Positions 1 through 64,000 of a DNA stretch of 64,000 bases are shown piece after piece. This DNA is from Patescibacteria group bacterium. GTDB taxonomy: Bacteria > Patescibacteriota > Patescibacteriia > UBA10025 > JAHIVO01. A program made the position numbers and the translations under genes. The stretch is from positions 1,074,118 to 1,138,117 of the forward strand of contig JBMOKY010000001.1 of NCBI GenBank assembly GCA_049325535.1, given 5' to 3'. Positions within the stretch are counted from its first letter, which is position 1. Every line of letters starts with the position of its first letter. Below the pieces are notes generated by a model, which did not search any database, was not told the origin of the DNA, and saw only the letters and a program-made list of their open reading frames with translations.

Positions 1-78
1 GGTGGCGCTGATTTGAAATAGAATCAAAGGCAAACTATACTGACGACTGACCTCCCCACTAATCAATGGGGAGATTTT

Positions 79-381
79 ATGCATTACGTCTATATTCTAG
101 CTACGAAATATAATAAGATGCTGTATATCGGTATCACGAGTCACCTGGAGGGCAGGGTTCGACAGCATAAGGAAAAACAGATCGATGGGTATACGAGTAA
201 GTATAACGTTACCAAGCTAGTATACTTTGAGGAATTTCAGTATGTGTATGATGCGATAGTACGGGAAAAGCAATTGAAGGGTTGGTTACGCAGGAAAAAG
301 GATGCGCTGATTTCTGGTATGAATCCCGATTGGAAAGATCTCAGTGATGGTTGGTATAGCACGAACGAATCGTTATACTAA
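79..381 (+). CDS. GIY-YIG family nuclease (small standalone URI domain)
   Basis: Translation MHYVYILATKYNKMLYIGITSHLEGRVRQH has the GIY...YIG motif spacing plus a conserved R and E downstream. It is a 100 aa standalone domain. Confidence 0.8.
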   Translation: MHYVYILATKYNKMLYIGITSHLEGRVRQHKEKQIDGYTSKYNVTKLVYFEEFQYVYDAIVREKQLKGWLRRKKDALISGMNPDWKDLSDGWYSTNESLY

Positions 382-390
382 CTCTTCTTG

Positions 391-560
391 TTGTCATCCT
401 GAGGGAGCGGTCGAGCGACCGAAGGATATAATTATATCCTTCGCTACGCTCAGGATGACAAGTGTGGGTCAGGATGACAAGCGGGAAGGGCGCTCAGGAT
501 GACAATGAAAAAAGTTGTCATTGCGAGCGAACCGCGTTAATGAACGCGGAAGCGGGGCAA
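391..560. repeat. Cluster of palindromes and short tandem repeats (three copies of tcaggatgacaa, a 13-bp inverted repeat, nested perfect hairpins)
   Basis: ttgtcatcctgag (391-403) is the reverse complement of ctcaggatgacaa (449-461). Between them is the perfect hairpin cgaaggatata-att-atatccttcg. tcaggatgacaa recurs at about 450, 468 and 494. A second hairpin cgcgttaatgaacgcg lies at about 530. Confidence 0.6.
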
Positions 561-642
561 TCTCCCATTCGAGCCCGAAGGTAAAACGCCCTAGATTCAG
601 CATCTCCATAAGTTAACTTAATCCGGTGGCTTTTCTCTATCC

Positions 643-671
643 TTGACACCCTCTCCGATGCGAGTTATAAT
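643..671 (+). promoter_or_regulatory. Consensus sigma70-type promoter (TTGACA-17-TATAAT), likely the rRNA operon promoter
   Basis: ttgaca at 643-648, an exact 17-nt spacer, tataat at 666-671. It lies about 350 nt upstream of the mature 23S 5' end and is followed by a leader with several hairpins (about 740-870). Confidence 0.6.
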
Positions 672-1021
672 GCCAAATACGGAAAAGTAATACACACAAT
701 ATCCCCAGAAATATGCAAAAAACCTTATCATTAACCAAAATGGGCGACTAAATCACCATTATTTTAAAGTAATGATTTAGTCCCGCCCCAGCGGGATTTT
801 TGTTACCCCGCAACGGGGTAACAACCCCGAGCGAACAAAGCGAGTCGCGGGGTCGCATGAAAAAGCCACTAGCACTTTTCAATCAGTGAAATATCCGAAC
901 TGCCGATCACTCTATATATAAATAGAATGATTCCAGATCAGATATTCAGACGGGACATTGACAACTGAATAGGCATAACACGTATCTTCACAATCATTTG
1001 GATCACGGCCCATGTTTCTAT

Positions 1022-4099
<3,078 letters not shown>

Positions 4100-4177
4100 A
4101 TGTGAGCATGGGCAACTATGCGCGTGTTATGCCGATCAATTTTTGATCGCAAGAGGCGTAGGGAATAATATATTTGT

Positions 4178-4300
4178 TTCCTGGCCTCTGGTGATCCAAG
4201 CCCCAGGGCCACACCTGATCCCATCCCGAACTCAGTAGTTAAGCCTGGGAGCGCCGATGATACTACGGGGCAAACCGTGGGGAAAGTAGGCCGTTGCCAG
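4178..4300 (+). rRNA. rrf: 5S ribosomal RNA
   Basis: The sequence cctggcctctggtgatcc...cccatcccgaactcagtagttaagcctgggagcgccgatgatactacgggg...ccgttgccag shows helix I 5'/3' complementarity, is about 123 nt long, and sits about 80 nt after the 23S. Confidence 0.85.
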
Positions 4301-4310
4301 TTTATCAAAG

Positions 4311-4338
4311 AACGTTTCCAGAAATGGAGACGTTTTTT
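4311..4338 (+). terminator. Rho-independent terminator of the rRNA operon
   Basis: aacgtttcca-gaaa-tggagacgtt forms a 10-bp stem (one G-U) with a GAAA tetraloop, followed by a run of 6 T. Confidence 0.6.
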
Positions 4339-4618
4339 GATTGGCAATATCATCTCCACAACTTACGACAATCCCATCAGGCGTGATGCAGCCAAGAGAT
4401 CTGCCGTTGCCAGTTTTATATAGAACGCCTTTTTAGTGATGAAGGATGTTTTTTCTTTTTTTGTGGCACAGTGAAGCCTCCCTAGATAAGTGCTGCGTCA
4501 TTATTGGCGTTTGTCGAATTTAATTTTAACTGCTCTCTATTTACTACTCAAAAATTGCTCAACAGGTGTTATTTATACCTTATATTAGCCAAGAAATCAT
4601 AAGCTGTGGATACTGCCC

Positions 4619-4647
4619 TTGAATAAATAGTGCATATATTGTATGAT
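4619..4647 (+). promoter_or_regulatory. sigma70-like promoter TTGAAT-17-TATGAT
   Basis: ttgaat at 4619-4624, a 17-nt spacer, tatgat at 4642-4647, immediately upstream of the RHH-nucleotidyltransferase gene. Confidence 0.5.
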
Positions 4648-4672
4648 GGTGTATGAAAATTTACACCTACCT

Positions 4673-5509
4673 ATGGAACGTTCTCGACTTACCATTACCC
4701 TGAAAAAAGACCTTCTCCCCCTCGTGGATGAGGTTATTGATGGCACGCGAATACGTAACCGATCGCACGCGATCGAATACCTCCTCAGCCAGTCACTGCG
4801 TCCAAAAACGAACAAGGCGCTGGTTCTGGCCGCCGGTCGTGGAGTCAACATGCGTCCATTCACCTATGAAATCCCCAAAACCCTTATCCCTGTCCAGGGA
4901 AAACCAATCCTGGAATATTCGATAGAAATGCTTCGCGATGCAGGGTTTACGGACCTCTATGTCATGGTGGGTCATCTGGGCGACAAAATCATGTCGCACT
5001 TCGGCGACGGCTCGCGTTTTGGCGTGAAGATAACATATCTAAAAGAACGCAAGGAGCAAGGTACGGCCACCGCACTGCGCCACGCAGAGCGATATTTACA
5101 GCGCTCCCCCTTCCTCATGCTCTATGGTGATGTGCTCATCGACATCTCAATAAAAGACTTCGTGGAATTCCACCGGACACTGGGTGGTACAGCCACCATG
5201 GCTATCACCTCTAGCGATAAACCATATGAATTTGGCGTGGTGAGGCTGCACGGAAACAAGATCGTCAAATTCACCGAGAAACCAGAGCGGGGCAAACGCA
5301 TGGGGCATTTCGTCAATGCCGGGCTCTTCTTTCTCAATCCCGACATTTTTAAGTACGTCCCCAAGATGGGCTACTCCATGCTGGAAAAAGACGTTTTCCC
5401 CAAATTAGTAGCTGAGGGCAAGCTCATCGGTTATCCCTTCGAGGGACAATGGTTCGACGTCGGCACGCCGGAAATTTACGAGGAAGCGCTCAAGGACTGG
5501 CGACCTTAG
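4673..5509 (+). CDS. Ribbon-helix-helix (CopG/NikR-like) domain fused to a sugar-phosphate nucleotidyltransferase (RmlA/ManC-like)
   Basis: The N-terminus MERSRLTITLKKDLLPLVDEV...RNRSHAIEYLL fits the RHH beta-alpha-alpha pattern. It is followed by LVLAAGRGVNMRP...KTLIPVQGKPILEY, the NTP-transferase G-rich loop. The start at 4673 is chosen because the upstream ATG at 4643 lies inside the -10 element. Confidence 0.75.
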   Translation: MERSRLTITLKKDLLPLVDEVIDGTRIRNRSHAIEYLLSQSLRPKTNKALVLAAGRGVNMRPFTYEIPKTLIPVQGKPILEYSIEMLRDAGFTDLYVMVGHLGDKIMSHFGDGSRFGVKITYLKERKEQGTATALRHAERYLQRSPFLMLYGDVLIDISIKDFVEFHRTLGGTATMAITSSDKPYEFGVVRLHGNKIVKFTEKPERGKRMGHFVNAGLFFLNPDIFKYVPKMGYSMLEKDVFPKLVAEGKLIGYPFEGQWFDVGTPEIYEEALKDWRP

Positions 5510-5610
5510 TATTGATACTTTTTTAAAACACCTCCGCACCTTCGGTGGGAAGGCGTTTTAAAAAAGTAAACATAGCGATCTTTGTCATTCTAGCAGAAGG
5601 GATTTTGCAC

Positions 5611-6510
5611 ATGAGCAAATACCACCTCATCGGAGTGGACGTTGGCGGAACTCATCTGAAAGTGGGCATTCGGGAACCAGGGACGGATACGCTTGTTCGT
5701 TTCAAACGAACGGCGTCGTTATGTGGTGCACCTGCCGAAGAAGTCTGGTCAAATGTCTTCAATGAAATCGCGTCAGTCAATGGCGTGCTCCCGCACAATG
5801 CGGTAATCGGGCTTTCCATGCCAGGAGAACTCGACTCACTGCGTGGCGTCATCACCTCTCGTCGGCTTGGGCTGACCAATTTCTCATATGTTGAGCTTTT
5901 TGCCCAACGAGGGTTGCGTCCAGTCGGCATCAATGACGCTCAGGCAAGCGCCATCGGCGAGCTGCACTTCGGTGCAGGGCGGCATTACCAGGATATGGTT
6001 ATCCTAACACTCGGTACCAACATCGGTGGTGCAATAATCTACAACGGTAGGCTCATGACATCAAGTTCGGGCTATACGGTCGGGGTTGTTGCCCATGTGA
6101 CGGTGGACCCTCACGGTCCGGTCTGTCGCTGCGGCCGCCGCGGCTGCTGGGAAACCAAGTGTTCAAAGGCTACCATCCTGACCAGAGCTCGCCAGCTCGG
6201 TATTGACTGCCAGGAAGTCGAGGAGCTCGCCCAGCTGATCGAAACGGATGAGCGGGCACAGACGGTCTTCCGGGAACTCGGAGAGAATATCGCCCAGGGC
6301 ATTCTGGTATTCCTGGACATGCTGGCACCGCAGGCCATCGTCCTCAGCGGTGGCATTTCAAAGGTCGGATCCGTCCTGACGGATCGAATCAATGAAATCG
6401 TCCAGCCCCATGTCCGAGAAGGGCGGCAGCTCCAAATCATGTCTTCCCCGTTGGGTGACATGGCCGGTGTGCTCGGCGCCACCTACCTCGCCGAACACCA
6501 TTCTGCGTAA
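5611..6510 (+). CDS. ROK-family sugar kinase (glucokinase-like)
   Basis: The IGVDVGGTHLKVG ATP-binding motif and the CRCGRRGCWE ROK zinc motif are present. The start is taken as MSKYHL; the ORF extends upstream to 5545. Confidence 0.8.
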   Translation: MSKYHLIGVDVGGTHLKVGIREPGTDTLVRFKRTASLCGAPAEEVWSNVFNEIASVNGVLPHNAVIGLSMPGELDSLRGVITSRRLGLTNFSYVELFAQRGLRPVGINDAQASAIGELHFGAGRHYQDMVILTLGTNIGGAIIYNGRLMTSSSGYTVGVVAHVTVDPHGPVCRCGRRGCWETKCSKATILTRARQLGIDCQEVEELAQLIETDERAQTVFRELGENIAQGILVFLDMLAPQAIVLSGGISKVGSVLTDRINEIVQPHVREGRQLQIMSSPLGDMAGVLGATYLAEHHSA

Positions 6511-6536
6511 GCTCCTTCAGTCCGCTTTCGTCAAGC

Positions 6537-6580
6537 AGAGCGCCCAGTTCAAAATCACTGACCCGGGCGCTTTTTTTATT
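6537..6580 (+). terminator. Rho-independent terminator after the ROK kinase gene
   Basis: The gcgccc...gggcgc stem with a 17-nt loop is followed by 7 T. It overlaps the 3' end of the convergent suhB-like gene. Confidence 0.5.
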
Positions 6581-7346
6581 TGATAGCGCGGAGCAATTCG
6601 AGTACTGTTTTTTTATTCCCGGCAATCACATCATAGGTCCCCTGTGCAATCTGACGTGGCAGCGCATTGCCAGCAAGCGTATAGACGACACCACCAACCT
6701 CTTGCAACAATAAGATGCCGGCAGCGATATCCCAACTGGAGACATCGGTAAAAATTCCAGCGTTGATGCGGCCAGCTGCGCAGTATGCCAGCGTAATAGC
6801 GGTCGAGCCTAAATACCGTGTCTTGCGGGCTGACCGGATTATTTTTGGAATCAATCGTGCTCCCTGCTGACGATCTGCAAATGCGACGGCGGCGACAGCT
6901 TCATCGAGTCGGACCGGAGCTAATCGCGGCAATCGGGTGTTATTGAGCTTCACCCCGGCATGGGCGCTCCCGGCGAAAAATTCATCATGAATGGGATCAT
7001 ACATCGTGGCGTGGATGATCTGTCCATCTCTGAGAAGCGCAATCGTGGTACAATACAGAGGTAACCCAATCGGATAATTTGCCGTTCCATCAATCGGATC
7101 AATAATCCACGTGTATCGGCTTGATCCTTCCTGGACGCCCAGCTCCTCACCAATGATACGATCATGTGGGAAATATCGCTGTATCGAACGGCGAATCTGT
7201 CGCTCGGCGCTGACGTCGATGTCGGTCACTACGCTTTTTCTGTCATCCTTGTAGCTTACCCGCGCGATGCGGCTTTGACTCCGAAGAATATAGCGCCCTG
7301 CTCGTTTGGTGATAGTTAGTAATAGTGCTTCTCTGGTCATAGTCAC
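6576..7346 (-). CDS. Inositol monophosphatase family protein (SuhB-like)
   Basis: IMPase motifs WIIDPIDGTANY and WDIAAG are present. Confidence 0.8.
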   Translation of the reverse strand: MTMTREALLLTITKRAGRYILRSQSRIARVSYKDDRKSVVTDIDVSAERQIRRSIQRYFPHDRIIGEELGVQEGSSRYTWIIDPIDGTANYPIGLPLYCTTIALLRDGQIIHATMYDPIHDEFFAGSAHAGVKLNNTRLPRLAPVRLDEAVAAVAFADRQQGARLIPKIIRSARKTRYLGSTAITLAYCAAGRINAGIFTDVSSWDIAAGILLLQEVGGVVYTLAGNALPRQIAQGTYDVIAGNKKTVLELLRAIK

Positions 7347-7410
7347 TACGTATTATAATATTATTTTTCCTGTTCGCATTGTACCATAGGGTAGTCGGGC
7401 AAACCAGCCG

Positions 7411-7439
7411 TTGACATGCCCCTCGCTGACCGATATACT
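7411..7439 (+). promoter_or_regulatory. sigma70-like promoter TTGACA-17-TATACT
   Basis: ttgaca at 7411-7416, a 17-nt spacer, tatact at 7434-7439, upstream of gmk. Confidence 0.5.
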
Positions 7440-7469
7440 CTGTAATCATCATAAGCCACTACAAACAAT

Positions 7470-8288
7470 ATGAATCGAGAAAAAGAAATGTCCCCGGAAT
7501 TTAATAACGAAGCTATTCGTGAACAATACCAGGCTGTTCTCCGTGAGCTGCTAGAACAGCGAATTGCCATGGTCGGTGAAACAGCGGCTGAATCACATGA
7601 TCCAAATGCGAGTGTCGAGCAACAACTCGAATCACTGACGCTCCACGCAGAACAGATGCGACAGCAGCAGGGTGGAAAAACAAACGAATTTATCATCATG
7701 CAGGGGGCTTCAGGAGCAGGTAAAAGCACCATCGGCAAAGCGCTCGGCTTACCTCGATTTCCCCGCCATACCGATCGACAGCCCCGGCCCGGTGAAGTGG
7801 ACGGCGCTGACTACATCTTTATTTCCGCTGATGAATTTACCGCAAAACTCGAAGCCGGAGATTTTGTCGGCAATCCGGCCGAAACATACGGCGAGCGCCG
7901 AGGCATGGATCGCAGAACGTTGGATAGCTTTCTAGCCAAGGGGGGTTTTTATATCGATGGGAGTGCCCGCACACCACTGGATTTCTACTCTGACCCGGAA
8001 TACCACCACCATGAATTCCTGTCGGTTTTTGTGATGCCTCCGTCATTCGATGAATTGGTCCGCCGACTCCACGCCCGCACGCAGCAAGAACGCGGCCGGG
8101 CACAAACCGACCTACAGGTAAGTTCAGAGGATCAGATCCAAAAAAGGATAGCCGGAAGCGTGGAGCACCTGCGCAAAGCCTTGGCCTCGCAGGATGGCAA
8201 GCCCGTTACCGACCTGTTTCTAGTCAATGACCACATCGAACGGGCAACCGGTATCGTGCGGAGCGTCATCGGCAGCAATAAACGGTAG
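7470..8288 (+). CDS. gmk: Guanylate kinase (possibly with a roughly 60-aa N-terminal extension; alternative start 7656)
   Basis: The P-loop GASGAGKST and the motif RHTDRQPRPGEVDGADYIFIS...YGERRG match the guanylate kinase TTRPPRPGEVDGVDYHFVS signature. An internal Met at 7656 would give the canonical length of about 210 aa. Confidence 0.8.
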   Translation: MNREKEMSPEFNNEAIREQYQAVLRELLEQRIAMVGETAAESHDPNASVEQQLESLTLHAEQMRQQQGGKTNEFIIMQGASGAGKSTIGKALGLPRFPRHTDRQPRPGEVDGADYIFISADEFTAKLEAGDFVGNPAETYGERRGMDRRTLDSFLAKGGFYIDGSARTPLDFYSDPEYHHHEFLSVFVMPPSFDELVRRLHARTQQERGRAQTDLQVSSEDQIQKRIAGSVEHLRKALASQDGKPVTDLFLVNDHIERATGIVRSVIGSNKR

Positions 8289-8339
8289 CGTCCGATTCCA
8301 TCAAAGACCGTCCAGCCACGGACGCATTGTGCTATGGTA

Positions 8340-9503
8340 TCATGACTGAGCGATAGAATGTACCAGTCGTATATACTGCTCGTGCTGTCGCTGTGTATAC
8401 GACCCCAAAAACGGCTCGGCATATTGGAGGAATTTTTCCCGTACCTGGAATTTTTCAAAATCAAAATACGCATCATCCAGAAAACGCACTGCTCCCACCG
8501 CCTCGGCCAAAGGAATATCGGCAACATCGATTTCCATGCGCTGCATATCCGGACGCGACACACATGCCATCCGCCCAAACGATCCAGCCAGCAGTATCTC
8601 CACCGCCCGCTCTCCCAATGCTCGGGCGACGCGCGCGTCAACGTCAATGGGATTGCCCGTCTGCATGAAATTGCCGGGAAATAATGGTTTACCGCTAATC
8701 CCCAGCTCTTCGGTAATTTTCTTGCACAGGCCCATAGCCACAAATGCCTTCCGCTGTACCTGAAATGAATCGGCCGCATTGGCAGCCTGCAGCATCCCCT
8801 GCACATCACGATCAAAGCGCGCCTCTTCAGACAGCACGACCGTCACATAATTTCCATTTGCCTCATACCGTTGTTGTACTGCTTGTAGTACAGCATCGAG
8901 TTTGTACTCGCGCTCCGGCGGCAATATCACATCAGCCAGTCCGAACGCCGCAGCGGCGGTGAGCCACCCGGATTGACGGCCTAGCACTTCGATGACAAAC
9001 ACCCGGGATAGAGCATAGGCCGCGTCCATTTTGATATTGTAGGCATATTGTGCCGTCAAAAATGCCGCCGTGGGATAGCCGGGCGTCCAATAGGTCTGCT
9101 GCAGGTCATTGTCTATCGTTTTGGGAATCCCGACGATAGGGATCCCCTCGTGCTGAAATAATTTGTATGCCGCGCCCAGCGTATCGTCGCCGCCGATCGC
9201 CACCACATAGTCGACTTTATACTCGCGTAACTTTTCCTTGAGGATGGCCACTCCATCATCCACGGCAAAAGGATTGGTACGACTGGACCGTAAAAAGGTG
9301 CCGCCGACATGTTCGATCGGTGAGGTATCAAATTCGGTTAGGTCAATCACCCTACCGTTTGCCCCGAGGCTTGCCCAGCCGTGTAAACCGCCCAATATGC
9401 GCAGTTGAGATTTTTGTGCAGCGGTAATGACCCCGTATAATGTCGGATTGAGTGCCGGCGCCAGCCCACCGCCGGTAAATACCAGTACTGTTTTTTGATT
9501 CAT
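8340..9503 (-). CDS. pfk: 6-phosphofructokinase (ATP- or PPi-dependent)
   Basis: LVFTGGGLAPALN, AIGGDDTLGAA and IPKTIDNDL motifs are present. The start is taken at MNQKTVLVF; the ORF extends upstream to 9590. Confidence 0.85.
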   Translation of the reverse strand: MNQKTVLVFTGGGLAPALNPTLYGVITAAQKSQLRILGGLHGWASLGANGRVIDLTEFDTSPIEHVGGTFLRSSRTNPFAVDDGVAILKEKLREYKVDYVVAIGGDDTLGAAYKLFQHEGIPIVGIPKTIDNDLQQTYWTPGYPTAAFLTAQYAYNIKMDAAYALSRVFVIEVLGRQSGWLTAAAAFGLADVILPPEREYKLDAVLQAVQQRYEANGNYVTVVLSEEARFDRDVQGMLQAANAADSFQVQRKAFVAMGLCKKITEELGISGKPLFPGNFMQTGNPIDVDARVARALGERAVEILLAGSFGRMACVSRPDMQRMEIDVADIPLAEAVGAVRFLDDAYFDFEKFQVREKFLQYAEPFLGSYTQRQHEQYIRLVHSIAQS

Positions 9504-9643
9504 ATGATTACTCCACAGTGTACCAAAAAACCGCCCTCCTGGACAGCTTGACAATGCTGCCGGTATTGGGTATGCTACTGCATTACACAAAAAAACAATA
9601 AAAGAGAAACTTTACAACCCCACATACACGCTCAGAAGGAGGT

Positions 9644-10630
9644 GTGGTTATCATGGACACACCATTGTTTGACATTGACCCCCAGGCTAATTATCATGCC
9701 GCGACCGGTCTGTCCGTCTGCGAGGAAATCCTCGTGGTGCCGGACGATGCGAAAAACATCGACATGAGTAAGGAGCCCTCGGGCATCACCCGCTTGGCCA
9801 GTGGTACGGCGCTGAATATCACCAATATCCTGCGCAACACCTTTGGCTTTTCGGTCAAGCTGCTGGCCGCCGTCGATCATGTGGAAAAAGGCATTGGTCG
9901 GGGTTTTATATCCCGACGAATGGACCAGATGAATATCGATTGGCATCCCCTGCCAATCCTGGACGGCAGCCACACTGCGGTGATCGTGCGTCGCGACGGA
10001 GCGATGCACAAAATATTCTCGGACAAACGCCCGCTGTTGAAGGAGATGGTTCAGGAGGTGGGCAACCAGATTCGCTTGTCCAATCCGGCGGTGATCATCG
10101 CCAGCGGCGTCATGCCCGGCGAGGTGAACATGATCCGGGAAATGTTCACCACCAAACCGAGGGCCATCCGCGTGCTCAATCCACGCGTACAGCTCATCCG
10201 CGATACGGATAAATTTCAGCAGCTGCTGGAAAATACCGATCTGCTCATCCTCAACCATGAGGAGCTCGGGCATTGCCTCGGCAAGGAGATCACCTGCGAG
10301 GGAATATCTCTGGATGACATCAAACCCATCCACGACCGGGGGGTCTCGACGATCATCCTCACCTGCAATCTGCAAGGAGCGATAGTCTCCCATCCAGCTG
10401 GGGGAATCTGGCACCACCAGCCGGTTGTTGCGGCAAAACAGGTGGTCGATCCCACCGGCGCCGGTGACTCATTCACTGCCGGGGTGGCCGCAGCTATCCT
10501 GCACCAAAAACCGTACTCCGAGCTCATGCTCTGGGGTGCGGTGATGAGCAGTATCAATGTGGGTAAATGGGGGGGCGCCAACTGCCCCACACTGGACGAA
10601 TTTACCGAAACGGTAAACCACAACCGGTAA
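9644..10630 (+). CDS. PfkB-family carbohydrate kinase (ribokinase-like)
   Basis: The C-terminal DPTGAGDSFTAG PfkB signature is present. Confidence 0.8.
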   Translation: MVIMDTPLFDIDPQANYHAATGLSVCEEILVVPDDAKNIDMSKEPSGITRLASGTALNITNILRNTFGFSVKLLAAVDHVEKGIGRGFISRRMDQMNIDWHPLPILDGSHTAVIVRRDGAMHKIFSDKRPLLKEMVQEVGNQIRLSNPAVIIASGVMPGEVNMIREMFTTKPRAIRVLNPRVQLIRDTDKFQQLLENTDLLILNHEELGHCLGKEITCEGISLDDIKPIHDRGVSTIILTCNLQGAIVSHPAGGIWHHQPVVAAKQVVDPTGAGDSFTAGVAAAILHQKPYSELMLWGAVMSSINVGKWGGANCPTLDEFTETVNHNR

Positions 10631-10654
10631 TTTCCGTACGGAGTTCTCCGCTGC

Positions 10655-11659
10655 TCACTCTTCGACGGTCGCATGCATCTGTGCGGCCGTCTTTTTTATT
10701 TCATCGGGAAAAAGCGCGGCAATGCTGGCGGGGATAGCCATCAGCGCCAGCGGCACTAGCAGCCGTGTCTCATGCGGCCAGCCCATCAGCGCGGTGATGA
10801 GGAAAAAAATAACCATATAGGGCGCTGTCCGCCGCAGAAATACCGGCTTTTCTTTCAGCCGTATAAATGGCAGCACCCAAAGCATCCCAAGAAATGGGAT
10901 GAAATACAGGTATACGCTGACCAATGGATTGAGCCGCAGTCCCATACTCCATAAATGAATATTTTTTGAATACTGCCAAAACGCCGAATTGGCCCCCTCG
11001 TAGAATGCATTGCGCGTTAGGTAAAAAATTAGCCCCCAGACCGCCAGCAAGCCGGCGATCTCAACGGCCCGCCTAGCCGCCTGCCGCCAGTCGATGCGCC
11101 ACCACCGCCCTGCCGCCGGCCAGCGGTACAGGCCATACAACGGGACAAGCAGGACGATGGTCTCTTTGGCAAAACAGCCGGCACCGATGATCAGCATCAG
11201 CCACCAATATTTATAGTCACGGATAGCCCATACCCCGAGGAGGAAGAATGGATATAGTACGACGTCAGACTCCTGGAGAAACGGTAAAAACGTGATCGGC
11301 TGGATCGCCGCCAATATCACCGTCCCCAGCATAGCAATGGATGGACGGAACCAGGACAAGAGGAATAGATGAAATAAACACAGCAGTAAAAACGTCATGA
11401 GCAAACGGATAGTCAAATACGCGACGTAGGTCGGAACATCCATCAGCCGACTGACGCCATCGGCCATCCAAAATGACAGCAAGCGGAACTGGGTGGAGTC
11501 GGGCTGCTGACCATCCGCGATCTGCTGATGCCATGTCGCCCAGCCGCCGGGAACATGCTGTATATGGGTCAAAAAATACACGCCAACCAGCGACCAGGCA
11601 ATAAAAAAATAAAAAAGGAATATACACAGGAGTCGTTTGGACTGAGGGGAAAATTTCAT
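10655..11659 (-). CDS. Polytopic integral membrane protein of unknown function (about 9 TM)
   Basis: Multiple hydrophobic helices are present. No soluble domain is recognised. Confidence 0.5.
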   Translation of the reverse strand: MKFSPQSKRLLCIFLFYFFIAWSLVGVYFLTHIQHVPGGWATWHQQIADGQQPDSTQFRLLSFWMADGVSRLMDVPTYVAYLTIRLLMTFLLLCLFHLFLLSWFRPSIAMLGTVILAAIQPITFLPFLQESDVVLYPFFLLGVWAIRDYKYWWLMLIIGAGCFAKETIVLLVPLYGLYRWPAAGRWWRIDWRQAARRAVEIAGLLAVWGLIFYLTRNAFYEGANSAFWQYSKNIHLWSMGLRLNPLVSVYLYFIPFLGMLWVLPFIRLKEKPVFLRRTAPYMVIFFLITALMGWPHETRLLVPLALMAIPASIAALFPDEIKKTAAQMHATVEE

Positions 11660-11722
11660 GATACCAGTGTAGCATATTCTGCGGTGGTCTGGCGCACCAA
11701 CCCATGCTACAATAAGCCCACT

Positions 11723-12985
11723 ATGGCTGAATATATTGTCGATTTACATTTACACTCAAAATATTCACGTGCGGTGTCAAAAGACATGAATCTGGAAGCG
11801 ATGTCCCATTGGGCCGCGCGCAAAGGCATCACTGTACTCGCTTGCGCTGACTATACCCACCCGGCCTGGTATGCGGAGCTGAAGGAAAAACTGCAGCCCC
11901 AGGAAAACGGATTATTCCGGCTAAAAAACGCTCCGGAGCATACCTTTTTTATCCTCTCGACGGAACTGTCCTGTATCTATTCACAGGATGGTGCCACCCG
12001 ACGGATCCATATCGTGGTGGTATTCCCGACGCTGCTCGATGTGGCCACGTTTAATGCCAGTCTCAAACAAGAGGGTGCAAATCTACGCGCCGACGGCCGG
12101 CCGATTTTGGGGATGAGCGCGGAACGTATCGTGGAACTGGCCAAATCCGCCAGCCCGGAATCTATCATCATCCCCGCCCATATCTGGACACCGTGGTTTT
12201 CTATGTTCGGGTCCATGTCCGGTTTTGACAGCGTCGCCGAATGTTTCGGCAAGCAAACACAGTTCATCAAAGCGGTGGAAACAGGTCTATCCTCGGACCC
12301 GGCCATGAATTGGCGTCTATCACAACTCGATGGTATGCAAATCGTTTCGTTTTCAGATGCCCACTCAGCAAAAAAAATGGCACGGGAGGCAACCGTGTTG
12401 AATCTAGATAGATTGACCTATGCCAATCTGCGCCGTGCACTGGAATCGCCGGATGCGAAGAATTCCATCGCCTATACGATTGAATTCTACCCCGAGGAAG
12501 GCAAATACCATTTCGATGGGCATCGCGACTGTGATATTCGTCTGTCTCCGGCAGAAACGAAAAAACACCGGGGCGTCTGTCCTAAATGCAAAAAACCAGT
12601 CACTGTCGGAGTGATGAACCGTGTGGACGAACTTGCCGACCGACCAGAAGGATACCGGCCAAAAAATCGACCGCCATTCAAATCGATCGTGCCATTGCAG
12701 GAAATCATTGCTGATGCGTTTGGCGTCGGGGTCAATAGCAAACGCGTACAAACGGAATTTAATACGATTATTGACGCGATTGCCCCAGAATTCGAAGTGC
12801 TGCTCAATGCTGATCTGGAAAAAATTGCCTCGGCAGCTCAACCGATCGTCGTCGAGGGCATCAGGCGAGTCCGCCAAGGAACTTTGCATATTTTACCCGG
12901 CTATGACGGTGAATTCGGCACCGTCAGCGTATTTACCGATGAAGAGCGCGCCGCGGCAAGTACGAAACAAAAAACTCTATTCTAA
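11723..12985 (+). CDS. Endonuclease Q homolog (PHP domain plus Zn ribbon)
   Basis: DLHLHSKYSRAVSKDM matches the EndoQ/PHP N-terminus (DLHIHSHYSKAVSK in Pyrococcus EndoQ). IHIVVVFPTL, HIWTPWFSMF, SDAHS, CPKCKKPV and NRPPF are collinear with EndoQ motifs. The start is at MAEYIVD. Confidence 0.7.
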   Translation: MAEYIVDLHLHSKYSRAVSKDMNLEAMSHWAARKGITVLACADYTHPAWYAELKEKLQPQENGLFRLKNAPEHTFFILSTELSCIYSQDGATRRIHIVVVFPTLLDVATFNASLKQEGANLRADGRPILGMSAERIVELAKSASPESIIIPAHIWTPWFSMFGSMSGFDSVAECFGKQTQFIKAVETGLSSDPAMNWRLSQLDGMQIVSFSDAHSAKKMAREATVLNLDRLTYANLRRALESPDAKNSIAYTIEFYPEEGKYHFDGHRDCDIRLSPAETKKHRGVCPKCKKPVTVGVMNRVDELADRPEGYRPKNRPPFKSIVPLQEIIADAFGVGVNSKRVQTEFNTIIDAIAPEFEVLLNADLEKIASAAQPIVVEGIRRVRQGTLHILPGYDGEFGTVSVFTDEERAAASTKQKTLF

Positions 12986-12988
12986 ACC

Positions 12989-13531
12989 ATGGAACTTGTT
13001 ATTGCCCTGATCCTACTTATTGTTACCATATTTTTTGCCATACTGGCGATCTATATATTTATCATCCTCTTAAAAACGAAGGTTCCTTTTGTCCGGACGC
13101 CGCTCGCGGTCATCGACACGATTATCAATGCCGTCGGCATCACCAGCCGCGATACAGTATATGACCTCGGCTGCGGTAATGCCCGGGTGCTGATCGAGAT
13201 CGAACGAAAAACCGGCGCCCGGGTGGTCGGCTATGAACTGTCGCCCTGGGCGTATTTCTTGGCGCGATGGAATGTCCGCCTCCACCAATCAAAAACTCTG
13301 ATACGCTACGCGGATTTTTATAAAGCCGACCTGTCCCCGGCCACTGTCGTGTTCGCCTTCCTTATCGTGGCCGTCATGCCCAAAGTTGGGGCTCAATTAG
13401 AAAAGCAACTGAAGCCTGGCACTACGGTAGTCTGTTATGGATTTTCAATTCCCCAGTGGACCCCAACGAAAACCATCCCCACTAGACAAAACGACCCCAA
13501 AGCGAGTAAAATCTACATTTACAAACGATAA
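12989..13531 (+). CDS. Class I SAM-dependent methyltransferase with an N-terminal membrane anchor
   Basis: An N-terminal TM helix is followed by VYDLGCGNARVLIE (MTase motif I). The substrate is unknown. Confidence 0.6.
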   Translation: MELVIALILLIVTIFFAILAIYIFIILLKTKVPFVRTPLAVIDTIINAVGITSRDTVYDLGCGNARVLIEIERKTGARVVGYELSPWAYFLARWNVRLHQSKTLIRYADFYKADLSPATVVFAFLIVAVMPKVGAQLEKQLKPGTTVVCYGFSIPQWTPTKTIPTRQNDPKASKIYIYKR

Positions 13532-13691
13532 TTCGTGGGGGTGCGCCCGAGTCTCCGGGATCCATACTGGCCGGGATACATTCCGGCGCAGCCCTGCCCC
13601 GTACAGAGCGGAAGCGTGCGAGAGTCCCCGCGCCACGAGAGGGCGCGGGGCAAGAGTTAAGCGCAACATTATTAAATAATGCTCTCAGAAC

Positions 13692-13778
13692 GGAGGAGTG
13701 GCCGAGTGGTTGAAGGCGCAGCTCTCGAAAAGCTGTATACCCGCAAGGGTATCGTGAGTTCGAATCTCACCTCCTCCG
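13692..13778 (+). tRNA. tRNA-Ser (anticodon CGA)
   Basis: GGAGGAG acceptor stem, 3-bp D-stem, anticodon loop CTCGAAA (CGA), an 18-nt variable arm, GTTCGAAT T-loop and discriminator G. CCA is not encoded. Confidence 0.85.
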
Positions 13779-14012
13779 TTCTGAGAGACCCATAAGAATC
13801 TCAGAGACCCTGGACTCGAGTGTTACGAGTAGTTCAGGGCTCCCGTCTCCGCTCGGGGGAGTTCATCATGAGCCGAAATCAAATCCGACTTATGACGTCG
13901 CACAAGTATCATGATATCAGACGAATCGGGCCCCCTCCTCGATGAGAGACCGACGAGAACTTGAAGCCCCGATGATACGCATCCTGATAGTCGAGAAGTC
14001 CTATTTCCCATT

Positions 14013-14489
14013 ATGACAAACAATCGACGCGCGAACAATTACTGGACGCCAGCTGATCATTCAGTCGTCAGTGCGGCCCAATCATTCTCCGAGCTGCTCC
14101 CGACCGCCCTAACGATCATCAGGCGCATGCCTCAACCGGTAGCGATGGTGTCTGGCCCGATGTCCACGGGCGGTGCCGGGTCACTGGAAAAAAACGTGTC
14201 CCGTTTTGCCGCCGCCATCCATAATCTGAATGAGGCTGGGATCACCACCTTTGATCAGTTGCCATTCCAAAAAAGCATGATCCGTCTGCTTCAGCAACAC
14301 CACCATGCAACATCCTATTACATGCCGCTGCTGGAGGATTTCTACCTGCCCGTGTTCCAATCAGGCCTGATCGCTCGGGTGTATTTCCTTCCGGACTGGC
14401 ATACGTCATTCGGCGCTCGGTGGGAGCATGACCAATGCGAAAAACTGGGCATCCCGCAAATCCCGTTCCCGGACGCGCTACTCCCCTAA
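14013..14489 (+). CDS. DUF4406-like (nucleoside 2-deoxyribosyltransferase-like fold) hypothetical protein
   Basis: VSGPMSTGG and YFLPDWHTSFGARWEHDQCEKLGIPQI resemble the DUF4406 ...GPM/ITG... and ...LPGWEKSRGARIEHELAKALG... motifs. Confidence 0.5.
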   Translation: MTNNRRANNYWTPADHSVVSAAQSFSELLPTALTIIRRMPQPVAMVSGPMSTGGAGSLEKNVSRFAAAIHNLNEAGITTFDQLPFQKSMIRLLQQHHHATSYYMPLLEDFYLPVFQSGLIARVYFLPDWHTSFGARWEHDQCEKLGIPQIPFPDALLP

Positions 14490-14511
14490 TGGTGTGTTAT
14501 ACTTATAGTCT

Positions 14512-15405
14512 ATGAAGACGGAACTCATCATCGGCGTTATCGGTATCATACTGATCGGATTGATCGCCGGCAGCGCCTGGAATGATTATGATGCGCCAGA
14601 ACCGATCAACACCAGTAACGGCGCACTGACCAATGAACAAATAAATGCCCAGCTCCAAGCAGCAGCCGACGCCGGCAGCGCCACGCTCGATATGGAGCTC
14701 ATCTCCCAACATGCCAGCATTGATTCCTGTTGGCTACTTATTGATGGCAAAGTGTATGATGTGACGAGCTATCTCCGGCTTCATCCCGGCGGCCAGCCTA
14801 TTGTGCTTCCGTTCTGCGGTGCGGATGCTACCAGCGCATTTGGCACAAAAGCCGGACAAGGCAGCCACTCATCATTTGCCACAGAGCAGCTGGATACTTT
14901 TTATATTGGCGACTTCAACATGATACTCACCGTGCCAGCTGATGAACTGTCGGCAAACATAAACGCTCCTACCGCCGATCCGGAGACGATGCCCGTGCCC
15001 GCCGCAGTCAATCCGACTCCAGTGACACTCACCCTAAACGCCACTACCGTAGCGCAGCATAATACCGTTGATGACTGCTGGCTGATCATTTCAAACGCGG
15101 TATATGAGGTCACTGCGTACCTCTCCCGACACCCTGGTGGCCGGGCTATTATTGTTCCATACTGCGGAATGGATGCCACCAATGCATTTGGCACCCAAGC
15201 GGGCAAAGGCAGTCATTCATCGTTTGCGGTCAGCGAGCTCGCCTCACTCAAAATCGGTACGCTCGGCGGTACCACCACCGTTGACAGTATCCAGCAAGTA
15301 CAGCAAAATATTAATTCTTCCCCAGCACAACCGACGGGCGAAACCGATGACCAAAACGAAGAAGATGATGAGGAAGATGAAAAGGAGGAATCCGATGATG
15401 ACTAA
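14512..15405 (+). CDS. Membrane-anchored/secreted protein with two tandem cytochrome b5-like heme-binding domains and an acidic C-terminal tail
   Basis: An N-terminal TM helix is present. Two repeats each carry the b5 signature (CWLLIDGKVYDVTSYLRLHPGG...GADATSAFG...GSHSSFA and CWLIISNAVYEVTAYLSRHPGG...GMDATNAFG...GSHSSFA). The C-terminus is DDQNEEDDEEDEKEESDDD. Confidence 0.75.
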   Translation: MKTELIIGVIGIILIGLIAGSAWNDYDAPEPINTSNGALTNEQINAQLQAAADAGSATLDMELISQHASIDSCWLLIDGKVYDVTSYLRLHPGGQPIVLPFCGADATSAFGTKAGQGSHSSFATEQLDTFYIGDFNMILTVPADELSANINAPTADPETMPVPAAVNPTPVTLTLNATTVAQHNTVDDCWLIISNAVYEVTAYLSRHPGGRAIIVPYCGMDATNAFGTQAGKGSHSSFAVSELASLKIGTLGGTTTVDSIQQVQQNINSSPAQPTGETDDQNEEDDEEDEKEESDDD

Positions 15406-15697
15406 CACCTACCTCATCAGTAAAAAAATACACCGCCTGCTGGTACTGATCATTTTGACCATTGGATTACTCATGGCCGTCACCGGCCTCATGCTCAAAT
15501 ACCCGTCGTTCGCCATGGAGTATTTACCATTCTTGAACCTGGGAAAGATTCGCTATCTCCATAATTCGCTCAGCCTGTATTTTTCTATCGTCCTCGTGCT
15601 GATGATCATAACTGGTATCTGGATGTATATATACCCGAGCATCAAAAAATTCAGGTCCAAATCGTCCACGCCACCCGATGACCAGACTAACGGATAA
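15397..15697 (+). CDS. Small 2-TM membrane protein (hypothetical); start overlaps the b5 gene stop
   Basis: MMTNTYLISKKIHRLLVLIILTIGLLMAVTGL... The ATG at 15397 overlaps the upstream stop (15403-15405), suggesting translational coupling. Confidence 0.5.
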
Positions 15698-16244
15698 ACC
15701 CAGCCACCCGGCGAGCAGGGCAACTTTTGCCGCGGGGTGTTTTTGGTGTACCGAGGCTGTATACACCCGGCTGCGGGGTGTTTCCAGCGTGATCCCCGGC
15801 TATGCCAATGGCTCATCCGAATTCGCTACCTATGCGGATGTACAGGCCGGATCCGGGCACGCCGAAGCGGTGCAGATTACCTATGACCCAGCGGTAATCA
15901 GCTACGATCAGTTGCTGACTGTGTTTTTCGGCACTCACGACCCGACCACCCCTGACCGTCAGGGACACGATATCGGCCCCCAATACCGCTCGGCGATCTT
16001 TACCCATGACGAGGAGCAGCGTGAAGTGGCCGAACGCGTAAAAAAACAGCTGACGCATGACCAGATTTTCTCCGCGCCCATTATCACCTTGATTGAGCCG
16101 CTGAGAAATTTTACTCCCGCGGAACGATCCCACAAAAACTACTACGCGCTCAACCGGCAGGAACCCTATTGTCAGCTGGTCATCGATCCGAAAATTGCCA
16201 AACTCCGCAGTACCTACGCAGCACTACTCAAACCCGATATGTAA
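15678..16244 (+). CDS. msrA: Peptide methionine sulfoxide reductase MsrA
   Basis: The GCFWC active-site motif is present, and the protein is full length with collinearity to MsrA. Confidence 0.85.
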   Translation: MTRLTDKPSHPASRATFAAGCFWCTEAVYTRLRGVSSVIPGYANGSSEFATYADVQAGSGHAEAVQITYDPAVISYDQLLTVFFGTHDPTTPDRQGHDIGPQYRSAIFTHDEEQREVAERVKKQLTHDQIFSAPIITLIEPLRNFTPAERSHKNYYALNRQEPYCQLVIDPKIAKLRSTYAALLKPDM

Positions 16245-16336
16245 GCACTCCACTTCCTGAGTGCCCGTGCTATACTGAATTTGCCCGATACGGCCATCCG
16301 CGGCCGCCAGTAACAAATAACAAGATACTGACCACC

Positions 16337-17629
16337 ATGGACACAAAAAAATTCCTCTTTATCTCGGATACCGCGCTTATTTCCGATATAGCCTGGCAGG
16401 TCGTAAAAGAAGGGCACGAGGTCAAATACTACATCAGCGAAGAGGACGACCGGGACAGCGCTGACGGTTTCGTGCCAAAGGTGGCAAACTGGAAAGAACA
16501 TGTCGATTGGGCCGATGTCATCATATTTGATGATGTGATGGGGTACGGTGATGACGCCCAAAAACTGCGGAACCAGGGAAAGCGCGTCATCGGCGGCACA
16601 CCCTACACCGATCGCCTGGAGGACGACCGGACATTTGGCCAGGAAGAGCTGAAACGGCATGATGTCAATATCATCCCCTACCAGGAATTCACCGATTTTG
16701 GATTGGCCATCGAATACGTGAAAGAGCACCCCGATGAATACGTCGTTAAACCCTCGGGAGAAGCCCAAAATATCAAACGACTGCTGTTTGTCGGCATGGA
16801 AAAGGACGGCGCCGATGTCATCCGCATTTTGGAGGCCTACCGCCGGGTGTGGGCAAATAAAATCAAAGTATTCCAGCTGCAGCGGAGAATGAACGGGGTG
16901 GAAGTAGCGGTGGGCGCATTTTTCAACGGCCAACAATTCATTACTCCGATCAATATCAATTTCGAACATAAAAAATTGTTCCCCGGCAATATCGGCCCAG
17001 CCACCGGTGAAATGGGTACTAGCATGTTCTGGTCGGAGCCAAGCCGGCTATTTAACCAGACGCTAAAGAAAATGGAGCCGACCTTCGCCCGGGAACGGTA
17101 TGTCGGATACGTCGACCTGAATTGTATCGTTAATAGCAACGGCATCTACCCCCTCGAGTTCACCGCCCGCTTCGGCTACCCGACCATCAGCATCCAGCAG
17201 GAAAGTATGATCACGCCGATCGGAGAATTCCTCTATGCCCTCGCCGACGGACAGGATCCGAAGCTAAAAATCAAAAAAGGGTTCCATGTCGGCGTCCGGG
17301 TGGTCGTCCCTCCCTACCCCTACCGCGACAAGCGAACATTTGACGCCAATTCAAAAGGTGCGGTCGTCGTATTCAAAGGCAAAAATACCGATGGGGTGCA
17401 CATCGAAGATATCAAAATGGTGAACGGTGAATGGATCGTCACCGGCTCCACCGGTGTGGCATTGATCGTCGTCGGATCTGGGCCAACTATGCGCCAGGCC
17501 AAAGACCAGGCCTACAACCGCATCAAAAACATCCTCATCCCCAATATGTACTATCGCATGGATATCAGTGACCGCTGGAACGACGATTCGGATAAACTGC
17601 ACTCCTGGGGATATCTGCGGGAAATCTAG
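16337..17629 (+). CDS. ATP-grasp enzyme, PurD-like (phosphoribosylamine-glycine ligase family)
   Basis: EYVVKPSGEAQN and LEFTARFGYP resemble the PurD VVKADGLAAGKG and EFNCRFGDPE motifs. The start is at MDTKKFLFI. Assignment to PurD specifically is not certain. Confidence 0.6.
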   Translation: MDTKKFLFISDTALISDIAWQVVKEGHEVKYYISEEDDRDSADGFVPKVANWKEHVDWADVIIFDDVMGYGDDAQKLRNQGKRVIGGTPYTDRLEDDRTFGQEELKRHDVNIIPYQEFTDFGLAIEYVKEHPDEYVVKPSGEAQNIKRLLFVGMEKDGADVIRILEAYRRVWANKIKVFQLQRRMNGVEVAVGAFFNGQQFITPININFEHKKLFPGNIGPATGEMGTSMFWSEPSRLFNQTLKKMEPTFARERYVGYVDLNCIVNSNGIYPLEFTARFGYPTISIQQESMITPIGEFLYALADGQDPKLKIKKGFHVGVRVVVPPYPYRDKRTFDANSKGAVVVFKGKNTDGVHIEDIKMVNGEWIVTGSTGVALIVVGSGPTMRQAKDQAYNRIKNILIPNMYYRMDISDRWNDDSDKLHSWGYLREI

Positions 17630-18726
17630 TCTTTGAATTTAAACATCCTCCAGGCGATCAAAAACGACACGACCACCCAGGCGGCCATCAGACCCAGCTG
17701 GCTGCCGATGGCGCTCACGCTCTCGGCATCGATGGATACTTTTCGGAGTGCCTCAATCATCGGGGTCAACGGTAAATAGGCCACAATCCGCGCCACGATA
17801 CCGGGCAGGGCGTCAGTCGAAAAGAAAACTCCGGAAAAAAACATCATCGGCATCGTCACCACTTGCGACATGGCTTCAGCTGTTTTGGTATTTTTCGAGT
17901 ACCCCGCCACGGCAAATCCGAGATTGAGAAATATGATACTGCCAAAAATCGCCAAGCCATAGATAAGCAGGTAGCTCCCCTGCACCTGCACCTGGAAAGC
18001 GATGCGCGCCAGGAGAATAATCAGACTCACCTGAGCGATATTGACCACCAAATAGCTCGCCACCTCGGCCATCAGGAATGTACGCACCTTGAGCGGTGTC
18101 GCGGAGAGTCGTTTCAATAATTTCTGCTCCCGATACCGGGATATACCGGTGGAAATGCCGATGACCGCCGATGTCATGATGGCCATACCCAGGATGCCGG
18201 GCATAATCAGGTCGATATAACGGACGTTTTTCGCCTGGACACTCTCTGCGGTATAGGAAAAAATTTGCGGGGTCTGCGCGACTTGCATGTTCATTTTATC
18301 GACGAATGTGCTGACTATACTGACGCCCACCTGATTTGCCAGGATATTCGCCTCATCATAGTACACCTGCACCGGTTCCGGCAAAGCTGACGGTTGACCC
18401 GCTCCCGCTTCCATTGATTGAGTAAAACCGGGGGGAATCACCAGGACAAAATCGACATCCCCGTCTTTCAATGACTGACGCGCTTCATCGACGGTGCCGG
18501 CAAAATCCTGACGGTCCAATACGTCAATCTGCGAAAATCCTTCGAGGAATTGAGCAGATAAATCCGAATTCGCCTGATCAACCACTGCGTACTTGGCGCT
18601 GCCCATATTTTCAAAATCAAACAGGCCAAAAATGATGATAAACATCAGGGGGAACAGCAACGACCAAAAAATCGCTTGCTTGTCCCGCACGGTCATTTTT
18701 ATGTTTGCCCACAGAAGTTTCCACAT
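17626..18726 (-). CDS. ABC-2 type transporter permease
   Basis: Six-TM ABC-2 architecture; translationally adjacent to an ABC ATPase. Confidence 0.75.
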   Translation of the reverse strand: MWKLLWANIKMTVRDKQAIFWSLLFPLMFIIIFGLFDFENMGSAKYAVVDQANSDLSAQFLEGFSQIDVLDRQDFAGTVDEARQSLKDGDVDFVLVIPPGFTQSMEAGAGQPSALPEPVQVYYDEANILANQVGVSIVSTFVDKMNMQVAQTPQIFSYTAESVQAKNVRYIDLIMPGILGMAIMTSAVIGISTGISRYREQKLLKRLSATPLKVRTFLMAEVASYLVVNIAQVSLIILLARIAFQVQVQGSYLLIYGLAIFGSIIFLNLGFAVAGYSKNTKTAEAMSQVVTMPMMFFSGVFFSTDALPGIVARIVAYLPLTPMIEALRKVSIDAESVSAIGSQLGLMAAWVVVSFLIAWRMFKFKD

Positions 18727-18730
18727 ACCG

Positions 18731-19672
18731 TTACGAATGTTCTAATTTCTTTCCGGTTAATTCGAGAAATGCGTCCTCGAGGTCGGCTGATTTGAGCGTC
18801 AAATCGCCCATGAATACACGCTGTTGTTCAGCCCATTTATACAGGTTCGGTAGTACTTCGTTGCCCTTGGTCACCCGGACAGTGTACACATGATCGATTT
18901 TTTCCACGTCGATTACCCCGGGCACCGACCGGAGCGTCGCCAGGTCAAATTGTTCCTGTGCGCCAAATCGTATCTTTGACGACGAGTGTAATCGGGCGAT
19001 CAGCCGTTCCGGCGTATCCAGCGCGGCGATCACCCCGCCCTCCATGATTCCCACGCGATGGCAGAGATACTGCGCTTCCTCCATATAGTGCGTCGTCAAT
19101 ACGATGGTCTTTCCCTGTTTATTCACGCTCTCGATGAAATTCCACATGAGTCGCCGGGCATAGGGATCGAGCCCGGTGGTCGGCTCATCGAGAAAAACGA
19201 CCTCGGGGTCATTGACCAGCGCTGCGCATATGGAAAACCGCTGCTGCTGGCCGCCCGACAGCTGTTTGACGAGCGCTTTTTTCTTGTCCCGCAAATCGAC
19301 GATATCGAGCAGTGCGTCGGTGTCGACCTGCTGACCATAAAAACTTCCAAATAATTCCAGGATCTCCCCGAGCTGCAGATATTCATAATAGGCTGACGAC
19401 TGCAGCTGAATACCGATGATACGCTTGACCGCATCTTTCTGATGACGCGTATCCATACCTTTGATCATGGCCATTCCTGAGGTCGGCTCCTGCAGGCCCT
19501 CGATGATTTCCAGGGTAGTCGTTTTACCGGCACCATTGGGGCCAAGCAGCCCAAAAATTTCCCCCTCCGGCACGCTAAAGGAGAGGTGATTAACCGCGGT
19601 GAGATTGCCTTTTTTGTCCGGCGAAACAAATGTTTTGACGAGGTCACGGACCTCAATAATCGATGATGCCAT
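18731..19672 (-). CDS. ABC transporter ATP-binding protein
   Basis: Walker A GLLGPNGAGKTT, the signature LSGGQQQR and Walker B VVFLDEPTTGLD are present. The start is at MASSIIEV. Confidence 0.85.
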   Translation of the reverse strand: MASSIIEVRDLVKTFVSPDKKGNLTAVNHLSFSVPEGEIFGLLGPNGAGKTTTLEIIEGLQEPTSGMAMIKGMDTRHQKDAVKRIIGIQLQSSAYYEYLQLGEILELFGSFYGQQVDTDALLDIVDLRDKKKALVKQLSGGQQQRFSICAALVNDPEVVFLDEPTTGLDPYARRLMWNFIESVNKQGKTIVLTTHYMEEAQYLCHRVGIMEGGVIAALDTPERLIARLHSSSKIRFGAQEQFDLATLRSVPGVIDVEKIDHVYTVRVTKGNEVLPNLYKWAEQQRVFMGDLTLKSADLEDAFLELTGKKLEHS

Positions 19673-19755
19673 AACGTATAGTGACCTGCAGTATAGCATG
19701 CTCCAATATGCCCGTAAATGCAGAGGCATACTATTTCTGCTATACTGGGCATACT

Positions 19756-20253
19756 ATGCCCCTACTGCGCATCCCCTTTTTCCCTCAAAAAACCGATTAT
19801 ACCTGCGGCCCGGCGGCGATGCGGATGGTATTCGGATATTTCAAAAAAAGCGCTTCCGAAAAAAATCTAGCGCGACGGATGCGAACCAATCCGCGGCACG
19901 GCACCACCCATCAGGCCATGATCCGCGCCGCGCAGCAAGCCGGGTTCTATGTCTATGTCAATGAAATGGCAACGCTGGAAGAGCTTATATTCCTATTGTC
20001 CTGGCGCTGCCCGGTCATCGTCAACTATACTGAGCCGTCGGCAAATGAAGGACATTTCGCCGTCGTCACCGGCGTCACCAAAAAGAATGTCATCCTACAC
20101 GATCCCTGGAATGGAAAACGGTTTACCCTCAGCCGTCGCTCGTTTCTCGCCCGATGGCATGACCAATTGCCAAAAACCTACTCAAAAAACTGGCTGATGG
20201 CCATCAGCCGCAAAGATTTCCAGGTCGGCAAGCAATACCCACCAAAGAAATAA
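19756..20253 (+). CDS. Peptidase C39-like (papain-fold) domain protein, standalone
   Basis: QKTDYTCGPAAMRMV places the catalytic Cys in C39 context. There is a downstream His in a ...HFAVVTGV... region. No transporter is fused. Confidence 0.65.
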   Translation: MPLLRIPFFPQKTDYTCGPAAMRMVFGYFKKSASEKNLARRMRTNPRHGTTHQAMIRAAQQAGFYVYVNEMATLEELIFLLSWRCPVIVNYTEPSANEGHFAVVTGVTKKNVILHDPWNGKRFTLSRRSFLARWHDQLPKTYSKNWLMAISRKDFQVGKQYPPKK

Positions 20254-20260
20254 ACAACAA

Positions 20261-20602
20261 ATGTTTTTAAATGCACCTGTCAACCCCACACCCGTAAAGC
20301 GCCGCCTCTACCTCGCAGTCAGCGTATTGCTTGGGCTGCTGCTCTCGGTACTGCTGCATGTGGTAATCGAGCAACTCTTTCTCAGCTGGACAACGGATGC
20401 CGGCCACGCCGTCACCTGGTATGGCGGCTGTGCACTGCACCCTGCGCTGCAAATAGGATTGCTCGTGCTGGGCGCCCTCGGTGGCTACGGTCTCGGACGC
20501 ATGTGGTGGCGCATGGTATATATCGATCGCCGCTGGGCAAAAGGCATTATCAAAAAATATTCCCAATCCAATGAGCCAACCGCATCCACCCATCAACAAT
20601 AA
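20261..20602 (+). CDS. Small 2-TM membrane protein (hypothetical)
   Basis: Two hydrophobic helices are present. It lies between the C39 peptidase and msrB and overlaps the msrB start by about 30 nt. Confidence 0.4.
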
Positions 20603-20954
20603 TCTCACGCCCGAGCAATACACCATTTGCTTCCTGAAGGGTACCGAACCGCCGGGGTCAGGCAAATGGTTACATAACGACGCATCTGGTATGTACATCT
20701 GCGTTAATTGCGGCCAAGAATTATTCAGTTCCGAAACAAAATTTGATTCCGGAACCGGTTGGCCATCATTCTGGGATCCAGTGCACCATGCCAATATCAA
20801 AACCGAAACTGATGATTCACTGGGAGTCCGACGCACCGAGGTGCTCTGTAGCACATGCGGCGCGCATCTCGGGCATGTGTTCCCCGACGGGCCGGCACCA
20901 ACCGGCCAACGGTACTGCATCAATTCGTTGGCACTCAATTTCACAAAAAAATAG
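20571..20954 (+). CDS. msrB: Peptide methionine sulfoxide reductase MsrB (SelR)
   Basis: [40 protein letters not shown] and [12 protein letters not shown] carry the two CxxC zinc motifs and the catalytic Cys region. Confidence 0.85.
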
Positions 20955-20956
20955 CA

Positions 20957-21666
20957 TGCAATTGATCCACATGAGCTCTACCTGTGCGGACGGTAACATG
21001 TCATTCCGCTACGGCGAACGGCATGTGGTTCTGGATAATCGCGTTCGATTTTTGTCTCGCCTCGGAGTAGCGATAGATGATTGTGTTTCCATGAGCCTGG
21101 AACATGGGGTACGGTGCGTCACCGTCACCGCCAAAGATACAAAACGAGGAATGGTAACTGCCGACGGAATACCCGCTGATTGTTTCATCACCACTGAACC
21201 CAACGTCTTTCTCTTCCTCTATACCGCTGATTGTTTACCGGTCAGTATTTACGCCCCAGCACAGAACCTCGTCGCACTTGCCCACCTGGCCCGTAAAAAT
21301 GCTGAATTGCAGTTTGTTGATCAGATTATTCAAATCATTGCTACCACCAGCGGCTCCCTTCCGTCTAAACTGCAAGTCACGATCGGGCCGGGGATCCACC
21401 GTGAATCATACCGGCTGCCACTGTCCGCGGTACGCATTAATTATGAAGTGTGGGGCGCGCAGGCTGCGCAGGGGAATACCGAGGTTACGCTTGACCTGCC
21501 CGGCCTGGTAGTACGTCAACTGCAGCAAGCGGGGGTGGCACCGGAGAACATTACCTGCTCACCAGTAAATACGGCGACGTCTCGCGATTACTTCTCCCAT
21601 TACCGCAGCGCGCGATCACGCGAACCCGAAGCTCGTTTTGCCACGGTTATCGGCTTTAAAAATTAG
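20957..21666 (+). CDS. YfiH/PgeF family (DUF152, laccase-domain) purine nucleoside-processing enzyme
   Basis: LYTADCLPV (the conserved TADC motif) and the family length and layout are present. The start is at MQLIHMS. Confidence 0.7.
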
Positions 21667-21686
21667 ATATTAGTCATTATTCATTA

Positions 21687-22007
21687 TTGTCTATGTCACT
21701 CCACGACATCCAACACCAAACCCACGACTGGATCAGCCAGTACAAAGAAGGATACTGGCCGCCGCATGAGATCATGGCTCAAATGACCGAGGAAATGGGA
21801 GAAATCGCCCGTGAGGTCAATCATGCCTTTGGCATGAAAAAGAAAAAAGCCACTGAGGCGGAAAATAGTATCAGCAATGAACTGGGCGACCTGCTCTTCA
21901 ATATGTCCTGCCTGGCCAACTCGCTTGGCATTGATCTCGACGCGTCATTCGCCCACACCATGCATAAGGTGAATACGCGCGACAAAGATCGGTTTGCTAA
22001 AAAATAA
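21687..22007 (+). CDS. MazG-like nucleotide pyrophosphohydrolase domain protein
   Basis: EEMGEIAREVNH...ELGDLLFNMSCLANSLGIDLD matches the MazG EExxE / GDLLF motifs. Confidence 0.7.
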   Translation: MSMSLHDIQHQTHDWISQYKEGYWPPHEIMAQMTEEMGEIAREVNHAFGMKKKKATEAENSISNELGDLLFNMSCLANSLGIDLDASFAHTMHKVNTRDKDRFAKK

Positions 22008-22013
22008 TTCACA

Positions 22014-22055
22014 ACCAAAAAAACCGCCGGCTGTGTGAACCGGCGGTGTTTGGTG
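22014..22055. terminator. Bidirectional rho-independent terminator between MazG-like (+) and RND transporter (-)
   Basis: aaaaaaa-ccgccgg-ctgtgtgaa-ccggcgg-tgtttgg: a GC stem flanked by an A-run and a T-rich run. Confidence 0.5.
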
Positions 22056-22059
22056 TAAT

Positions 22060-25000
22060 TTACGAGACGACGGGTGAGGCGGTTTTTTTCCACTCGCGCC
22101 GGGCGCGATACCGATGGGTGAACTCGATGAAGAGCGGGATGAATACGAGCGTACCAATCGTGGAAAAAGCCAAACCAGCGATCAGCGCTGCGCCCAATCC
22201 AGTCCAAAAAGGATCAAAAATGGTGATGGGAAGTACACCGCCGATCGTGGTAATGGTAGTGGCGAATATCGGCTGGAGACGCGCCATACCGGAACGAACC
22301 AGCAATTCGGTTGGTGACGTATTCGGGTCGTCACGCCGGAACCGATTATAGGTAGTGATGAGAACGATGGCATTGTTCACCACGATACCGATCAGAGCGA
22401 CGATGCCCAGCCCTGATACCATATTGATTGAACTCTGCACCGCAACCAGTCCGGGAAAAACGCCGATCAGCGCGAGGGGGATGGTAAACATGATCATAGT
22501 TGGCTGCCAAAACGAATTGAATTGATACACCAGTATCAGATACACGGCAATCATTGCCAGAATAAATACGATTTGCAGCCGTGAATAATCCGTGCCAAAA
22601 TCGGCAAATGCCCCACCATAGCTGACCCCATTCTCCGTCAAACCATATGATTTCAATTTTTCCGGGGTCACATATGCCTTGACTGCCGTATCGACGGTAG
22701 CTACATCGATACCGTCATCCAGTACCACACCGACCGTCGCCACCCGTTGCGCATCTAACCGCTGGATAGTGATGGTGCTTTCCCGGCTCTCCACCGCGGC
22801 CACCGATGCCAGTGGCACAATCCCGCGGGCAGCCGGAATAGGCAGTCCTTTGAGTCCGTCAATCGAATCGGTTCCCGCCCCCCCGAAGCGTATCGTCACA
22901 TCATCACTGACGCCATCCTCACGGAAGGTTGCCGAGCCCACTTTTTGCGGGGCAAAAAGCGCATTGACTGTACCGGCGGCAATGAGCGGATTCACGCCGG
23001 CGGCGGCTAATTTCGCTTCATCCAATTCTACCTGCACCGAGGGAACCAACAAATCTTTTGTAGAGTTTGTGGTTTTGGACACGCCCTCATACGCGTCCAG
23101 AAAACGCTGTATATCATCAGCCGCAGTCGACAGGGCTGTCCGGTCGCTGCCCAGGAATTCTATTTCCAAATCATACGCGCTCGATGGAGGGCCATAACTG
23201 GTACCGGACGATTCGATGGCCACGCCCGATCCGGCCGATTCGACGATGGCTGCTACGTCAGCATTAAATTGGTCGCTGATCTGGTGGATCGTTTTTCCGT
23301 CTGGGCGGTCCGCCGGTTTTGCAAAATTTGCATAGACGACATTGTCAAAAAAGTAAAACGTCTGAAAATACGGCAGCGCCACAAACATATCCATCGACTG
23401 CTGGAGGATTTCTTTTTGTCGCTCCAATGTCATGGTAACCGGAAAGGTATAATTTACCTGCATGACGTCGCTGTCGGTGGTCGGAAACTGCTCAAATTTC
23501 AATTGGGGGGCAAACACCCCGATACTGACACCCAGCAGCACTACCGTCAGTACTACCGTCAGTACCATGCGGCTCATTTTCGCGTATATCCAGTGCATCA
23601 ACCGGCCGTACCCACGCGCCATCCAATCCACGAAATTTTGGATCCGATGAATCAGCGCAGGCAGCACCAGAGCTTTTTCCCAATCTTTGATTGTCGCCTG
23701 GCGCCGCTGGTCATACGTCTGCTGTTTGAGCATCCAGCTGCCGAGCAGCGGGGTGATGCAGATCGCCATCAGATATGAAGCGCCCAGCATGATGATCACC
23801 GTATAGGGGATAAATTTCAAAAAATCCCCAATAATACCTCCCAAAAAAGCAAATGGAATGAACGCCACCACCGTCGTCAGTGTGGACGCGGTCACTGCCG
23901 GTCCGAATTTCCGTACTGATATCAGCGCCGCCTCCCGCTTCGTCACGCCCCGTTCAATCTCATGTTTGATCCCCTGCGCGATGACGATGGCATTGTCCAC
24001 GATGATGCCCAGGGTAAAAATCATGCCAAACAATGTGAGGATATTCAGGCTAAATCCGATGACCGGTAAAACAAAAATGGTAACCAAGAATGTCAGCGGA
24101 ATAATAGCCGCCACCAGCAGCGAAGTACGCAAATCAATAAAGAGTAAAAGCACCAGCGCTACCAATATGAGGCCGTATAGTCCATTTTGCAGCAAACTCG
24201 ACAGCTGATCCTGCACGTACGGCGCATTATCGTAGGCGATGACGATATCCATGCCTTCCGGAATAATCTTGTCATCCTTTATCTCGGTAAATTCCGCGCG
24301 CAAATCCTCAGACAACGTGATGATATCACCGCTGTCTTTTTTATACGCCAGTAGGTAGACCGCTTCGCGGGCAAATGACCCAGCCTCAGTCGTATATCCA
24401 ATAAAATGAGCGGCAGTGGCATCATTCGGCGTGCGGGTGATTGTAGCCAGGTCGCCCAATGTCAAAGTCCCGAGCGGGACAGCCGCCAGATCATCGATGG
24501 TCTGGGCGGCGGCGGATATGGTAATCGTCTGCTCGCTACCGTCGTCCATACTGATACTACCGCCGGGGATGGAGGTGATATATGACTGCACCGCTCCCTT
24601 CACCGTATCAAAGGTGAGCCCGCTGGCGACAAAAGCCGCCGTGTCAATCTGAATCTCTACAGAAAAGGTATTGTCGGGAATGATATCAATTTTTTTCAAT
24701 TGATCGGACGATGCCTCCAGACGTGTTTTCACCGCACTGGCATATTCGAGCATTTCACTGACTGACCTGCCATCGGCACTGACGATCCCCAGTGCCATGG
24801 AAACACCGGCCGCGTCAATAGTCTCGACATTGGTCTCCACTCCGGCGGGGAGACTGAGTTTGCCCAGTTCATCAGAGAGCGTGGCGGCGATGGCCGACAC
24901 CTGCTGGGTATTTTCCAGAGTAGCCACGACGCTGCCAAAATTACTGGCGGCCGTGGAGCGCACTTTGGTCACTCCGTCGATATTTTGTGCAGCCTGTTCA

Positions 25001-25224
25001 ATCGGCACCAGTACCGCCTGCTCGACATCTACGGGAGACGCTCCGGGATACACAGCCGAAACCACGATGATATTGATGGGAATCTTGGGGAAATCCTGAC
25101 GCTGATTTGAAGTGATGCCCCATATCCCCGCAAGTACGACGGCTACCAGGAGCAACACGGAGATGCGATACCGATCCATAAAAAAATGAGCCAGCCGCTC
25201 AGTCCAGTTTTCGTGGGATGTCAT
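22060..25224 (-). CDS. RND/MmpL-type efflux transporter permease (12 TM, two large extracytoplasmic loops)
   Basis: About 1050 aa with the characteristic duplicated TM1-loop-TM2-6 architecture and conserved TM4/TM10 charged residues. The start is at MTSHENW. Confidence 0.8.
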   Translation of the reverse strand: MTSHENWTERLAHFFMDRYRISVLLLVAVVLAGIWGITSNQRQDFPKIPINIIVVSAVYPGASPVDVEQAVLVPIEQAAQNIDGVTKVRSTAASNFGSVVATLENTQQVSAIAATLSDELGKLSLPAGVETNVETIDAAGVSMALGIVSADGRSVSEMLEYASAVKTRLEASSDQLKKIDIIPDNTFSVEIQIDTAAFVASGLTFDTVKGAVQSYITSIPGGSISMDDGSEQTITISAAAQTIDDLAAVPLGTLTLGDLATITRTPNDATAAHFIGYTTEAGSFAREAVYLLAYKKDSGDIITLSEDLRAEFTEIKDDKIIPEGMDIVIAYDNAPYVQDQLSSLLQNGLYGLILVALVLLLFIDLRTSLLVAAIIPLTFLVTIFVLPVIGFSLNILTLFGMIFTLGIIVDNAIVIAQGIKHEIERGVTKREAALISVRKFGPAVTASTLTTVVAFIPFAFLGGIIGDFLKFIPYTVIIMLGASYLMAICITPLLGSWMLKQQTYDQRRQATIKDWEKALVLPALIHRIQNFVDWMARGYGRLMHWIYAKMSRMVLTVVLTVVLLGVSIGVFAPQLKFEQFPTTDSDVMQVNYTFPVTMTLERQKEILQQSMDMFVALPYFQTFYFFDNVVYANFAKPADRPDGKTIHQISDQFNADVAAIVESAGSGVAIESSGTSYGPPSSAYDLEIEFLGSDRTALSTAADDIQRFLDAYEGVSKTTNSTKDLLVPSVQVELDEAKLAAAGVNPLIAAGTVNALFAPQKVGSATFREDGVSDDVTIRFGGAGTDSIDGLKGLPIPAARGIVPLASVAAVESRESTITIQRLDAQRVATVGVVLDDGIDVATVDTAVKAYVTPEKLKSYGLTENGVSYGGAFADFGTDYSRLQIVFILAMIAVYLILVYQFNSFWQPTMIMFTIPLALIGVFPGLVAVQSSINMVSGLGIVALIGIVVNNAIVLITTYNRFRRDDPNTSPTELLVRSGMARLQPIFATTITTIGGVLPITIFDPFWTGLGAALIAGLAFSTIGTLVFIPLFIEFTHRYRARREWKKTASPVVS

Positions 25225-25416
25225 ATGAATAATATGTTTGTTATTCCGCTTAAATAATTGCCCCAGTATACCTGCATCAGGGAGGATTGTCAAAGCTCGG
25301 AAAAACGCGCATATGCCCAAGGGCTCAAGTACGCGCAATGCGCCTTGTATCTTCATGGTAATTTACTTTTTTGCTATTTTGTGATATAATAAATCGCGTT
25401 AGTAAATAAAAAAACC

Positions 25417-26295
25417 ATGAAAAAAGTCACGAAAGTAATCATCCCCGCCGCTGGCTTTGGCACGCGTTTTTTACCGGTGACCAAAGCACAACCGAAGGAG
25501 ATGCTGCCGATCGTGGATAAACCGGTCATACAGTACGTGGTGGAAGAGGCGGTTGCCTCGGGTATTACCGACGTGATCATCGTCACCAGCTGGCAGAAAC
25601 GGTCTCTGGAAGATCATTTTGATTTTTCCCCTGAACTGGAAAAGCAACTGGAGGAAGCCGGCAAAACAGAAAAATTAAAGGAAATACGAGCCATTGCCAA
25701 AATGGCTAATTTTATTTATGTCCGCCAAAAAGGCCCCTACGGTAATGCTACTCCCGTCCTGAGCGCCCAGCATGTGATCGGAGAAGACGAGCCTTTTGCG
25801 GTGCTCTGGGGAGACGAATTTATCGCCAGCAAACCGCCACGCTTGAAACAGCTGATCGACGCCTTTAATGAATACGGGCATACGGTGATCAGCGCCTGTC
25901 GTGTCGCACCCGAACATTTGAACCGGTATGGTATCGCCGACATAGAACCGGTGCGAGATAACATTTACAATATCAAATCAATCATCGAAAAACCGGACCA
26001 ATCAAATGCTCCCTCCGACCTGGGGCTGCTCGGCGGATACGTCTTCACCCCAGCCATCATCGACCACCTGAATGCCATCAAGCCAGGCAAAGACAATGAG
26101 CTGTGGCTCATCGACGCCATCAACGCCCTGATGAAACGAGAACCGGTCTACGCCTGTGAAATCCAGAATGGAACATATTATGACACAGGCAGTAAACTCG
26201 AATACCTCAAGGCCAACATCGACTACGCCCTCCAGCGATCTGATCTGAAAGAAGACCTGGCCCACTACCTGAAAAAGAAAGTAGAAGAATTATGA
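25417..26295 (+). CDS. galU: UTP-glucose-1-phosphate uridylyltransferase
   Basis: VIIPAAGFGTRFLPVTKAQPKEMLPIVDKPVIQY is the canonical GalU N-terminal motif. Confidence 0.85.
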   Translation: MKKVTKVIIPAAGFGTRFLPVTKAQPKEMLPIVDKPVIQYVVEEAVASGITDVIIVTSWQKRSLEDHFDFSPELEKQLEEAGKTEKLKEIRAIAKMANFIYVRQKGPYGNATPVLSAQHVIGEDEPFAVLWGDEFIASKPPRLKQLIDAFNEYGHTVISACRVAPEHLNRYGIADIEPVRDNIYNIKSIIEKPDQSNAPSDLGLLGGYVFTPAIIDHLNAIKPGKDNELWLIDAINALMKREPVYACEIQNGTYYDTGSKLEYLKANIDYALQRSDLKEDLAHYLKKKVEEL

Positions 26296-27677
26296 AGAAA
26301 AAAACCACCCAACACGGCATGTCAAAAGTCATCATCCTGGCGCTGTTTGGGTTTATCGCCCTGGTCATCGCCGGGGTTATATTTATCATCATCGGATCAA
26401 AAGCAGCGCCCGCGCCAAAAGCCATGACCCTCACCATCTGGGGCGTCTGGGACGAGACGTCTGACCTGCAATCGATCATCAGCGCCTACCAGGGCGCCCA
26501 TCCCTATATCACCATTCGCTATGTGAAATTGCGCAGTGAGGAATACGAAGAACGGCTGCTGAAAGGATGGGCGACCAATTCCGGTCCCGATATCTATGCC
26601 CTGCCGGCCAGCTGGATAACCAAATATAAAACTGATTTCATCACCCCCGTCCCCAAATCGACAAAAGTCGCCTACTACACCACTAAGAAGGTCCTCTTCA
26701 AAACTGAAACCGTAATCACCGAGCAAACTGATCCCTCGTTGACCCCGAGTGACGTGCGGAGGAATTATGTCGATGTCGTCTATGATGATGTAGTTATCAA
26801 TGATAAAATATACGGTCTGCCGCTGGGTATCGACACGCTGGTCATGTACTACAACCGTGAATTACTAAACCAGGCGTCGCTAGTCCAGCCACCGGCCACC
26901 TGGAATGAATTTACCGCGGCGGTCAGCCGTCTGGCCTTGGTCGACGAGCAACAAAACATCGTCCGCGCCGCCACCGCGCTTGGCACGACTAACAATATCA
27001 CCCCGGCAACCGATATACTCACCCTGCTCATGCTGCAAAACGGAACGGTCATGACCCGGGGCAATACTATCACCTTCACCAGCGCTTCCGCCACTGACCC
27101 GAGCTACAACCCCGGCATCGAAGCGCTCCGATTCTACACCGATTTTGCCAATCCCCAAAAAGCAGTCTACACCTGGAATCCGGAACAACCCAATGCCCTG
27201 GATCAATTCGCTCAGGGCGAGCTGGCCTTCTTCTTCGGGTATAAATTCAATGAGCCGGAAATCAAATCAAAAAACCGCGGAGTGGACTATGATATCGCCC
27301 CGGTGCCGCAGGTCGATTTGAATAGCACGGTTAATTTCGCCAGCTATAATGTCTACACGGTAGCTAAGCAAAGCACGCACGCTAATGAAGCATGGAATTT
27401 CATCCAGTTTGCCAGTAATCCCAAACGGCTGAAACAATACCTAGCCGGTACCAGCCAGGCCAGCGCCGTTCGATCCGTGCTGAATGAACAGCTGGCCGAC
27501 CCATCAACCGCGGTGTTTGCCCAACAGGCGCTGACGGCAAAAAGCTGGTTCCATGGAAAAAATCCGGAGACAGTCAAGGAATCATTCACGGAAATGATTG
27601 ATACGGTGCTGGCCGACCCCGGACAGCTCCAGGCCGCGGTCAAGACGGCCGCCCAAAAAATACAACTCGGATACTAA
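26292..27677 (+). CDS. Extracellular solute-binding protein (ABC family-1 SBP fold), TM-anchored, no cognate permease adjacent
   Basis: An N-terminal TM anchor is followed by an approximately 420-aa SBP-like domain (LTIWGVWDE..., YGLPLGIDTLVMYYN). Confidence 0.65.
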   Translation: MKKKTTQHGMSKVIILALFGFIALVIAGVIFIIIGSKAAPAPKAMTLTIWGVWDETSDLQSIISAYQGAHPYITIRYVKLRSEEYEERLLKGWATNSGPDIYALPASWITKYKTDFITPVPKSTKVAYYTTKKVLFKTETVITEQTDPSLTPSDVRRNYVDVVYDDVVINDKIYGLPLGIDTLVMYYNRELLNQASLVQPPATWNEFTAAVSRLALVDEQQNIVRAATALGTTNNITPATDILTLLMLQNGTVMTRGNTITFTSASATDPSYNPGIEALRFYTDFANPQKAVYTWNPEQPNALDQFAQGELAFFFGYKFNEPEIKSKNRGVDYDIAPVPQVDLNSTVNFASYNVYTVAKQSTHANEAWNFIQFASNPKRLKQYLAGTSQASAVRSVLNEQLADPSTAVFAQQALTAKSWFHGKNPETVKESFTEMIDTVLADPGQLQAAVKTAAQKIQLGY

Positions 27678-27681
27678 ACCT

Positions 27682-29253
27682 ATGAAACGCAACCGCACCA
27701 CCCATTATGTCATCCTTGGCCTGAGCTTGGTGCTGCTGGTCACCTCACTGCTGCCGCGCCTGACTGCGGCGGCCGAATATGAACGCTATGAAAATGGCTG
27801 GGTGATCGTCCCCCCCGAATGCATCGATCCCAGCGTCGGTACCTGCGGATTAAATTCATTGGTGCAGTTATTTATCAATCTGGCCAATGTCGGACTGAAA
27901 GTGCTGCCCTACCTGACCATGATCATGATGATCTGGGCGGGTTTTAATCTGATCATGGCCGGTGGCAACCCAGAAAAGGTCCAAAGCGGAAAAAAAATGA
28001 TCTCATCGGTTCTGCTCGGCGTCATCATCGTCACTGTGCTTGCTTGGGCGTGGTCGTATTTTGTTGTGGTTATACTAACCGGTGAATATAATTTATTCCC
28101 AAACACGATATTTGAAAAAGCCTGGTGGGGCGGCGGCACCGTGGCTGAAGCGCCGCCAGGTACCGGCTGCTGCGTCATCAACACGCTCGGCTGTACCAAT
28201 AATACCCAGGAGCAGTGCGACAGCGCCCGGGCCTCGCTCCAGGCACTGGCCTATGTCACCGGTGGCACGGCACCCCAGGTATTTTGGCAGGGCGAAAACC
28301 AATTCTGCTATGAATTTCCGACTCAATGTAAAAATTATCAATTCGGCTGCTGCGTGCCGGTCGATCCAAATAATAAAACATGCTATAACGGCAACGAACG
28401 CGGGTGTCTCGATGTCGTCTTCCCCGGCGCCGGACAGCAGCAAGTGGCGGTGACATTCAATCCGACTAAATGCGCCAATCTCGCCGATCGCTGCGAAAAT
28501 ATCGTGGGTGAAGCGACAACTCAAACGTCTGACGGCTGCTGCGTCACCGGCAATTCATGCAATGCCGGCAGCAGCAGTACATGCAGCGGCCAATTTTATC
28601 CCGGTCAGAGCTGCAACACAGTCAATGACTGTACGGTCGGCTGCTGTGTGGGTACTGCCTCCTGCAGCGCCGGCAAAATAAATTGCACTGGTGTGTGGAA
28701 TGCCACATCATGTACAGAAGCACCGAATGACACAAATTGCACCATCGGCTGCTGTGAAGACACGCGCCAAGGCGCTGACCATGTCTCCTGCTACACATCG
28801 ATGACCGTGGCCGCCTGTGATGCCCGCACCGGGGGCAGCTTCATCTTCGATCCGTCCTTTGCTAATTGCCAGGGTCTGGTGGAGTGTTTCAACGGGTGCT
28901 GTACCGCCAATAACCAGTGTTCGAGCGGTAACATCGACGGGTCGTGCCCTGACCCAGTAAACAACTATGACGCCAACAGCGCTTGTGCCGGCAATCCCGC
29001 CTGTGACGAAGGATGTTGTCTTTTTTCGGATGCCACTACCTGCACCGACGGCATCATCCGGGACAATTGCAATGGCGTCTTCTACGGCGGCTTCTGCTCT
29101 GACCGTCATGAATGCTCAACCATCGGGTGCTGTAAAGATGTCATCAATGCATCAGGCGCCTGTATCGATGGCTACGCCGACGCTGCTTGTGGTGGATTCC
29201 CAAATGAATTCCACGAAGGCAGTTGCTCAGACGCACCATTCACCTGTCCTTAA
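27682..29253 (+). CDS. T4SS-type (TrbC/VirB2-like) pilin-like N-terminal domain fused to a roughly 360-aa cysteine-rich extension with eight GCC-x(n)-C repeats
   Basis: Signal/TM segment, then the pilin-like motif WAGFNLIMAGGNPEKVQSGKKMISSVLLGVIIV shared with the two downstream paralogs. Then 8 repeats each starting G-C-C (TGCCVINTLGC..., FGCCVPVDPNNKTC..., DGCCVTGNSCNAG..., VGCCVGTASCSAG..., IGCCEDTRQG..., NGCCTANNQCSSG..., EGCCLFSDATTC..., IGCCKDVINASGAC...). There are about 45 Cys and many N-x-S/T sequons. Confidence 0.7.
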   Translation: MKRNRTTHYVILGLSLVLLVTSLLPRLTAAAEYERYENGWVIVPPECIDPSVGTCGLNSLVQLFINLANVGLKVLPYLTMIMMIWAGFNLIMAGGNPEKVQSGKKMISSVLLGVIIVTVLAWAWSYFVVVILTGEYNLFPNTIFEKAWWGGGTVAEAPPGTGCCVINTLGCTNNTQEQCDSARASLQALAYVTGGTAPQVFWQGENQFCYEFPTQCKNYQFGCCVPVDPNNKTCYNGNERGCLDVVFPGAGQQQVAVTFNPTKCANLADRCENIVGEATTQTSDGCCVTGNSCNAGSSSTCSGQFYPGQSCNTVNDCTVGCCVGTASCSAGKINCTGVWNATSCTEAPNDTNCTIGCCEDTRQGADHVSCYTSMTVAACDARTGGSFIFDPSFANCQGLVECFNGCCTANNQCSSGNIDGSCPDPVNNYDANSACAGNPACDEGCCLFSDATTCTDGIIRDNCNGVFYGGFCSDRHECSTIGCCKDVINASGACIDGYADAACGGFPNEFHEGSCSDAPFTCP

Positions 29254-29278
29254 TCCATATCCACTTGCACATAACCAT

Positions 29279-29689
29279 ATGAGTACTATGAGACCCAAAC
29301 TTTTACTCCTTGCCCTGATAGTGATGACAGGTGTATTGGTATGGTCGGTGATGTTACCCACCCCCGCTGCTCTAGCACAGGGTACCGGCACCAGCAGCGG
29401 GCCGACGCTACCAAACCCACTTGGTGAAAATGAAGATCATACGCCGATCAGTTTAATTGATGTGCTATTGCGTGTCTTGCAGATCGCGCTGGCAGCCGTG
29501 GATATTTTCGCCTTATTCATGTTCATCCTGGGCGGTTTCCAGCTCCTCATCTCCGCAGGGAATCCCGAGCGTATCAAAAAAGCCAAGGATACGCTGGTGT
29601 GGGCGACGCTGGGGGTGCTGGTCATCACCCTAAGCTATTCCATACTTAAATTCATTTTTGAAGCAGTTCGCAAGGAATTCGGTAATTAG
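29279..29689 (+). CDS. T4SS-type pilin-like protein (paralog 2)
   Basis: Signal peptide plus FMFILGGFQLLISAGNPERIKKAKDTLVWATLGVLVITL, the same motif as the neighbours. The start is at MSTMRPK or MRPK. Confidence 0.6.
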   Translation: MSTMRPKLLLLALIVMTGVLVWSVMLPTPAALAQGTGTSSGPTLPNPLGENEDHTPISLIDVLLRVLQIALAAVDIFALFMFILGGFQLLISAGNPERIKKAKDTLVWATLGVLVITLSYSILKFIFEAVRKEFGN

Positions 29690-29809
29690 CTGCTGCCCGC
29701 TGATTTGACATTTTGCCAAAAAGTGTGTATACTCATGGCATCTATTGACAAAAATCAATAAATACGATATATTGCATTATCCTAAAAAACGAAAGGGGGT
29801 GACAAAACA

Positions 29810-30163
29810 ATGAAAAAATTAATTTCTCTCGTCGCGCTGGTTGCCGTGTTGGCACTCCCGGCCGTTGCTTCAGCTCAGGTCAATATCAATGACAATTTAG
29901 GTTCAACCTTTGGTCTTGGTACCGCTGACCTGGAAAATACCGTGATCAATGTCGTTCAGTGGGTACTCGGATTCCTCGGCTTGATCGCTGTTATCATGAT
30001 TTTAATCGGTGGCTTCCAGTGGATTACTGCTGGTGGTAATGAAGAAAAAGTTGCTTCAGCCAAGAAAGTCATCTCAGCCGCCGTTATTGGTTTAATCATC
30101 GTCCTGCTCGCCTGGGCTATCGTCATCTTCGTGGTCTCTCAGACCAACGATCTGACCAACTAG
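29810..30163 (+). CDS. T4SS-type pilin-like protein (paralog 3, canonical about 117 aa)
   Basis: Signal peptide MKKLISLVALVAVLALPAVASAQ, then IMILIGGFQWITAGGNEEKVASAKKVISAAVIGLIIVLLAWAI. It is preceded by a well-spaced promoter-like AT-rich region and followed by a terminator. Confidence 0.7.
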   Translation: MKKLISLVALVAVLALPAVASAQVNINDNLGSTFGLGTADLENTVINVVQWVLGFLGLIAVIMILIGGFQWITAGGNEEKVASAKKVISAAVIGLIIVLLAWAIVIFVVSQTNDLTN

Positions 30164-30190
30164 TCTCAGTCTCGAGAAGTGAAAACCAAA

Positions 30191-30227
30191 CGACCCAGCC
30201 TCTCGTAAGGGGCTGGGTTTGTTTTTA
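30191..30227 (+). terminator. Rho-independent terminator after pilin paralog 3
   Basis: The cccagcc-tctcgtaag-ggctggg stem-loop is followed by tttgttttt. Confidence 0.55.
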
Positions 30228-30258
30228 TTCCCCCTCACTTCTGCTAAAATAACCGCAT

Positions 30259-32259
30259 ATGTATCTCTGGCTACAGCAATTCCGCAACCGCCATGACACG
30301 CGTGCCCTCCTGACTATCGGCGCAGGTATTATTTGCTTTGTCGCGATTATCACCACTCTCGGACTGTATAAATATGCCAGTTTCGCGTATGACGCGATCG
30401 ACCTGGGCATCTATAGCCAGGTTTTTTATAATTCCGCACACGGCGATCTCTTTAGTTTCAGCATCCACCCACATAATTATCTGGGTGATCACTTTGAATT
30501 ATTCATTTTGGCTCTGCTGCCGATGTATCGGCTGTTTCAGCATCCCGTTGCCCTCATCGTGCTGCAGGCCATCGGACTGGGCTTGGGCGCCTGGCCGCTC
30601 TACCTGATCGCACGACGCTGGCTCCCACGACACTGGAGCCTGGGTATCACGGGCGCCTACCTGCTCAATCCGGTCGTCTGGAACATGGCGCTCTTCGAAT
30701 TCCATATATTACCTTTCGCCATTCCACTCATACTGGCGATGTATTACACATACCTGACAAACCGCCTCGGGTGGTTCTGGGTCTGGAGCCTCGTCGCACT
30801 GACCATACGCGAAGACGTATCGCTGGTGCTGATGGGGTTTGGCATCCTCGGGCTGATCGAAAAGCGACGCTGGACATGGGCTCTGCCCCCGCTGCTGGCA
30901 GGTGGTGTTTGGCTGATTGGCGCCACGCACCTGAGCGGTTATTTCAATGGATCGGATACATACAAATTCATCGCACTGTATTCCTGGCTGGGAGACTCGC
31001 TGCCCGACATGATCACCACCGTACTGACTCGTCCCTGGGTCGTGCTGCTGCACCTGCTCCGACCGGACAACTGGCTGCTGATGCTGGGACTATCGCTTCC
31101 CCTCGCCGGACTGCCACTCCTGCGCTGGAAATACTGGATACCGACCAGTTTCATCACCGTACAATTGTTCCTCACCAGCATCAGTGCCACTATCGTCCTG
31201 CAGACGCACTACGCGGCGCTGCTGATCCCCTCGGTCTGCGTAGCGGCCATCGCTGTACTCCAGCCCATCGCCGCGGGCATACCAATCCGCCACCGCGTCC
31301 TGAACCGGCTAGCACACTATCGCCAGTGGGTGGCTATCGTCGGAAGCGTGGCGGTCATTTACAGCTTCGTCACCTTTAGTCCCGCTAGCGCTCTATTTTC
31401 CCGTCCGAGCTATACTGCGGAAATTCCCGCCACCATAAGCGAAAAAAATGTTATTCTCGGGGCACTGCCCGAAAAGGCGGCTGTCGTCTCTGGTTTTGAT
31501 ACCCTCGCTGAGCTGAGCAGCCGCACCAAGCTGTACTCGCTGCACTACGGATTTTTGGGAGTGCGTCAGTTTAGCGCTACGCCATACGCTATCCCATCAC
31601 CAGTTGACCATGTCATCATGGATACCACTGATTTCGTCATCTTCCAGCTCCAATCCCAGACCATCTCCAGCTACCATGCCCAGTACACGACTGGGGCAGA
31701 ACGCCTGCGTAAACTAGTGGCCGATAATAATTTACACATAGCGAAAATCATGGACAGCGTCGTCTGGTTCAGCGCAGCTGCAGCCCGGCCGATAACCCCC
31801 GTAGCCACGGATGCGCTGCCGGGCGCCGATGCCATTATACTCGACGCACCCATTGATGAAGCGCTCTCGCTGGTCGCCTGGGAACGGTTACCGAGCGAAC
31901 AAGTGGTTCCCGAAACAACCATCGTGCCGATCCAGCTGTCCTGGTATACCAATCAACCGGTCACCACTGATTATACACTGGCGCTGACCGTACGTTCCGA
32001 TACGGGTGCGTTAGTATACAAAAAATTCTACCCGGTCGGATACGGGCTCTGGCCCACCAGCTCATGGCAACCGCAGCGACCGGTGCAAAGCAGCTATTGG
32101 TTTGCACTGCCTGATACTGTCCTCAAACCGCGCTACACCGTTTCGCTACAGGTTGTCTCGCTCACCGGCTACATGACGCTCGACGCGCTCCGGTCCACCC
32201 AGATGCACATCTCCAGCGAACGGTCATTCGGGCCGTCTATTCAGATTGTCGCGGAGTGA
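30259..32259 (+). CDS. DUF2079-family polytopic membrane protein with a large C-terminal extracytoplasmic domain (GT-C-like)
   Basis: N-terminal block YDAIDLGIYSQVFYNSAHGDLFSFSIHPHNYLGDHFELFILALLP and about 11 TM, then an approximately 300-aa soluble C-terminal region. Confidence 0.55.
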   Translation: MYLWLQQFRNRHDTRALLTIGAGIICFVAIITTLGLYKYASFAYDAIDLGIYSQVFYNSAHGDLFSFSIHPHNYLGDHFELFILALLPMYRLFQHPVALIVLQAIGLGLGAWPLYLIARRWLPRHWSLGITGAYLLNPVVWNMALFEFHILPFAIPLILAMYYTYLTNRLGWFWVWSLVALTIREDVSLVLMGFGILGLIEKRRWTWALPPLLAGGVWLIGATHLSGYFNGSDTYKFIALYSWLGDSLPDMITTVLTRPWVVLLHLLRPDNWLLMLGLSLPLAGLPLLRWKYWIPTSFITVQLFLTSISATIVLQTHYAALLIPSVCVAAIAVLQPIAAGIPIRHRVLNRLAHYRQWVAIVGSVAVIYSFVTFSPASALFSRPSYTAEIPATISEKNVILGALPEKAAVVSGFDTLAELSSRTKLYSLHYGFLGVRQFSATPYAIPSPVDHVIMDTTDFVIFQLQSQTISSYHAQYTTGAERLRKLVADNNLHIAKIMDSVVWFSAAAARPITPVATDALPGADAIILDAPIDEALSLVAWERLPSEQVVPETTIVPIQLSWYTNQPVTTDYTLALTVRSDTGALVYKKFYPVGYGLWPTSSWQPQRPVQSSYWFALPDTVLKPRYTVSLQVVSLTGYMTLDALRSTQMHISSERSFGPSIQIVAE

Positions 32260-33880
32260 CCGAATAAATGACGACGTGCGGCGTGCGGTGTGCTTCACGG
32301 AGATAGGGTTTCGTGCTCGGATCAAAGGATCCGAGTTCCTTTTCTTTGCGGCCGTACCAGACATACGTCACACGTCCGTCGCGGAGCAATTGCTCTTTTT
32401 CCGGGGGGTCAGCATCATCTGACCAAAATGCCTCACTGTCCTCAAATTTATATGGGAGGTCGATTGTCTGCGGGCCATGGCCGATCCACACTACCCGTCC
32501 ACTGTACGCCGGAATATAATTGCCCATATAGTAGCTGGAAAAAATCACGTCGGTATAATCCGTATGGTCACGCAGCCAATGCATGGCATCAACCTCATCC
32601 TGCATCAGGTAGTACGGCAGATCGTGTTTGGTGGTAAAAAGGAAAAAATCCTGCCCGAGTACCTGCAGATTGGACAGCGGCAAGAAAATTATTAGGCCCA
32701 TGACACCGGCGGTGGCCCATATGCCTCCGCGTTGCCTCAGCCGAGACCAGCACCACCAGACGCCAAAAAATGCCAGTAGGACCAGGGGTATCTGTACCCC
32801 TTCGGACATCCTCCGCTGGAACGATACCGGCACATACATCAGCACCAGAGTAACTAAAAACCACACGACCAAAAAAACACGGCTGGACTGCTGATCTTTG
32901 ATGATGCGCCAGATTCCCACTAGCGCCAGTGGCAGGAGCAATCCAAACCCGATCATATACATCCACAGGCTGGGCGAAGGCAGTATATTTTGCGCGGACC
33001 AATTTCGGATGACCCAATCCCGCTGCGCCAGAAGCCATAAATACAGCACCGGCGGCAGCGTACCCATGCCCAGTACCACATAATGCTGGATCCACTTCCA
33101 GTGAATACGTTTTGTGTGTACAAACCGCACGAGCATATAGACCAACAGCACGACAAACACCGTCGGGCCATTGAACGGGTGAAACCATACCAGAAAAAAA
33201 CTGCTCACCGCGGCGCCGATGCTGTACCGCCACCGGTTGGTGTCAAACGCCCGCAGCATGCAATACAGTGTCAACACGAGAAGCGTCAGCGATGCGAGCA
33301 AATGAGGGGAGTGGAGCGCCGACAGAAAATTGACACTTTCTGCAATCCAGATGTCCGTCGGGTGCTCATAGATGTTATTCACATCAAATAAAAACGGATT
33401 AAAAAATACACCTAAACCGGAAGCAAACAGAAGCATGGCTAGTGCCCAGCGTCGAGCACGCGCATTCGTAATGAAATATGACAAAAACCGATAGAGCACA
33501 AAAACAAAAATAACGATCCAGATTGACCGAGCGATATGCAAAGCCAGTAAATTTGAAATACCGTCTTTCTTGGTGAGCCACCCGACGGACAGCCAGAGTG
33601 GATTGATAAAAGCTCGCGCCTGTTCTTCGTGCGTGTACAGATTGATAAAGACATTTTCCCCTTGCCTGACCTGCTCGATCATGGAAAGAAATACATTGGT
33701 GTCCCCCGGGGCCAGGTGATGCAGACCGGTAAAGACGGTGCCGGCAGGACGGGTCACATACCCATAGAGGAAAGGCGCGGCAGTAAGCAGCACGAGAACC
33801 AGGGCCATGCCAAGCGGAAATATCCACTCACGATGCCGTGTTTTAGACGTTGAATTTTTTTTCGTATGTATAGGTTCCAT
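32237..33880 (-). CDS. Polytopic membrane protein, GT-C-fold glycosyltransferase-like (YfhO/ArnT-like architecture)
   Basis: Roughly 13 TM plus a C-terminal soluble domain. No nucleotide-binding motifs are seen. Confidence 0.5.
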   Translation of the reverse strand: MEPIHTKKNSTSKTRHREWIFPLGMALVLVLLTAAPFLYGYVTRPAGTVFTGLHHLAPGDTNVFLSMIEQVRQGENVFINLYTHEEQARAFINPLWLSVGWLTKKDGISNLLALHIARSIWIVIFVFVLYRFLSYFITNARARRWALAMLLFASGLGVFFNPFLFDVNNIYEHPTDIWIAESVNFLSALHSPHLLASLTLLVLTLYCMLRAFDTNRWRYSIGAAVSSFFLVWFHPFNGPTVFVVLLVYMLVRFVHTKRIHWKWIQHYVVLGMGTLPPVLYLWLLAQRDWVIRNWSAQNILPSPSLWMYMIGFGLLLPLALVGIWRIIKDQQSSRVFLVVWFLVTLVLMYVPVSFQRRMSEGVQIPLVLLAFFGVWWCWSRLRQRGGIWATAGVMGLIIFLPLSNLQVLGQDFFLFTTKHDLPYYLMQDEVDAMHWLRDHTDYTDVIFSSYYMGNYIPAYSGRVVWIGHGPQTIDLPYKFEDSEAFWSDDADPPEKEQLLRDGRVTYVWYGRKEKELGSFDPSTKPYLREAHRTPHVVIYSVTPRQSE

Positions 33881-34000
33881 AAAACATGATGCCCGATCGG
33901 GATGGAGTTAGTATATCACACCCCGAGCTCAATAGTTGGAACGTGGCGCAAAGGACTTATTCCATATATACTGACTATGATCATATACTATTGTCCGCGT

Positions 34001-35302
34001 ATGGCATTTATCAAACAGAGCATGTACACGCTTATTACGCGTGGGATCCAGGTTATCAGCGCCTTTATCGTAACAATCGTCGTGGCGCAAACGCTCGGAA
34101 CGCTCGGAACGGGGACCTATGAGCTGTTCCAACTGCTGGTCACCTTTTCAGTAACGCTGGGTGCATTTGGCATCGGACACGCGAGCGTCTATCTCATTAA
34201 AAAAGAAAAGGCTGACATGCGCGAAACCCTCTCAACGGTATTCACCGTTGGGCTGGTCTGGGGCATCATACTGGGGGGCTTGGTGTATATATTTTACACT
34301 GTATTTCCCTCGCTGGTCGCTGGGCTGCCCCCATCGGCTATTCTGATTGGCGCAGCGCTCATCCCCTGCGCACTCATCGAATCCTATCTCATACAGGCGC
34401 TGCTCATTGAATTTTACATGCAAAAACAGGCGCTGTTGGTCGGGTTTAAAAACGGCTGTCTGCTCGTCTGCCTGGTGCTGGCCCTGCTGATATTTGACGC
34501 GGGAACAACCGGCGTCATATATTCGGTCGTCATCGCCTATATCCTAAGTTCCCTGATGACTACTACTGCGATCTGGCGGCTATATCGGCTGCGACTTCAA
34601 TTCTCCCGAGCGGTGTTTAATCGACTGCTCTCATTTGGTGTGCGGTCATGGCTCGCAAATATTTTCCTGATACTCAATTTCCGGCTCGACATGTTTCTCG
34701 TTAATCACTTCGCTGATATTCATGCTGTCGGCAGTTACTCGGTGGCGGTCACCGTAGCGGGGGGCTTATTTCTTCTGCCCAGCGCCATCGGTCCCTTATT
34801 GTATTCACGGTGGTCAGCCATGCCCCCTAAAAAAATCGCCGCCGAAACACCACAATTGAGCCGCCAAATACTTTTACTCAGCACCATCCTGGCATTAATA
34901 CTTGCGGCATATGGTCGCACGATCCTGTCGATTGTATATGGAAACTCTTTTATCGATGCATTTCCGGCCTTGGTCATACTCCTACCAGGGATCGTTATGA
35001 CGTCCATTAACTATGTGCTTTTTAATAGTTTGGCCGCGCTCGGCAAGCCGGGGTTAAACGCCATATCACTTATCGTTGGTTTGGTTATAAATATAGCCCT
35101 CAACATCGTTCTGATCCCTTATGGAGGAATCGTCGGTGCAGCGCTGGCAAGTACAGTCTCATATACGCTCACCACGCTCATCACGATTGCCTTTGTGCTG
35201 CGCTATCACCCCGGGCACGCATCACGAAATTTTATATTTCCTACACTATCTGATACTCTTATATTGGCAAAACGCTTAAAACAATTAGTGTCTCACTCAT
35301 AA
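34001..35302 (+). CDS. Polysaccharide/oligosaccharide flippase (Wzx-like, MOP superfamily)
   Basis: About 12-14 TM and an N-terminus of the usual Wzx form (two-helix start, G-rich TM1). It is translationally coupled to the downstream acetyltransferase. Confidence 0.65.
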   Translation: MAFIKQSMYTLITRGIQVISAFIVTIVVAQTLGTLGTGTYELFQLLVTFSVTLGAFGIGHASVYLIKKEKADMRETLSTVFTVGLVWGIILGGLVYIFYTVFPSLVAGLPPSAILIGAALIPCALIESYLIQALLIEFYMQKQALLVGFKNGCLLVCLVLALLIFDAGTTGVIYSVVIAYILSSLMTTTAIWRLYRLRLQFSRAVFNRLLSFGVRSWLANIFLILNFRLDMFLVNHFADIHAVGSYSVAVTVAGGLFLLPSAIGPLLYSRWSAMPPKKIAAETPQLSRQILLLSTILALILAAYGRTILSIVYGNSFIDAFPALVILLPGIVMTSINYVLFNSLAALGKPGLNAISLIVGLVINIALNIVLIPYGGIVGAALASTVSYTLTTLITIAFVLRYHPGHASRNFIFPTLSDTLILAKRLKQLVSHS

Positions 35303-35303
35303 T

Positions 35304-35795
35304 ATGCTTTTCTCGTGGTACAAAAAAACATCAAGCATTCCCCTGCTCATACTCAATGGCATTGTGCAGCGGATTTTCATGTTGAACGGCCGGTCGCGCT
35401 GGATGGTGCACTATACGTCCCGCGTGATATGCCCGCAAAAAATAACCATGGGCGCACATGTCGAGCGGAGTTTTGCGCGCAGTGGCGGGTGTTATATCCA
35501 GGCATTAAATGGCATTACCTTTGGTGATGATGTGCTGTTCGGGCCGGGAGTAAAAATCATTTCTGGCAATCATGGATTTGTCGCCCGTCATGCGATTACC
35601 GTCGCGCCCCCTATCCGCATCGGTAGCCGAGTATGGATTGGGGCCAATGCGATCATTCTGCCGGGCGTAGAAATCGGCGACGATTCGATTGTTGGCGCGG
35701 GAAGTGTCGTCACCCACTCGTTCCCCGAACATTCAGTCATCGCCGGCAACCCCGCCCGGCTGCTCCGCCACAACGATAGTGCGCACCAAACATGA
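35304..35795 (+). CDS. Hexapeptide-repeat (left-handed beta-helix) acetyltransferase
   Basis: Imperfect [LIV]-G-x-x-x-x hexapeptide repeats are present (IGSRVWIGANAIILPGVEIGDDSIVGAGSVV). Confidence 0.7.
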   Translation: MLFSWYKKTSSIPLLILNGIVQRIFMLNGRSRWMVHYTSRVICPQKITMGAHVERSFARSGGCYIQALNGITFGDDVLFGPGVKIISGNHGFVARHAITVAPPIRIGSRVWIGANAIILPGVEIGDDSIVGAGSVVTHSFPEHSVIAGNPARLLRHNDSAHQT

Positions 35796-37042
35796 GCCAA
35801 TCAGCATCCTCCACTCCTACCAAACGTATCCTGATACTGAGCGCTCTCGACATATGGTCAATGCGCGGTAATGCGGGCGCTCCGTCATTATTCCGCACAC
35901 TGACCGCCCTATCGAATCGATATACTCTTACCTTTATTACCGGCCACGCACAGACACCTTCGGGTCAAGACGAGAAGCTCAATGGAGTGCGCGTCATACG
36001 TTTTGGGATACCGTGGCTACAAAGTATGTTTGAACCACATCATGCTTTTTCAAATATTGGGAAAATTGTTTTTCCTATTTGGTGGCTGATATTCCAGCTC
36101 TGGGCCTACCGGCTCGTCTCTCGCGAAATTCGCCGTTCCGACTTCGACGCCCTCTACGCATATGAAATACTGGCTGTGCCGGTCATGGCCCGGTTAGCGC
36201 GGCGGCATCATATACCATTCATCGTTCGATTCCAGGGAACGGTACTGGCGCCGCTGCTTTCCAAACCGCTCTCCCGCGTGACCCATTTCCACCATTATTG
36301 CGCATTTCGAACAAGAGCGGACATGATTATCATGACAAATGACGGCACACAGGGAGATCGCGTACTCCGCAGCCTGCGCAACACCTCGCCACGCCAGTTC
36401 TTCTGGATGAATGGCGTCGACCGTTACCCCGATTCTCCTCCGTCCGACATTACCGCTCTGAAAAAACGGCTGGGGATCAGCGAGCGCGATATTTTCATCT
36501 TGGCAATCAGTCGGCTCAAACGGTGGAAACGTATAGACCGATGTATCGAAGCGATCATGCGACTCGATGACCCCCGTGTCCATCTCGCCATCATCGGTGA
36601 TGGTCCTGAACGAGCATCACTTGAGGCATTCGCACGACGGGGTTGCGCCTCCCCGCGCATACACATACATTTTGTTGGCAGTATGCCGCATGATGCGCTC
36701 GGTGCATACTACCAGGCAGCGGACATATTTATCTCGTGCTATAGTCTCTCAAATGTCGGCAACCCCCTGCTTGAGGCGATGCGCATGACAAAGCCCATCC
36801 TCACGCTCGATAATGGCGGTACTGCGCAGGTCATAACGCATGAAAAAACCGGTCTCCTCGCCCCAGAAGGCGATCCCGCGGCGCTCTGCGCCATGCTGAA
36901 ACGATTAGTCAACGACGCGCCGCTGCGACGCCAACTAGGAGAGGCGGCGCAGATCTATGCTGACACGCATTTTGATACATGGCACCAGCGCATGGACCGG
37001 GAATACGCGGCTATTACCGAGCTCCTGAACCAGCGCCCGTAG
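35792..37042 (+). CDS. Glycosyltransferase family 4 (GT-B)
   Basis: C-terminal E-x7-E-like region (GNPLLEAMRMTKPILTLDNGG) and the overall GT4 layout. Confidence 0.75.
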   Translation: MSQSASSTPTKRILILSALDIWSMRGNAGAPSLFRTLTALSNRYTLTFITGHAQTPSGQDEKLNGVRVIRFGIPWLQSMFEPHHAFSNIGKIVFPIWWLIFQLWAYRLVSREIRRSDFDALYAYEILAVPVMARLARRHHIPFIVRFQGTVLAPLLSKPLSRVTHFHHYCAFRTRADMIIMTNDGTQGDRVLRSLRNTSPRQFFWMNGVDRYPDSPPSDITALKKRLGISERDIFILAISRLKRWKRIDRCIEAIMRLDDPRVHLAIIGDGPERASLEAFARRGCASPRIHIHFVGSMPHDALGAYYQAADIFISCYSLSNVGNPLLEAMRMTKPILTLDNGGTAQVITHEKTGLLAPEGDPAALCAMLKRLVNDAPLRRQLGEAAQIYADTHFDTWHQRMDREYAAITELLNQRP

Positions 37043-38201
37043 CCTGAATATATACGTCGCGCAACTGCTGCGTCAGGCGCGCCGGATCCAGTTGCCGGCG
37101 AATCACGTCACGAGCCCGCTGACCGATAGCCTGCGCACGGGAATAGTCAGCACAGAGATACTCAAGCGCTGCTACCAATTCATTGCCCGCCTGAGATGAA
37201 ATAACCATGCCGGTTTCTTTGTCATGAATCATATCTGCCATGCCGCAGGTACGGGTAACTACCACTGGTCGAGCGCTGGCCATGCCCTCGACAGCGCTCA
37301 CACCAAACCCCTCCTGTTGGGATGGCAGCACTACTATATCCGCATGCTGAAAATATGATCTGAGGTTTTGGTGTGGTACGCTTCCCTGCAGAGTGACACG
37401 ACGGGACAGCCCGTACTGAACGATAAGTCGCACAATCCGCTGATATTCATTTCCGTCTCCGACCAACGTAAGATGAGCGGTAGGGTGCTGATTTAAAAAA
37501 GGCCGGATCGATTCAATGAGCCAGGGTATATTTTTCACGGGTATGAGCCGCCCCACCCAGAGCACCGCCCCCGTCTGCGGATACTCGTGCGACACGTCAA
37601 ATAAAGCGGGCAGCTCCGGCACCATGTCAGGAATCACCGTGGCCGATGCAATACTGCTGATGTCACGCTGTGCCTGCTGTATGAGGCGGGGACTCACGGA
37701 GATAACATGATCTACGCGGCGGACAACCCAGCGTGCAATCCGGCGCAGGAGTGGGTGCGATACTGCAAATTGTACGTCAGTACCATGAAGCGTCATCACA
37801 ATCGGCCGATGTTGCCACATCCGCGCGAGCAGGGCAACAGCAGCAGCCGGCCACCAATGCGCATGTACTATATCACTCTGTGATGCCCATCGTATCACGG
37901 ACAAGACAAATGCCATGATAAAAAAAGGCGCCTGCACCTTTGATAACCACGATCGACGGATATTCTCGATCAGACCGTCACCATACGCCACAGCATGCTG
38001 ACGATCGCTATACCAGTACCGAAACCGGCGGATCACAACGCCATCATACGTTTCAGTAGGATGCGCCCCCGGAGCAAATGGCGCAATGACCGTTACCGAT
38101 AAGCCTGCCAAGACTAGTTGCCGAGCCTGTTCATGGATAAATATCCCCGCGGTATCACCGGCGAAGCGAGGATAGGAACTGGTCACCACAAGGACGCGCA
38201 T
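37014..38201 (-). CDS. Glycosyltransferase family 4 (GT-B)
   Basis: MRVLVVTSSYP...EGFGVSAVEGMASARPVVVTRTCGMADMI matches the GT4 EX7E motif. Its 3' end overlaps the convergent GT4 by 29 nt. Confidence 0.8.
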   Translation of the reverse strand: MRVLVVTSSYPRFAGDTAGIFIHEQARQLVLAGLSVTVIAPFAPGAHPTETYDGVVIRRFRYWYSDRQHAVAYGDGLIENIRRSWLSKVQAPFFIMAFVLSVIRWASQSDIVHAHWWPAAAVALLARMWQHRPIVMTLHGTDVQFAVSHPLLRRIARWVVRRVDHVISVSPRLIQQAQRDISSIASATVIPDMVPELPALFDVSHEYPQTGAVLWVGRLIPVKNIPWLIESIRPFLNQHPTAHLTLVGDGNEYQRIVRLIVQYGLSRRVTLQGSVPHQNLRSYFQHADIVVLPSQQEGFGVSAVEGMASARPVVVTRTCGMADMIHDKETGMVISSQAGNELVAALEYLCADYSRAQAIGQRARDVIRRQLDPARLTQQLRDVYIQATGAGSGAR

Positions 38202-38204
38202 ACA

Positions 38205-39155
38205 TTACTGCTGCAAATCCTTATTCGACTCCATATCAAACCACATAGCGAAAAACAACGACTGCGTGCCAAATAGAAAAAAGAGGGCGGCAAACAATGC
38301 GCTGGTTTCTGACACCGGCCCGGTTACAATCCGGTACATCAGCAGATACAGTCCAAACACAAACCCAACAATAAAAGACATGAATCCAAAAAAATAGAAA
38401 AAGACGAGCGGGTGGAAATCCCGCACTACGTACTTCTCCCGCATCCGCCAGAAAAAATCTTTTACCAATAACCAGCTAATTCGGGGGACAACGTGAGCGA
38501 TGCGAATACCTGATTTTTCTCCCTGGTAAATCGGCTTGATCGGTACCTCATGTACACGAGCATTCAACACATTCAATTTAACCAACAGATCATTCGGGAA
38601 GCCATACCGTCGATACAATTTTCGTAACGGTATGGTCCGGGCCGCTTCCCGGCTGATGGCGGTATACCCCGTCTGAAAATCAGACAGCTTCCAGTAGCCC
38701 GAGGCGATTTTCGTCAGCAGTGAAAGGATAGCGTTGCCGATAAATCGATACCGGGGCATAACCTCCCATGCCGTTCCATAGTGAAATCGGTTTCCTTTGA
38801 CATAATCAGCTGCGCCGTCGATGACGGGCTGCACCACCGTGGCCAGCTCAGCCGGATCCATCTGCGCGTCACCAGCCATGACGGCCAGCACATCGTCGCC
38901 GGCAGAGATACCGAGCTCATACCCGGTGACGATGGCTGCGCCGACGCCGCGATTACTATCATGGCGGTGCACCGTTACTGTGGTCGTGCCGACCGGGGCC
39001 GTACTCCGTGCTCGATCGCCAGTCCCGTCGGTGCTAGAGTCATCGATGACATATATGTGATCCACAAATGCCGGCATGGTACTGATAACCGCACCAATCC
39101 GTTCCGCTTCCTGAAAAGCCGGGATGACAACGCCAATTTTTTTATTATGTAGCAT
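38205..39155 (-). CDS. GT2 glycosyltransferase with C-terminal TM helices (polyprenyl-phosphate mannose/glucose synthase-like, Dpm1/GtrB type)
   Basis: IGVVIPAFQEAERIG...VIDDSSTDGT (GT-A DxD region) plus two C-terminal TM helices. Confidence 0.75.
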   Translation of the reverse strand: MLHNKKIGVVIPAFQEAERIGAVISTMPAFVDHIYVIDDSSTDGTGDRARSTAPVGTTTVTVHRHDSNRGVGAAIVTGYELGISAGDDVLAVMAGDAQMDPAELATVVQPVIDGAADYVKGNRFHYGTAWEVMPRYRFIGNAILSLLTKIASGYWKLSDFQTGYTAISREAARTIPLRKLYRRYGFPNDLLVKLNVLNARVHEVPIKPIYQGEKSGIRIAHVVPRISWLLVKDFFWRMREKYVVRDFHPLVFFYFFGFMSFIVGFVFGLYLLMYRIVTGPVSETSALFAALFFLFGTQSLFFAMWFDMESNKDLQQ

Positions 39156-39158
39156 AGA

Positions 39159-40607
39159 CTACGATGAGTGGGGCATGACTCTACCGGGCCATTTTTTCCC
39201 CATGATTGTATTCCATTGTACCATGAGGAAATAAAGTGCAACACTGACGCCAAAGAGCACATTCGGGAAGAAAACGCTCAGGCTGGCATAGTACATAAAA
39301 CCATAGAGAGTCGTCAATATGATCAGCGGCCGATAGTGCCGCTCGGGGACCAGCAGTGCCAATGGCACAAACCACAGGGTATACCAAACATTAAACTTCC
39401 CTCCCAATAAAAACAAGAACACCAATAACACCCAAAACCACCGCTTGATAAATGTATCAACCAGTGTCTCACTCCGCCGGAAAAGAAGCATGATATACAC
39501 CACGAGGAAGGTCAATAAATAGCTGGCGCGCTGGGTCACCAGATCAAAATGAAATCCTGGAATCACCCCATCCAACCACGACATGAGAGCGTAGAGCATA
39601 CTCTGGGGAAGCGTCAGATTATTATCAGTGACAAAAGCGCGGCCCAAATTGCCAATATTACGGTCAAAATTGTGCAGCGGTGCATAGGTTGCCAGCACCA
39701 TGCCGGTCACAATCAAGGCTCCGAGACCGATCGTCCGCCAGGCCTGGCGACGGGGCAAACGCAATGCCAGGAGCGCCACAAACGGCAATAAAATAATCGG
39801 GCCGAATTTGATGAGAAACGCGCCAGTGAGAAAGGTCGCCGCCCAGAGATAGCGAGTGCGAATCACCGCATACACTGCCGCCAGGACAAGCGTCATCATA
39901 AAGACGTCATTATGCGCCGAGTGAACCGCCTCGAACAGTATAAAAGGATTCCAGGCAAAAAGCGCGGTGACCGCATATCGACTCTGGGGTATGACACGCT
40001 CGGCGATTTTGTATACCAGCCATACGCACAGTAAAAATGCGGCGGCAGCGACCAGCCGATAGCCTATCAGGTTTGCTACCACATCCCCGCCGATGAGGCG
40101 GGACAGCAGCAAGGAGTAATTCATAAATAAGGGCCCATACACCGACACCTGTTCCGGCCAAGCTACCACCCCGCTATAGCCGAGCGCTGCGGGGGATATT
40201 TGGTATGGATTTGCATCGTGGGTATTGGCAATGACAGCCCGAGAGATATAGCCGTACACATCCGAAGAAAAAAATGGTGGGCTTAAAAATAAAATGCATA
40301 TGAATATGCAGACAAAGAAAATAACAATGGCGAGAGTCCGTGAATCATGTGCCAATTTCGCACCCTTCCACAAAAATAAAATATATACACCCAAAAACGC
40401 AAATAGAAAAAACGCGACCATTCCCAGGTGAGTAAAGAATACCCCGGCATGCCGCATCAGCGGTTTCGTTTCCTCCGGAGAACTAGAAATGACCATCAGG
40501 GTAAAGGCAAAAAAGAACGCGGCAAACAGGGTGCCCCACTGCCACAGGCGGCGATAGCGCTCATCGCGGGCCGAACTGAAAAAATTTGCAATTGTTGCCA
40601 ACATCAT
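39159..40607 (-). CDS. GT-C-fold membrane glycosyltransferase-like protein (DUF2029/GT87-like)
   Basis: About 12 TM with short loops. Translationally coupled within the operon. Confidence 0.5.
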   Translation of the reverse strand: MMLATIANFFSSARDERYRRLWQWGTLFAAFFFAFTLMVISSSPEETKPLMRHAGVFFTHLGMVAFFLFAFLGVYILFLWKGAKLAHDSRTLAIVIFFVCIFICILFLSPPFFSSDVYGYISRAVIANTHDANPYQISPAALGYSGVVAWPEQVSVYGPLFMNYSLLLSRLIGGDVVANLIGYRLVAAAAFLLCVWLVYKIAERVIPQSRYAVTALFAWNPFILFEAVHSAHNDVFMMTLVLAAVYAVIRTRYLWAATFLTGAFLIKFGPIILLPFVALLALRLPRRQAWRTIGLGALIVTGMVLATYAPLHNFDRNIGNLGRAFVTDNNLTLPQSMLYALMSWLDGVIPGFHFDLVTQRASYLLTFLVVYIMLLFRRSETLVDTFIKRWFWVLLVFLFLLGGKFNVWYTLWFVPLALLVPERHYRPLIILTTLYGFMYYASLSVFFPNVLFGVSVALYFLMVQWNTIMGKKWPGRVMPHSS

Positions 40608-40609
40608 AA

Positions 40610-41836
40610 TTATTTGAGCTGGTGGTTTACCCTGAGCGCATCATCAACGGAACTGTTCATCCGGATCAAATACAAAGTATAGATAATAAGTACCGTACAC
40701 AGGATGATGACCGCTGAAATAGCGGCGTACCCAAATGACTGCGGCCCCCACACCTGCCAGATCAATGGAAACGACGCATAATTAAGTATATCATACACCA
40801 CCACCAGCCATATCAAGCGTTTGTCCGCCACCAGGATGATAAGTGGCACGGCCCAGATGATCCACTGAGGTGAATAAAACCGCGAGCAGAGGGTAAAAAT
40901 GAGCACGCCGAGCGCCATCCAGCCAGCCAGCTGCGCCGGCGTGGTGAGATACCGCATCAGCACCCGGGGCTGTATGAGCGCCACCAGCGGCAATGAGAAT
41001 TGCAGCAGCAGGAATATCGTCAGACCAAGGTAATTCAGCTGTTCAATCCCGGTCGAGAGCAACGGCCCCTGCACGAACAGATAATACAGGCTACCCACGC
41101 CTCCCGGACGCGCTCCGTGAAAAAAATACGGCCTGAGCGAAGTAAATCCGTCAAAAACAAAAGACAGTGCCAAAAAGCCGATGACGACGGCAGCGCCATA
41201 CCCCAGGAACTGCCGCTGGGATGATCGAGCCATGACACCTTCGGTCTGCCGGATATACAGATACATCAGCGGCACAAAAATAACCGGATACCATTTGGTG
41301 AGTATGGCGATGGCAAAGACGATGGCGGCCATACGCCAGCGCCGCGATAGTACCAGCCACAGGCCAATCTGTACCCCAAGCGCCACCAACACGTCAAAAC
41401 GATTCATACCAAAATACAGTAACGACGGCAGCGCCAGAAGCAGCACCAACCACGGCGACCGCTGCAATCTTCGCAAGAGTCGCACGGTGACATAGACGAG
41501 GCCAAGGTACACCGCCAGATTCATGATGATAAATACCGTGCGATATGTATCATAGCCACCGGTAAAGATATACGGGAGGGTGATATACCCCAGTCCAATC
41601 TGCGGATACTCCTGAAAAATGCTGGCATCATAGGGAGTGACCCCCTGGGTGACCCAGCTGCCGCGATCATGAAATACGCTGATCTCATGGTCATCCCGCA
41701 GCAAGCGAGCCCGCGTCCCTTCGCTGAGCCAGTCAGTGGCGACAAAATCCGGAGCAAATAGCACAAATGTGCCGGCGGCCCCGACGATGATCATGGCCAG
41801 CCACATTGCCCATCGGGATGAAACCAATCTCATCAT
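40610..41836 (-). CDS. GT-C-fold membrane glycosyltransferase-like protein (DUF2029/GT87-like)
   Basis: About 11 TM. Translationally coupled to both neighbours. Confidence 0.5.
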   Translation of the reverse strand: MMRLVSSRWAMWLAMIIVGAAGTFVLFAPDFVATDWLSEGTRARLLRDDHEISVFHDRGSWVTQGVTPYDASIFQEYPQIGLGYITLPYIFTGGYDTYRTVFIIMNLAVYLGLVYVTVRLLRRLQRSPWLVLLLALPSLLYFGMNRFDVLVALGVQIGLWLVLSRRWRMAAIVFAIAILTKWYPVIFVPLMYLYIRQTEGVMARSSQRQFLGYGAAVVIGFLALSFVFDGFTSLRPYFFHGARPGGVGSLYYLFVQGPLLSTGIEQLNYLGLTIFLLLQFSLPLVALIQPRVLMRYLTTPAQLAGWMALGVLIFTLCSRFYSPQWIIWAVPLIILVADKRLIWLVVVYDILNYASFPLIWQVWGPQSFGYAAISAVIILCTVLIIYTLYLIRMNSSVDDALRVNHQLK

Positions 41837-43449
41837 AGCGATTGGGGCAATACCTCATAAATCGAAGCTTCGTCGTCACGATACGCACGGCGCAAACCAT
41901 TCGATTCCTCAGCCATGCGTTCCATGGCATGATGTGACGACTCAATAAAGACATACCGAGCATGAAACGTATCCCGGATCAGCTCATACCCCTTGTCCGT
42001 ATCCTTTCCGGTCGTGATGTCTACGATATGCCGATACAATTCCGGGCTGTATTCATAGGTAAAAGTCGGGTCCAGTCCGCTGATATAATAGGTGGACGGG
42101 CTTCGAAAAAAAAGTATAGGGAATTCGTCCCAGCTGGAATGGAATACGATATCCCCTGGCTGGGCATGGGTAGACAGCCATTGGCCGGCGCCGGCAAACC
42201 TCGTGACGGGTATGCCACCCATATAATCACTGCGGAGACGGACGAGATCCTTCGCCACGACCGCCGGAACGCCAACGGCAAAGTACACCACCAGTATAGT
42301 GGTGACCACCGAGTACCGGGTCGCGAACTGCCATACTGCTTTCCCTATGTCGCCCATGGTCTGCCGGCGTAATACGTGCTGCACTGTAAAGGCGATCCAG
42401 GTGACTGTGACTGGAATATAATACTCCACATACCGCCGTGATTTCAGGGTAAATGCCAAATAAAAAATAAAAAGTAAAAACAGCGCCAATTGCTTTCGGG
42501 AGTACGTCCGGTACAGGCCCATCAGTATGGCGGCCAATACGGCTAACACCGTGACTAAGACCGACTGGGTCCATAAATCAAATAGTTTATACGGGTACCA
42601 CTCCCCACCCACCGGGATGACCGTCTGATAGTTGACCACCCCGATTTGCACCAATTGCTGCCAATAAAACTGCAGGTTGGTGGGGAAATGCGGGTTGATG
42701 ATGATGCCCGCTAGGGTGCCTGCAAGCACGATCGCCATCATGCGGAGCTCCCGACTGTGTGAAATCACCAGCCAAAAAGAACGGCGCACATCCCGAAACC
42801 AATCGAGACCGATGCTCACCAGCGCATACGCACCGGCGGCGATGGGCAATACAATAAACCCCCCATACGCCCAGACAAACGCCCCGGAGATAAAAAGCAG
42901 GGTCAGGTACCGATACCGGAACAAGGCGTACAATCCACCAAATAAAAAGAGCAGGGAAACTACCGGCGCCTTGACCAGATTCAGCCGAAACATAAACGGC
43001 GTGGTCACCAGCAGCAGCACGGTAAACCAAAATGCAAACGGCACCCGGTGACGCCTGAAGAGGCTGTACATCAGGACGATCAGCGCAGTATTGAGCATGA
43101 CCTGGACAAATTTCGCCCCCAGAATCGGATCGGCAAATTCCGTAAATGGGATCAACAATACATGGTAGAGAAAATGCTGATTGATATATGCATCCTTCAG
43201 CGTCGATACTTGGAGCCAGGGGAATTCAGTGATGACGCCATGTTCCACGATACTGCGCGACATCTGGATATGGTAAAACGAATCCGGATCAGGAAATGTG
43301 GAAATCGTCTGAACATAGGTAAAAAGCGACAGGCTCATGATGATGACAAGCAGATACGACACATACCACCATTGGCGCCTCATCCATCCTAAAATTGTAC
43401 TGAGTCTGTTCATAATGACGAAAGGGTACCAATAGTCTCCGCCAAGCAT
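41833..43449 (-). CDS. Large GT-C-A type membrane protein (about 13 TM plus a roughly 140-aa C-terminal extracytoplasmic domain; STT3/ArnT/PMT-like architecture)
   Basis: The first external loop has FPDPDSFYH (a D-x-D-type acidic motif). The C-terminal domain after the last TM contains HSSWDEFP. Confidence 0.5.
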   Translation of the reverse strand: MLGGDYWYPFVIMNRLSTILGWMRRQWWYVSYLLVIIMSLSLFTYVQTISTFPDPDSFYHIQMSRSIVEHGVITEFPWLQVSTLKDAYINQHFLYHVLLIPFTEFADPILGAKFVQVMLNTALIVLMYSLFRRHRVPFAFWFTVLLLVTTPFMFRLNLVKAPVVSLLFLFGGLYALFRYRYLTLLFISGAFVWAYGGFIVLPIAAGAYALVSIGLDWFRDVRRSFWLVISHSRELRMMAIVLAGTLAGIIINPHFPTNLQFYWQQLVQIGVVNYQTVIPVGGEWYPYKLFDLWTQSVLVTVLAVLAAILMGLYRTYSRKQLALFLLFIFYLAFTLKSRRYVEYYIPVTVTWIAFTVQHVLRRQTMGDIGKAVWQFATRYSVVTTILVVYFAVGVPAVVAKDLVRLRSDYMGGIPVTRFAGAGQWLSTHAQPGDIVFHSSWDEFPILFFRSPSTYYISGLDPTFTYEYSPELYRHIVDITTGKDTDKGYELIRDTFHARYVFIESSHHAMERMAEESNGLRRAYRDDEASIYEVLPQSL

Positions 43450-43504
43450 GGGGGCGGAGACTACGAAGACAGCTTAGCAATCATACGGACATCCGACAAG
43501 TAAT

Positions 43505-44572
43505 CTACCGTAATTGTTTTTTAAAATAATCAACAACCGGTATCGGAGATGGATCCACACCATTGAGGATGCCCAGATAGAAACTAACATAACTGGACAA
43601 TAACAATAATTCCACTATCTGTTGTAAATCACCGGCTCCGCGGGTCTGATATGTCATTGCGTTGATGCCGGCCCTCCGCAGCACTCGCTCAGTTATGATA
43701 AAACGTTTCCGATTACGCTGATGGTATTGAGAAGATTGTAGCAAAATAAAAGCAAGGGTGCGCGGATTAGTCCGGGGAAAGGGCAGCCCCTCCATCAGGT
43801 GATGATTCATTTCGGAAATGAGAAAATAGTTGGCAAAGGACTTTCCATTTTCATTTATTTGATTAGCCATAATATGCGCATTGCCCGCTAAATGCTCAGC
43901 GGCAATAACAACCCCTTGGCGACCATGGAGGTACGAAGCGATTTTTTTTGCTTGGTTGCGGGTAGTGGGCACCGCGACACCAAATTGCTTGTGCAAAACG
44001 ATGATATGCCGGATGGCAGCATTGAATTCAGCATTGGCAATATGTACAAATCCAGCCTGCTGCAACAACGACAAAACGCCAATCAAAGAATACCCCAGCC
44101 CCATCCGCGGCTGATTTGAGGGGTTGAACCGGGGGTCAAAAATATAGGCGGGAATGTGGTGCTGTTTCGCCTGCGCCGCCAGCACACCGCCCGCGCCAAT
44201 CAACAGTATCTTGTTTGTCCGCTTTCGGGCTTCCGTAAGCGAAGCGGTCACCTCTTCAGTCGTCCCCGAATAGCTGGAACAAATAGCCAGCGTATGCCGA
44301 TCGACGAAGCGAGGCACGCGGTATTGATTAGTCACGATAAATGGGACTGCGAGCCGAGCTTGAAATGCGTGACGCACCACGTCCGCTCCCAGCGCTGAGC
44401 CGCCCATACCATTGAACCATATTGTGCGCGCTGAGCGGTACGCGGCCGGGATGCGAATCGTGGAAACATCATCACGCGCCTGCTGGCACTGCAGCGCCAA
44501 GGATTCAATTGATCCGATCATCCCTTGCTGGTCAAGTTTTTTTATGGCTTTAAAATTATCGAGACGATGCAT
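43505..44572 (-). CDS. Bifunctional phosphoglucose/phosphomannose isomerase (SIS-domain, archaeal-type PGI/PMI)
   Basis: Two SIS-like segments (FNGMGGSALGADV..., ICSSYSGTTEE) and length typical of the bifunctional PGI/PMI family. Confidence 0.7.
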   Translation of the reverse strand: MHRLDNFKAIKKLDQQGMIGSIESLALQCQQARDDVSTIRIPAAYRSARTIWFNGMGGSALGADVVRHAFQARLAVPFIVTNQYRVPRFVDRHTLAICSSYSGTTEEVTASLTEARKRTNKILLIGAGGVLAAQAKQHHIPAYIFDPRFNPSNQPRMGLGYSLIGVLSLLQQAGFVHIANAEFNAAIRHIIVLHKQFGVAVPTTRNQAKKIASYLHGRQGVVIAAEHLAGNAHIMANQINENGKSFANYFLISEMNHHLMEGLPFPRTNPRTLAFILLQSSQYHQRNRKRFIITERVLRRAGINAMTYQTRGAGDLQQIVELLLLSSYVSFYLGILNGVDPSPIPVVDYFKKQLR

Positions 44573-44669
44573 ATGGCATCAGGCTAATTAAAAAATGATG
44601 TATTGATAATACCACATAAATATGGTATAGTAAACGTATTCAGACCTGTTTTGCGGTATCAAAAAAAGT

Positions 44670-45392
44670 ATGTCCGGACACTCCAAGTGGGCTCAAATAA
44701 AACGCCAGAAAGCGGTCACCGACCAACGTCGTAGTGGCCTTTTTACCAAACTGGCAAACGCCATCACCATCGCGGCCAAACAAGGAGGAACGGATCCCAA
44801 CATGAATTTTCGCCTACGTATGGCCATCGATAAAGCGAAGGAAGGAAATATGCCGAATGACAATATTGACCGGGCGATCCAGCGGGCTGCGGGGGGAGAA
44901 GACGGTGCCAGCATTGAGGAAATCGTGTACGAAGGGTATGGGCCCCATGGGGTGGCGCTGGTTATCGAAGCGGCCACGGATAACAAAAACCGCACCGCCA
45001 GTACCATTAAACAAATACTGGCAAAAAATAACGCCAGCCTCGGCGGTCCGAACAGCGTCATGTGGATGTTTGACCGCAAAGGCGTGGTCCTGGTTGCTGC
45101 CGACCAGATATCCGACGCCGATGCTTTTGAACTGCGGGCGATTGATGCCGGGGCCGATGACATCGTCCGCTCACCCGAAGGATTTACCATCTATACGAGC
45201 TACGACCGGCTCACTGCCCTGAAAAAAAATTTGGAATCAACAGGATGCGTCGTCACATCCGCCGATATCGCCCTAGTTCCGCAAACAACCGTTCCACTCT
45301 CGGAAAAAGACGCATCGGGGATCCGCACATTGCTCGATGAACTCGAGCACAATGAAGATGTCACGAATTACTACACGAATGCCGACGTCTAA
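44670..45392 (+). CDS. yebC: YebC/PmpR family transcriptional regulator
   Basis: MSGHSKWAQIKRQKAVTDQRRSGLFTKLANAI is the canonical N-terminus. Confidence 0.85.
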   Translation: MSGHSKWAQIKRQKAVTDQRRSGLFTKLANAITIAAKQGGTDPNMNFRLRMAIDKAKEGNMPNDNIDRAIQRAAGGEDGASIEEIVYEGYGPHGVALVIEAATDNKNRTASTIKQILAKNNASLGGPNSVMWMFDRKGVVLVAADQISDADAFELRAIDAGADDIVRSPEGFTIYTSYDRLTALKKNLESTGCVVTSADIALVPQTTVPLSEKDASGIRTLLDELEHNEDVTNYYTNADV

Positions 45393-45891
45393 ACGGACGC
45401 CAATCGTCATGGGGATCGACCCCGGACTGGCCACCACCGGATACGGCATCATTCAGGAATCAGGCAGTGGATACCGCCTGATCGCCGCAGGGGCCATCAT
45501 CACGAAGCCGACCCTCACCTTCGGCAAACGACTCCAGCGTATATACAGCGACATCGGCCGACTGATTACCCGCCACCACCCGAGTATCATCGGCATTGAG
45601 CAGCTATTCTTCGCTCGCAATGTCAGCACCGCGCTGACGGTCGGTCAGGCACGCGGGGTCATCTGTCTCGCCTGCGCCCACCATGCCTGTACTATCCGCG
45701 AATTTACACCGCTGCAGATTAAACAAGCGCTCACCGGATACGGTCATGCCGACAAAGTGCAAATGCAAAAAATGGTGACACTGATACTCAAACTTAAGAC
45801 CGCCCCACAGCCCGACGACGTGGCCGACGCATTGGCCATCGCCCTCTGTACTGCCCAGACTAAGCATTTTGTTAATCAAAAAACTCGATAA
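45379..45891 (+). CDS. ruvC: Holliday junction resolvase RuvC
   Basis: MGIDPGLATTGYGI and the downstream acidic catalytic residues are present. The start is uncertain (45379 or 45409). Confidence 0.8.
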   Translation: MPTSKRTPIVMGIDPGLATTGYGIIQESGSGYRLIAAGAIITKPTLTFGKRLQRIYSDIGRLITRHHPSIIGIEQLFFARNVSTALTVGQARGVICLACAHHACTIREFTPLQIKQALTGYGHADKVQMQKMVTLILKLKTAPQPDDVADALAIALCTAQTKHFVNQKTR

Positions 45892-47366
45892 TGCCCGCGC
45901 AAAAAAAACTACGCATCGCCTGTGTCGCCTCCGAGGTGGCGCCGTACTCAAAAACCGGCGGGCTCGGTGACGTGGCGAAGGCGTTGCCAAAAGCGCTGTC
46001 CGAAAAAGGACACCAAGTATTCATCATCACCCCCTTCTACAAATTCATGCGGGAGCAAAATTTGGATACCCATCCAGTTCCAGTAAAAACCAGCGTCACC
46101 ATCGGCAAAACAAAATATAGTATTCACTTTAGTTCACTTAATTATTCCGACCACCTGACTATATTTTTCATCCACAATGGACCGCTCTTTAGTGATCGAT
46201 CCCGAGTCTACGGGTATCCTAACGACAGCATTCGTTTTCTGGTTTTCGACGCTGCGGCATTGAAGCTTCTGGAACTGCTGAAACTGAAGCCAGATGTCAT
46301 CCACTGCCATGATTGGCAAACCGGACTCATCCCCAACATCCTCTGCAAACAAAAAAAACGATACCCGTCATTGCGAAAAACGGCGACTCTGTTCACTATC
46401 CACAATCTGACCTACCAAATGGCCGGCAACTGGTGGGAGGTCAAGCCTCGATACGCCGATAACGGTCGCTGTGATCCCACGCTCAAAACACAAGCTGAAA
46501 CCAAACATCTCAATTTTACAAAACGCGCCATTTTTTATGCTGACCTGATAAGCACGGTCAGTGAGCGGTATGCCGAGGAAATCACCACGCCAGAACTCGG
46601 CCAAGGCATGGATCGCTATTTGCGGCAGCGTAAAGATGACCTCTACGGTATCATCAATGGTATCGATTACACCGTCTACAATCCCGCCTATGACCGACAC
46701 CTGCCCTACCCCTACGACTGGAATAGCCTCGGCGGCAAAAAGAAAAACAAGCTCGCCCTACAAAAAAAAGTTAAGCTTGAGCAAAACATCGATATTCCAC
46801 TTATCGGGGTGGTGAACCGCCTGACGGAACAAAAGGGATTCCAGCTGATCATGGAATCAATCGACATACTCACCCGGCTTCCTCTGCAAATGGTAATCGT
46901 CGGCAGCGGGTTTAAAGAATATGTTGCCTTCTTCAAACGGGTAGCAAAAAAACATCCTAAAAAAATCAGTATCTACACCCCATTTTCTGAAGAATTGGCC
47001 TCACTCGTATATGCCGGCTCTGACATGTTTCTGATGCCGTCTCGTTTCGAGCCCTGCGGCCTGTCCCAACTGATCAGCCTGCGCTATGGATCAGTGCCGA
47101 TCGTGCACGAAACAGGGGGCCTGTCCGACACTGTTACCCATTACAACCCGCGGACAAAAAAAGGGAACGGTTTTGTCTTCAAACAATATAGCACCGCTGA
47201 TTTTCTCATTGCCGTCACCCGGGCTATGGAAAATTATAAATACAGCGACGCCTGGGAGCAGCTGACCCGCCGGGGGATGCAACAAACCTATTCCTGGGAA
47301 CTGCCCGCGCAAAAATATATCCAACTGTACTTTTTGGCGCAAAAAAAGAAAGGGGGTCGACCATGA
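45891..47366 (+). CDS. glgA: Glycogen (starch) synthase, GT5
   Basis: LRIACVASEVAPYSKTGGLGDVAKALPKAL is the canonical GlgA N-terminal K-T-G-G-L motif. Confidence 0.85.
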   Translation: MPAQKKLRIACVASEVAPYSKTGGLGDVAKALPKALSEKGHQVFIITPFYKFMREQNLDTHPVPVKTSVTIGKTKYSIHFSSLNYSDHLTIFFIHNGPLFSDRSRVYGYPNDSIRFLVFDAAALKLLELLKLKPDVIHCHDWQTGLIPNILCKQKKRYPSLRKTATLFTIHNLTYQMAGNWWEVKPRYADNGRCDPTLKTQAETKHLNFTKRAIFYADLISTVSERYAEEITTPELGQGMDRYLRQRKDDLYGIINGIDYTVYNPAYDRHLPYPYDWNSLGGKKKNKLALQKKVKLEQNIDIPLIGVVNRLTEQKGFQLIMESIDILTRLPLQMVIVGSGFKEYVAFFKRVAKKHPKKISIYTPFSEELASLVYAGSDMFLMPSRFEPCGLSQLISLRYGSVPIVHETGGLSDTVTHYNPRTKKGNGFVFKQYSTADFLIAVTRAMENYKYSDAWEQLTRRGMQQTYSWELPAQKYIQLYFLAQKKKGGRP

Positions 47367-48577
47367 TGCGCTGGGCAAATTTTTTTCATATCTATCAGCC
47401 GCCCCGTTGGGCGGCGTCAACCATCCGCAAGGTTACTCGTGAGAGCTATCGGCCATTGGTCCGCATTTTGAAACTCCATCCGCGCATTCATCTGACGCTG
47501 AACATTGCCGGCTCACTGACGGAACAATTGGCTGCGCTCGGCTACCGGAATCTGCTCCAGGATATCCGCCTATTGCTGAGACGCGGACAGATAGAAATAA
47601 CCGGAACGGCGCTCTATCACCCTATCTTGCCCAAACTACCCTCCACTGAGATCCGCCGGCAAATACTGCTCAATACCCGCATCAATCAGAAATTTTTTGG
47701 CGCCGACTTCCACCCCCGGGGTATATATTTTCCTGAAATGGCCTACGGCCACGCGGCGGCCACCGTCAGCAAAAAACTCGGGTACCGCTGGATGATCCTG
47801 GATGAGATTGCTTATGATGGAACACTCGGACGCACTCAGTTCACCAGCCATTACCGCCATGCCCGCACCGGACAATCGATCATCCTGCGCAATAAAATCG
47901 TCAGTGACTACATCGCTTTTTCCGCACCACTGCGACAGCCAGCGGCATTCTGGCGGCATCTGGAAGAAGATGGACGATCTGACCGCGTCCTAGTGACCGC
48001 TATGGATGGGGAAACGCTCGGGCACCACCGTCCCGGGGCTGACACGTTGTGGCAACGGCTTGTCACTGACCCGCGAGTGCACGCCATGACCATGACTGAG
48101 TTACTGGCGACTCTTGACCGCCCCCGGCGGCTGTTGCCCCGGCCGTCGAGCTGGTCATCCCGGCCGACGGAACTGCGCCATCACCACCCCTATCTGCTCT
48201 GGGATGACCCGACAAATCCCATCCATCCGCTCCAGTGGCAACTGCTTAATCGGGTGCTGCGGCTCGTCCAGCGCTCATCTCATGCCCAGGCGCGGATGCT
48301 GATGGATCAGACGCTGGCCTCTGATCAATTTTGGTGGGCGTCGGCCAAACCATGGTGGAGCAAAAAAATAGTCGACGCCAAGGTTCGCGAGCTAGCCGCC
48401 ATTGCCATGCTGCTACAGCCTCCGGCCACCTGGGCCAACCGGCTGGCCGACCGGATCATTACCCTGACCAGCCAATGGCAAACGAGCGGCCGGTACCAGC
48501 GCATCACCCAGCGCTACCTGGCCAGTAGCCCGTATGAATTTGTACACTATATCGGTGGCAAACGAATAACTTCCTAA
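47363..48577 (+). CDS. Glycoside hydrolase family 57 protein (alpha-glucan branching/processing enzyme type)
   Basis: N-terminal FFHIYQPP and the catalytic-region motif TAMDGETLGHHRPG, similar to the GH57 FDTELFGHWW motif. Confidence 0.7.
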   Translation: MMRWANFFHIYQPPRWAASTIRKVTRESYRPLVRILKLHPRIHLTLNIAGSLTEQLAALGYRNLLQDIRLLLRRGQIEITGTALYHPILPKLPSTEIRRQILLNTRINQKFFGADFHPRGIYFPEMAYGHAAATVSKKLGYRWMILDEIAYDGTLGRTQFTSHYRHARTGQSIILRNKIVSDYIAFSAPLRQPAAFWRHLEEDGRSDRVLVTAMDGETLGHHRPGADTLWQRLVTDPRVHAMTMTELLATLDRPRRLLPRPSSWSSRPTELRHHHPYLLWDDPTNPIHPLQWQLLNRVLRLVQRSSHAQARMLMDQTLASDQFWWASAKPWWSKKIVDAKVRELAAIAMLLQPPATWANRLADRIITLTSQWQTSGRYQRITQRYLASSPYEFVHYIGGKRITS

Positions 48578-48586
48578 CACGATACT

Positions 48587-49969
48587 ATGTATTGGTCAAA
48601 CTTCCTTCATATTTATCAACCGCCAACACAAAAGGAGTATTGGGTAAAGAAAATCGCCAATGAAAGTTACCGCAAATTAATGACCGGCTTAAAAAAACAT
48701 CCGAGTGCAAAAGTCACGCTCAACATAAATGCCGGCCTGACCGACCTCTTCCACCAGTACGGCTGCCATGACGTCATCCATGACATCAAATTCTTGGCCG
48801 AGCAGGGACAGATAGAGCTTACCGCCAGCGCAAAATACCACCCCTTCCTTCCGCTGATGCCGGAAAAGGAAATTATCCGTCAAATCAAGCTCAACACCGA
48901 AACTAATAAAAAATATTTTGGTGATGTATATAATCCGACAGGTTTTTTCCCGCCGGAAATGGCCTATAGCCGTGCGGTCGGTGATACCGTTGCCAAACTC
49001 GGTTACCGCTGGATGATCCTGGACGAGCTGGCGCATTCGGGTAGTCTCAACACGGTCGACTGGTCAACTATATATACTCTGGCGGGACATGACGACTTTT
49101 TCGTATTCTTTCGCGAACGGGCGGCTAGTTTTCGCATCCTGTCAGCAGAAATTGGGATGAGTGTTTTTTCTGGGAGTATGCTTATTCAACTGCTGGGCGA
49201 ACGCGTGACAAATAATGAATACCTGATTACCGCCATGGACGGGGAAACATTTGGACACCACCGTCCCGGGCTGGAGCAGCTGCTGTTTGATCTCTATGAA
49301 ACCCCGGAACTGCGGGCCGTCACTATGAGTGAGCTTCCCCAGCTCTTCAACCAGCGCACGAGCATCGAACCGCGCCCCTCTTCCTGGGCGCTGATGAAAC
49401 GCGACGTCGAACAAAATACCCCCTACTCCCGTTGGCAGGACAAAGACAATGAAATCCACGATATGCAATGGGAATTAACCTACATGGCCATTGCCGCGGT
49501 CGAAGCGCTTGATCCGACAGACCAGCGCTATACAGCACTCCGCACCAAACTCGATCGCGCCGTTCACTCTGACCAATACTGGTGGGCATCGGCCATGCCC
49601 TGGTGGAGCATCGAGATGGTAGAGGCCGGCGCCAAAGACCTAAAAGATATCATCCAGGATTCTCAAGCATCCGATTCAGAAAAAAAACACGCACAAGTAC
49701 TCTACCAGAACATTCTCTTTACCGCCTTTGACTGGCAGCGCAGCGGCAAAGTCGATGTGATGGCGAAATCAGCCGATGAAGATGTCACCCAGCGCATCAC
49801 GACTGACATCCCCTACATCCCGGAGGAGGAATTTGACACCATGGTGGAAAATCTAAAAAAGCAGATGCTCGAGGCGGCGGACGCCGAAGAATATGAGCGC
49901 GCCGCCCAAATACGCAATCGGGTCCATGAATTGCTGGAGAAAAAAGATCAATTGACCCACAAACACTAG
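48587..49969 (+). CDS. GH57 family protein (paralog) with a C-terminal UVR domain
   Basis: FLHIYQPP and TAMDGETFGHHRPG indicate GH57. The C-terminus LKKQMLEAADAEEYERAAQIRNRVHELLEKK matches the UvrB/UvrC UVR motif. Confidence 0.7.
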   Translation: MYWSNFLHIYQPPTQKEYWVKKIANESYRKLMTGLKKHPSAKVTLNINAGLTDLFHQYGCHDVIHDIKFLAEQGQIELTASAKYHPFLPLMPEKEIIRQIKLNTETNKKYFGDVYNPTGFFPPEMAYSRAVGDTVAKLGYRWMILDELAHSGSLNTVDWSTIYTLAGHDDFFVFFRERAASFRILSAEIGMSVFSGSMLIQLLGERVTNNEYLITAMDGETFGHHRPGLEQLLFDLYETPELRAVTMSELPQLFNQRTSIEPRPSSWALMKRDVEQNTPYSRWQDKDNEIHDMQWELTYMAIAAVEALDPTDQRYTALRTKLDRAVHSDQYWWASAMPWWSIEMVEAGAKDLKDIIQDSQASDSEKKHAQVLYQNILFTAFDWQRSGKVDVMAKSADEDVTQRITTDIPYIPEEEFDTMVENLKKQMLEAADAEEYERAAQIRNRVHELLEKKDQLTHKH

Positions 49970-49970
49970 C

Positions 49971-50984
49971 ATGGTAATGGGCACCTATCCGCCGCTGACC
50001 AGCGCTGAGCGCATTCGGACAGCGCGGCTGATGCGAAATATAGCGGACACCGCTGGTTTTGTGCGTCAGCGAGTCATTCGCCGCGGACCACGATATCACA
50101 TCGAGCAAGGAGCACGATACGGAGCACCGGCAATCGCCAAGCTCAGCCTGCGCCCCCGCTCGCAAGACCACTTGACCAATGAAAAATTTGGCCGGGAAAT
50201 TTTATGGCTTCAGTTTCTAGGCGGGCGGCGTTCGTCACCATTGGTTCGGGCGGTACCGCAGCTATATGCCGCAGCGACGTCACCTCGGGCATGGTATGTG
50301 CGCGAACACATCACCGGAACCCCGTTTCATGCGGGTAACAATGAAGCTCAATTTACCGATCGTTTTTTCACCTCCCAAAACCTCCGCTGGCTTTCCGCGC
50401 TGCTTTACGATTTGCACTATATCAAAAAAAATGAACTGCCACATCCATTCCGCGCTCTACTCCACCAACCAGAACTCCCTCAATATCTCTGGCGTTTTAT
50501 TCAGCCCTACGCCCGGCGCATTGAGTCATTCACTCGCGCTCCCGGGCTGACCCAGCGGCTGAAACCGCGCGTCATCGCACTCCAGGACGTCTTTTCCCGC
50601 GCACCACGCGTACTCGGGCACCAAGAGCTCTACCCAGCTCATGTCCTCCAGACGCGCCATGGGCTGCGCCTGATTGATTGGGAAAACATCGGCTGGGCGC
50701 TGCCGAGTTATGACTGGGTCACCGTGTGGCTACGAGCATTCGGCCACCCCAGCTGGCAGCGATCCCTGTACCGGGAGTACTGCCGACACTACCGACACTA
50801 CCCCCAAGCAACGGAACTCTGGCGCGGCACCATATTGCTACAATCAGTATTCAATGTCGTCGGATATCATTTCTACCCGGTCCGCCGGCATTTCCGCCCT
50901 TTAGCTGATTACTGCGCCGCACAGCTGATCGGATCCCAGCCCTCAAAAAAAATGTGGTACAATACACAAAGAGCATCCAACTGA
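49971..50984 (+). CDS. Protein-kinase-like fold phosphotransferase (APH/maltokinase/choline kinase superfamily)
   Basis: HQELYPAHVLQTRHGLRLIDWENIGWALPSYDW matches the APH catalytic loop H-G-D-x-x-x-N plus the IDWE/D activation motif. Confidence 0.6.
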   Translation: MVMGTYPPLTSAERIRTARLMRNIADTAGFVRQRVIRRGPRYHIEQGARYGAPAIAKLSLRPRSQDHLTNEKFGREILWLQFLGGRRSSPLVRAVPQLYAAATSPRAWYVREHITGTPFHAGNNEAQFTDRFFTSQNLRWLSALLYDLHYIKKNELPHPFRALLHQPELPQYLWRFIQPYARRIESFTRAPGLTQRLKPRVIALQDVFSRAPRVLGHQELYPAHVLQTRHGLRLIDWENIGWALPSYDWVTVWLRAFGHPSWQRSLYREYCRHYRHYPQATELWRGTILLQSVFNVVGYHFYPVRRHFRPLADYCAAQLIGSQPSKKMWYNTQRASN

Positions 50985-51030
50985 AGTCGGTTGTCCTGAT
51001 GCGCATCTAACGCATTGAACGCTGCCCATC

Positions 51031-52491
51031 ATGAATGTACTATTTATTACCGCCGAAATGGCTCCGCTGGCAAAAGTTGGCGGACTCGCCGATGTCGCCG
51101 GCGCTTTGCCTAAAGCGCTCAAACAATTAGGAGTGGACATCCGCGTGGTCATGCCAAAATATGCCAGTATCGACACCAGCCAATACCCCCTCCAGCACGT
51201 CGCAGATGGGATTACCATACCATTTAAAGGCACAACTGAGGTGGTATCACTCTACGCCACCACCATTCCCGGCAGCGATGTGCCCGTTTACCTAATTGAA
51301 CACCCGGGGTATTTGAGCACACATGCGATATACTTTGAGGACATCGAGCGGCAGGACAAAACACAGCTGGAGGCGGAACGATTCCTCTTCTTCTCCCGAG
51401 CCAGCCTGGCCATTCCCGCCTCGACCGGTTGGTATCCCGACATTATTCACTGTCAGGACTGGCATGTCGGACTGGTACCGATTCTCAGAGACATCCTAGG
51501 GAAAAAAGACGCTCGGCTGGCCAGAGCAAAGACACTCCTGACAATCCACAATCTCGAATACCAGGGCTGGTACCAAAAACAAACGGTATTTGACTTGCTC
51601 GGACTCACTCCATCGGATCATCCGGCCTTACGTGACACACCCCGCGACCAGATCATCAGCTTACGGCATGGGATTCTTACGGCTGATTATCTCAATACGG
51701 TTTCGGAAACGTACGCCCACGAAATTCTGACACCTGAATTTGGCGCCCATCTCGAACACGACTTGCATAACCGACAACGGCAGCTCCGTGGCATCGTCAA
51801 TGGGATCGACACGGAACGATTCGATCCGGAAACCGACACGGCCATAGCCGCCACGTACACCGCCGCACACCCGGAAAATAAAAAACAGTGCAAAACCGCC
51901 CTGCAAAAATTATGCGATTTGCCAACTGACACTGAAGCGCCGCTGCTCGGGATCGTCAGTCGATTGGCCCAGCAAAAAGGTATCGACTTATTGGTCGACA
52001 TCATTGATGACATCGCTGAATCAGGGGCTCAGCTGGTCGTCCTCGGGACCGGATTGCCCGATATCGAACAGGCGGTACAGGCCGCCGCAAAACGCAACCC
52101 CGCATCCGTATCGGCACAAATCGGATTTGATGGGACACTCGCCCGACGAATATACGCCGGATGCGACTTTTTCCTCATGCCATCACGATACGAGCCATGC
52201 GGACTTGGGCAAATGATTGCCATGCGCTATGGTACCGTGCCGGTAGTCCGTGCCACTGGCGGGCTGAAGGATACGGTACACGAAATTACCGTCAATGGCG
52301 CTGCCGGCGAAGGATTTGTATTTGACGAATATAGCGCACCTCAATTTCTACAGGCAATACAGCGAGGTCTGGGACTTTATCAGAACGAAAAAGCATGGCA
52401 TACTGTAATCAGCCGCATTATGCGCCTCGACTTTTCCTGGGACGCGTCAGCCAGACAATATTACCAGCTCTACCAAACACTCAAGCCCTAA
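51031..52491 (+). CDS. glgA: Glycogen (starch) synthase, GT5 (second paralog)
   Basis: MNVLFITAEMAPLAKVGGLADVAGALPKAL. Confidence 0.85.
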   Translation: MNVLFITAEMAPLAKVGGLADVAGALPKALKQLGVDIRVVMPKYASIDTSQYPLQHVADGITIPFKGTTEVVSLYATTIPGSDVPVYLIEHPGYLSTHAIYFEDIERQDKTQLEAERFLFFSRASLAIPASTGWYPDIIHCQDWHVGLVPILRDILGKKDARLARAKTLLTIHNLEYQGWYQKQTVFDLLGLTPSDHPALRDTPRDQIISLRHGILTADYLNTVSETYAHEILTPEFGAHLEHDLHNRQRQLRGIVNGIDTERFDPETDTAIAATYTAAHPENKKQCKTALQKLCDLPTDTEAPLLGIVSRLAQQKGIDLLVDIIDDIAESGAQLVVLGTGLPDIEQAVQAAAKRNPASVSAQIGFDGTLARRIYAGCDFFLMPSRYEPCGLGQMIAMRYGTVPVVRATGGLKDTVHEITVNGAAGEGFVFDEYSAPQFLQAIQRGLGLYQNEKAWHTVISRIMRLDFSWDASARQYYQLYQTLKP

Positions 52492-53487
52492 ATGACCCCA
52501 CTTACTCCCAAATCAAAAACAGCGAAAGAAAAACCGCTGAAAGAAGTAAGAATAGAACCAACTAACAGTGAGGTGCGCATCGACGAAATTCACGATCGCT
52601 TCATTATTATAGCGCCGAAACGAGGAAAACGACCGCATGACACCAAACAACACATCCAGGACGTCCCCGTCAAATCAAAAGACTGTCCCTTTTGTTTGGA
52701 AACAAAAATGATGTCCCAGTCCCCGCTGTACCAGGAAGGTCCGGACGAATGGTGGGAGATTAAAGTAATAAAAAACATATTTCCTTTTGTCAGTCCGGAC
52801 AATCCAAATGCCTATGGTCATCAGGAGGTGATTATTGAAACCCCGCATCACAATAAAGAATTTGCGGATTTTGGTGAATCCCATGTGTACCGGGTACTCA
52901 AGGCATATGTAGCGCGGACGAAATCGCTGATGAAGGACCCAAAAATCAAATACATCATCATTTTCAAAAACCATGGCGGTAAGGCCGGCGCCTCCTTGGT
53001 GCATGCGCACTCCCAAATTATGGCAGCAGGCTTTGTGCCAAGCCATATCGTCAATAAATTAAGTCGCGCCCGGGCCTACCAGATCAAGCACGGTGCCTCA
53101 TACTATGCCAAACTGGCCCATGACGAAGTCAGGGGTCCGCGTAAAATCTATAGCGACAAATATATCGCCGCGTTCTGCCCCTATGCTTCTTCATATAACT
53201 ATGAAGCGTGGATTTTACCGAAACGGCAGGTTGATAATATTTCCCAGCTGGACGAAGAGGAATTAAAGTCGCTAGCAAAAGTGCTGAAACACATCATTAA
53301 AAAGGTCAATCAGCTGGAACTCCCGTATAATTTTTACATGCATCAGACGGTTACCGATCCCAATGAATATTTTTATCTGAGGGTGTGCCCCCGCCGGGAC
53401 ACCTGGGCAGGGGTTGAGCTGGGTTCCCGGGTCATCATCAATACGGTCGCCCCGGAAGACGCGGCAAAATTTTACCGCGGACGATAG
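52492..53487 (+). CDS. Galactose-1-phosphate uridylyltransferase family enzyme (GalT class I HIT branch; could be NDP-glucose phosphorylase-type)
   Basis: The zinc motif CPFC and the active site FKNHGGKAGASLVHAHSQIMA are present (GalT HPHGQ-type H-x-H-x-Q). Confidence 0.8.
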   Translation: MTPLTPKSKTAKEKPLKEVRIEPTNSEVRIDEIHDRFIIIAPKRGKRPHDTKQHIQDVPVKSKDCPFCLETKMMSQSPLYQEGPDEWWEIKVIKNIFPFVSPDNPNAYGHQEVIIETPHHNKEFADFGESHVYRVLKAYVARTKSLMKDPKIKYIIIFKNHGGKAGASLVHAHSQIMAAGFVPSHIVNKLSRARAYQIKHGASYYAKLAHDEVRGPRKIYSDKYIAAFCPYASSYNYEAWILPKRQVDNISQLDEEELKSLAKVLKHIIKKVNQLELPYNFYMHQTVTDPNEYFYLRVCPRRDTWAGVELGSRVIINTVAPEDAAKFYRGR

Positions 53488-53539
53488 TCGGTCCGAGCTT
53501 GACGAAAATATATGCTCGGGTAAGATAGAGGTCACTCGT

Positions 53540-53887
53540 ATGTCATACGCCTCCCCCTATTTTTATATCGTTGCCATTGTCCTGATTGCTGTCGTTGGAG
53601 GTGGCTTTATCTGGGCGTACGAAGCGGAAGCCCCTCAGCCCGAATACCAACCGCCGGCTCTCCACCAGCCGACGGTGCTTGGTGCCGCCACCGGAGAACC
53701 GATCATACAGCCCCTCGCCGCGGAATCAGCCCCGCTTGAGCAGGCCGATCTGATACCCAGCCAAGTAAATGTTGAGTATCTATCATACTGCCACCGCCCC
53801 GCCCGACTCGCTGAACTGGACCTATGGTCAGGCCAGCCAACCCTCCGACTGCGGGCACACCTGGCCAATCCTACTGCCTGCAAATAA
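53540..53887 (+). CDS. Small membrane-anchored hypothetical protein (Pro/Gln-rich)
   Basis: An N-terminal TM helix, YFYIVAIVLIAVVGGGF, is present. No recognisable domain. Confidence 0.35.
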   Translation: MSYASPYFYIVAIVLIAVVGGGFIWAYEAEAPQPEYQPPALHQPTVLGAATGEPIIQPLAAESAPLEQADLIPSQVNVEYLSYCHRPARLAELDLWSGQPTLRLRAHLANPTACK

Positions 53888-53902
53888 CCGACGAAAAACA
53901 CA

Positions 53903-53936
53903 AAACAGCCGTTCCATGCTTGCGGCTGTTTTTTGG
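53903..53936. terminator. Bidirectional rho-independent terminator
   Basis: The aacagccg-ttccatgctt-gcggctgtt stem-loop is flanked by an A-run (upstream) and tttttt (downstream). It lies between convergent genes, 53540-53887 (+) and tyrS (-). Confidence 0.55.
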
Positions 53937-54024
53937 CGCCCCGATCGGCCACGAAAAAGAGGTGCCCCCTTGCTGGAGTGGGGCCGGCCACAGCGCCAAG
54001 TTGAACCTAGGTCTGGGTCGTCAT

Positions 54025-55221
54025 TTAAACAAATCGGACAAACTTTCGTTTGCCGACCTGGAGCACCGTGCCATGAGTGACTCGGACTTTTTTCTTCCAG
54101 TCCGTAATCTTGACGCCATCATAGACGACGCCGCCTTGTTCTATCAGACGCTTAGCTTCACTTTTTGAGGTGATGAGCTTGGTCTCGACGATCATGTCCA
54201 CCGGGCTATAATCGCCGATTTTAGGCAAATGAAAGGTCGGCATGTCTTCCGGTGCGCGCTTGTCTTTAAACACGCTCGTAAATTCCGCTTCTGCCCGGAT
54301 AGCGGCGGCCGTACTATGGTACATGCCAACCAATTCGCGCGCCAATCGCGCCTTAAAATCACGCGGATTGGCACCATGCTTCATTTCCTGCTCCATCTGC
54401 ACGATGTCCTTCAGCGGAACGCCAGTTACCAGTGTAAAATATTTGAAAATCAGTGCATCGGGAATCGACATGACCTTGCCGTACATATCAGTCGGCGAAT
54501 CTTCCAGATCAATAGTATTGCCGACACTTTTACTCATCTTGTGCACGCCATCAGTACCCTCCAGCAGCGGAACCGTCAAAATGTCCTGAGGTGGCTGATG
54601 GTAACGCGGTTGGATGGTACGGGCAGCCAGCACATTGAACGTCTGGTCAGTGCCGCCCAATTCCACGTCCGCTTGGAGCGCCACCGAATCATAGCCCTGT
54701 AAAATCGGATACGTCAGTTCGTGTACCCAGAGTGGTTTGCCGCGTTTCAGTCGCTCCTGAAACATGTCACGCTCCAGCATCTGATTCACTGAAAAATAGC
54801 TCAGGAGCTGAAATAGCTCGGCAAAATCCATTTGTCCGTGCCATTCTGAATTATGGCGCACCTCAACCCGGGCCATGTCTAGCACCTGGCCGATTTGCCG
54901 TACATAGGACTTCATATTCAGCTGGATCTGATGGACCGTCAAAGGCTGGCGAGCGGATAATTTATCGGTCGGATCACCGATGCGGGCGGTAAAATCACCT
55001 ACCAAAAAAATAATCTGATGGCCCAATTCCTGAAACTGACGCAATTTGCGTAGCACTACGGTGTGCCCAAGGTGTAGACGCGGCGCGGTTGGGTCTATAC
55101 CAAGCTTAATACGCAACCGCTTCCCCGAGTCGAGCTTTTGTGCTAGACTTCGTTTCACGATTATTTGGTCGACGCCACGGGTGAGTACCTCGTGTTTCTG
55201 GTCAGAAGTGGGCTTTTTCAT
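54025..55221 (-). CDS. tyrS: Tyrosine-tRNA ligase
   Basis: The class I HIGH motif (PTAPRLHLGH), KMSKSVGN and a C-terminal S4-like domain are present. Confidence 0.9.
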   Translation of the reverse strand: MKKPTSDQKHEVLTRGVDQIIVKRSLAQKLDSGKRLRIKLGIDPTAPRLHLGHTVVLRKLRQFQELGHQIIFLVGDFTARIGDPTDKLSARQPLTVHQIQLNMKSYVRQIGQVLDMARVEVRHNSEWHGQMDFAELFQLLSYFSVNQMLERDMFQERLKRGKPLWVHELTYPILQGYDSVALQADVELGGTDQTFNVLAARTIQPRYHQPPQDILTVPLLEGTDGVHKMSKSVGNTIDLEDSPTDMYGKVMSIPDALIFKYFTLVTGVPLKDIVQMEQEMKHGANPRDFKARLARELVGMYHSTAAAIRAEAEFTSVFKDKRAPEDMPTFHLPKIGDYSPVDMIVETKLITSKSEAKRLIEQGGVVYDGVKITDWKKKVRVTHGTVLQVGKRKFVRFV

Positions 55222-55288
55222 ACGTATGATAGTTTATAGTATACCGTAACTCTGGTATAATAAAAAGGCTAATGTACTGCTTATTCTC

Positions 55289-56185
55289 ATGCCGAAACAT
55301 ACCATAGGATTAGACGTCGGGGGTACCAAAATACAGGCGGGGGTCATCACGCGAACCGGGCGCGTCATCGATTCGGTTCAGTTTGCCAACGACATCAGCA
55401 CCACCCGTCGTACACTTGCCCAGATTATGGCCGCCATTGATCATTTTTTTCGTACTCATACCATTGGTGGCATTGGCGTCGGTATAACTGGGGTAGTGGA
55501 GTCAGCTGCGGGTGTGGTAGTCAGTTCCCCCAATCTCCCGCGTGACTGGCATCGCATACCGCTCGGCCGGCTGCTCAAAAATAAATATCACGTCCCAATA
55601 TCTATTGATAATGATGCAAATTGCTGCGCGCTGGCCGAGGCGCTTATTGGTCGCGGCAAACGCTACAGCGTGGTACTCGGCCTGACAATCGGTACCGGCA
55701 TCGGCACGGGCCTGGTTATCGATAAAAAATTGTACCGTGGCGGTTTACAGGCCGTCGAGTTTGGCCATACGGTCATCAGTGATTCCCAGGTTCGCTGTAG
55801 CTGTGGTCGCCCCGGGCATTTCGAAGCGCTGGTTTCAGGTACAGCGTTGGTTGCTGCTTACCGCCGTCAAACCGGCACTACAAAGACCTCATACCAGATC
55901 ATTGCCGAAGCACGAGCCGGGAAACGAGCCGCACGCCAAACGCTGCACACCATGAGCGGCTATCTCGCCCGTGGATTGGCCAATGCCACTCAGGCCTACT
56001 CACCGGACATTATCGTGCTCGGCGGGGGACTGGCTCGTGTCTCTGCCTTAGTGAAACCGGCGCTGAAAAAGGTGCCCACACTAGTTCGCGCGGTGCAAAC
56101 ACGACGGCCCCATATAGTTACGTCACGACTTCACTATGACGCCGGCATCATCGGAGCCGCCCTCCTCGCTCACCAGCCTCGCTAA
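55289..56185 (+). CDS. ROK-family sugar kinase (glucokinase-like, second copy)
   Basis: IGLDVGGTKIQAG and the CSCGRPGHFEA zinc motif. Confidence 0.8.
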   Translation: MPKHTIGLDVGGTKIQAGVITRTGRVIDSVQFANDISTTRRTLAQIMAAIDHFFRTHTIGGIGVGITGVVESAAGVVVSSPNLPRDWHRIPLGRLLKNKYHVPISIDNDANCCALAEALIGRGKRYSVVLGLTIGTGIGTGLVIDKKLYRGGLQAVEFGHTVISDSQVRCSCGRPGHFEALVSGTALVAAYRRQTGTTKTSYQIIAEARAGKRAARQTLHTMSGYLARGLANATQAYSPDIIVLGGGLARVSALVKPALKKVPTLVRAVQTRRPHIVTSRLHYDAGIIGAALLAHQPR

Positions 56186-56188
56186 CAT

Positions 56189-58867
56189 ATGCCCATACCC
56201 CATTTGCACAAGCCCCAATTCCGCATCAAACCAATCGGCCAGCGCATGAGCCAGGCCAGTCTGCGCCAGCATGGCAAAAATTTTGGGCACCATAATTCGT
56301 CACCGACGAAAAAGCCTTCCGTGCGGGGCTGGAGAAATAAAATCGTTCGCTATGGACTGCCCGCGCTTGGCGGAATGGTGCTGCTGCTCATCATTGGCGG
56401 TGTTGCTGCGTTTGCCCTTGTTTCTCGTGACCTTCCCGATCCGGATAAAGTCATCGATCGTTCAGTAGCACAAAGCACCAAAATATACGCCCGCGATGAA
56501 ACCACTCTTCTGTATGAGATTCATGGCGACATTCGGCGCACCCTGATCCAGATTGAGGATGTGCCGGACATCATGAAATACGCCACAATCGCCATCGAAG
56601 ATCAAGATTTTTACAACCACCAAGGATTTGACCTGGGAGGTATCATTAAGGCGGCTTGTCATGAAGCGTTCGGTAATCTCGGCGGGCTCTGCCCGCAGCG
56701 TGGCGGATCCACCATTACCCAGCAATTCGTAAAAAATGCCATTCTGACAACCGAACGGTCCTACACGCGCAAAATTAAGGAATTGGTCATTGCCTACCAG
56801 CTGGAAAAAAAATTCTCAAAAGACCAAATACTCCAGCTCTATTTCAATGAGATTCCCTTTGGCTCCACCCTCTACGGTGTGGAGGCGGCGGCGCAATCGT
56901 TCTTCGGCAAGTCAGTGCGGGATGTCACGCTGGCTGAAGCCGCTTTCCTGGCAGCAATTCCCAATCGACCCACCTACTATTCCCCCTACGGTAACAATAC
57001 TGATGCGCTCTCGGCACGCATCCATCTCATTCTGGACGAGATGGTTGCTCAGGGATATGCGACCGAAGCAGAGGCAGCCGAAGCGAAAACGGTTAATTTA
57101 CTTGAGCAGCTACGACCGCCGTACCAAAATATCACCGCCCCCCATTTCGTACTCTGGGTCAAGGAACAACTGGCGGAAAAATATGGCGAAACCGTGGTGG
57201 AAACCGGCGGCCTGAAGGTTATTACGACACTTGATATCGACAAACAACGAGTGGCCGAAGAGGTGATTGCTGAACAAGCGCCAAAAAACGCTGATCGGTA
57301 CGGGGCCAGTAATGCCGCGCTAGTCAGCATCGACACGAAAACCGGACAAATCACGGCCATGGTCGGGTCAAAAGATTATTTTGATGATAGTATCGATGGG
57401 CAGGTGAACGTAACCCTGCGCCCCCGCCAACCCGGTTCATCGTTTAAGCCGGTTGTCTATGCCTCAGCCTTTGAAAAGGGATATACGGCGGACACTATTC
57501 TTTTTGACCTGGTCACGAATTTCAAAACCGATACCGGTAATTACACCCCAAAAAATTACGATCTCCGTGAACACGGTCCCGTCACCATGCGCCAGGCTTT
57601 GGCCGGCTCACTCAATATCCCCGCGGTTAAAACGCTGTATCTAGCGGGCGTGGATACAGTGCTTGATAATGCCCAAAAGCTCGGTTACACCACACTGGGC
57701 GATCGAAGTCGTTTTGGGCTGTCACTCGTGCTCGGCGGCGGGGAGGTGACACTCCTAGAACACACCGCTGCATTTGCCACCTTTGCCCGCGAAGGTGAAT
57801 ACCATCCACCCACTGGGGTGCTCCGCGTAGAAGACGCTAATGGTAAAGTGCTGGAGCAATTTGAAGAACGTTCTGAGCAAGTAATGGACACAAAGGCGAT
57901 TCGTCTTCTCAATAATATCTTATCCGATGACGGCGCACGCGCATATATATTCGGCGCCGGTGGCTACCTGACGCTTCCCGGCCGGCCAGTCGCCGCGAAA
58001 ACAGGCACCACGAATGATTACCGTGACGCCTGGACGATGGGTTTTACGCCCTATGAGGCCACGGGCGTCTGGGTTGGGAATAATGACTTTTCGGAAATGA
58101 AGCGCGGCGCGGACGGATCAATTGTGGCCGCACCTATTTGGCATAATTTTATGGTACGCACTATATCCGGCCCGGCACAGCCCTTCAATCAGCCTGACGC
58201 AAATAATGCGGAAAAGCCCGTACTGCGCGGCCAACTCGAGGGGGGCACCACCGTCAAGGTGGATCGCGTTACCGGCAAACGGATACCGGACGAATGCCGG
58301 GATTCCTATCCAGTTGAATTCGTCACTGAGAAAACCCTGCGCATTGCCCATTCCATTCTCTTTTACGTCAACCGTGATGACCCGCGGGGCGCGGTGCCGG
58401 CCGATCCTACCGCCGATCCTCAGTACGCCAGCTGGGAAGAGCCCGTGAGGCGCTGGGCTGAAGCCAATAATTATTTGGAGAGCTTGCCGGCACTTGAGAG
58501 CTGTGACCGGCGCAGCACCGACAATAAACCAATGGTTTCATTTGCGTCTCCGAAAACGGGTGACACGATAACCGGCAATACCCTTTCGGCAACCGTTCAG
58601 ACAACAGCGGCCACCGGGCGAACCGTGACTAAAGTAGTGTATCAGCTCGATGATGAAATAATCGGCACCGCAACGAAAAAGCCCTTCAGCTTAACGTACA
58701 CATATAAAACCGTAATGAGTAATGGGTTTCACGATCTGACTGCCACTGTTTATGATGACATTGAGAATGTCAGCACCGCTACGATTACCGTCAACTATCT
58801 AAAAAATGTGCCGACAAACACAAATACCACGAATACCAATTCAACTTCGAATACAAACAACCCTTAG
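56189..58867 (+). CDS. Class A penicillin-binding protein (bifunctional transglycosylase/transpeptidase, PBP1A-type)
   Basis: GT51 motifs (EDQDFYNHQGFD, GGSTITQQ) and transpeptidase motifs (SSFKP SxxK, SLN, KTGT). There is a C-terminal Thr/Asn-rich low-complexity tail. The start may be 56246. Confidence 0.85.
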   Translation: MPIPHLHKPQFRIKPIGQRMSQASLRQHGKNFGHHNSSPTKKPSVRGWRNKIVRYGLPALGGMVLLLIIGGVAAFALVSRDLPDPDKVIDRSVAQSTKIYARDETTLLYEIHGDIRRTLIQIEDVPDIMKYATIAIEDQDFYNHQGFDLGGIIKAACHEAFGNLGGLCPQRGGSTITQQFVKNAILTTERSYTRKIKELVIAYQLEKKFSKDQILQLYFNEIPFGSTLYGVEAAAQSFFGKSVRDVTLAEAAFLAAIPNRPTYYSPYGNNTDALSARIHLILDEMVAQGYATEAEAAEAKTVNLLEQLRPPYQNITAPHFVLWVKEQLAEKYGETVVETGGLKVITTLDIDKQRVAEEVIAEQAPKNADRYGASNAALVSIDTKTGQITAMVGSKDYFDDSIDGQVNVTLRPRQPGSSFKPVVYASAFEKGYTADTILFDLVTNFKTDTGNYTPKNYDLREHGPVTMRQALAGSLNIPAVKTLYLAGVDTVLDNAQKLGYTTLGDRSRFGLSLVLGGGEVTLLEHTAAFATFAREGEYHPPTGVLRVEDANGKVLEQFEERSEQVMDTKAIRLLNNILSDDGARAYIFGAGGYLTLPGRPVAAKTGTTNDYRDAWTMGFTPYEATGVWVGNNDFSEMKRGADGSIVAAPIWHNFMVRTISGPAQPFNQPDANNAEKPVLRGQLEGGTTVKVDRVTGKRIPDECRDSYPVEFVTEKTLRIAHSILFYVNRDDPRGAVPADPTADPQYASWEEPVRRWAEANNYLESLPALESCDRRSTDNKPMVSFASPKTGDTITGNTLSATVQTTAATGRTVTKVVYQLDDEIIGTATKKPFSLTYTYKTVMSNGFHDLTATVYDDIENVSTATITVNYLKNVPTNTNTTNTNSTSNTNNP

Positions 58868-58955
58868 CGCGACTAAAAATCAATGCCACTGAACCCTCAC
58901 TCAATAAAGCACCCCACGGCCGTGGGGTGCTTTGGCATCAACGGTCAAATCGTAA

Positions 58956-60056
58956 CTATTGTTTTATAGGCATGATGATGTACAAATAGTCGCTGGCGTC
59001 TTTTGGTTTCAGCAGGCCCGGGCTACTATTTGTCGTCAGCTCGAGGACACACTCTTCGGTGGCGATATTCTGCAAGCCTTCTTGTAAAAAGCGGTGATTG
59101 AAAATAATGTCATTGCTCTGGCCGGTAATAATAGCGTCCTGTTCTGCCTGACTTTCGCCGATTTGTACGTTTGCCGCGGAAACGGTGATACGACCGGCCG
59201 GTTGATCAAATACCAGTTGGACGTCATTACTACCCGGCTTACAAAAGAGGCTGGCCTGTTTCACCGTGTTTGCAAAAGCCCTCGTGTTGATTTGCGCACG
59301 GGTAATGCTATCGCTTGGTATAATTTGTTTATAATCAGGATATTGACCTTCGATCACGCGCGAGGTCAGGGTTACCGGACCGGCAATAAACACAATTTGG
59401 TTTTCGTTGCTCCGGATCGTTACCTGATCGTCCGCCTCGCTTAAAATCCGAATAAGTTCCTGGGCGGTACGCATGGGAATAATGACCCGATAATCAGCCG
59501 CGCCCGTCTTGACCGAAACGGTACGCTCGGCCAGCCGATAGCTGTCAGTAGCCGCGAGGATGATGCCCATATCAGTAAACTGCATGAATACCCCACTTAT
59601 CTCCGGGCGCGTCTCATCATACGCAACGGCAAATGCTACTGAGGTGAGAGCCTCTTTGAGAGTGGCCGCCGGTACAATAATTTCCCGTTTTGCTTCCACT
59701 TCAGGAATAAGCGGAAATTCAGCAGGGTCGACACCTTTCATGGTTGTTTTCGCTTTTATCGACCGTACATGCAGCGTCTGTTCGACAGATTCTAGTTCGA
59801 CATTACCACTCGGCAAAAGGCCCACATAATCACTTAACGTTTTAGCTTGGACCGTTACCGCCCCCTCTTCACTTACTTTTCCGCGAACCTGAGTCACGAC
59901 GCCAATCTCCAGATTTGTTGTCATCAGCGACAGTCCACCTTTTTCAGCTTTTAATAAAACATTATTTAAAATAGGTAAAGAAATATTTTTACTGGCGACA
60001 TGGCTGACAATGGCAAGTCCGGATGATAAATTTTCTTGGGTGCAGGTAATTTTCAT
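58956..60056 (-). CDS. dnaN: DNA polymerase III beta sliding clamp
   Basis: MKITCTQENLSSGLAIVSHVASKNISLPILNNVLLKA and the three-domain length. Confidence 0.9.
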   Translation of the reverse strand: MKITCTQENLSSGLAIVSHVASKNISLPILNNVLLKAEKGGLSLMTTNLEIGVVTQVRGKVSEEGAVTVQAKTLSDYVGLLPSGNVELESVEQTLHVRSIKAKTTMKGVDPAEFPLIPEVEAKREIIVPAATLKEALTSVAFAVAYDETRPEISGVFMQFTDMGIILAATDSYRLAERTVSVKTGAADYRVIIPMRTAQELIRILSEADDQVTIRSNENQIVFIAGPVTLTSRVIEGQYPDYKQIIPSDSITRAQINTRAFANTVKQASLFCKPGSNDVQLVFDQPAGRITVSAANVQIGESQAEQDAIITGQSNDIIFNHRFLQEGLQNIATEECVLELTTNSSPGLLKPKDASDYLYIIMPIKQ

Positions 60057-60328
60057 AGAGTGTTTAAATTAATACAATGATAGTAAGAATAATAAGGTGG
60101 GTGGATAAGTGGATAAATGTATTTATATTTATTTCCATTGGATGAAATTTATGAGATGCCGGGAAAAATTGTGGGTGAGGGTGTGCGGGAAATGATGTTT
60201 GGTTGGGGATGATGCGTAGTGCCGATTCAGATCAGAGCCGGCAGCGAATACTTATACTCTTTTGATGAACGGTTTATGCTCAGACTTGCCACCGAAACAC
60301 ATCCGCTCATACGCATGTTATACACAGG
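60057..60328. promoter_or_regulatory. Candidate oriC (dnaA-dnaN intergenic): AT-rich unwinding region plus DnaA-box-like 9-mers
   Basis: GGTGGATAA (60100-60108) and AGTGGATAA (60108-60116) are each 1 mismatch from TGTGGATAA. TTATACACA (60318-60326) is 1 mismatch from TTATCCACA. AT-rich stretches lie at 60060-60095 and 60120-60150. Confidence 0.5.
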
Positions 60329-61690
60329 TTAGGCGTACAACCGTTGACGGATAAGCGTTATGTCCTGACGAATTTTTTCGTCTTCATTCGTCGCTCTTTT
60401 AATTTTTTCATACGCGTGCATGGCGGTTGTGTGATCGCGTCCGCCAAGTTCCTGGCCGATTGTTGGGTATGAACATTTCGCCTCTTCACGCATGAGGAAC
60501 ATGGTAATCTGGCGTGGCACCACCAATTCTTTTTTCCGGCTACTGCCAAGTAAATCGTCGGCACTAATATCAAAAAAGTCGGCTACCGTACTCATTATTT
60601 GTTTGACCGTGATTGCGCCGTCCCGGCGGTGCTGTTCGGATAAGCTTGAGAGGATTGATTTGACGGATTCAACGGTTGGAGAAGAATTATTGAGCTGGTG
60701 AAAGGCCACAATTCTATTGAGTGCACCCTCCAGCTCGCGAACATTGCTATGGACAGTTTGTGCCACGGCATTGATGATTTCATCTGAGATTGAGTATGAT
60801 TTTTCTCTAACTTTAGCCTTTAATATAGCGACTCGATTTTCAAAATCCGGTTCAGTTATGTCGGCAATCATACCCCATTCGAAGCGGGACACGAGTCGCG
60901 TTTCCAGAGCAGGGATTGCTTTTGGCGGACGATCGGAGGAGATGACGATTTGTTTATTTTGTTGGTGCAGGGCATTGAATGTATGGAAAAATTCTTCCTG
61001 GGTGCCTTCTTTTCCGGCGAGAAACTGGATGTCGTCAATAAGCAGCAAATCAGCCGAGCGGTAATGTGATTTGAATCGTTCGGCTTCCCCGCGACTGATT
61101 GATTGGATAAATTCATTTGTGAATTTTTCACAGGTAACATAAATAATACTCTTATCTGGCCAATGCCGGAGTACCTCGTGTGCGATCGCTTGCATCAGGT
61201 GAGTTTTACCTAGCCCGGCACCGCCGTAGAGAAAAAGCGGATTATATACTTCTCCGGGGCGTTGCGCTACAGCCAGGCAAGCGGCATGAGCCAACTCGTT
61301 GCTTTTGCCGACGATAAAGGAATCGAACGTATACCGTGCGTTCAGGCCGAATCCGTTTTGCTCAGTTTGCCGCACGGCTGCCTGCTGGATGGTAGGAGGG
61401 GTGGTATGGGCAGAGTCTATAGTCGGTGCGTCACGCTGAGCGGAGGTTTTCACCCGGTAGGTCACATTGGCGACGGTATTGTTAGTCGCGTTTTGTATTG
61501 CTTTTATGATTTCCTTGTGGTACTTGTTTTCCAGCCACGTTTTAGTAAATGTATTAGGTACGCCAATGACCACATTCTCGCCTTCGCAGCTGTCGATGAA
61601 CGTGTTTTTAAACCAAGTCGTAAAATTAGCCTTACTCAATGAAAGCTCAAGCTCCCCGAGAACCGCTTCCCACAATTGCTTCGTGTCCAT
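60329..61690 (-). CDS. dnaA: Chromosomal replication initiator protein DnaA
   Basis: The AAA+ Walker A NPLFLYGGAGLGKTHL and the C-terminal DNA-binding domain are present. The N-terminus is MDTKQLWEAVLGELE. Confidence 0.92.
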   Translation of the reverse strand: MDTKQLWEAVLGELELSLSKANFTTWFKNTFIDSCEGENVVIGVPNTFTKTWLENKYHKEIIKAIQNATNNTVANVTYRVKTSAQRDAPTIDSAHTTPPTIQQAAVRQTEQNGFGLNARYTFDSFIVGKSNELAHAACLAVAQRPGEVYNPLFLYGGAGLGKTHLMQAIAHEVLRHWPDKSIIYVTCEKFTNEFIQSISRGEAERFKSHYRSADLLLIDDIQFLAGKEGTQEEFFHTFNALHQQNKQIVISSDRPPKAIPALETRLVSRFEWGMIADITEPDFENRVAILKAKVREKSYSISDEIINAVAQTVHSNVRELEGALNRIVAFHQLNNSSPTVESVKSILSSLSEQHRRDGAITVKQIMSTVADFFDISADDLLGSSRKKELVVPRQITMFLMREEAKCSYPTIGQELGGRDHTTAMHAYEKIKRATNEDEKIRQDITLIRQRLYA

Positions 61691-61885
61691 ATGCTGTAGA
61701 AAAATTACTGTTATCTCATGGTACCATAGATAGCATCAGCAAAACATATAGCTCATTGGGCATTTTGTGTATAAACTGTGAGTAATCTGCGTATAACCAT
61801 AATTCGTTGACCGGAGACCCCTGACCTGATATACTCGGGTGTAGCCCAGTGAGGGCGCCTTAATTTTTTATGTAACTCTAAGGAC

Positions 61886-62023
61886 ATGCCAAAGCGCACA
61901 CACCAGCCGAAAGTTAAACACCGCAAACGCGTGCATGGCTATCGTAAGCGTTCCTTGACCCGAAGTGGGAAAAAAGTGCTCGCACGCCGCCGCCGCCGGG
62001 GACGCGCGGTAATCAGCCGATAA
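61886..62023 (+). CDS. rpmH: 50S ribosomal protein L34
   Basis: The 45-aa [48 protein letters not shown] is missing from the supplied ORF track because it is shorter than 60 aa. It is typical L34, in the classic position upstream of rnpA. Confidence 0.85.
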
Positions 62024-62031
62024 TTCTGCGC

Positions 62032-62382
62032 TTGCGTATGCTCCCCCGCCCACATCGGATTGCGGCCAGTCGTGATTGGCGAATGATGCATGCGCGCGCC
62101 CGGACGGTTTATAGTCGGGATATTGTCATGAAATTTCAGCGCGGTTATGCAGCACAATCTCGATATGGATTTATTGTTGGTACTAAGGTGAGCAAGCGCG
62201 CTACCGTCCGCAATCTGATCAAGCGTCGACTGCGCGCCATCATTACCAAACACCAGCGAGTCATTCGACCGAGCCAGGACATCGTATTCATCGCTCGATC
62301 TTCGATTGTCGGCATCCCGTACGCCACTATGGAGCAGCAGGTACTCGACGTATTACATAAGGCACGATTGATCCAGAAGTAA
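62032..62382 (+). CDS. rnpA: Ribonuclease P protein component
   Basis: FIVGTKVSKRATVRNLIKRRLRA matches the RnpA RNR-motif region. It lies between rpmH and yidD. Confidence 0.8.
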   Translation: MRMLPRPHRIAASRDWRMMHARARTVYSRDIVMKFQRGYAAQSRYGFIVGTKVSKRATVRNLIKRRLRAIITKHQRVIRPSQDIVFIARSSIVGIPYATMEQQVLDVLHKARLIQK

Positions 62383-62385
62383 CAT

Positions 62386-62640
62386 ATGCGATTTTTTATT
62401 TTATTACTGATCCGTCTTTATCAACGCACGTTGTCTCCCGACCACGGCTGGTTTGCTTACCGCCACCCGTATGGGTATTGCCGTTTTTACCCGACGTGTT
62501 CCGAGTATGCGCACCGAGCCATCCACCGTCACGGCATCCTGCGGGGAGGGTATTTGGCGGGCAGGCGGGTATTACGCTGCAATCCCTGGCATCAGCCAGG
62601 ATATGACCCCGTTCCATTAACTGATGATCACCACGTATGA
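62386..62640 (+). CDS. yidD: Membrane protein insertion efficiency factor YidD
   Basis: [11 protein letters not shown]...[11 protein letters not shown] is the conserved YidD motif. Confidence 0.8.
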
Positions 62641-63437
62641 TAGGTACTATTTTCAACGCCATATTACTTGAGCCGATTCTCAATGCTCTGGTACTGATAT
62701 ACCATTACATACCGAATCTCGGCGTAGCCATTATTTTATTGACGCTGATAATCAAAGCGCTTTTGTATTTTCCGTCCCGATCATCGATCGTGGCGCAGAA
62801 GCGGCTTCAGGAAACCCAGCCAAAATTACAGGAATTACAAAAGAAATATAAAAACGACCGGGAGGAATTGGGCCGCCAAACCATGAAATTTTATAAAGAG
62901 AACAAGGTGAATCCCCTGTCTTCCTGCCTGCCACTCCTCATTCAGCTGCCGATTCTCATAGCGTTGTATCAGGCATTTCTGGCGGTAGCCCAGACTGATC
63001 CGACCACGAATATTTTAGTAGCCGAGAAATTACAGCATTTGTATGGTCCCTTGCGCGACATCTTTACCACCACCCCGATTGACCCGACTTTTCTCGGGTT
63101 GATCGACCTGTCGGCAACCGGCAACTGGGTACTGGCAATTTTATCCGGCCTCGCCGCGTATGTGCAGACCAACATGCTGATGCGCAAGCAGCCGCCGAAA
63201 GTTCCCGGAGCGAAGGATGAAAGCATGGCCGCGGGTATCAATAAACAGATGCGGTATGTCATGCCGGCGATTACCGTTTTTTTTGGTGTTCAGTTCCCGG
63301 CCGGCCTGACGCTCTATTGGCTGGTGTCCACCCTATTTACCATTGGTCAGCAGCAGTTAATTTTGAGAAAAGATACTAATCATACTACCGGAGGAGCATC
63401 TCATGGCACCCCGCTTGCAGAAAAAACAACTTCTTGA
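62637..63437 (+). CDS. yidC: Membrane protein insertase YidC/Oxa1 (short, monoderm-type)
   Basis: [17 protein letters not shown]...[23 protein letters not shown] matches the conserved YidC core. Confidence 0.85.
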
Positions 63438-63684
63438 CCTGCCGGTCTATACCAAGTCAGGGCAGCACCTGGGGCGGGTAATTGACTTTACGTTCGATGC
63501 CGCGTCTCAAACCATCATTCAGTATACCGTCGGCAGTTCAGATATTCTGAAAAAAATTCTCAACCAACAAGAATTAATCGTGGGGGCACACCAGGTGCTG
63601 AATATTACCACGAAAAAAATGACTGTTGACGACACCACAACCGGCATTCCGGTAACATCGCCCAAGCCAGTCCCCGCAGGCTAA
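63403..63684 (+). CDS. PRC-barrel domain protein (YlmC/YmxH-like)
   Basis: [32 protein letters not shown] fits the PRC-barrel pattern. It occupies the position usually taken by jag. Confidence 0.45.
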   Translation: MAPRLQKKQLLDLPVYTKSGQHLGRVIDFTFDAASQTIIQYTVGSSDILKKILNQQELIVGAHQVLNITTKKMTVDDTTTGIPVTSPKPVPAG

Positions 63685-64000
63685 TGGCGTCTCGCCAATC
63701 GTCGCCGCTGGGAAATGCGGCGTTTTTTTGATTCGATAAAATCAAAAGTGAATTCGGTATGGTCATGGCGGCGCAGCACCGGCGCGATACGATCCGCCCA
63801 TTCGATGAGGGTGATCGTATCGGATCGGCCCAGCCATTCAAATAATCCCAGCTCGGCGATTTCATCAATCGCTCGAACGCGGTATGCGTCTACGTGGCAA
63901 AAAAATTTGACATCAGCTCGTTTGTGCACCGGGTAGATTTTAAGCAGAATAAACGTCGGACTGGCAATCACCCCCGGAATGCCCAGGCCACGGGCAAATC
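63681..64000 (-). CDS. tsaE: tRNA threonylcarbamoyladenosine biosynthesis protein TsaE (C-terminal part; gene continues beyond window end)
   Basis: FFCHVDAYRVRAIDEIAELGLFEWLGRSDTITLIEWADR matches the TsaE C-terminal HFDLYRL...EELG...LIEWPE block. The N-terminus (Walker A) lies outside the window. Confidence 0.5.
   Translation of the reverse strand, partial: FARGLGIPGVIASPTFILLKIYPVHKRADVKFFCHVDAYRVRAIDEIAELGLFEWLGRSDTITLIEWADRIAPVLRRHDHTEFTFDFIESKKRRISQRRRLARRH

Follow-up and report, generated by a model that had tools for sequence, protein, structure and literature searches.

Described Systems of Alpha-Glucan Storage

Glycogen in S. acidocaldarius is abolished by deletion of a GH57 "amylase" gene adjoining glgA, and no branching enzyme is known from this organism (PMC8158581, PMC11046441). 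Either ADP- or UDP-glucose can serve archaeal GT5 synthases as donor, and in Synechocystis labour is split between two GlgA isoenzymes. In P. aeruginosa, which is without glgC, it was proposed from gene content that GlgA acts on GalU-derived UDP-glucose. Glycogen storage by TM7x, a cultured Patescibacterium, was suggested in the discussion of one paper.

The locus described here comes from the MAG of a Patescibacterium (CPR) with a small genome and was read in a window of 64 kb on a 1.15-Mb contig. Its design is archaeal-like, with GT5 synthases and GH57 proteins, in contrast to the bacterial GlgC/GlgA/GlgB/GlgX/GlgP set. Six intact and close-packed ORFs, all on the plus strand and each with an ATG start, occupy positions 45891-53487. 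A sequence-only reading had described a six-gene alpha-glucan locus at exactly these coordinates, and domain searches agreed with it, assigning two GT5 synthases and two GH57 proteins. The most likely role of the operon is to make and remodel a storage sugar resembling glycogen, with unusual enzymes predicted to replace the textbook GlgC, GlgB, and GlgP. The genes, in order, and their neighbours are:

43505-44572, minus strand: bifunctional PGI/PMI-type isomerase (context; conserved divergent neighbour)
44603-44631, plus strand: promoter-like site upstream of yebC, TTGATA-17-TATAGT with extended TG (consensus match only)
44670-45392, plus strand: yebC (YebC/PmpR family; NF001030, 292.8 bits), first in the conserved block
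45337-45891, plus strand: ruvC, whose stop has nucleotide 45891 in common with the glgA1 start
45891-47366, plus strand: GlgA1, GT5 alpha-1,4-glucan synthase, 491 aa (TIGR02095, 511.6 bits)
47363-48577, plus strand: GH57a, 404 aa (PF03065, E 1.9e-30), with a 4-nt overlap with the glgA1 stop
48587-49969, plus strand: GH57b, 460 aa, with a C-terminal UVR helical hairpin (PF03065, E 3.3e-31)
49838-49933, plus strand: UVR motif of GH57b, residues 418-449 (PF02151, E 2.2e-7)
49971-50984, plus strand: atypical APH-fold kinase, 337 aa (PF01636, E 7e-10), starting 1 nt past the GH57b stop
51031-52491, plus strand: GlgA2, GT5 alpha-1,4-glucan synthase, 486 aa (TIGR02095, 534.1 bits)
52492-53487, plus strand: GalT-class HIT enzyme of the At5g18200 (ADP-glucose phosphorylase) type, 331 aa (PDB 1z84), starting on the base right after the glgA2 stop
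55289-56185, plus strand: ROK-family glucokinase-like gene (context)

The cluster genes are packed or overlapping, and catalytic residues are kept in all six proteins, four of which have no characterised close relative. No signal sequence was evident when the six N-termini were read by eye. The promoter-like site is a candidate for the operon start, and between it and position 53487 no convincing terminator-like site was found on the plus strand. Because residue 24 is the first in the Pfam RuvC match and orthologs have 155-164 aa, the true ruvC start probably lies ~60-70 nt 3' of the first ATG. In the reading that we favour, and consider reasonably probable, yebC-ruvC-glgA1-GH57a-GH57b-kinase-glgA2-HIT form an operon, conserved in Patescibacteria, whose product would be a glycogen-like alpha-glucan in the cytoplasm; the operon would be fed by NDP-glucose and include an NDP-glucose phosphorylase coupled to GlgA2.

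Conservation Across Patescibacteria

The cluster was found repeatedly, in many Patescibacteria. Dozens of species-level genomes have the genes in this order, with proteins that are 40-70% identical, and the arrangement is therefore far beyond chance. The full cluster is present in loci L001, L003, L005, and L006, the isomerase holds the same place in L001, L003, and L006, and yebC precedes ruvC-glgA1 in related loci whose sequence extends that far upstream. GH57a, GH57b, and GlgA2 occur together in 34 of the 56 loci with a full upstream flank. The kinase is lacking in about half of the clusters that are otherwise complete, and the ROK gene lies 3' of the cluster in 16 of 80 loci. Since distant lineages have one GH57 copy without UVR, the comparison shows GlgA1-GH57-GlgA2-HIT to be the ancestral core. 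Individual lineages later gained the duplication that gave GH57a and GH57b, the UVR tail, and the kinase, the last with or without a PHP phosphoesterase.

The HIT family is carried by 278 species genomes. Of 71 species-level loci that could be assessed, 49 have a GT5 synthase immediately 5' of the HIT gene, and in most loci the HIT start falls within about -35 to +10 nt of the glgA2 stop. No synthase adjoins the HIT gene in the remaining 22, and in L063, L067, and L076 it still follows ruvC with the glucan genes lost. A neighbouring GlgA is therefore not a strict requirement for the function of the HIT enzyme.

Classical Genes and NDP-Glucose Supply

Classical glgC, GH13 glgB, and glgP had been read as absent, which proved correct for the window and for all related loci examined. 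The window and 88 related loci (within 7-10 kb) contained no homologs of GlgC, GlgB, GlgP, or GlgX, and E. coli GlgP, GlgB, and GlgX gave no tblastn match in the window or syntenic loci. The only tblastn match of E. coli GlgC was a weak one (23% identity) to a nucleotidyltransferase, and PGM was not found in the window. Together with the conserved GT5 and GH57 cluster, these results support, for this locus, the non-canonical layout of glycogen metabolism that had been suggested. Two genes in the window are relevant to the supply of donor:

4643-5509, plus strand: short generic sugar-1-phosphate nucleotidyltransferase (context; weak tblastn match from E. coli GlgC)
25417-26295, plus strand: GalU (context, 20 kb away; TIGR01099, 319 bits, just under the 326.8 cut-off)

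GalU, which the sequence-only reading had also placed at 25417, is a candidate supplier of UDP-glucose. The nucleotidyltransferase, whose top NCBIfam models (Arch_glmU N-terminal domain and RmlA_long) are all below cut-offs, is a candidate alternative source of NDP-glucose.

An ordinary scattered pathway would place glgC, a branching enzyme, and glgP elsewhere in the genome, in which case the cluster would only add further copies of synthase and amylase genes, with the HIT enzyme being a Leloir-type GalT unrelated to glycogen. The search for classical genes covered 64 kb of ~1148 kb; ~95% of the 1.15-Mb contig lies outside it, and canonical glgC, glgB, glgP, or pgm may be there. The HIT gene is, moreover, sometimes away from glgA. 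This explanation is nevertheless improbable, given that glgC, glgB, glgP, and glgX were found in none of the 88 related-genome loci, that tight glgA2-HIT coupling is kept in most species-level loci, and that neither galK nor galE was found near the HIT gene.

The Two GT5 Synthases

Both synthases score above the TIGR02095 cut-off of 328.45 bits. GlgA1 is 30% identical to E. coli GlgA and contains the motifs KTGGL and PSRFEPCGL. GlgA2 is the nearer paralog of the two (36.5% identical), contains KVGGL and PSRYEPCGL, and reaches 453.4 bits against NF001899 (cut-off 459). glgA and GH57 had each been read as duplicated, and both are indeed present twice; judged by their divergence, these "duplications" are old paralog pairs, with 37% identity between GlgA1 and GlgA2 and likewise between GH57a and GH57b. 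Across the loci, GlgA1 orthologs form a separate group. Both synthases would elongate alpha-1,4 chains with NDP-glucose as the donor. GalU could provide it as UDP-glucose, or the short nucleotidyltransferase as ADP-glucose or another NDP-glucose. The two synthases probably share the work, as do the cyanobacterial GlgA1 and GlgA2.

The GH57 Proteins

GH57a, named "hypothetical protein" in NCBI, contains the conserved regions HIYQPP, GQIEIT, YFPEMA (with the Glu nucleophile), and AMDGETLGHH (with the Asp donor), and its Glu and Asp are kept in 39 of 39 sequences. The catalytic Glu and Asp are also conserved in GH57b. GH57b is the more conserved paralog, with orthologs that are 57-84% identical. 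The GH57 fold was confirmed for GH57b in its predicted AF2 model (pLDDT 85), for which Foldseek gave about equally good matches (TM ~0.6) to three GH57 types: 4-alpha-glucanotransferase, branching enzymes, and amylopullulanases. The UVR motif, which gives profile matches to UvrB C-terminal hairpins, is preceded by a disordered linker (residues 397-408) and modelled as two helices (413-432 and 436-451). Neither GH57a nor the one GH57 protein of distant lineages has this motif.

The GH57 proteins had been thought to supply branching or processing. Their catalytic residues are intact, but the published GH57 branching-enzyme fingerprint is carried by neither protein: position 23 is Asn or Thr, not Leu, and positions 35-36 are Trp-Trp. 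Sequence and fold comparisons fail to separate branching enzyme, 4-alpha-glucanotransferase, and amylopullulanase for these proteins, and a role as branching enzyme is uncertain. One or both would provide the chain transfer, branching, or trimming that a soluble glucan requires. Breakdown would probably be hydrolytic, with GH57, and GH15 in some lineages, releasing glucose that would pass to the ROK kinase, likely the entry of free glucose into glycolysis, and then to PGI.

The GalT-Class HIT Enzyme

The HIT enzyme has domain matches to GalP_UDP_transf, HIT, DUF4931_N, and DUF4921, and its HAHSQ motif lies at residues 171-175 (nt 53002-53016). The Zn-site Cys2His2, the nucleophile His, and a Gln are invariant. 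Its best PDB match, with E 5.5e-40, is 1z84, the Arabidopsis ADP-glucose phosphorylase At5g18200; E. coli GalT gives E 2.4e-14. In favour of a Leloir-type GalT, the second-best PDB relative, from P. aerophilum, was deposited as GalT, and the top NCBIfam models are GalT models (NF008724, 108.7 bits; TIGR00209, 95.4 bits). However, both are below their cut-offs (102.1 for TIGR00209), the Fe site of GalT is not conserved, and other residues stand in place of the GalT substrate residues D78, K311, and Q323, as they do in At5g18200. The match to 1z84 and the departure from GalT at UDP-hexose-binding positions uphold the earlier suggestion that this enzyme could be an NDP-glucose phosphorylase. Translationally coupled to GlgA2, it would interconvert NDP-glucose + Pi and glucose-1-phosphate + NDP via a nucleotidyl-His intermediate, and would thus determine or deplete the pool of donor available to the synthase.

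It has also to be considered that GlgA2 might run in reverse (glucan + ADP to ADP-glucose) and the HIT enzyme convert ADP-glucose + Pi to glucose-1-phosphate (G1P) + ADP, the pair replacing a GT35 glycogen phosphorylase while GlgA1 with GH57 carries out synthesis. The absence of GlgP from the window and related loci fits this proposal, as does the finding that, of two divergent synthases, only GlgA2 is coupled to the HIT gene, GlgA1 being coupled to GH57a. The net reaction would be that of glycogen phosphorylase, favourable at cellular Pi/G1P by reasoning from textbook equilibria, and At5g18200 has a micromolar Km for ADP-glucose. Yet ADP-glucose at steady state would be very low, the HIT gene persists where loci have no synthase, and the hydrolytic route encoded nearby (GH57, GH15, ROK kinase, and PGI) would be sufficient. 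We know of no demonstration of GT5 synthase reversal under physiological conditions, and we regard this two-step phosphorolysis as very unlikely.

The APH-Fold Kinase

The catalytic loop of the kinase is HQELYPAH (residues 217-224, nt 50619-50642), IDWEN follows at residues 235-239, and K57, E76, H217, E219, H224, and D236 are invariant. Throughout its clade an invariant H-x-E...H catalytic loop replaces H-x-D...N. Its AF2 model (pLDDT 92) shows likeness only to the generic small-molecule-kinase fold. A maltokinase-like function, as put forward by the sequence-only reading, is not supported: no maltokinase was found by the kinase-family profile among PDB sequences, even at E<=10, or in the top 50 structural matches, neither GlgE nor TreS is encoded nearby, and the catalytic Asp is replaced by Glu. 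Assignment to the antibiotic resistance kinases, also contemplated in that reading, was rejected.

The kinase has a part in a further explanation, according to which the HIT enzyme is biosynthetic, turning ADP or another NDP and glucose-1-phosphate into NDP-glucose + Pi and handing the donor straight to GlgA2, and the kinase, where present, is an anomeric sugar kinase raising glucose-1-phosphate. If true, storing glucose would need neither PGM nor GlgC and would take one ATP where two are otherwise spent. Consistent with this, GlgC is absent from the window and every related locus, the window is without PGM, and glgA2-HIT is translationally coupled in most loci. Moreover, the HIT gene adjoins a kinase in three contexts: in this operon the kinase is of the H-x-E APH clade, in Form B it is a canonical APH, and in Form C it belongs to the PfkB family. 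There is also a likeness to the GalK/GalT and NahK/GalT2 kinase-plus-HIT-transferase modules. Such a bypass of GlgC is unlikely, however, as the kinase is so often missing and has no specific likeness to anomeric kinases, and GalU and the second nucleotidyltransferase would already be able to supply NDP-glucose. Textbook values and the At5g18200 literature favour the direction of phosphorolysis. The net conversion of G1P to glucan + Pi is glycogen phosphorylase reversed, which requires an unusually high G1P/Pi ratio.

Within the favoured operon for a glycogen-like glucan, the kinase is an optional accessory; it would be a small-molecule kinase whose substrate is some sugar or glucan-related compound. 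Its clade is very small, with 26 clusters among 5.8 billion proteins and matches to 262 of 1.84 billion representatives.

Organization and gene content of the cluster

The six open reading frames that the sequence-only reading had placed at 45891-53487 were found at exactly these coordinates, all on the + strand and all with ATG starts.

Features of the alpha-glucan cluster
45891-47366, + strand: GlgA1, GT5 glycogen/starch synthase (TIGR02095, 511.6 bits)
47363-48577, + strand: GH57a, GH57 family (HMM scan)
48587-49969, + strand: GH57b, GH57 family with a C-terminal UvrB/UvrC-type motif (HMM scan)
49971-50984, + strand: kinase, APH phosphotransferase fold (HMM scan)
51031-52491, + strand: GlgA2, GT5 glycogen/starch synthase (TIGR02095, 534.1 bits)
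52492-53487, + strand: HIT enzyme, GalT branch of the HIT superfamily (HMM scan)

Nucleotide 45891 is common to ruvC and glgA1, glgA1 and the GH57a gene overlap by 4 nt, and the GH57a-GH57b, GH57b-kinase and kinase-glgA2 spacings are 9, 1, and 46 nt, respectively; glgA2 and the HIT gene are separated by a zero gap. The sole good promoter-like site lies at 44603-44631, upstream of yebC. From the tight junctions and the position of this site, it follows that yebC-ruvC-glgA1-GH57a-GH57b-kinase-glgA2-HIT is probably one eight-gene operon. The dnaN and dnaA genes are located ~7 kb from the cluster. A 157-aa ORF with a TTG start (53414-53887) overlaps the HIT gene at its 3′ end; it matched no family and lacks a conserved counterpart, and is therefore probably not a gene.

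The two synthases share 37% identity, as do the two GH57 proteins, and both paralog pairs are old. Exact look-up identified the six proteins as MFZ6036602-607 from a MAG titled "Patescibacteria group bacterium", with their closest relatives in Candidatus Kerfeldbacteria. Four of the six are named in NCBI as "hypothetical protein", "UvrB/UvrC motif-containing protein", "phosphotransferase" and "DUF4931 domain-containing protein", the last being the only name of the HIT enzyme. Therefore, automated metabolic reconstructions miss most of the pathway. Neither a signal peptide nor a hydrophobic N-terminus was evident in the six N-termini when read by eye, and a secreted starch-scavenging system was for this reason judged unlikely.

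It had been claimed that classical glgC, GH13 glgB and glgP are missing from the locus, and tblastn of the 64-kb window and 88 related loci bore this out, with no homologs of GlgC, GlgP, GlgB or GlgX in either. The E. coli (MG1655) GlgP, GlgB, and GlgX queries had no match in the window or the syntenic loci, and the only matches of E. coli GlgC, an enzyme type of about 430 aa ending in a left-handed beta-helix, were a 288-aa generic nucleotidyltransferase (4643-5509, 23% identity) and GalU. No relevant gene was found in ~3 kb beyond the window edges. The window covers 64 kb of a 1,147,868-bp contig, ~5% of the genome, and the gene absences apply to that part. Like the E. coli glgBXCAP operon, the locus clusters its genes in one operon around a GT5 GlgA-type polymerising synthase. 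In contrast to that operon, it and the related loci are without GlgC, GH13 GlgB, GlgX, and GT35 GlgP; the locus has two synthases, GH57 in place of GH13, and an added HIT enzyme and APH-fold kinase.

The galU gene, previously suggested as a possible source of UDP-glucose, is indeed present at 25417-26295, scoring 319 bits against a TIGR01099 cut-off of 326.8. The window also contains two ROK kinases and PGI/PMI, and no phosphoglucomutase was found in it. At 4643-6510, a short sugar-1-phosphate nucleotidyltransferase lies directly upstream of the second ROK-family kinase. Its best matches are the Arch_glmU N-terminal domain, RmlA_long, and MurU, and it is a possible alternative source of NDP-sugar.

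The GT5 synthases

Both synthases score well above the TIGR02095 cut-off of 328.45 and belong to GT5. GlgA1 contains the motifs KTGGL and PSRFEPCGL and GlgA2 the motifs KVGGL and PSRYEPCGL, which represent the N-terminal K-x-G-G-L and the C-terminal region of the catalytic Glu; these are kept in most GlgA orthologs. GlgA2 is 36.5% identical to E. coli GlgA and GlgA1 30%. By-eye alignment placed a Phe in both paralogs opposite E. coli GlgA Tyr355, a residue which is not diagnostic of the donor. Archaeal GT5 synthases take ADP- or UDP-glucose (PMC11046441).

GlgA without glgC, with GalU available for UDP-glucose, resembles the situation in P. aeruginosa, for which a GlgC-less GlgA route fed by GalU has been proposed. 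In P. aeruginosa, however, the linear glucan is passed on to TreY/TreZ and to the GlgE pathway, alongside a GH13 GlgB; no such genes were seen in the window locus. Two divergent GT5 synthases in one organism are also found in cyanobacteria (GlgA1/GlgA2), and in Synechocystis the two isoenzymes divide the work, differing in primer preference and product architecture. Unlike the window's synthases, the cyanobacterial pair works with GlgC and GH13 GlgB and is not in an operon with GH57 and HIT genes.

The GH57 pair

GH57a and GH57b score 106.6 and 109.1 bits with PF03065 (gathering score 21.2). An AF2 model of GH57b (pLDDT 85) matched GH57 structures, which combine a (beta/alpha)7-barrel with a helical bundle, in Foldseek with E-values of 1e-16 to 1e-11, superposing equally well on 4-alpha-glucanotransferase, branching enzymes, and amylopullulanases (TM ~0.6). 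The GH57 family profile, searched against the PDB, likewise found T. maritima AmyC, T. litoralis 4-alpha-glucanotransferase, and archaeal branching enzymes at similar E-values. All five conserved sequence regions are present in both paralogs, including PEMA (Glu nucleophile, CSR-3) and MDGET (Asp donor, CSR-4). The Glu and Asp are kept in the commonest motif variants listed for 39 GH57a and 42 GH57b sequences, and in view of this conservation across orthologs the idea of GH57a as an inactive "like" protein was rejected.

Fingerprints for GH57 specificities have been published (PMC6037648). That of branching enzymes consists of Leu at logo position 23 and, at 35-36, of Phe and then a residue that is not aromatic, and that of alpha-amylases of Glu/Gln at 1, a non-aromatic residue (Arg/Glu) at 12, Thr at 23 and Tyr-Tyr at 35-36 (Martinovicova and Janecek, 2018). 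GH57b and the window's GH57a have Thr at position 23, where most GH57a orthologs have Asn; positions 35-36 are Trp-Trp, position 1 is Tyr, and position 12 is Phe or Tyr. The two proteins thus differ from the branching-enzyme fingerprint, agree with that of alpha-amylases at Thr23 alone, and match none of the published specificity fingerprints (PMC6037648). Moreover, their catalytic part is ~400 residues compared to 520-560 in branching enzymes, and the NCBIfam branching-enzyme models gave 19-34 bits against cut-offs of 920-1000. Taken from sequence and model, GH57a and GH57b appear to be active GH57s of a distinct clade, for which branching, disproportionation or hydrolysis are all possible. 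No protein of the cluster is more conserved than GH57b, whose median identity in complete loci is 62.5%, compared to 44.7% for GH57a. In its model, the UVR hairpin sits on a disordered linker, which suggests a protein-protein contact.

The most pertinent precedent is an archaeon: in S. acidocaldarius a GH57 "amylase" gene adjoins glgA, its deletion abolishes glycogen accumulation, and no branching enzyme has been identified (PMC8158581; PMC11046441). Both loci place a GT5 gene beside a GH57 gene outside the branching-enzyme subfamily; the S. acidocaldarius cluster (amyA-glgA) also has a GH15 glucoamylase, and two relatives of the window locus (L003, L045) carry a GH15-like gene in the cluster. 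However, the S. acidocaldarius cluster includes glgC and glgX (PMC8158581; PMC11046441), and its single synthase and single GH57 are accompanied by no HIT enzyme, kinase or UVR tail. Whether GH57 amylases of this kind could be the branching enzyme that is missing is a question raised in a 2024 review (PMC11046441).

The HIT enzyme

The best solved relative of the HIT enzyme was found to be 1z84 (Arabidopsis At5g18200), at an E-value of 5.5e-40 and 30.8% identity over ~305 residues. P. aerophilum GalT (E 5.9e-25) and E. coli GalT (E 2.4e-14, 24.7% identity) followed, so that At5g18200 is a nearer relative of the enzyme than the true GalTs are. HAHSQ, C65, C68, H120, and H171, comprising the nucleotidyl-His motif and a Cys2His2 zinc site, are invariant in 27 family members. 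D78, K311, and Q323 of E. coli GalT, which we take to be UDP-hexose-binding, are replaced by Ile, Asp, and Ile, respectively; at the presumed iron site, E182 is replaced by Lys and H296 is deleted. At5g18200 shares the H-x-H-S-Q motif and the zinc site, and likewise conserves neither D78, K311, and Q323 nor the iron-site residues. The TIGR00209 galT model gave 95.4 bits, under the cut-off of 102.1 for class I GalT membership. Because the zinc site and HAHSQ are kept, the GalT residues lost and the galT model missed, the HIT enzyme was classified as At5g18200-type and not as a Leloir GalT; it is predicted to be an NDP-glucose phosphorylase.

These features bear on the explanation that the pathway is ordinary, with its other genes elsewhere in the genome, outside the 64 kb searched, and with the HIT enzyme as a plain GalT. 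The lost GalT residues speak against it, and it seems quite unlikely.

The ADP-glucose phosphorylase activity of At5g18200 is confirmed in the literature. Unlike the plant protein, the window's HIT enzyme is bacterial and translationally coupled to a glycogen synthase, and the two are ~31% identical. The predicted enzyme may drain or regulate the pool of glucosyl donor, or it may be one partner in a phosphorolytic couple. Textbook equilibria favour phosphorolysis of NDP-glucose, and the 2006 work of McCoy and colleagues on At5g18200 reportedly also found this direction favoured. A biosynthetic-only "GlgC replacement" is demanding since a high G1P/Pi ratio is needed. An ATP-sparing synthesis route that bypasses GlgC, although it would account for a locus without glgC, is improbable. 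Run in the other direction, GlgA2 and the HIT enzyme could act as a surrogate glycogen phosphorylase: the HIT reaction and the synthase reaction sum to the glycogen phosphorylase reaction, and GlgP is missing from the locus. Hydrolysis by GH57 enzymes would be another means of degradation, and we regard the surrogate as very unlikely.

The APH-fold kinase

The kinase belongs to a tiny family of 26 clusters in an index of 5.8 billion proteins, and its profile found 262 matches at E<=0.001 among 1.84 billion representatives. The APH kinase core is present, with invariant K57 (ATP-binding Lys), E76 (alphaC Glu), and D236 (metal-binding; in IDWEN, the DFG equivalent). However, the catalytic loop is H-Q-E-L-Y-P-A-H (H-Q-E-x-Y-x-x-H in the family) instead of the canonical Brenner H-x-D-x-x-x-x-N. 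In other CPR lineages, the HIT gene adjoins a homologous kinase with the canonical loop (hhalign probability 94.8%), and the Asp and Asn of this sister kinase align with the Glu and His of the window kinase. In the top 150 representatives, proteins of the H-x-E…H form group into a coherent clade whose sister groups are canonical H-G-D…N.

The kinase had been described as maltokinase-like, a view that did not hold. No maltokinase was among the top 50 Foldseek matches, and the family profile found none in the PDB even at E<=10. The model (pLDDT 92) matches APH, MPH, MTR-kinase, choline-kinase, corramycin kinase, and FN3K about equally, with TM 0.5-0.6 and 10-18% identity. Maltokinase (Pep2/Mak of the GlgE pathway) resembles the window kinase in its APH-type fold and its location among alpha-glucan genes. 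Yet the window kinase shows no specific similarity to it, has Glu for Asp and His for Asn in the loop, and lacks the Mak N-terminal cap domain, Pfam reporting an APH domain alone. Nor are GlgE or TreS nearby, as tblastn found no GH13-type gene in the window or the 88 related loci (a GH13 core would have been picked up with E. coli GlgB and GlgX as queries). A maltokinase was rejected on these grounds. An antibiotic-resistance kinase was also rejected, based on fold similarity of a generic kind at 10-18% identity, the lack of any resistance-family HMM match, and the conserved synteny with glucan genes. A pseudokinase was considered unlikely, given strict conservation of the Lys, the alphaC-Glu, the DWEN-Asp, and the Glu/His pair. 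Judged by its residues and model, the protein looks like an active small-molecule kinase, unlike maltokinases and not a resistance enzyme. In the operon it is an optional accessory.

Conservation across Patescibacteria

Relatives of the kinase and GH57b were found in the same gene order on other Patescibacteria contigs. A scan with the HIT-family alignment, using one genome per species, returned 278 genomes, of which the best 80 loci were analysed. All 80 look patescibacterial, although several records are named otherwise: many with the cluster are titled "uncultured Gammaproteobacteria" (L017, L019, L020, L024, and many more), and others Zixibacteria, Omnitrophota or Pirellulales (L012, L039, L070). 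These oddly titled species-representative records are probably mislabelled or contaminated bins.

Among these 80, the immediate upstream neighbour of the HIT gene is a GT5 synthase in 49 of the 71 loci with enough flank, and 34 of the 56 with full upstream flank have GH57a, GH57b, and GlgA2 together. Only a few nucleotides separate the glgA2 stop from the HIT start in most loci. The kinase is present in 21 of the 41 loci having both GH57b and GlgA2. A PHP-domain phosphoesterase was found in 13 of these 41, 12 of which also have the kinase; the window's cluster has the kinase and no PHP gene. The PHP gene was seen between the kinase and glgA2 in many close relatives, namely L003 (10987-11859; L026 is the same contig), L010, L011, L013-L019, L022, L023, L061, and L082. 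Its best match is 3′,5′-nucleoside bisphosphate phosphatase (133 bits, cut-off 400), and its insertion beside the kinase suggests a kinase/phosphatase pair. Distant lineages contain a single ~383-aa GH57 without UVR, equidistant from GH57a and GH57b. Therefore, the ancestral core is GlgA1-GH57-GlgA2-HIT, with the GH57 duplication, UVR tail, kinase, and PHP gene added later. Three related loci (L063, L067, L076) read PGI-yebC-ruvC-HIT-PBP1, keeping the HIT gene with the synthase and GH57 genes missing at the site.

The HIT gene also recurs in other contexts. A second conserved CPR cluster, Form B (L031, L038, L040, L049, L050, L054, L081; e.g., L038:2301-12340), has the order GT4, canonical HGDxxxxN APH kinase, GT4, GT4, HIT enzyme, and a 619-aa protein that matched nothing in Pfam or NCBIfam. 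The Form B kinase and the window's atypical kinase are homologs. An apparent GT4-HIT fusion in L081 was discarded as "Rosetta stone" evidence, since a scaffold gap accounts for the stretch of X at the joint. Kuenenbacteria-type genomes (L032, L034, L035, L037, L047; e.g., L032:3806-5753) carry a PfkB-family kinase directly upstream of the HIT gene, with best matches to nucleoside kinase, ribokinase, and ribose-1-phosphate kinase, all under cut-offs. With the window's cluster, the HIT enzyme therefore adjoins a kinase in three unrelated contexts.

This recurrence of a sugar-kinase-like and a GalT-family HIT gene beside glycosyltransferases in three CPR cluster types is reminiscent of GalK/GalT and the bifidobacterial NahK/GalT2 pair, and NahK is also APH-fold. 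Unlike these systems, the window's HIT enzyme belongs to class I and resembles At5g18200 instead of the class II GalT2, and about half of the clusters do without the kinase.

Proposed pathway and significance

Taken as a whole, the cluster is fairly likely to be a cytoplasmic storage alpha-glucan operon of archaeal-like design. NDP-glucose would come from GalU or the short nucleotidyltransferase and be polymerised by two specialised GT5 synthases, with the GH57 enzyme(s) branching or trimming the chains. The HIT enzyme would act at GlgA2, interconverting NDP-glucose and Pi with G1P and NDP. Degradation would be by hydrolysis: GH57, joined in some relatives by GH15, would release glucose, which would then pass through a ROK kinase and PGI. 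Each element has a precedent, in P. aeruginosa, archaeal GT5, Synechocystis, and the cultured Patescibacterium TM7x, for which glycogen storage has been suggested. The sequence-only reading was thus supported in part: the observation of a non-canonical alpha-glucan locus was confirmed and the NDP-glucose phosphorylase agrees with our prediction, while the assignment of the kinase was abandoned.

A more far-reaching joint reading seems unlikely. It holds that the HIT NDP-glucose phosphorylase is physically or kinetically coupled to GlgA2 and replaces GlgC and GlgP, that the H-x-E kinase (with or without PHP) drives or gates the system, and that the non-branching-type GH57 is the missing branching enzyme of GlgB-less prokaryotes. 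If true, the GlgA2-HIT pair would interconvert G1P and glucan reversibly with catalytic ADP/NDP and no ATP for activation, and the At5g18200 class of enzymes would thereby gain its first physiological role. To our knowledge, no physiological role has been established for At5g18200-type ADP-glucose phosphorylases.

Patescibacteria account for a large share of bacterial diversity, with ~1 Mb genomes, and are thought to be host-dependent. The operon takes up ~0.7% of the genome. Devoting this share of a small genome to a conserved storage operon implies that carbon storage matters to the lifestyle, for example in host-free phases. A literature search found no paper describing this operon in CPR. 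The operon brings together three uncharacterised clades of enzymes and offers a genomic hint at what ADP-glucose phosphorylases do. Three questions are posed: what the At5g18200-type phosphorylase does, here in translational coupling with a glycogen synthase; which reaction an APH-fold kinase clade with Glu/His for the catalytic Asp/Asn carries out; and whether an "amylase-type" GH57 can branch glucan in GlgB-less organisms, as raised for archaea (PMC11046441).

Other features of the window

The 23S rRNA match at 1028-4095 spans 3068 nt compared to a 2925-position model, implying insertion(s) of ~140 nt, and is followed by a 5S rRNA at 4187-4302. Insertions in rRNA genes are often reported for CPR. 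A 297-aa protein (14512-15405) has two cytochrome b5-like haem-binding domains, which is unexpected in a presumed fermentative small-genome bacterium. At 22060-25356 (- strand), a 1098-aa AcrB/RND-family transporter is encoded; RND pumps usually go with diderm envelopes. Lastly, a large envelope-glycosylation block at 30259-43449 encodes a DUF2079 membrane protein, a flippase-like Polysacc_synt protein, a hexapeptide acyltransferase, two GT4, one GT2, and two GT87/PMT-like membrane glycosyltransferases, as well as two proteins of 538-547 aa that match no Pfam family. In related loci, the portion of this block adjoining PGI is conserved.
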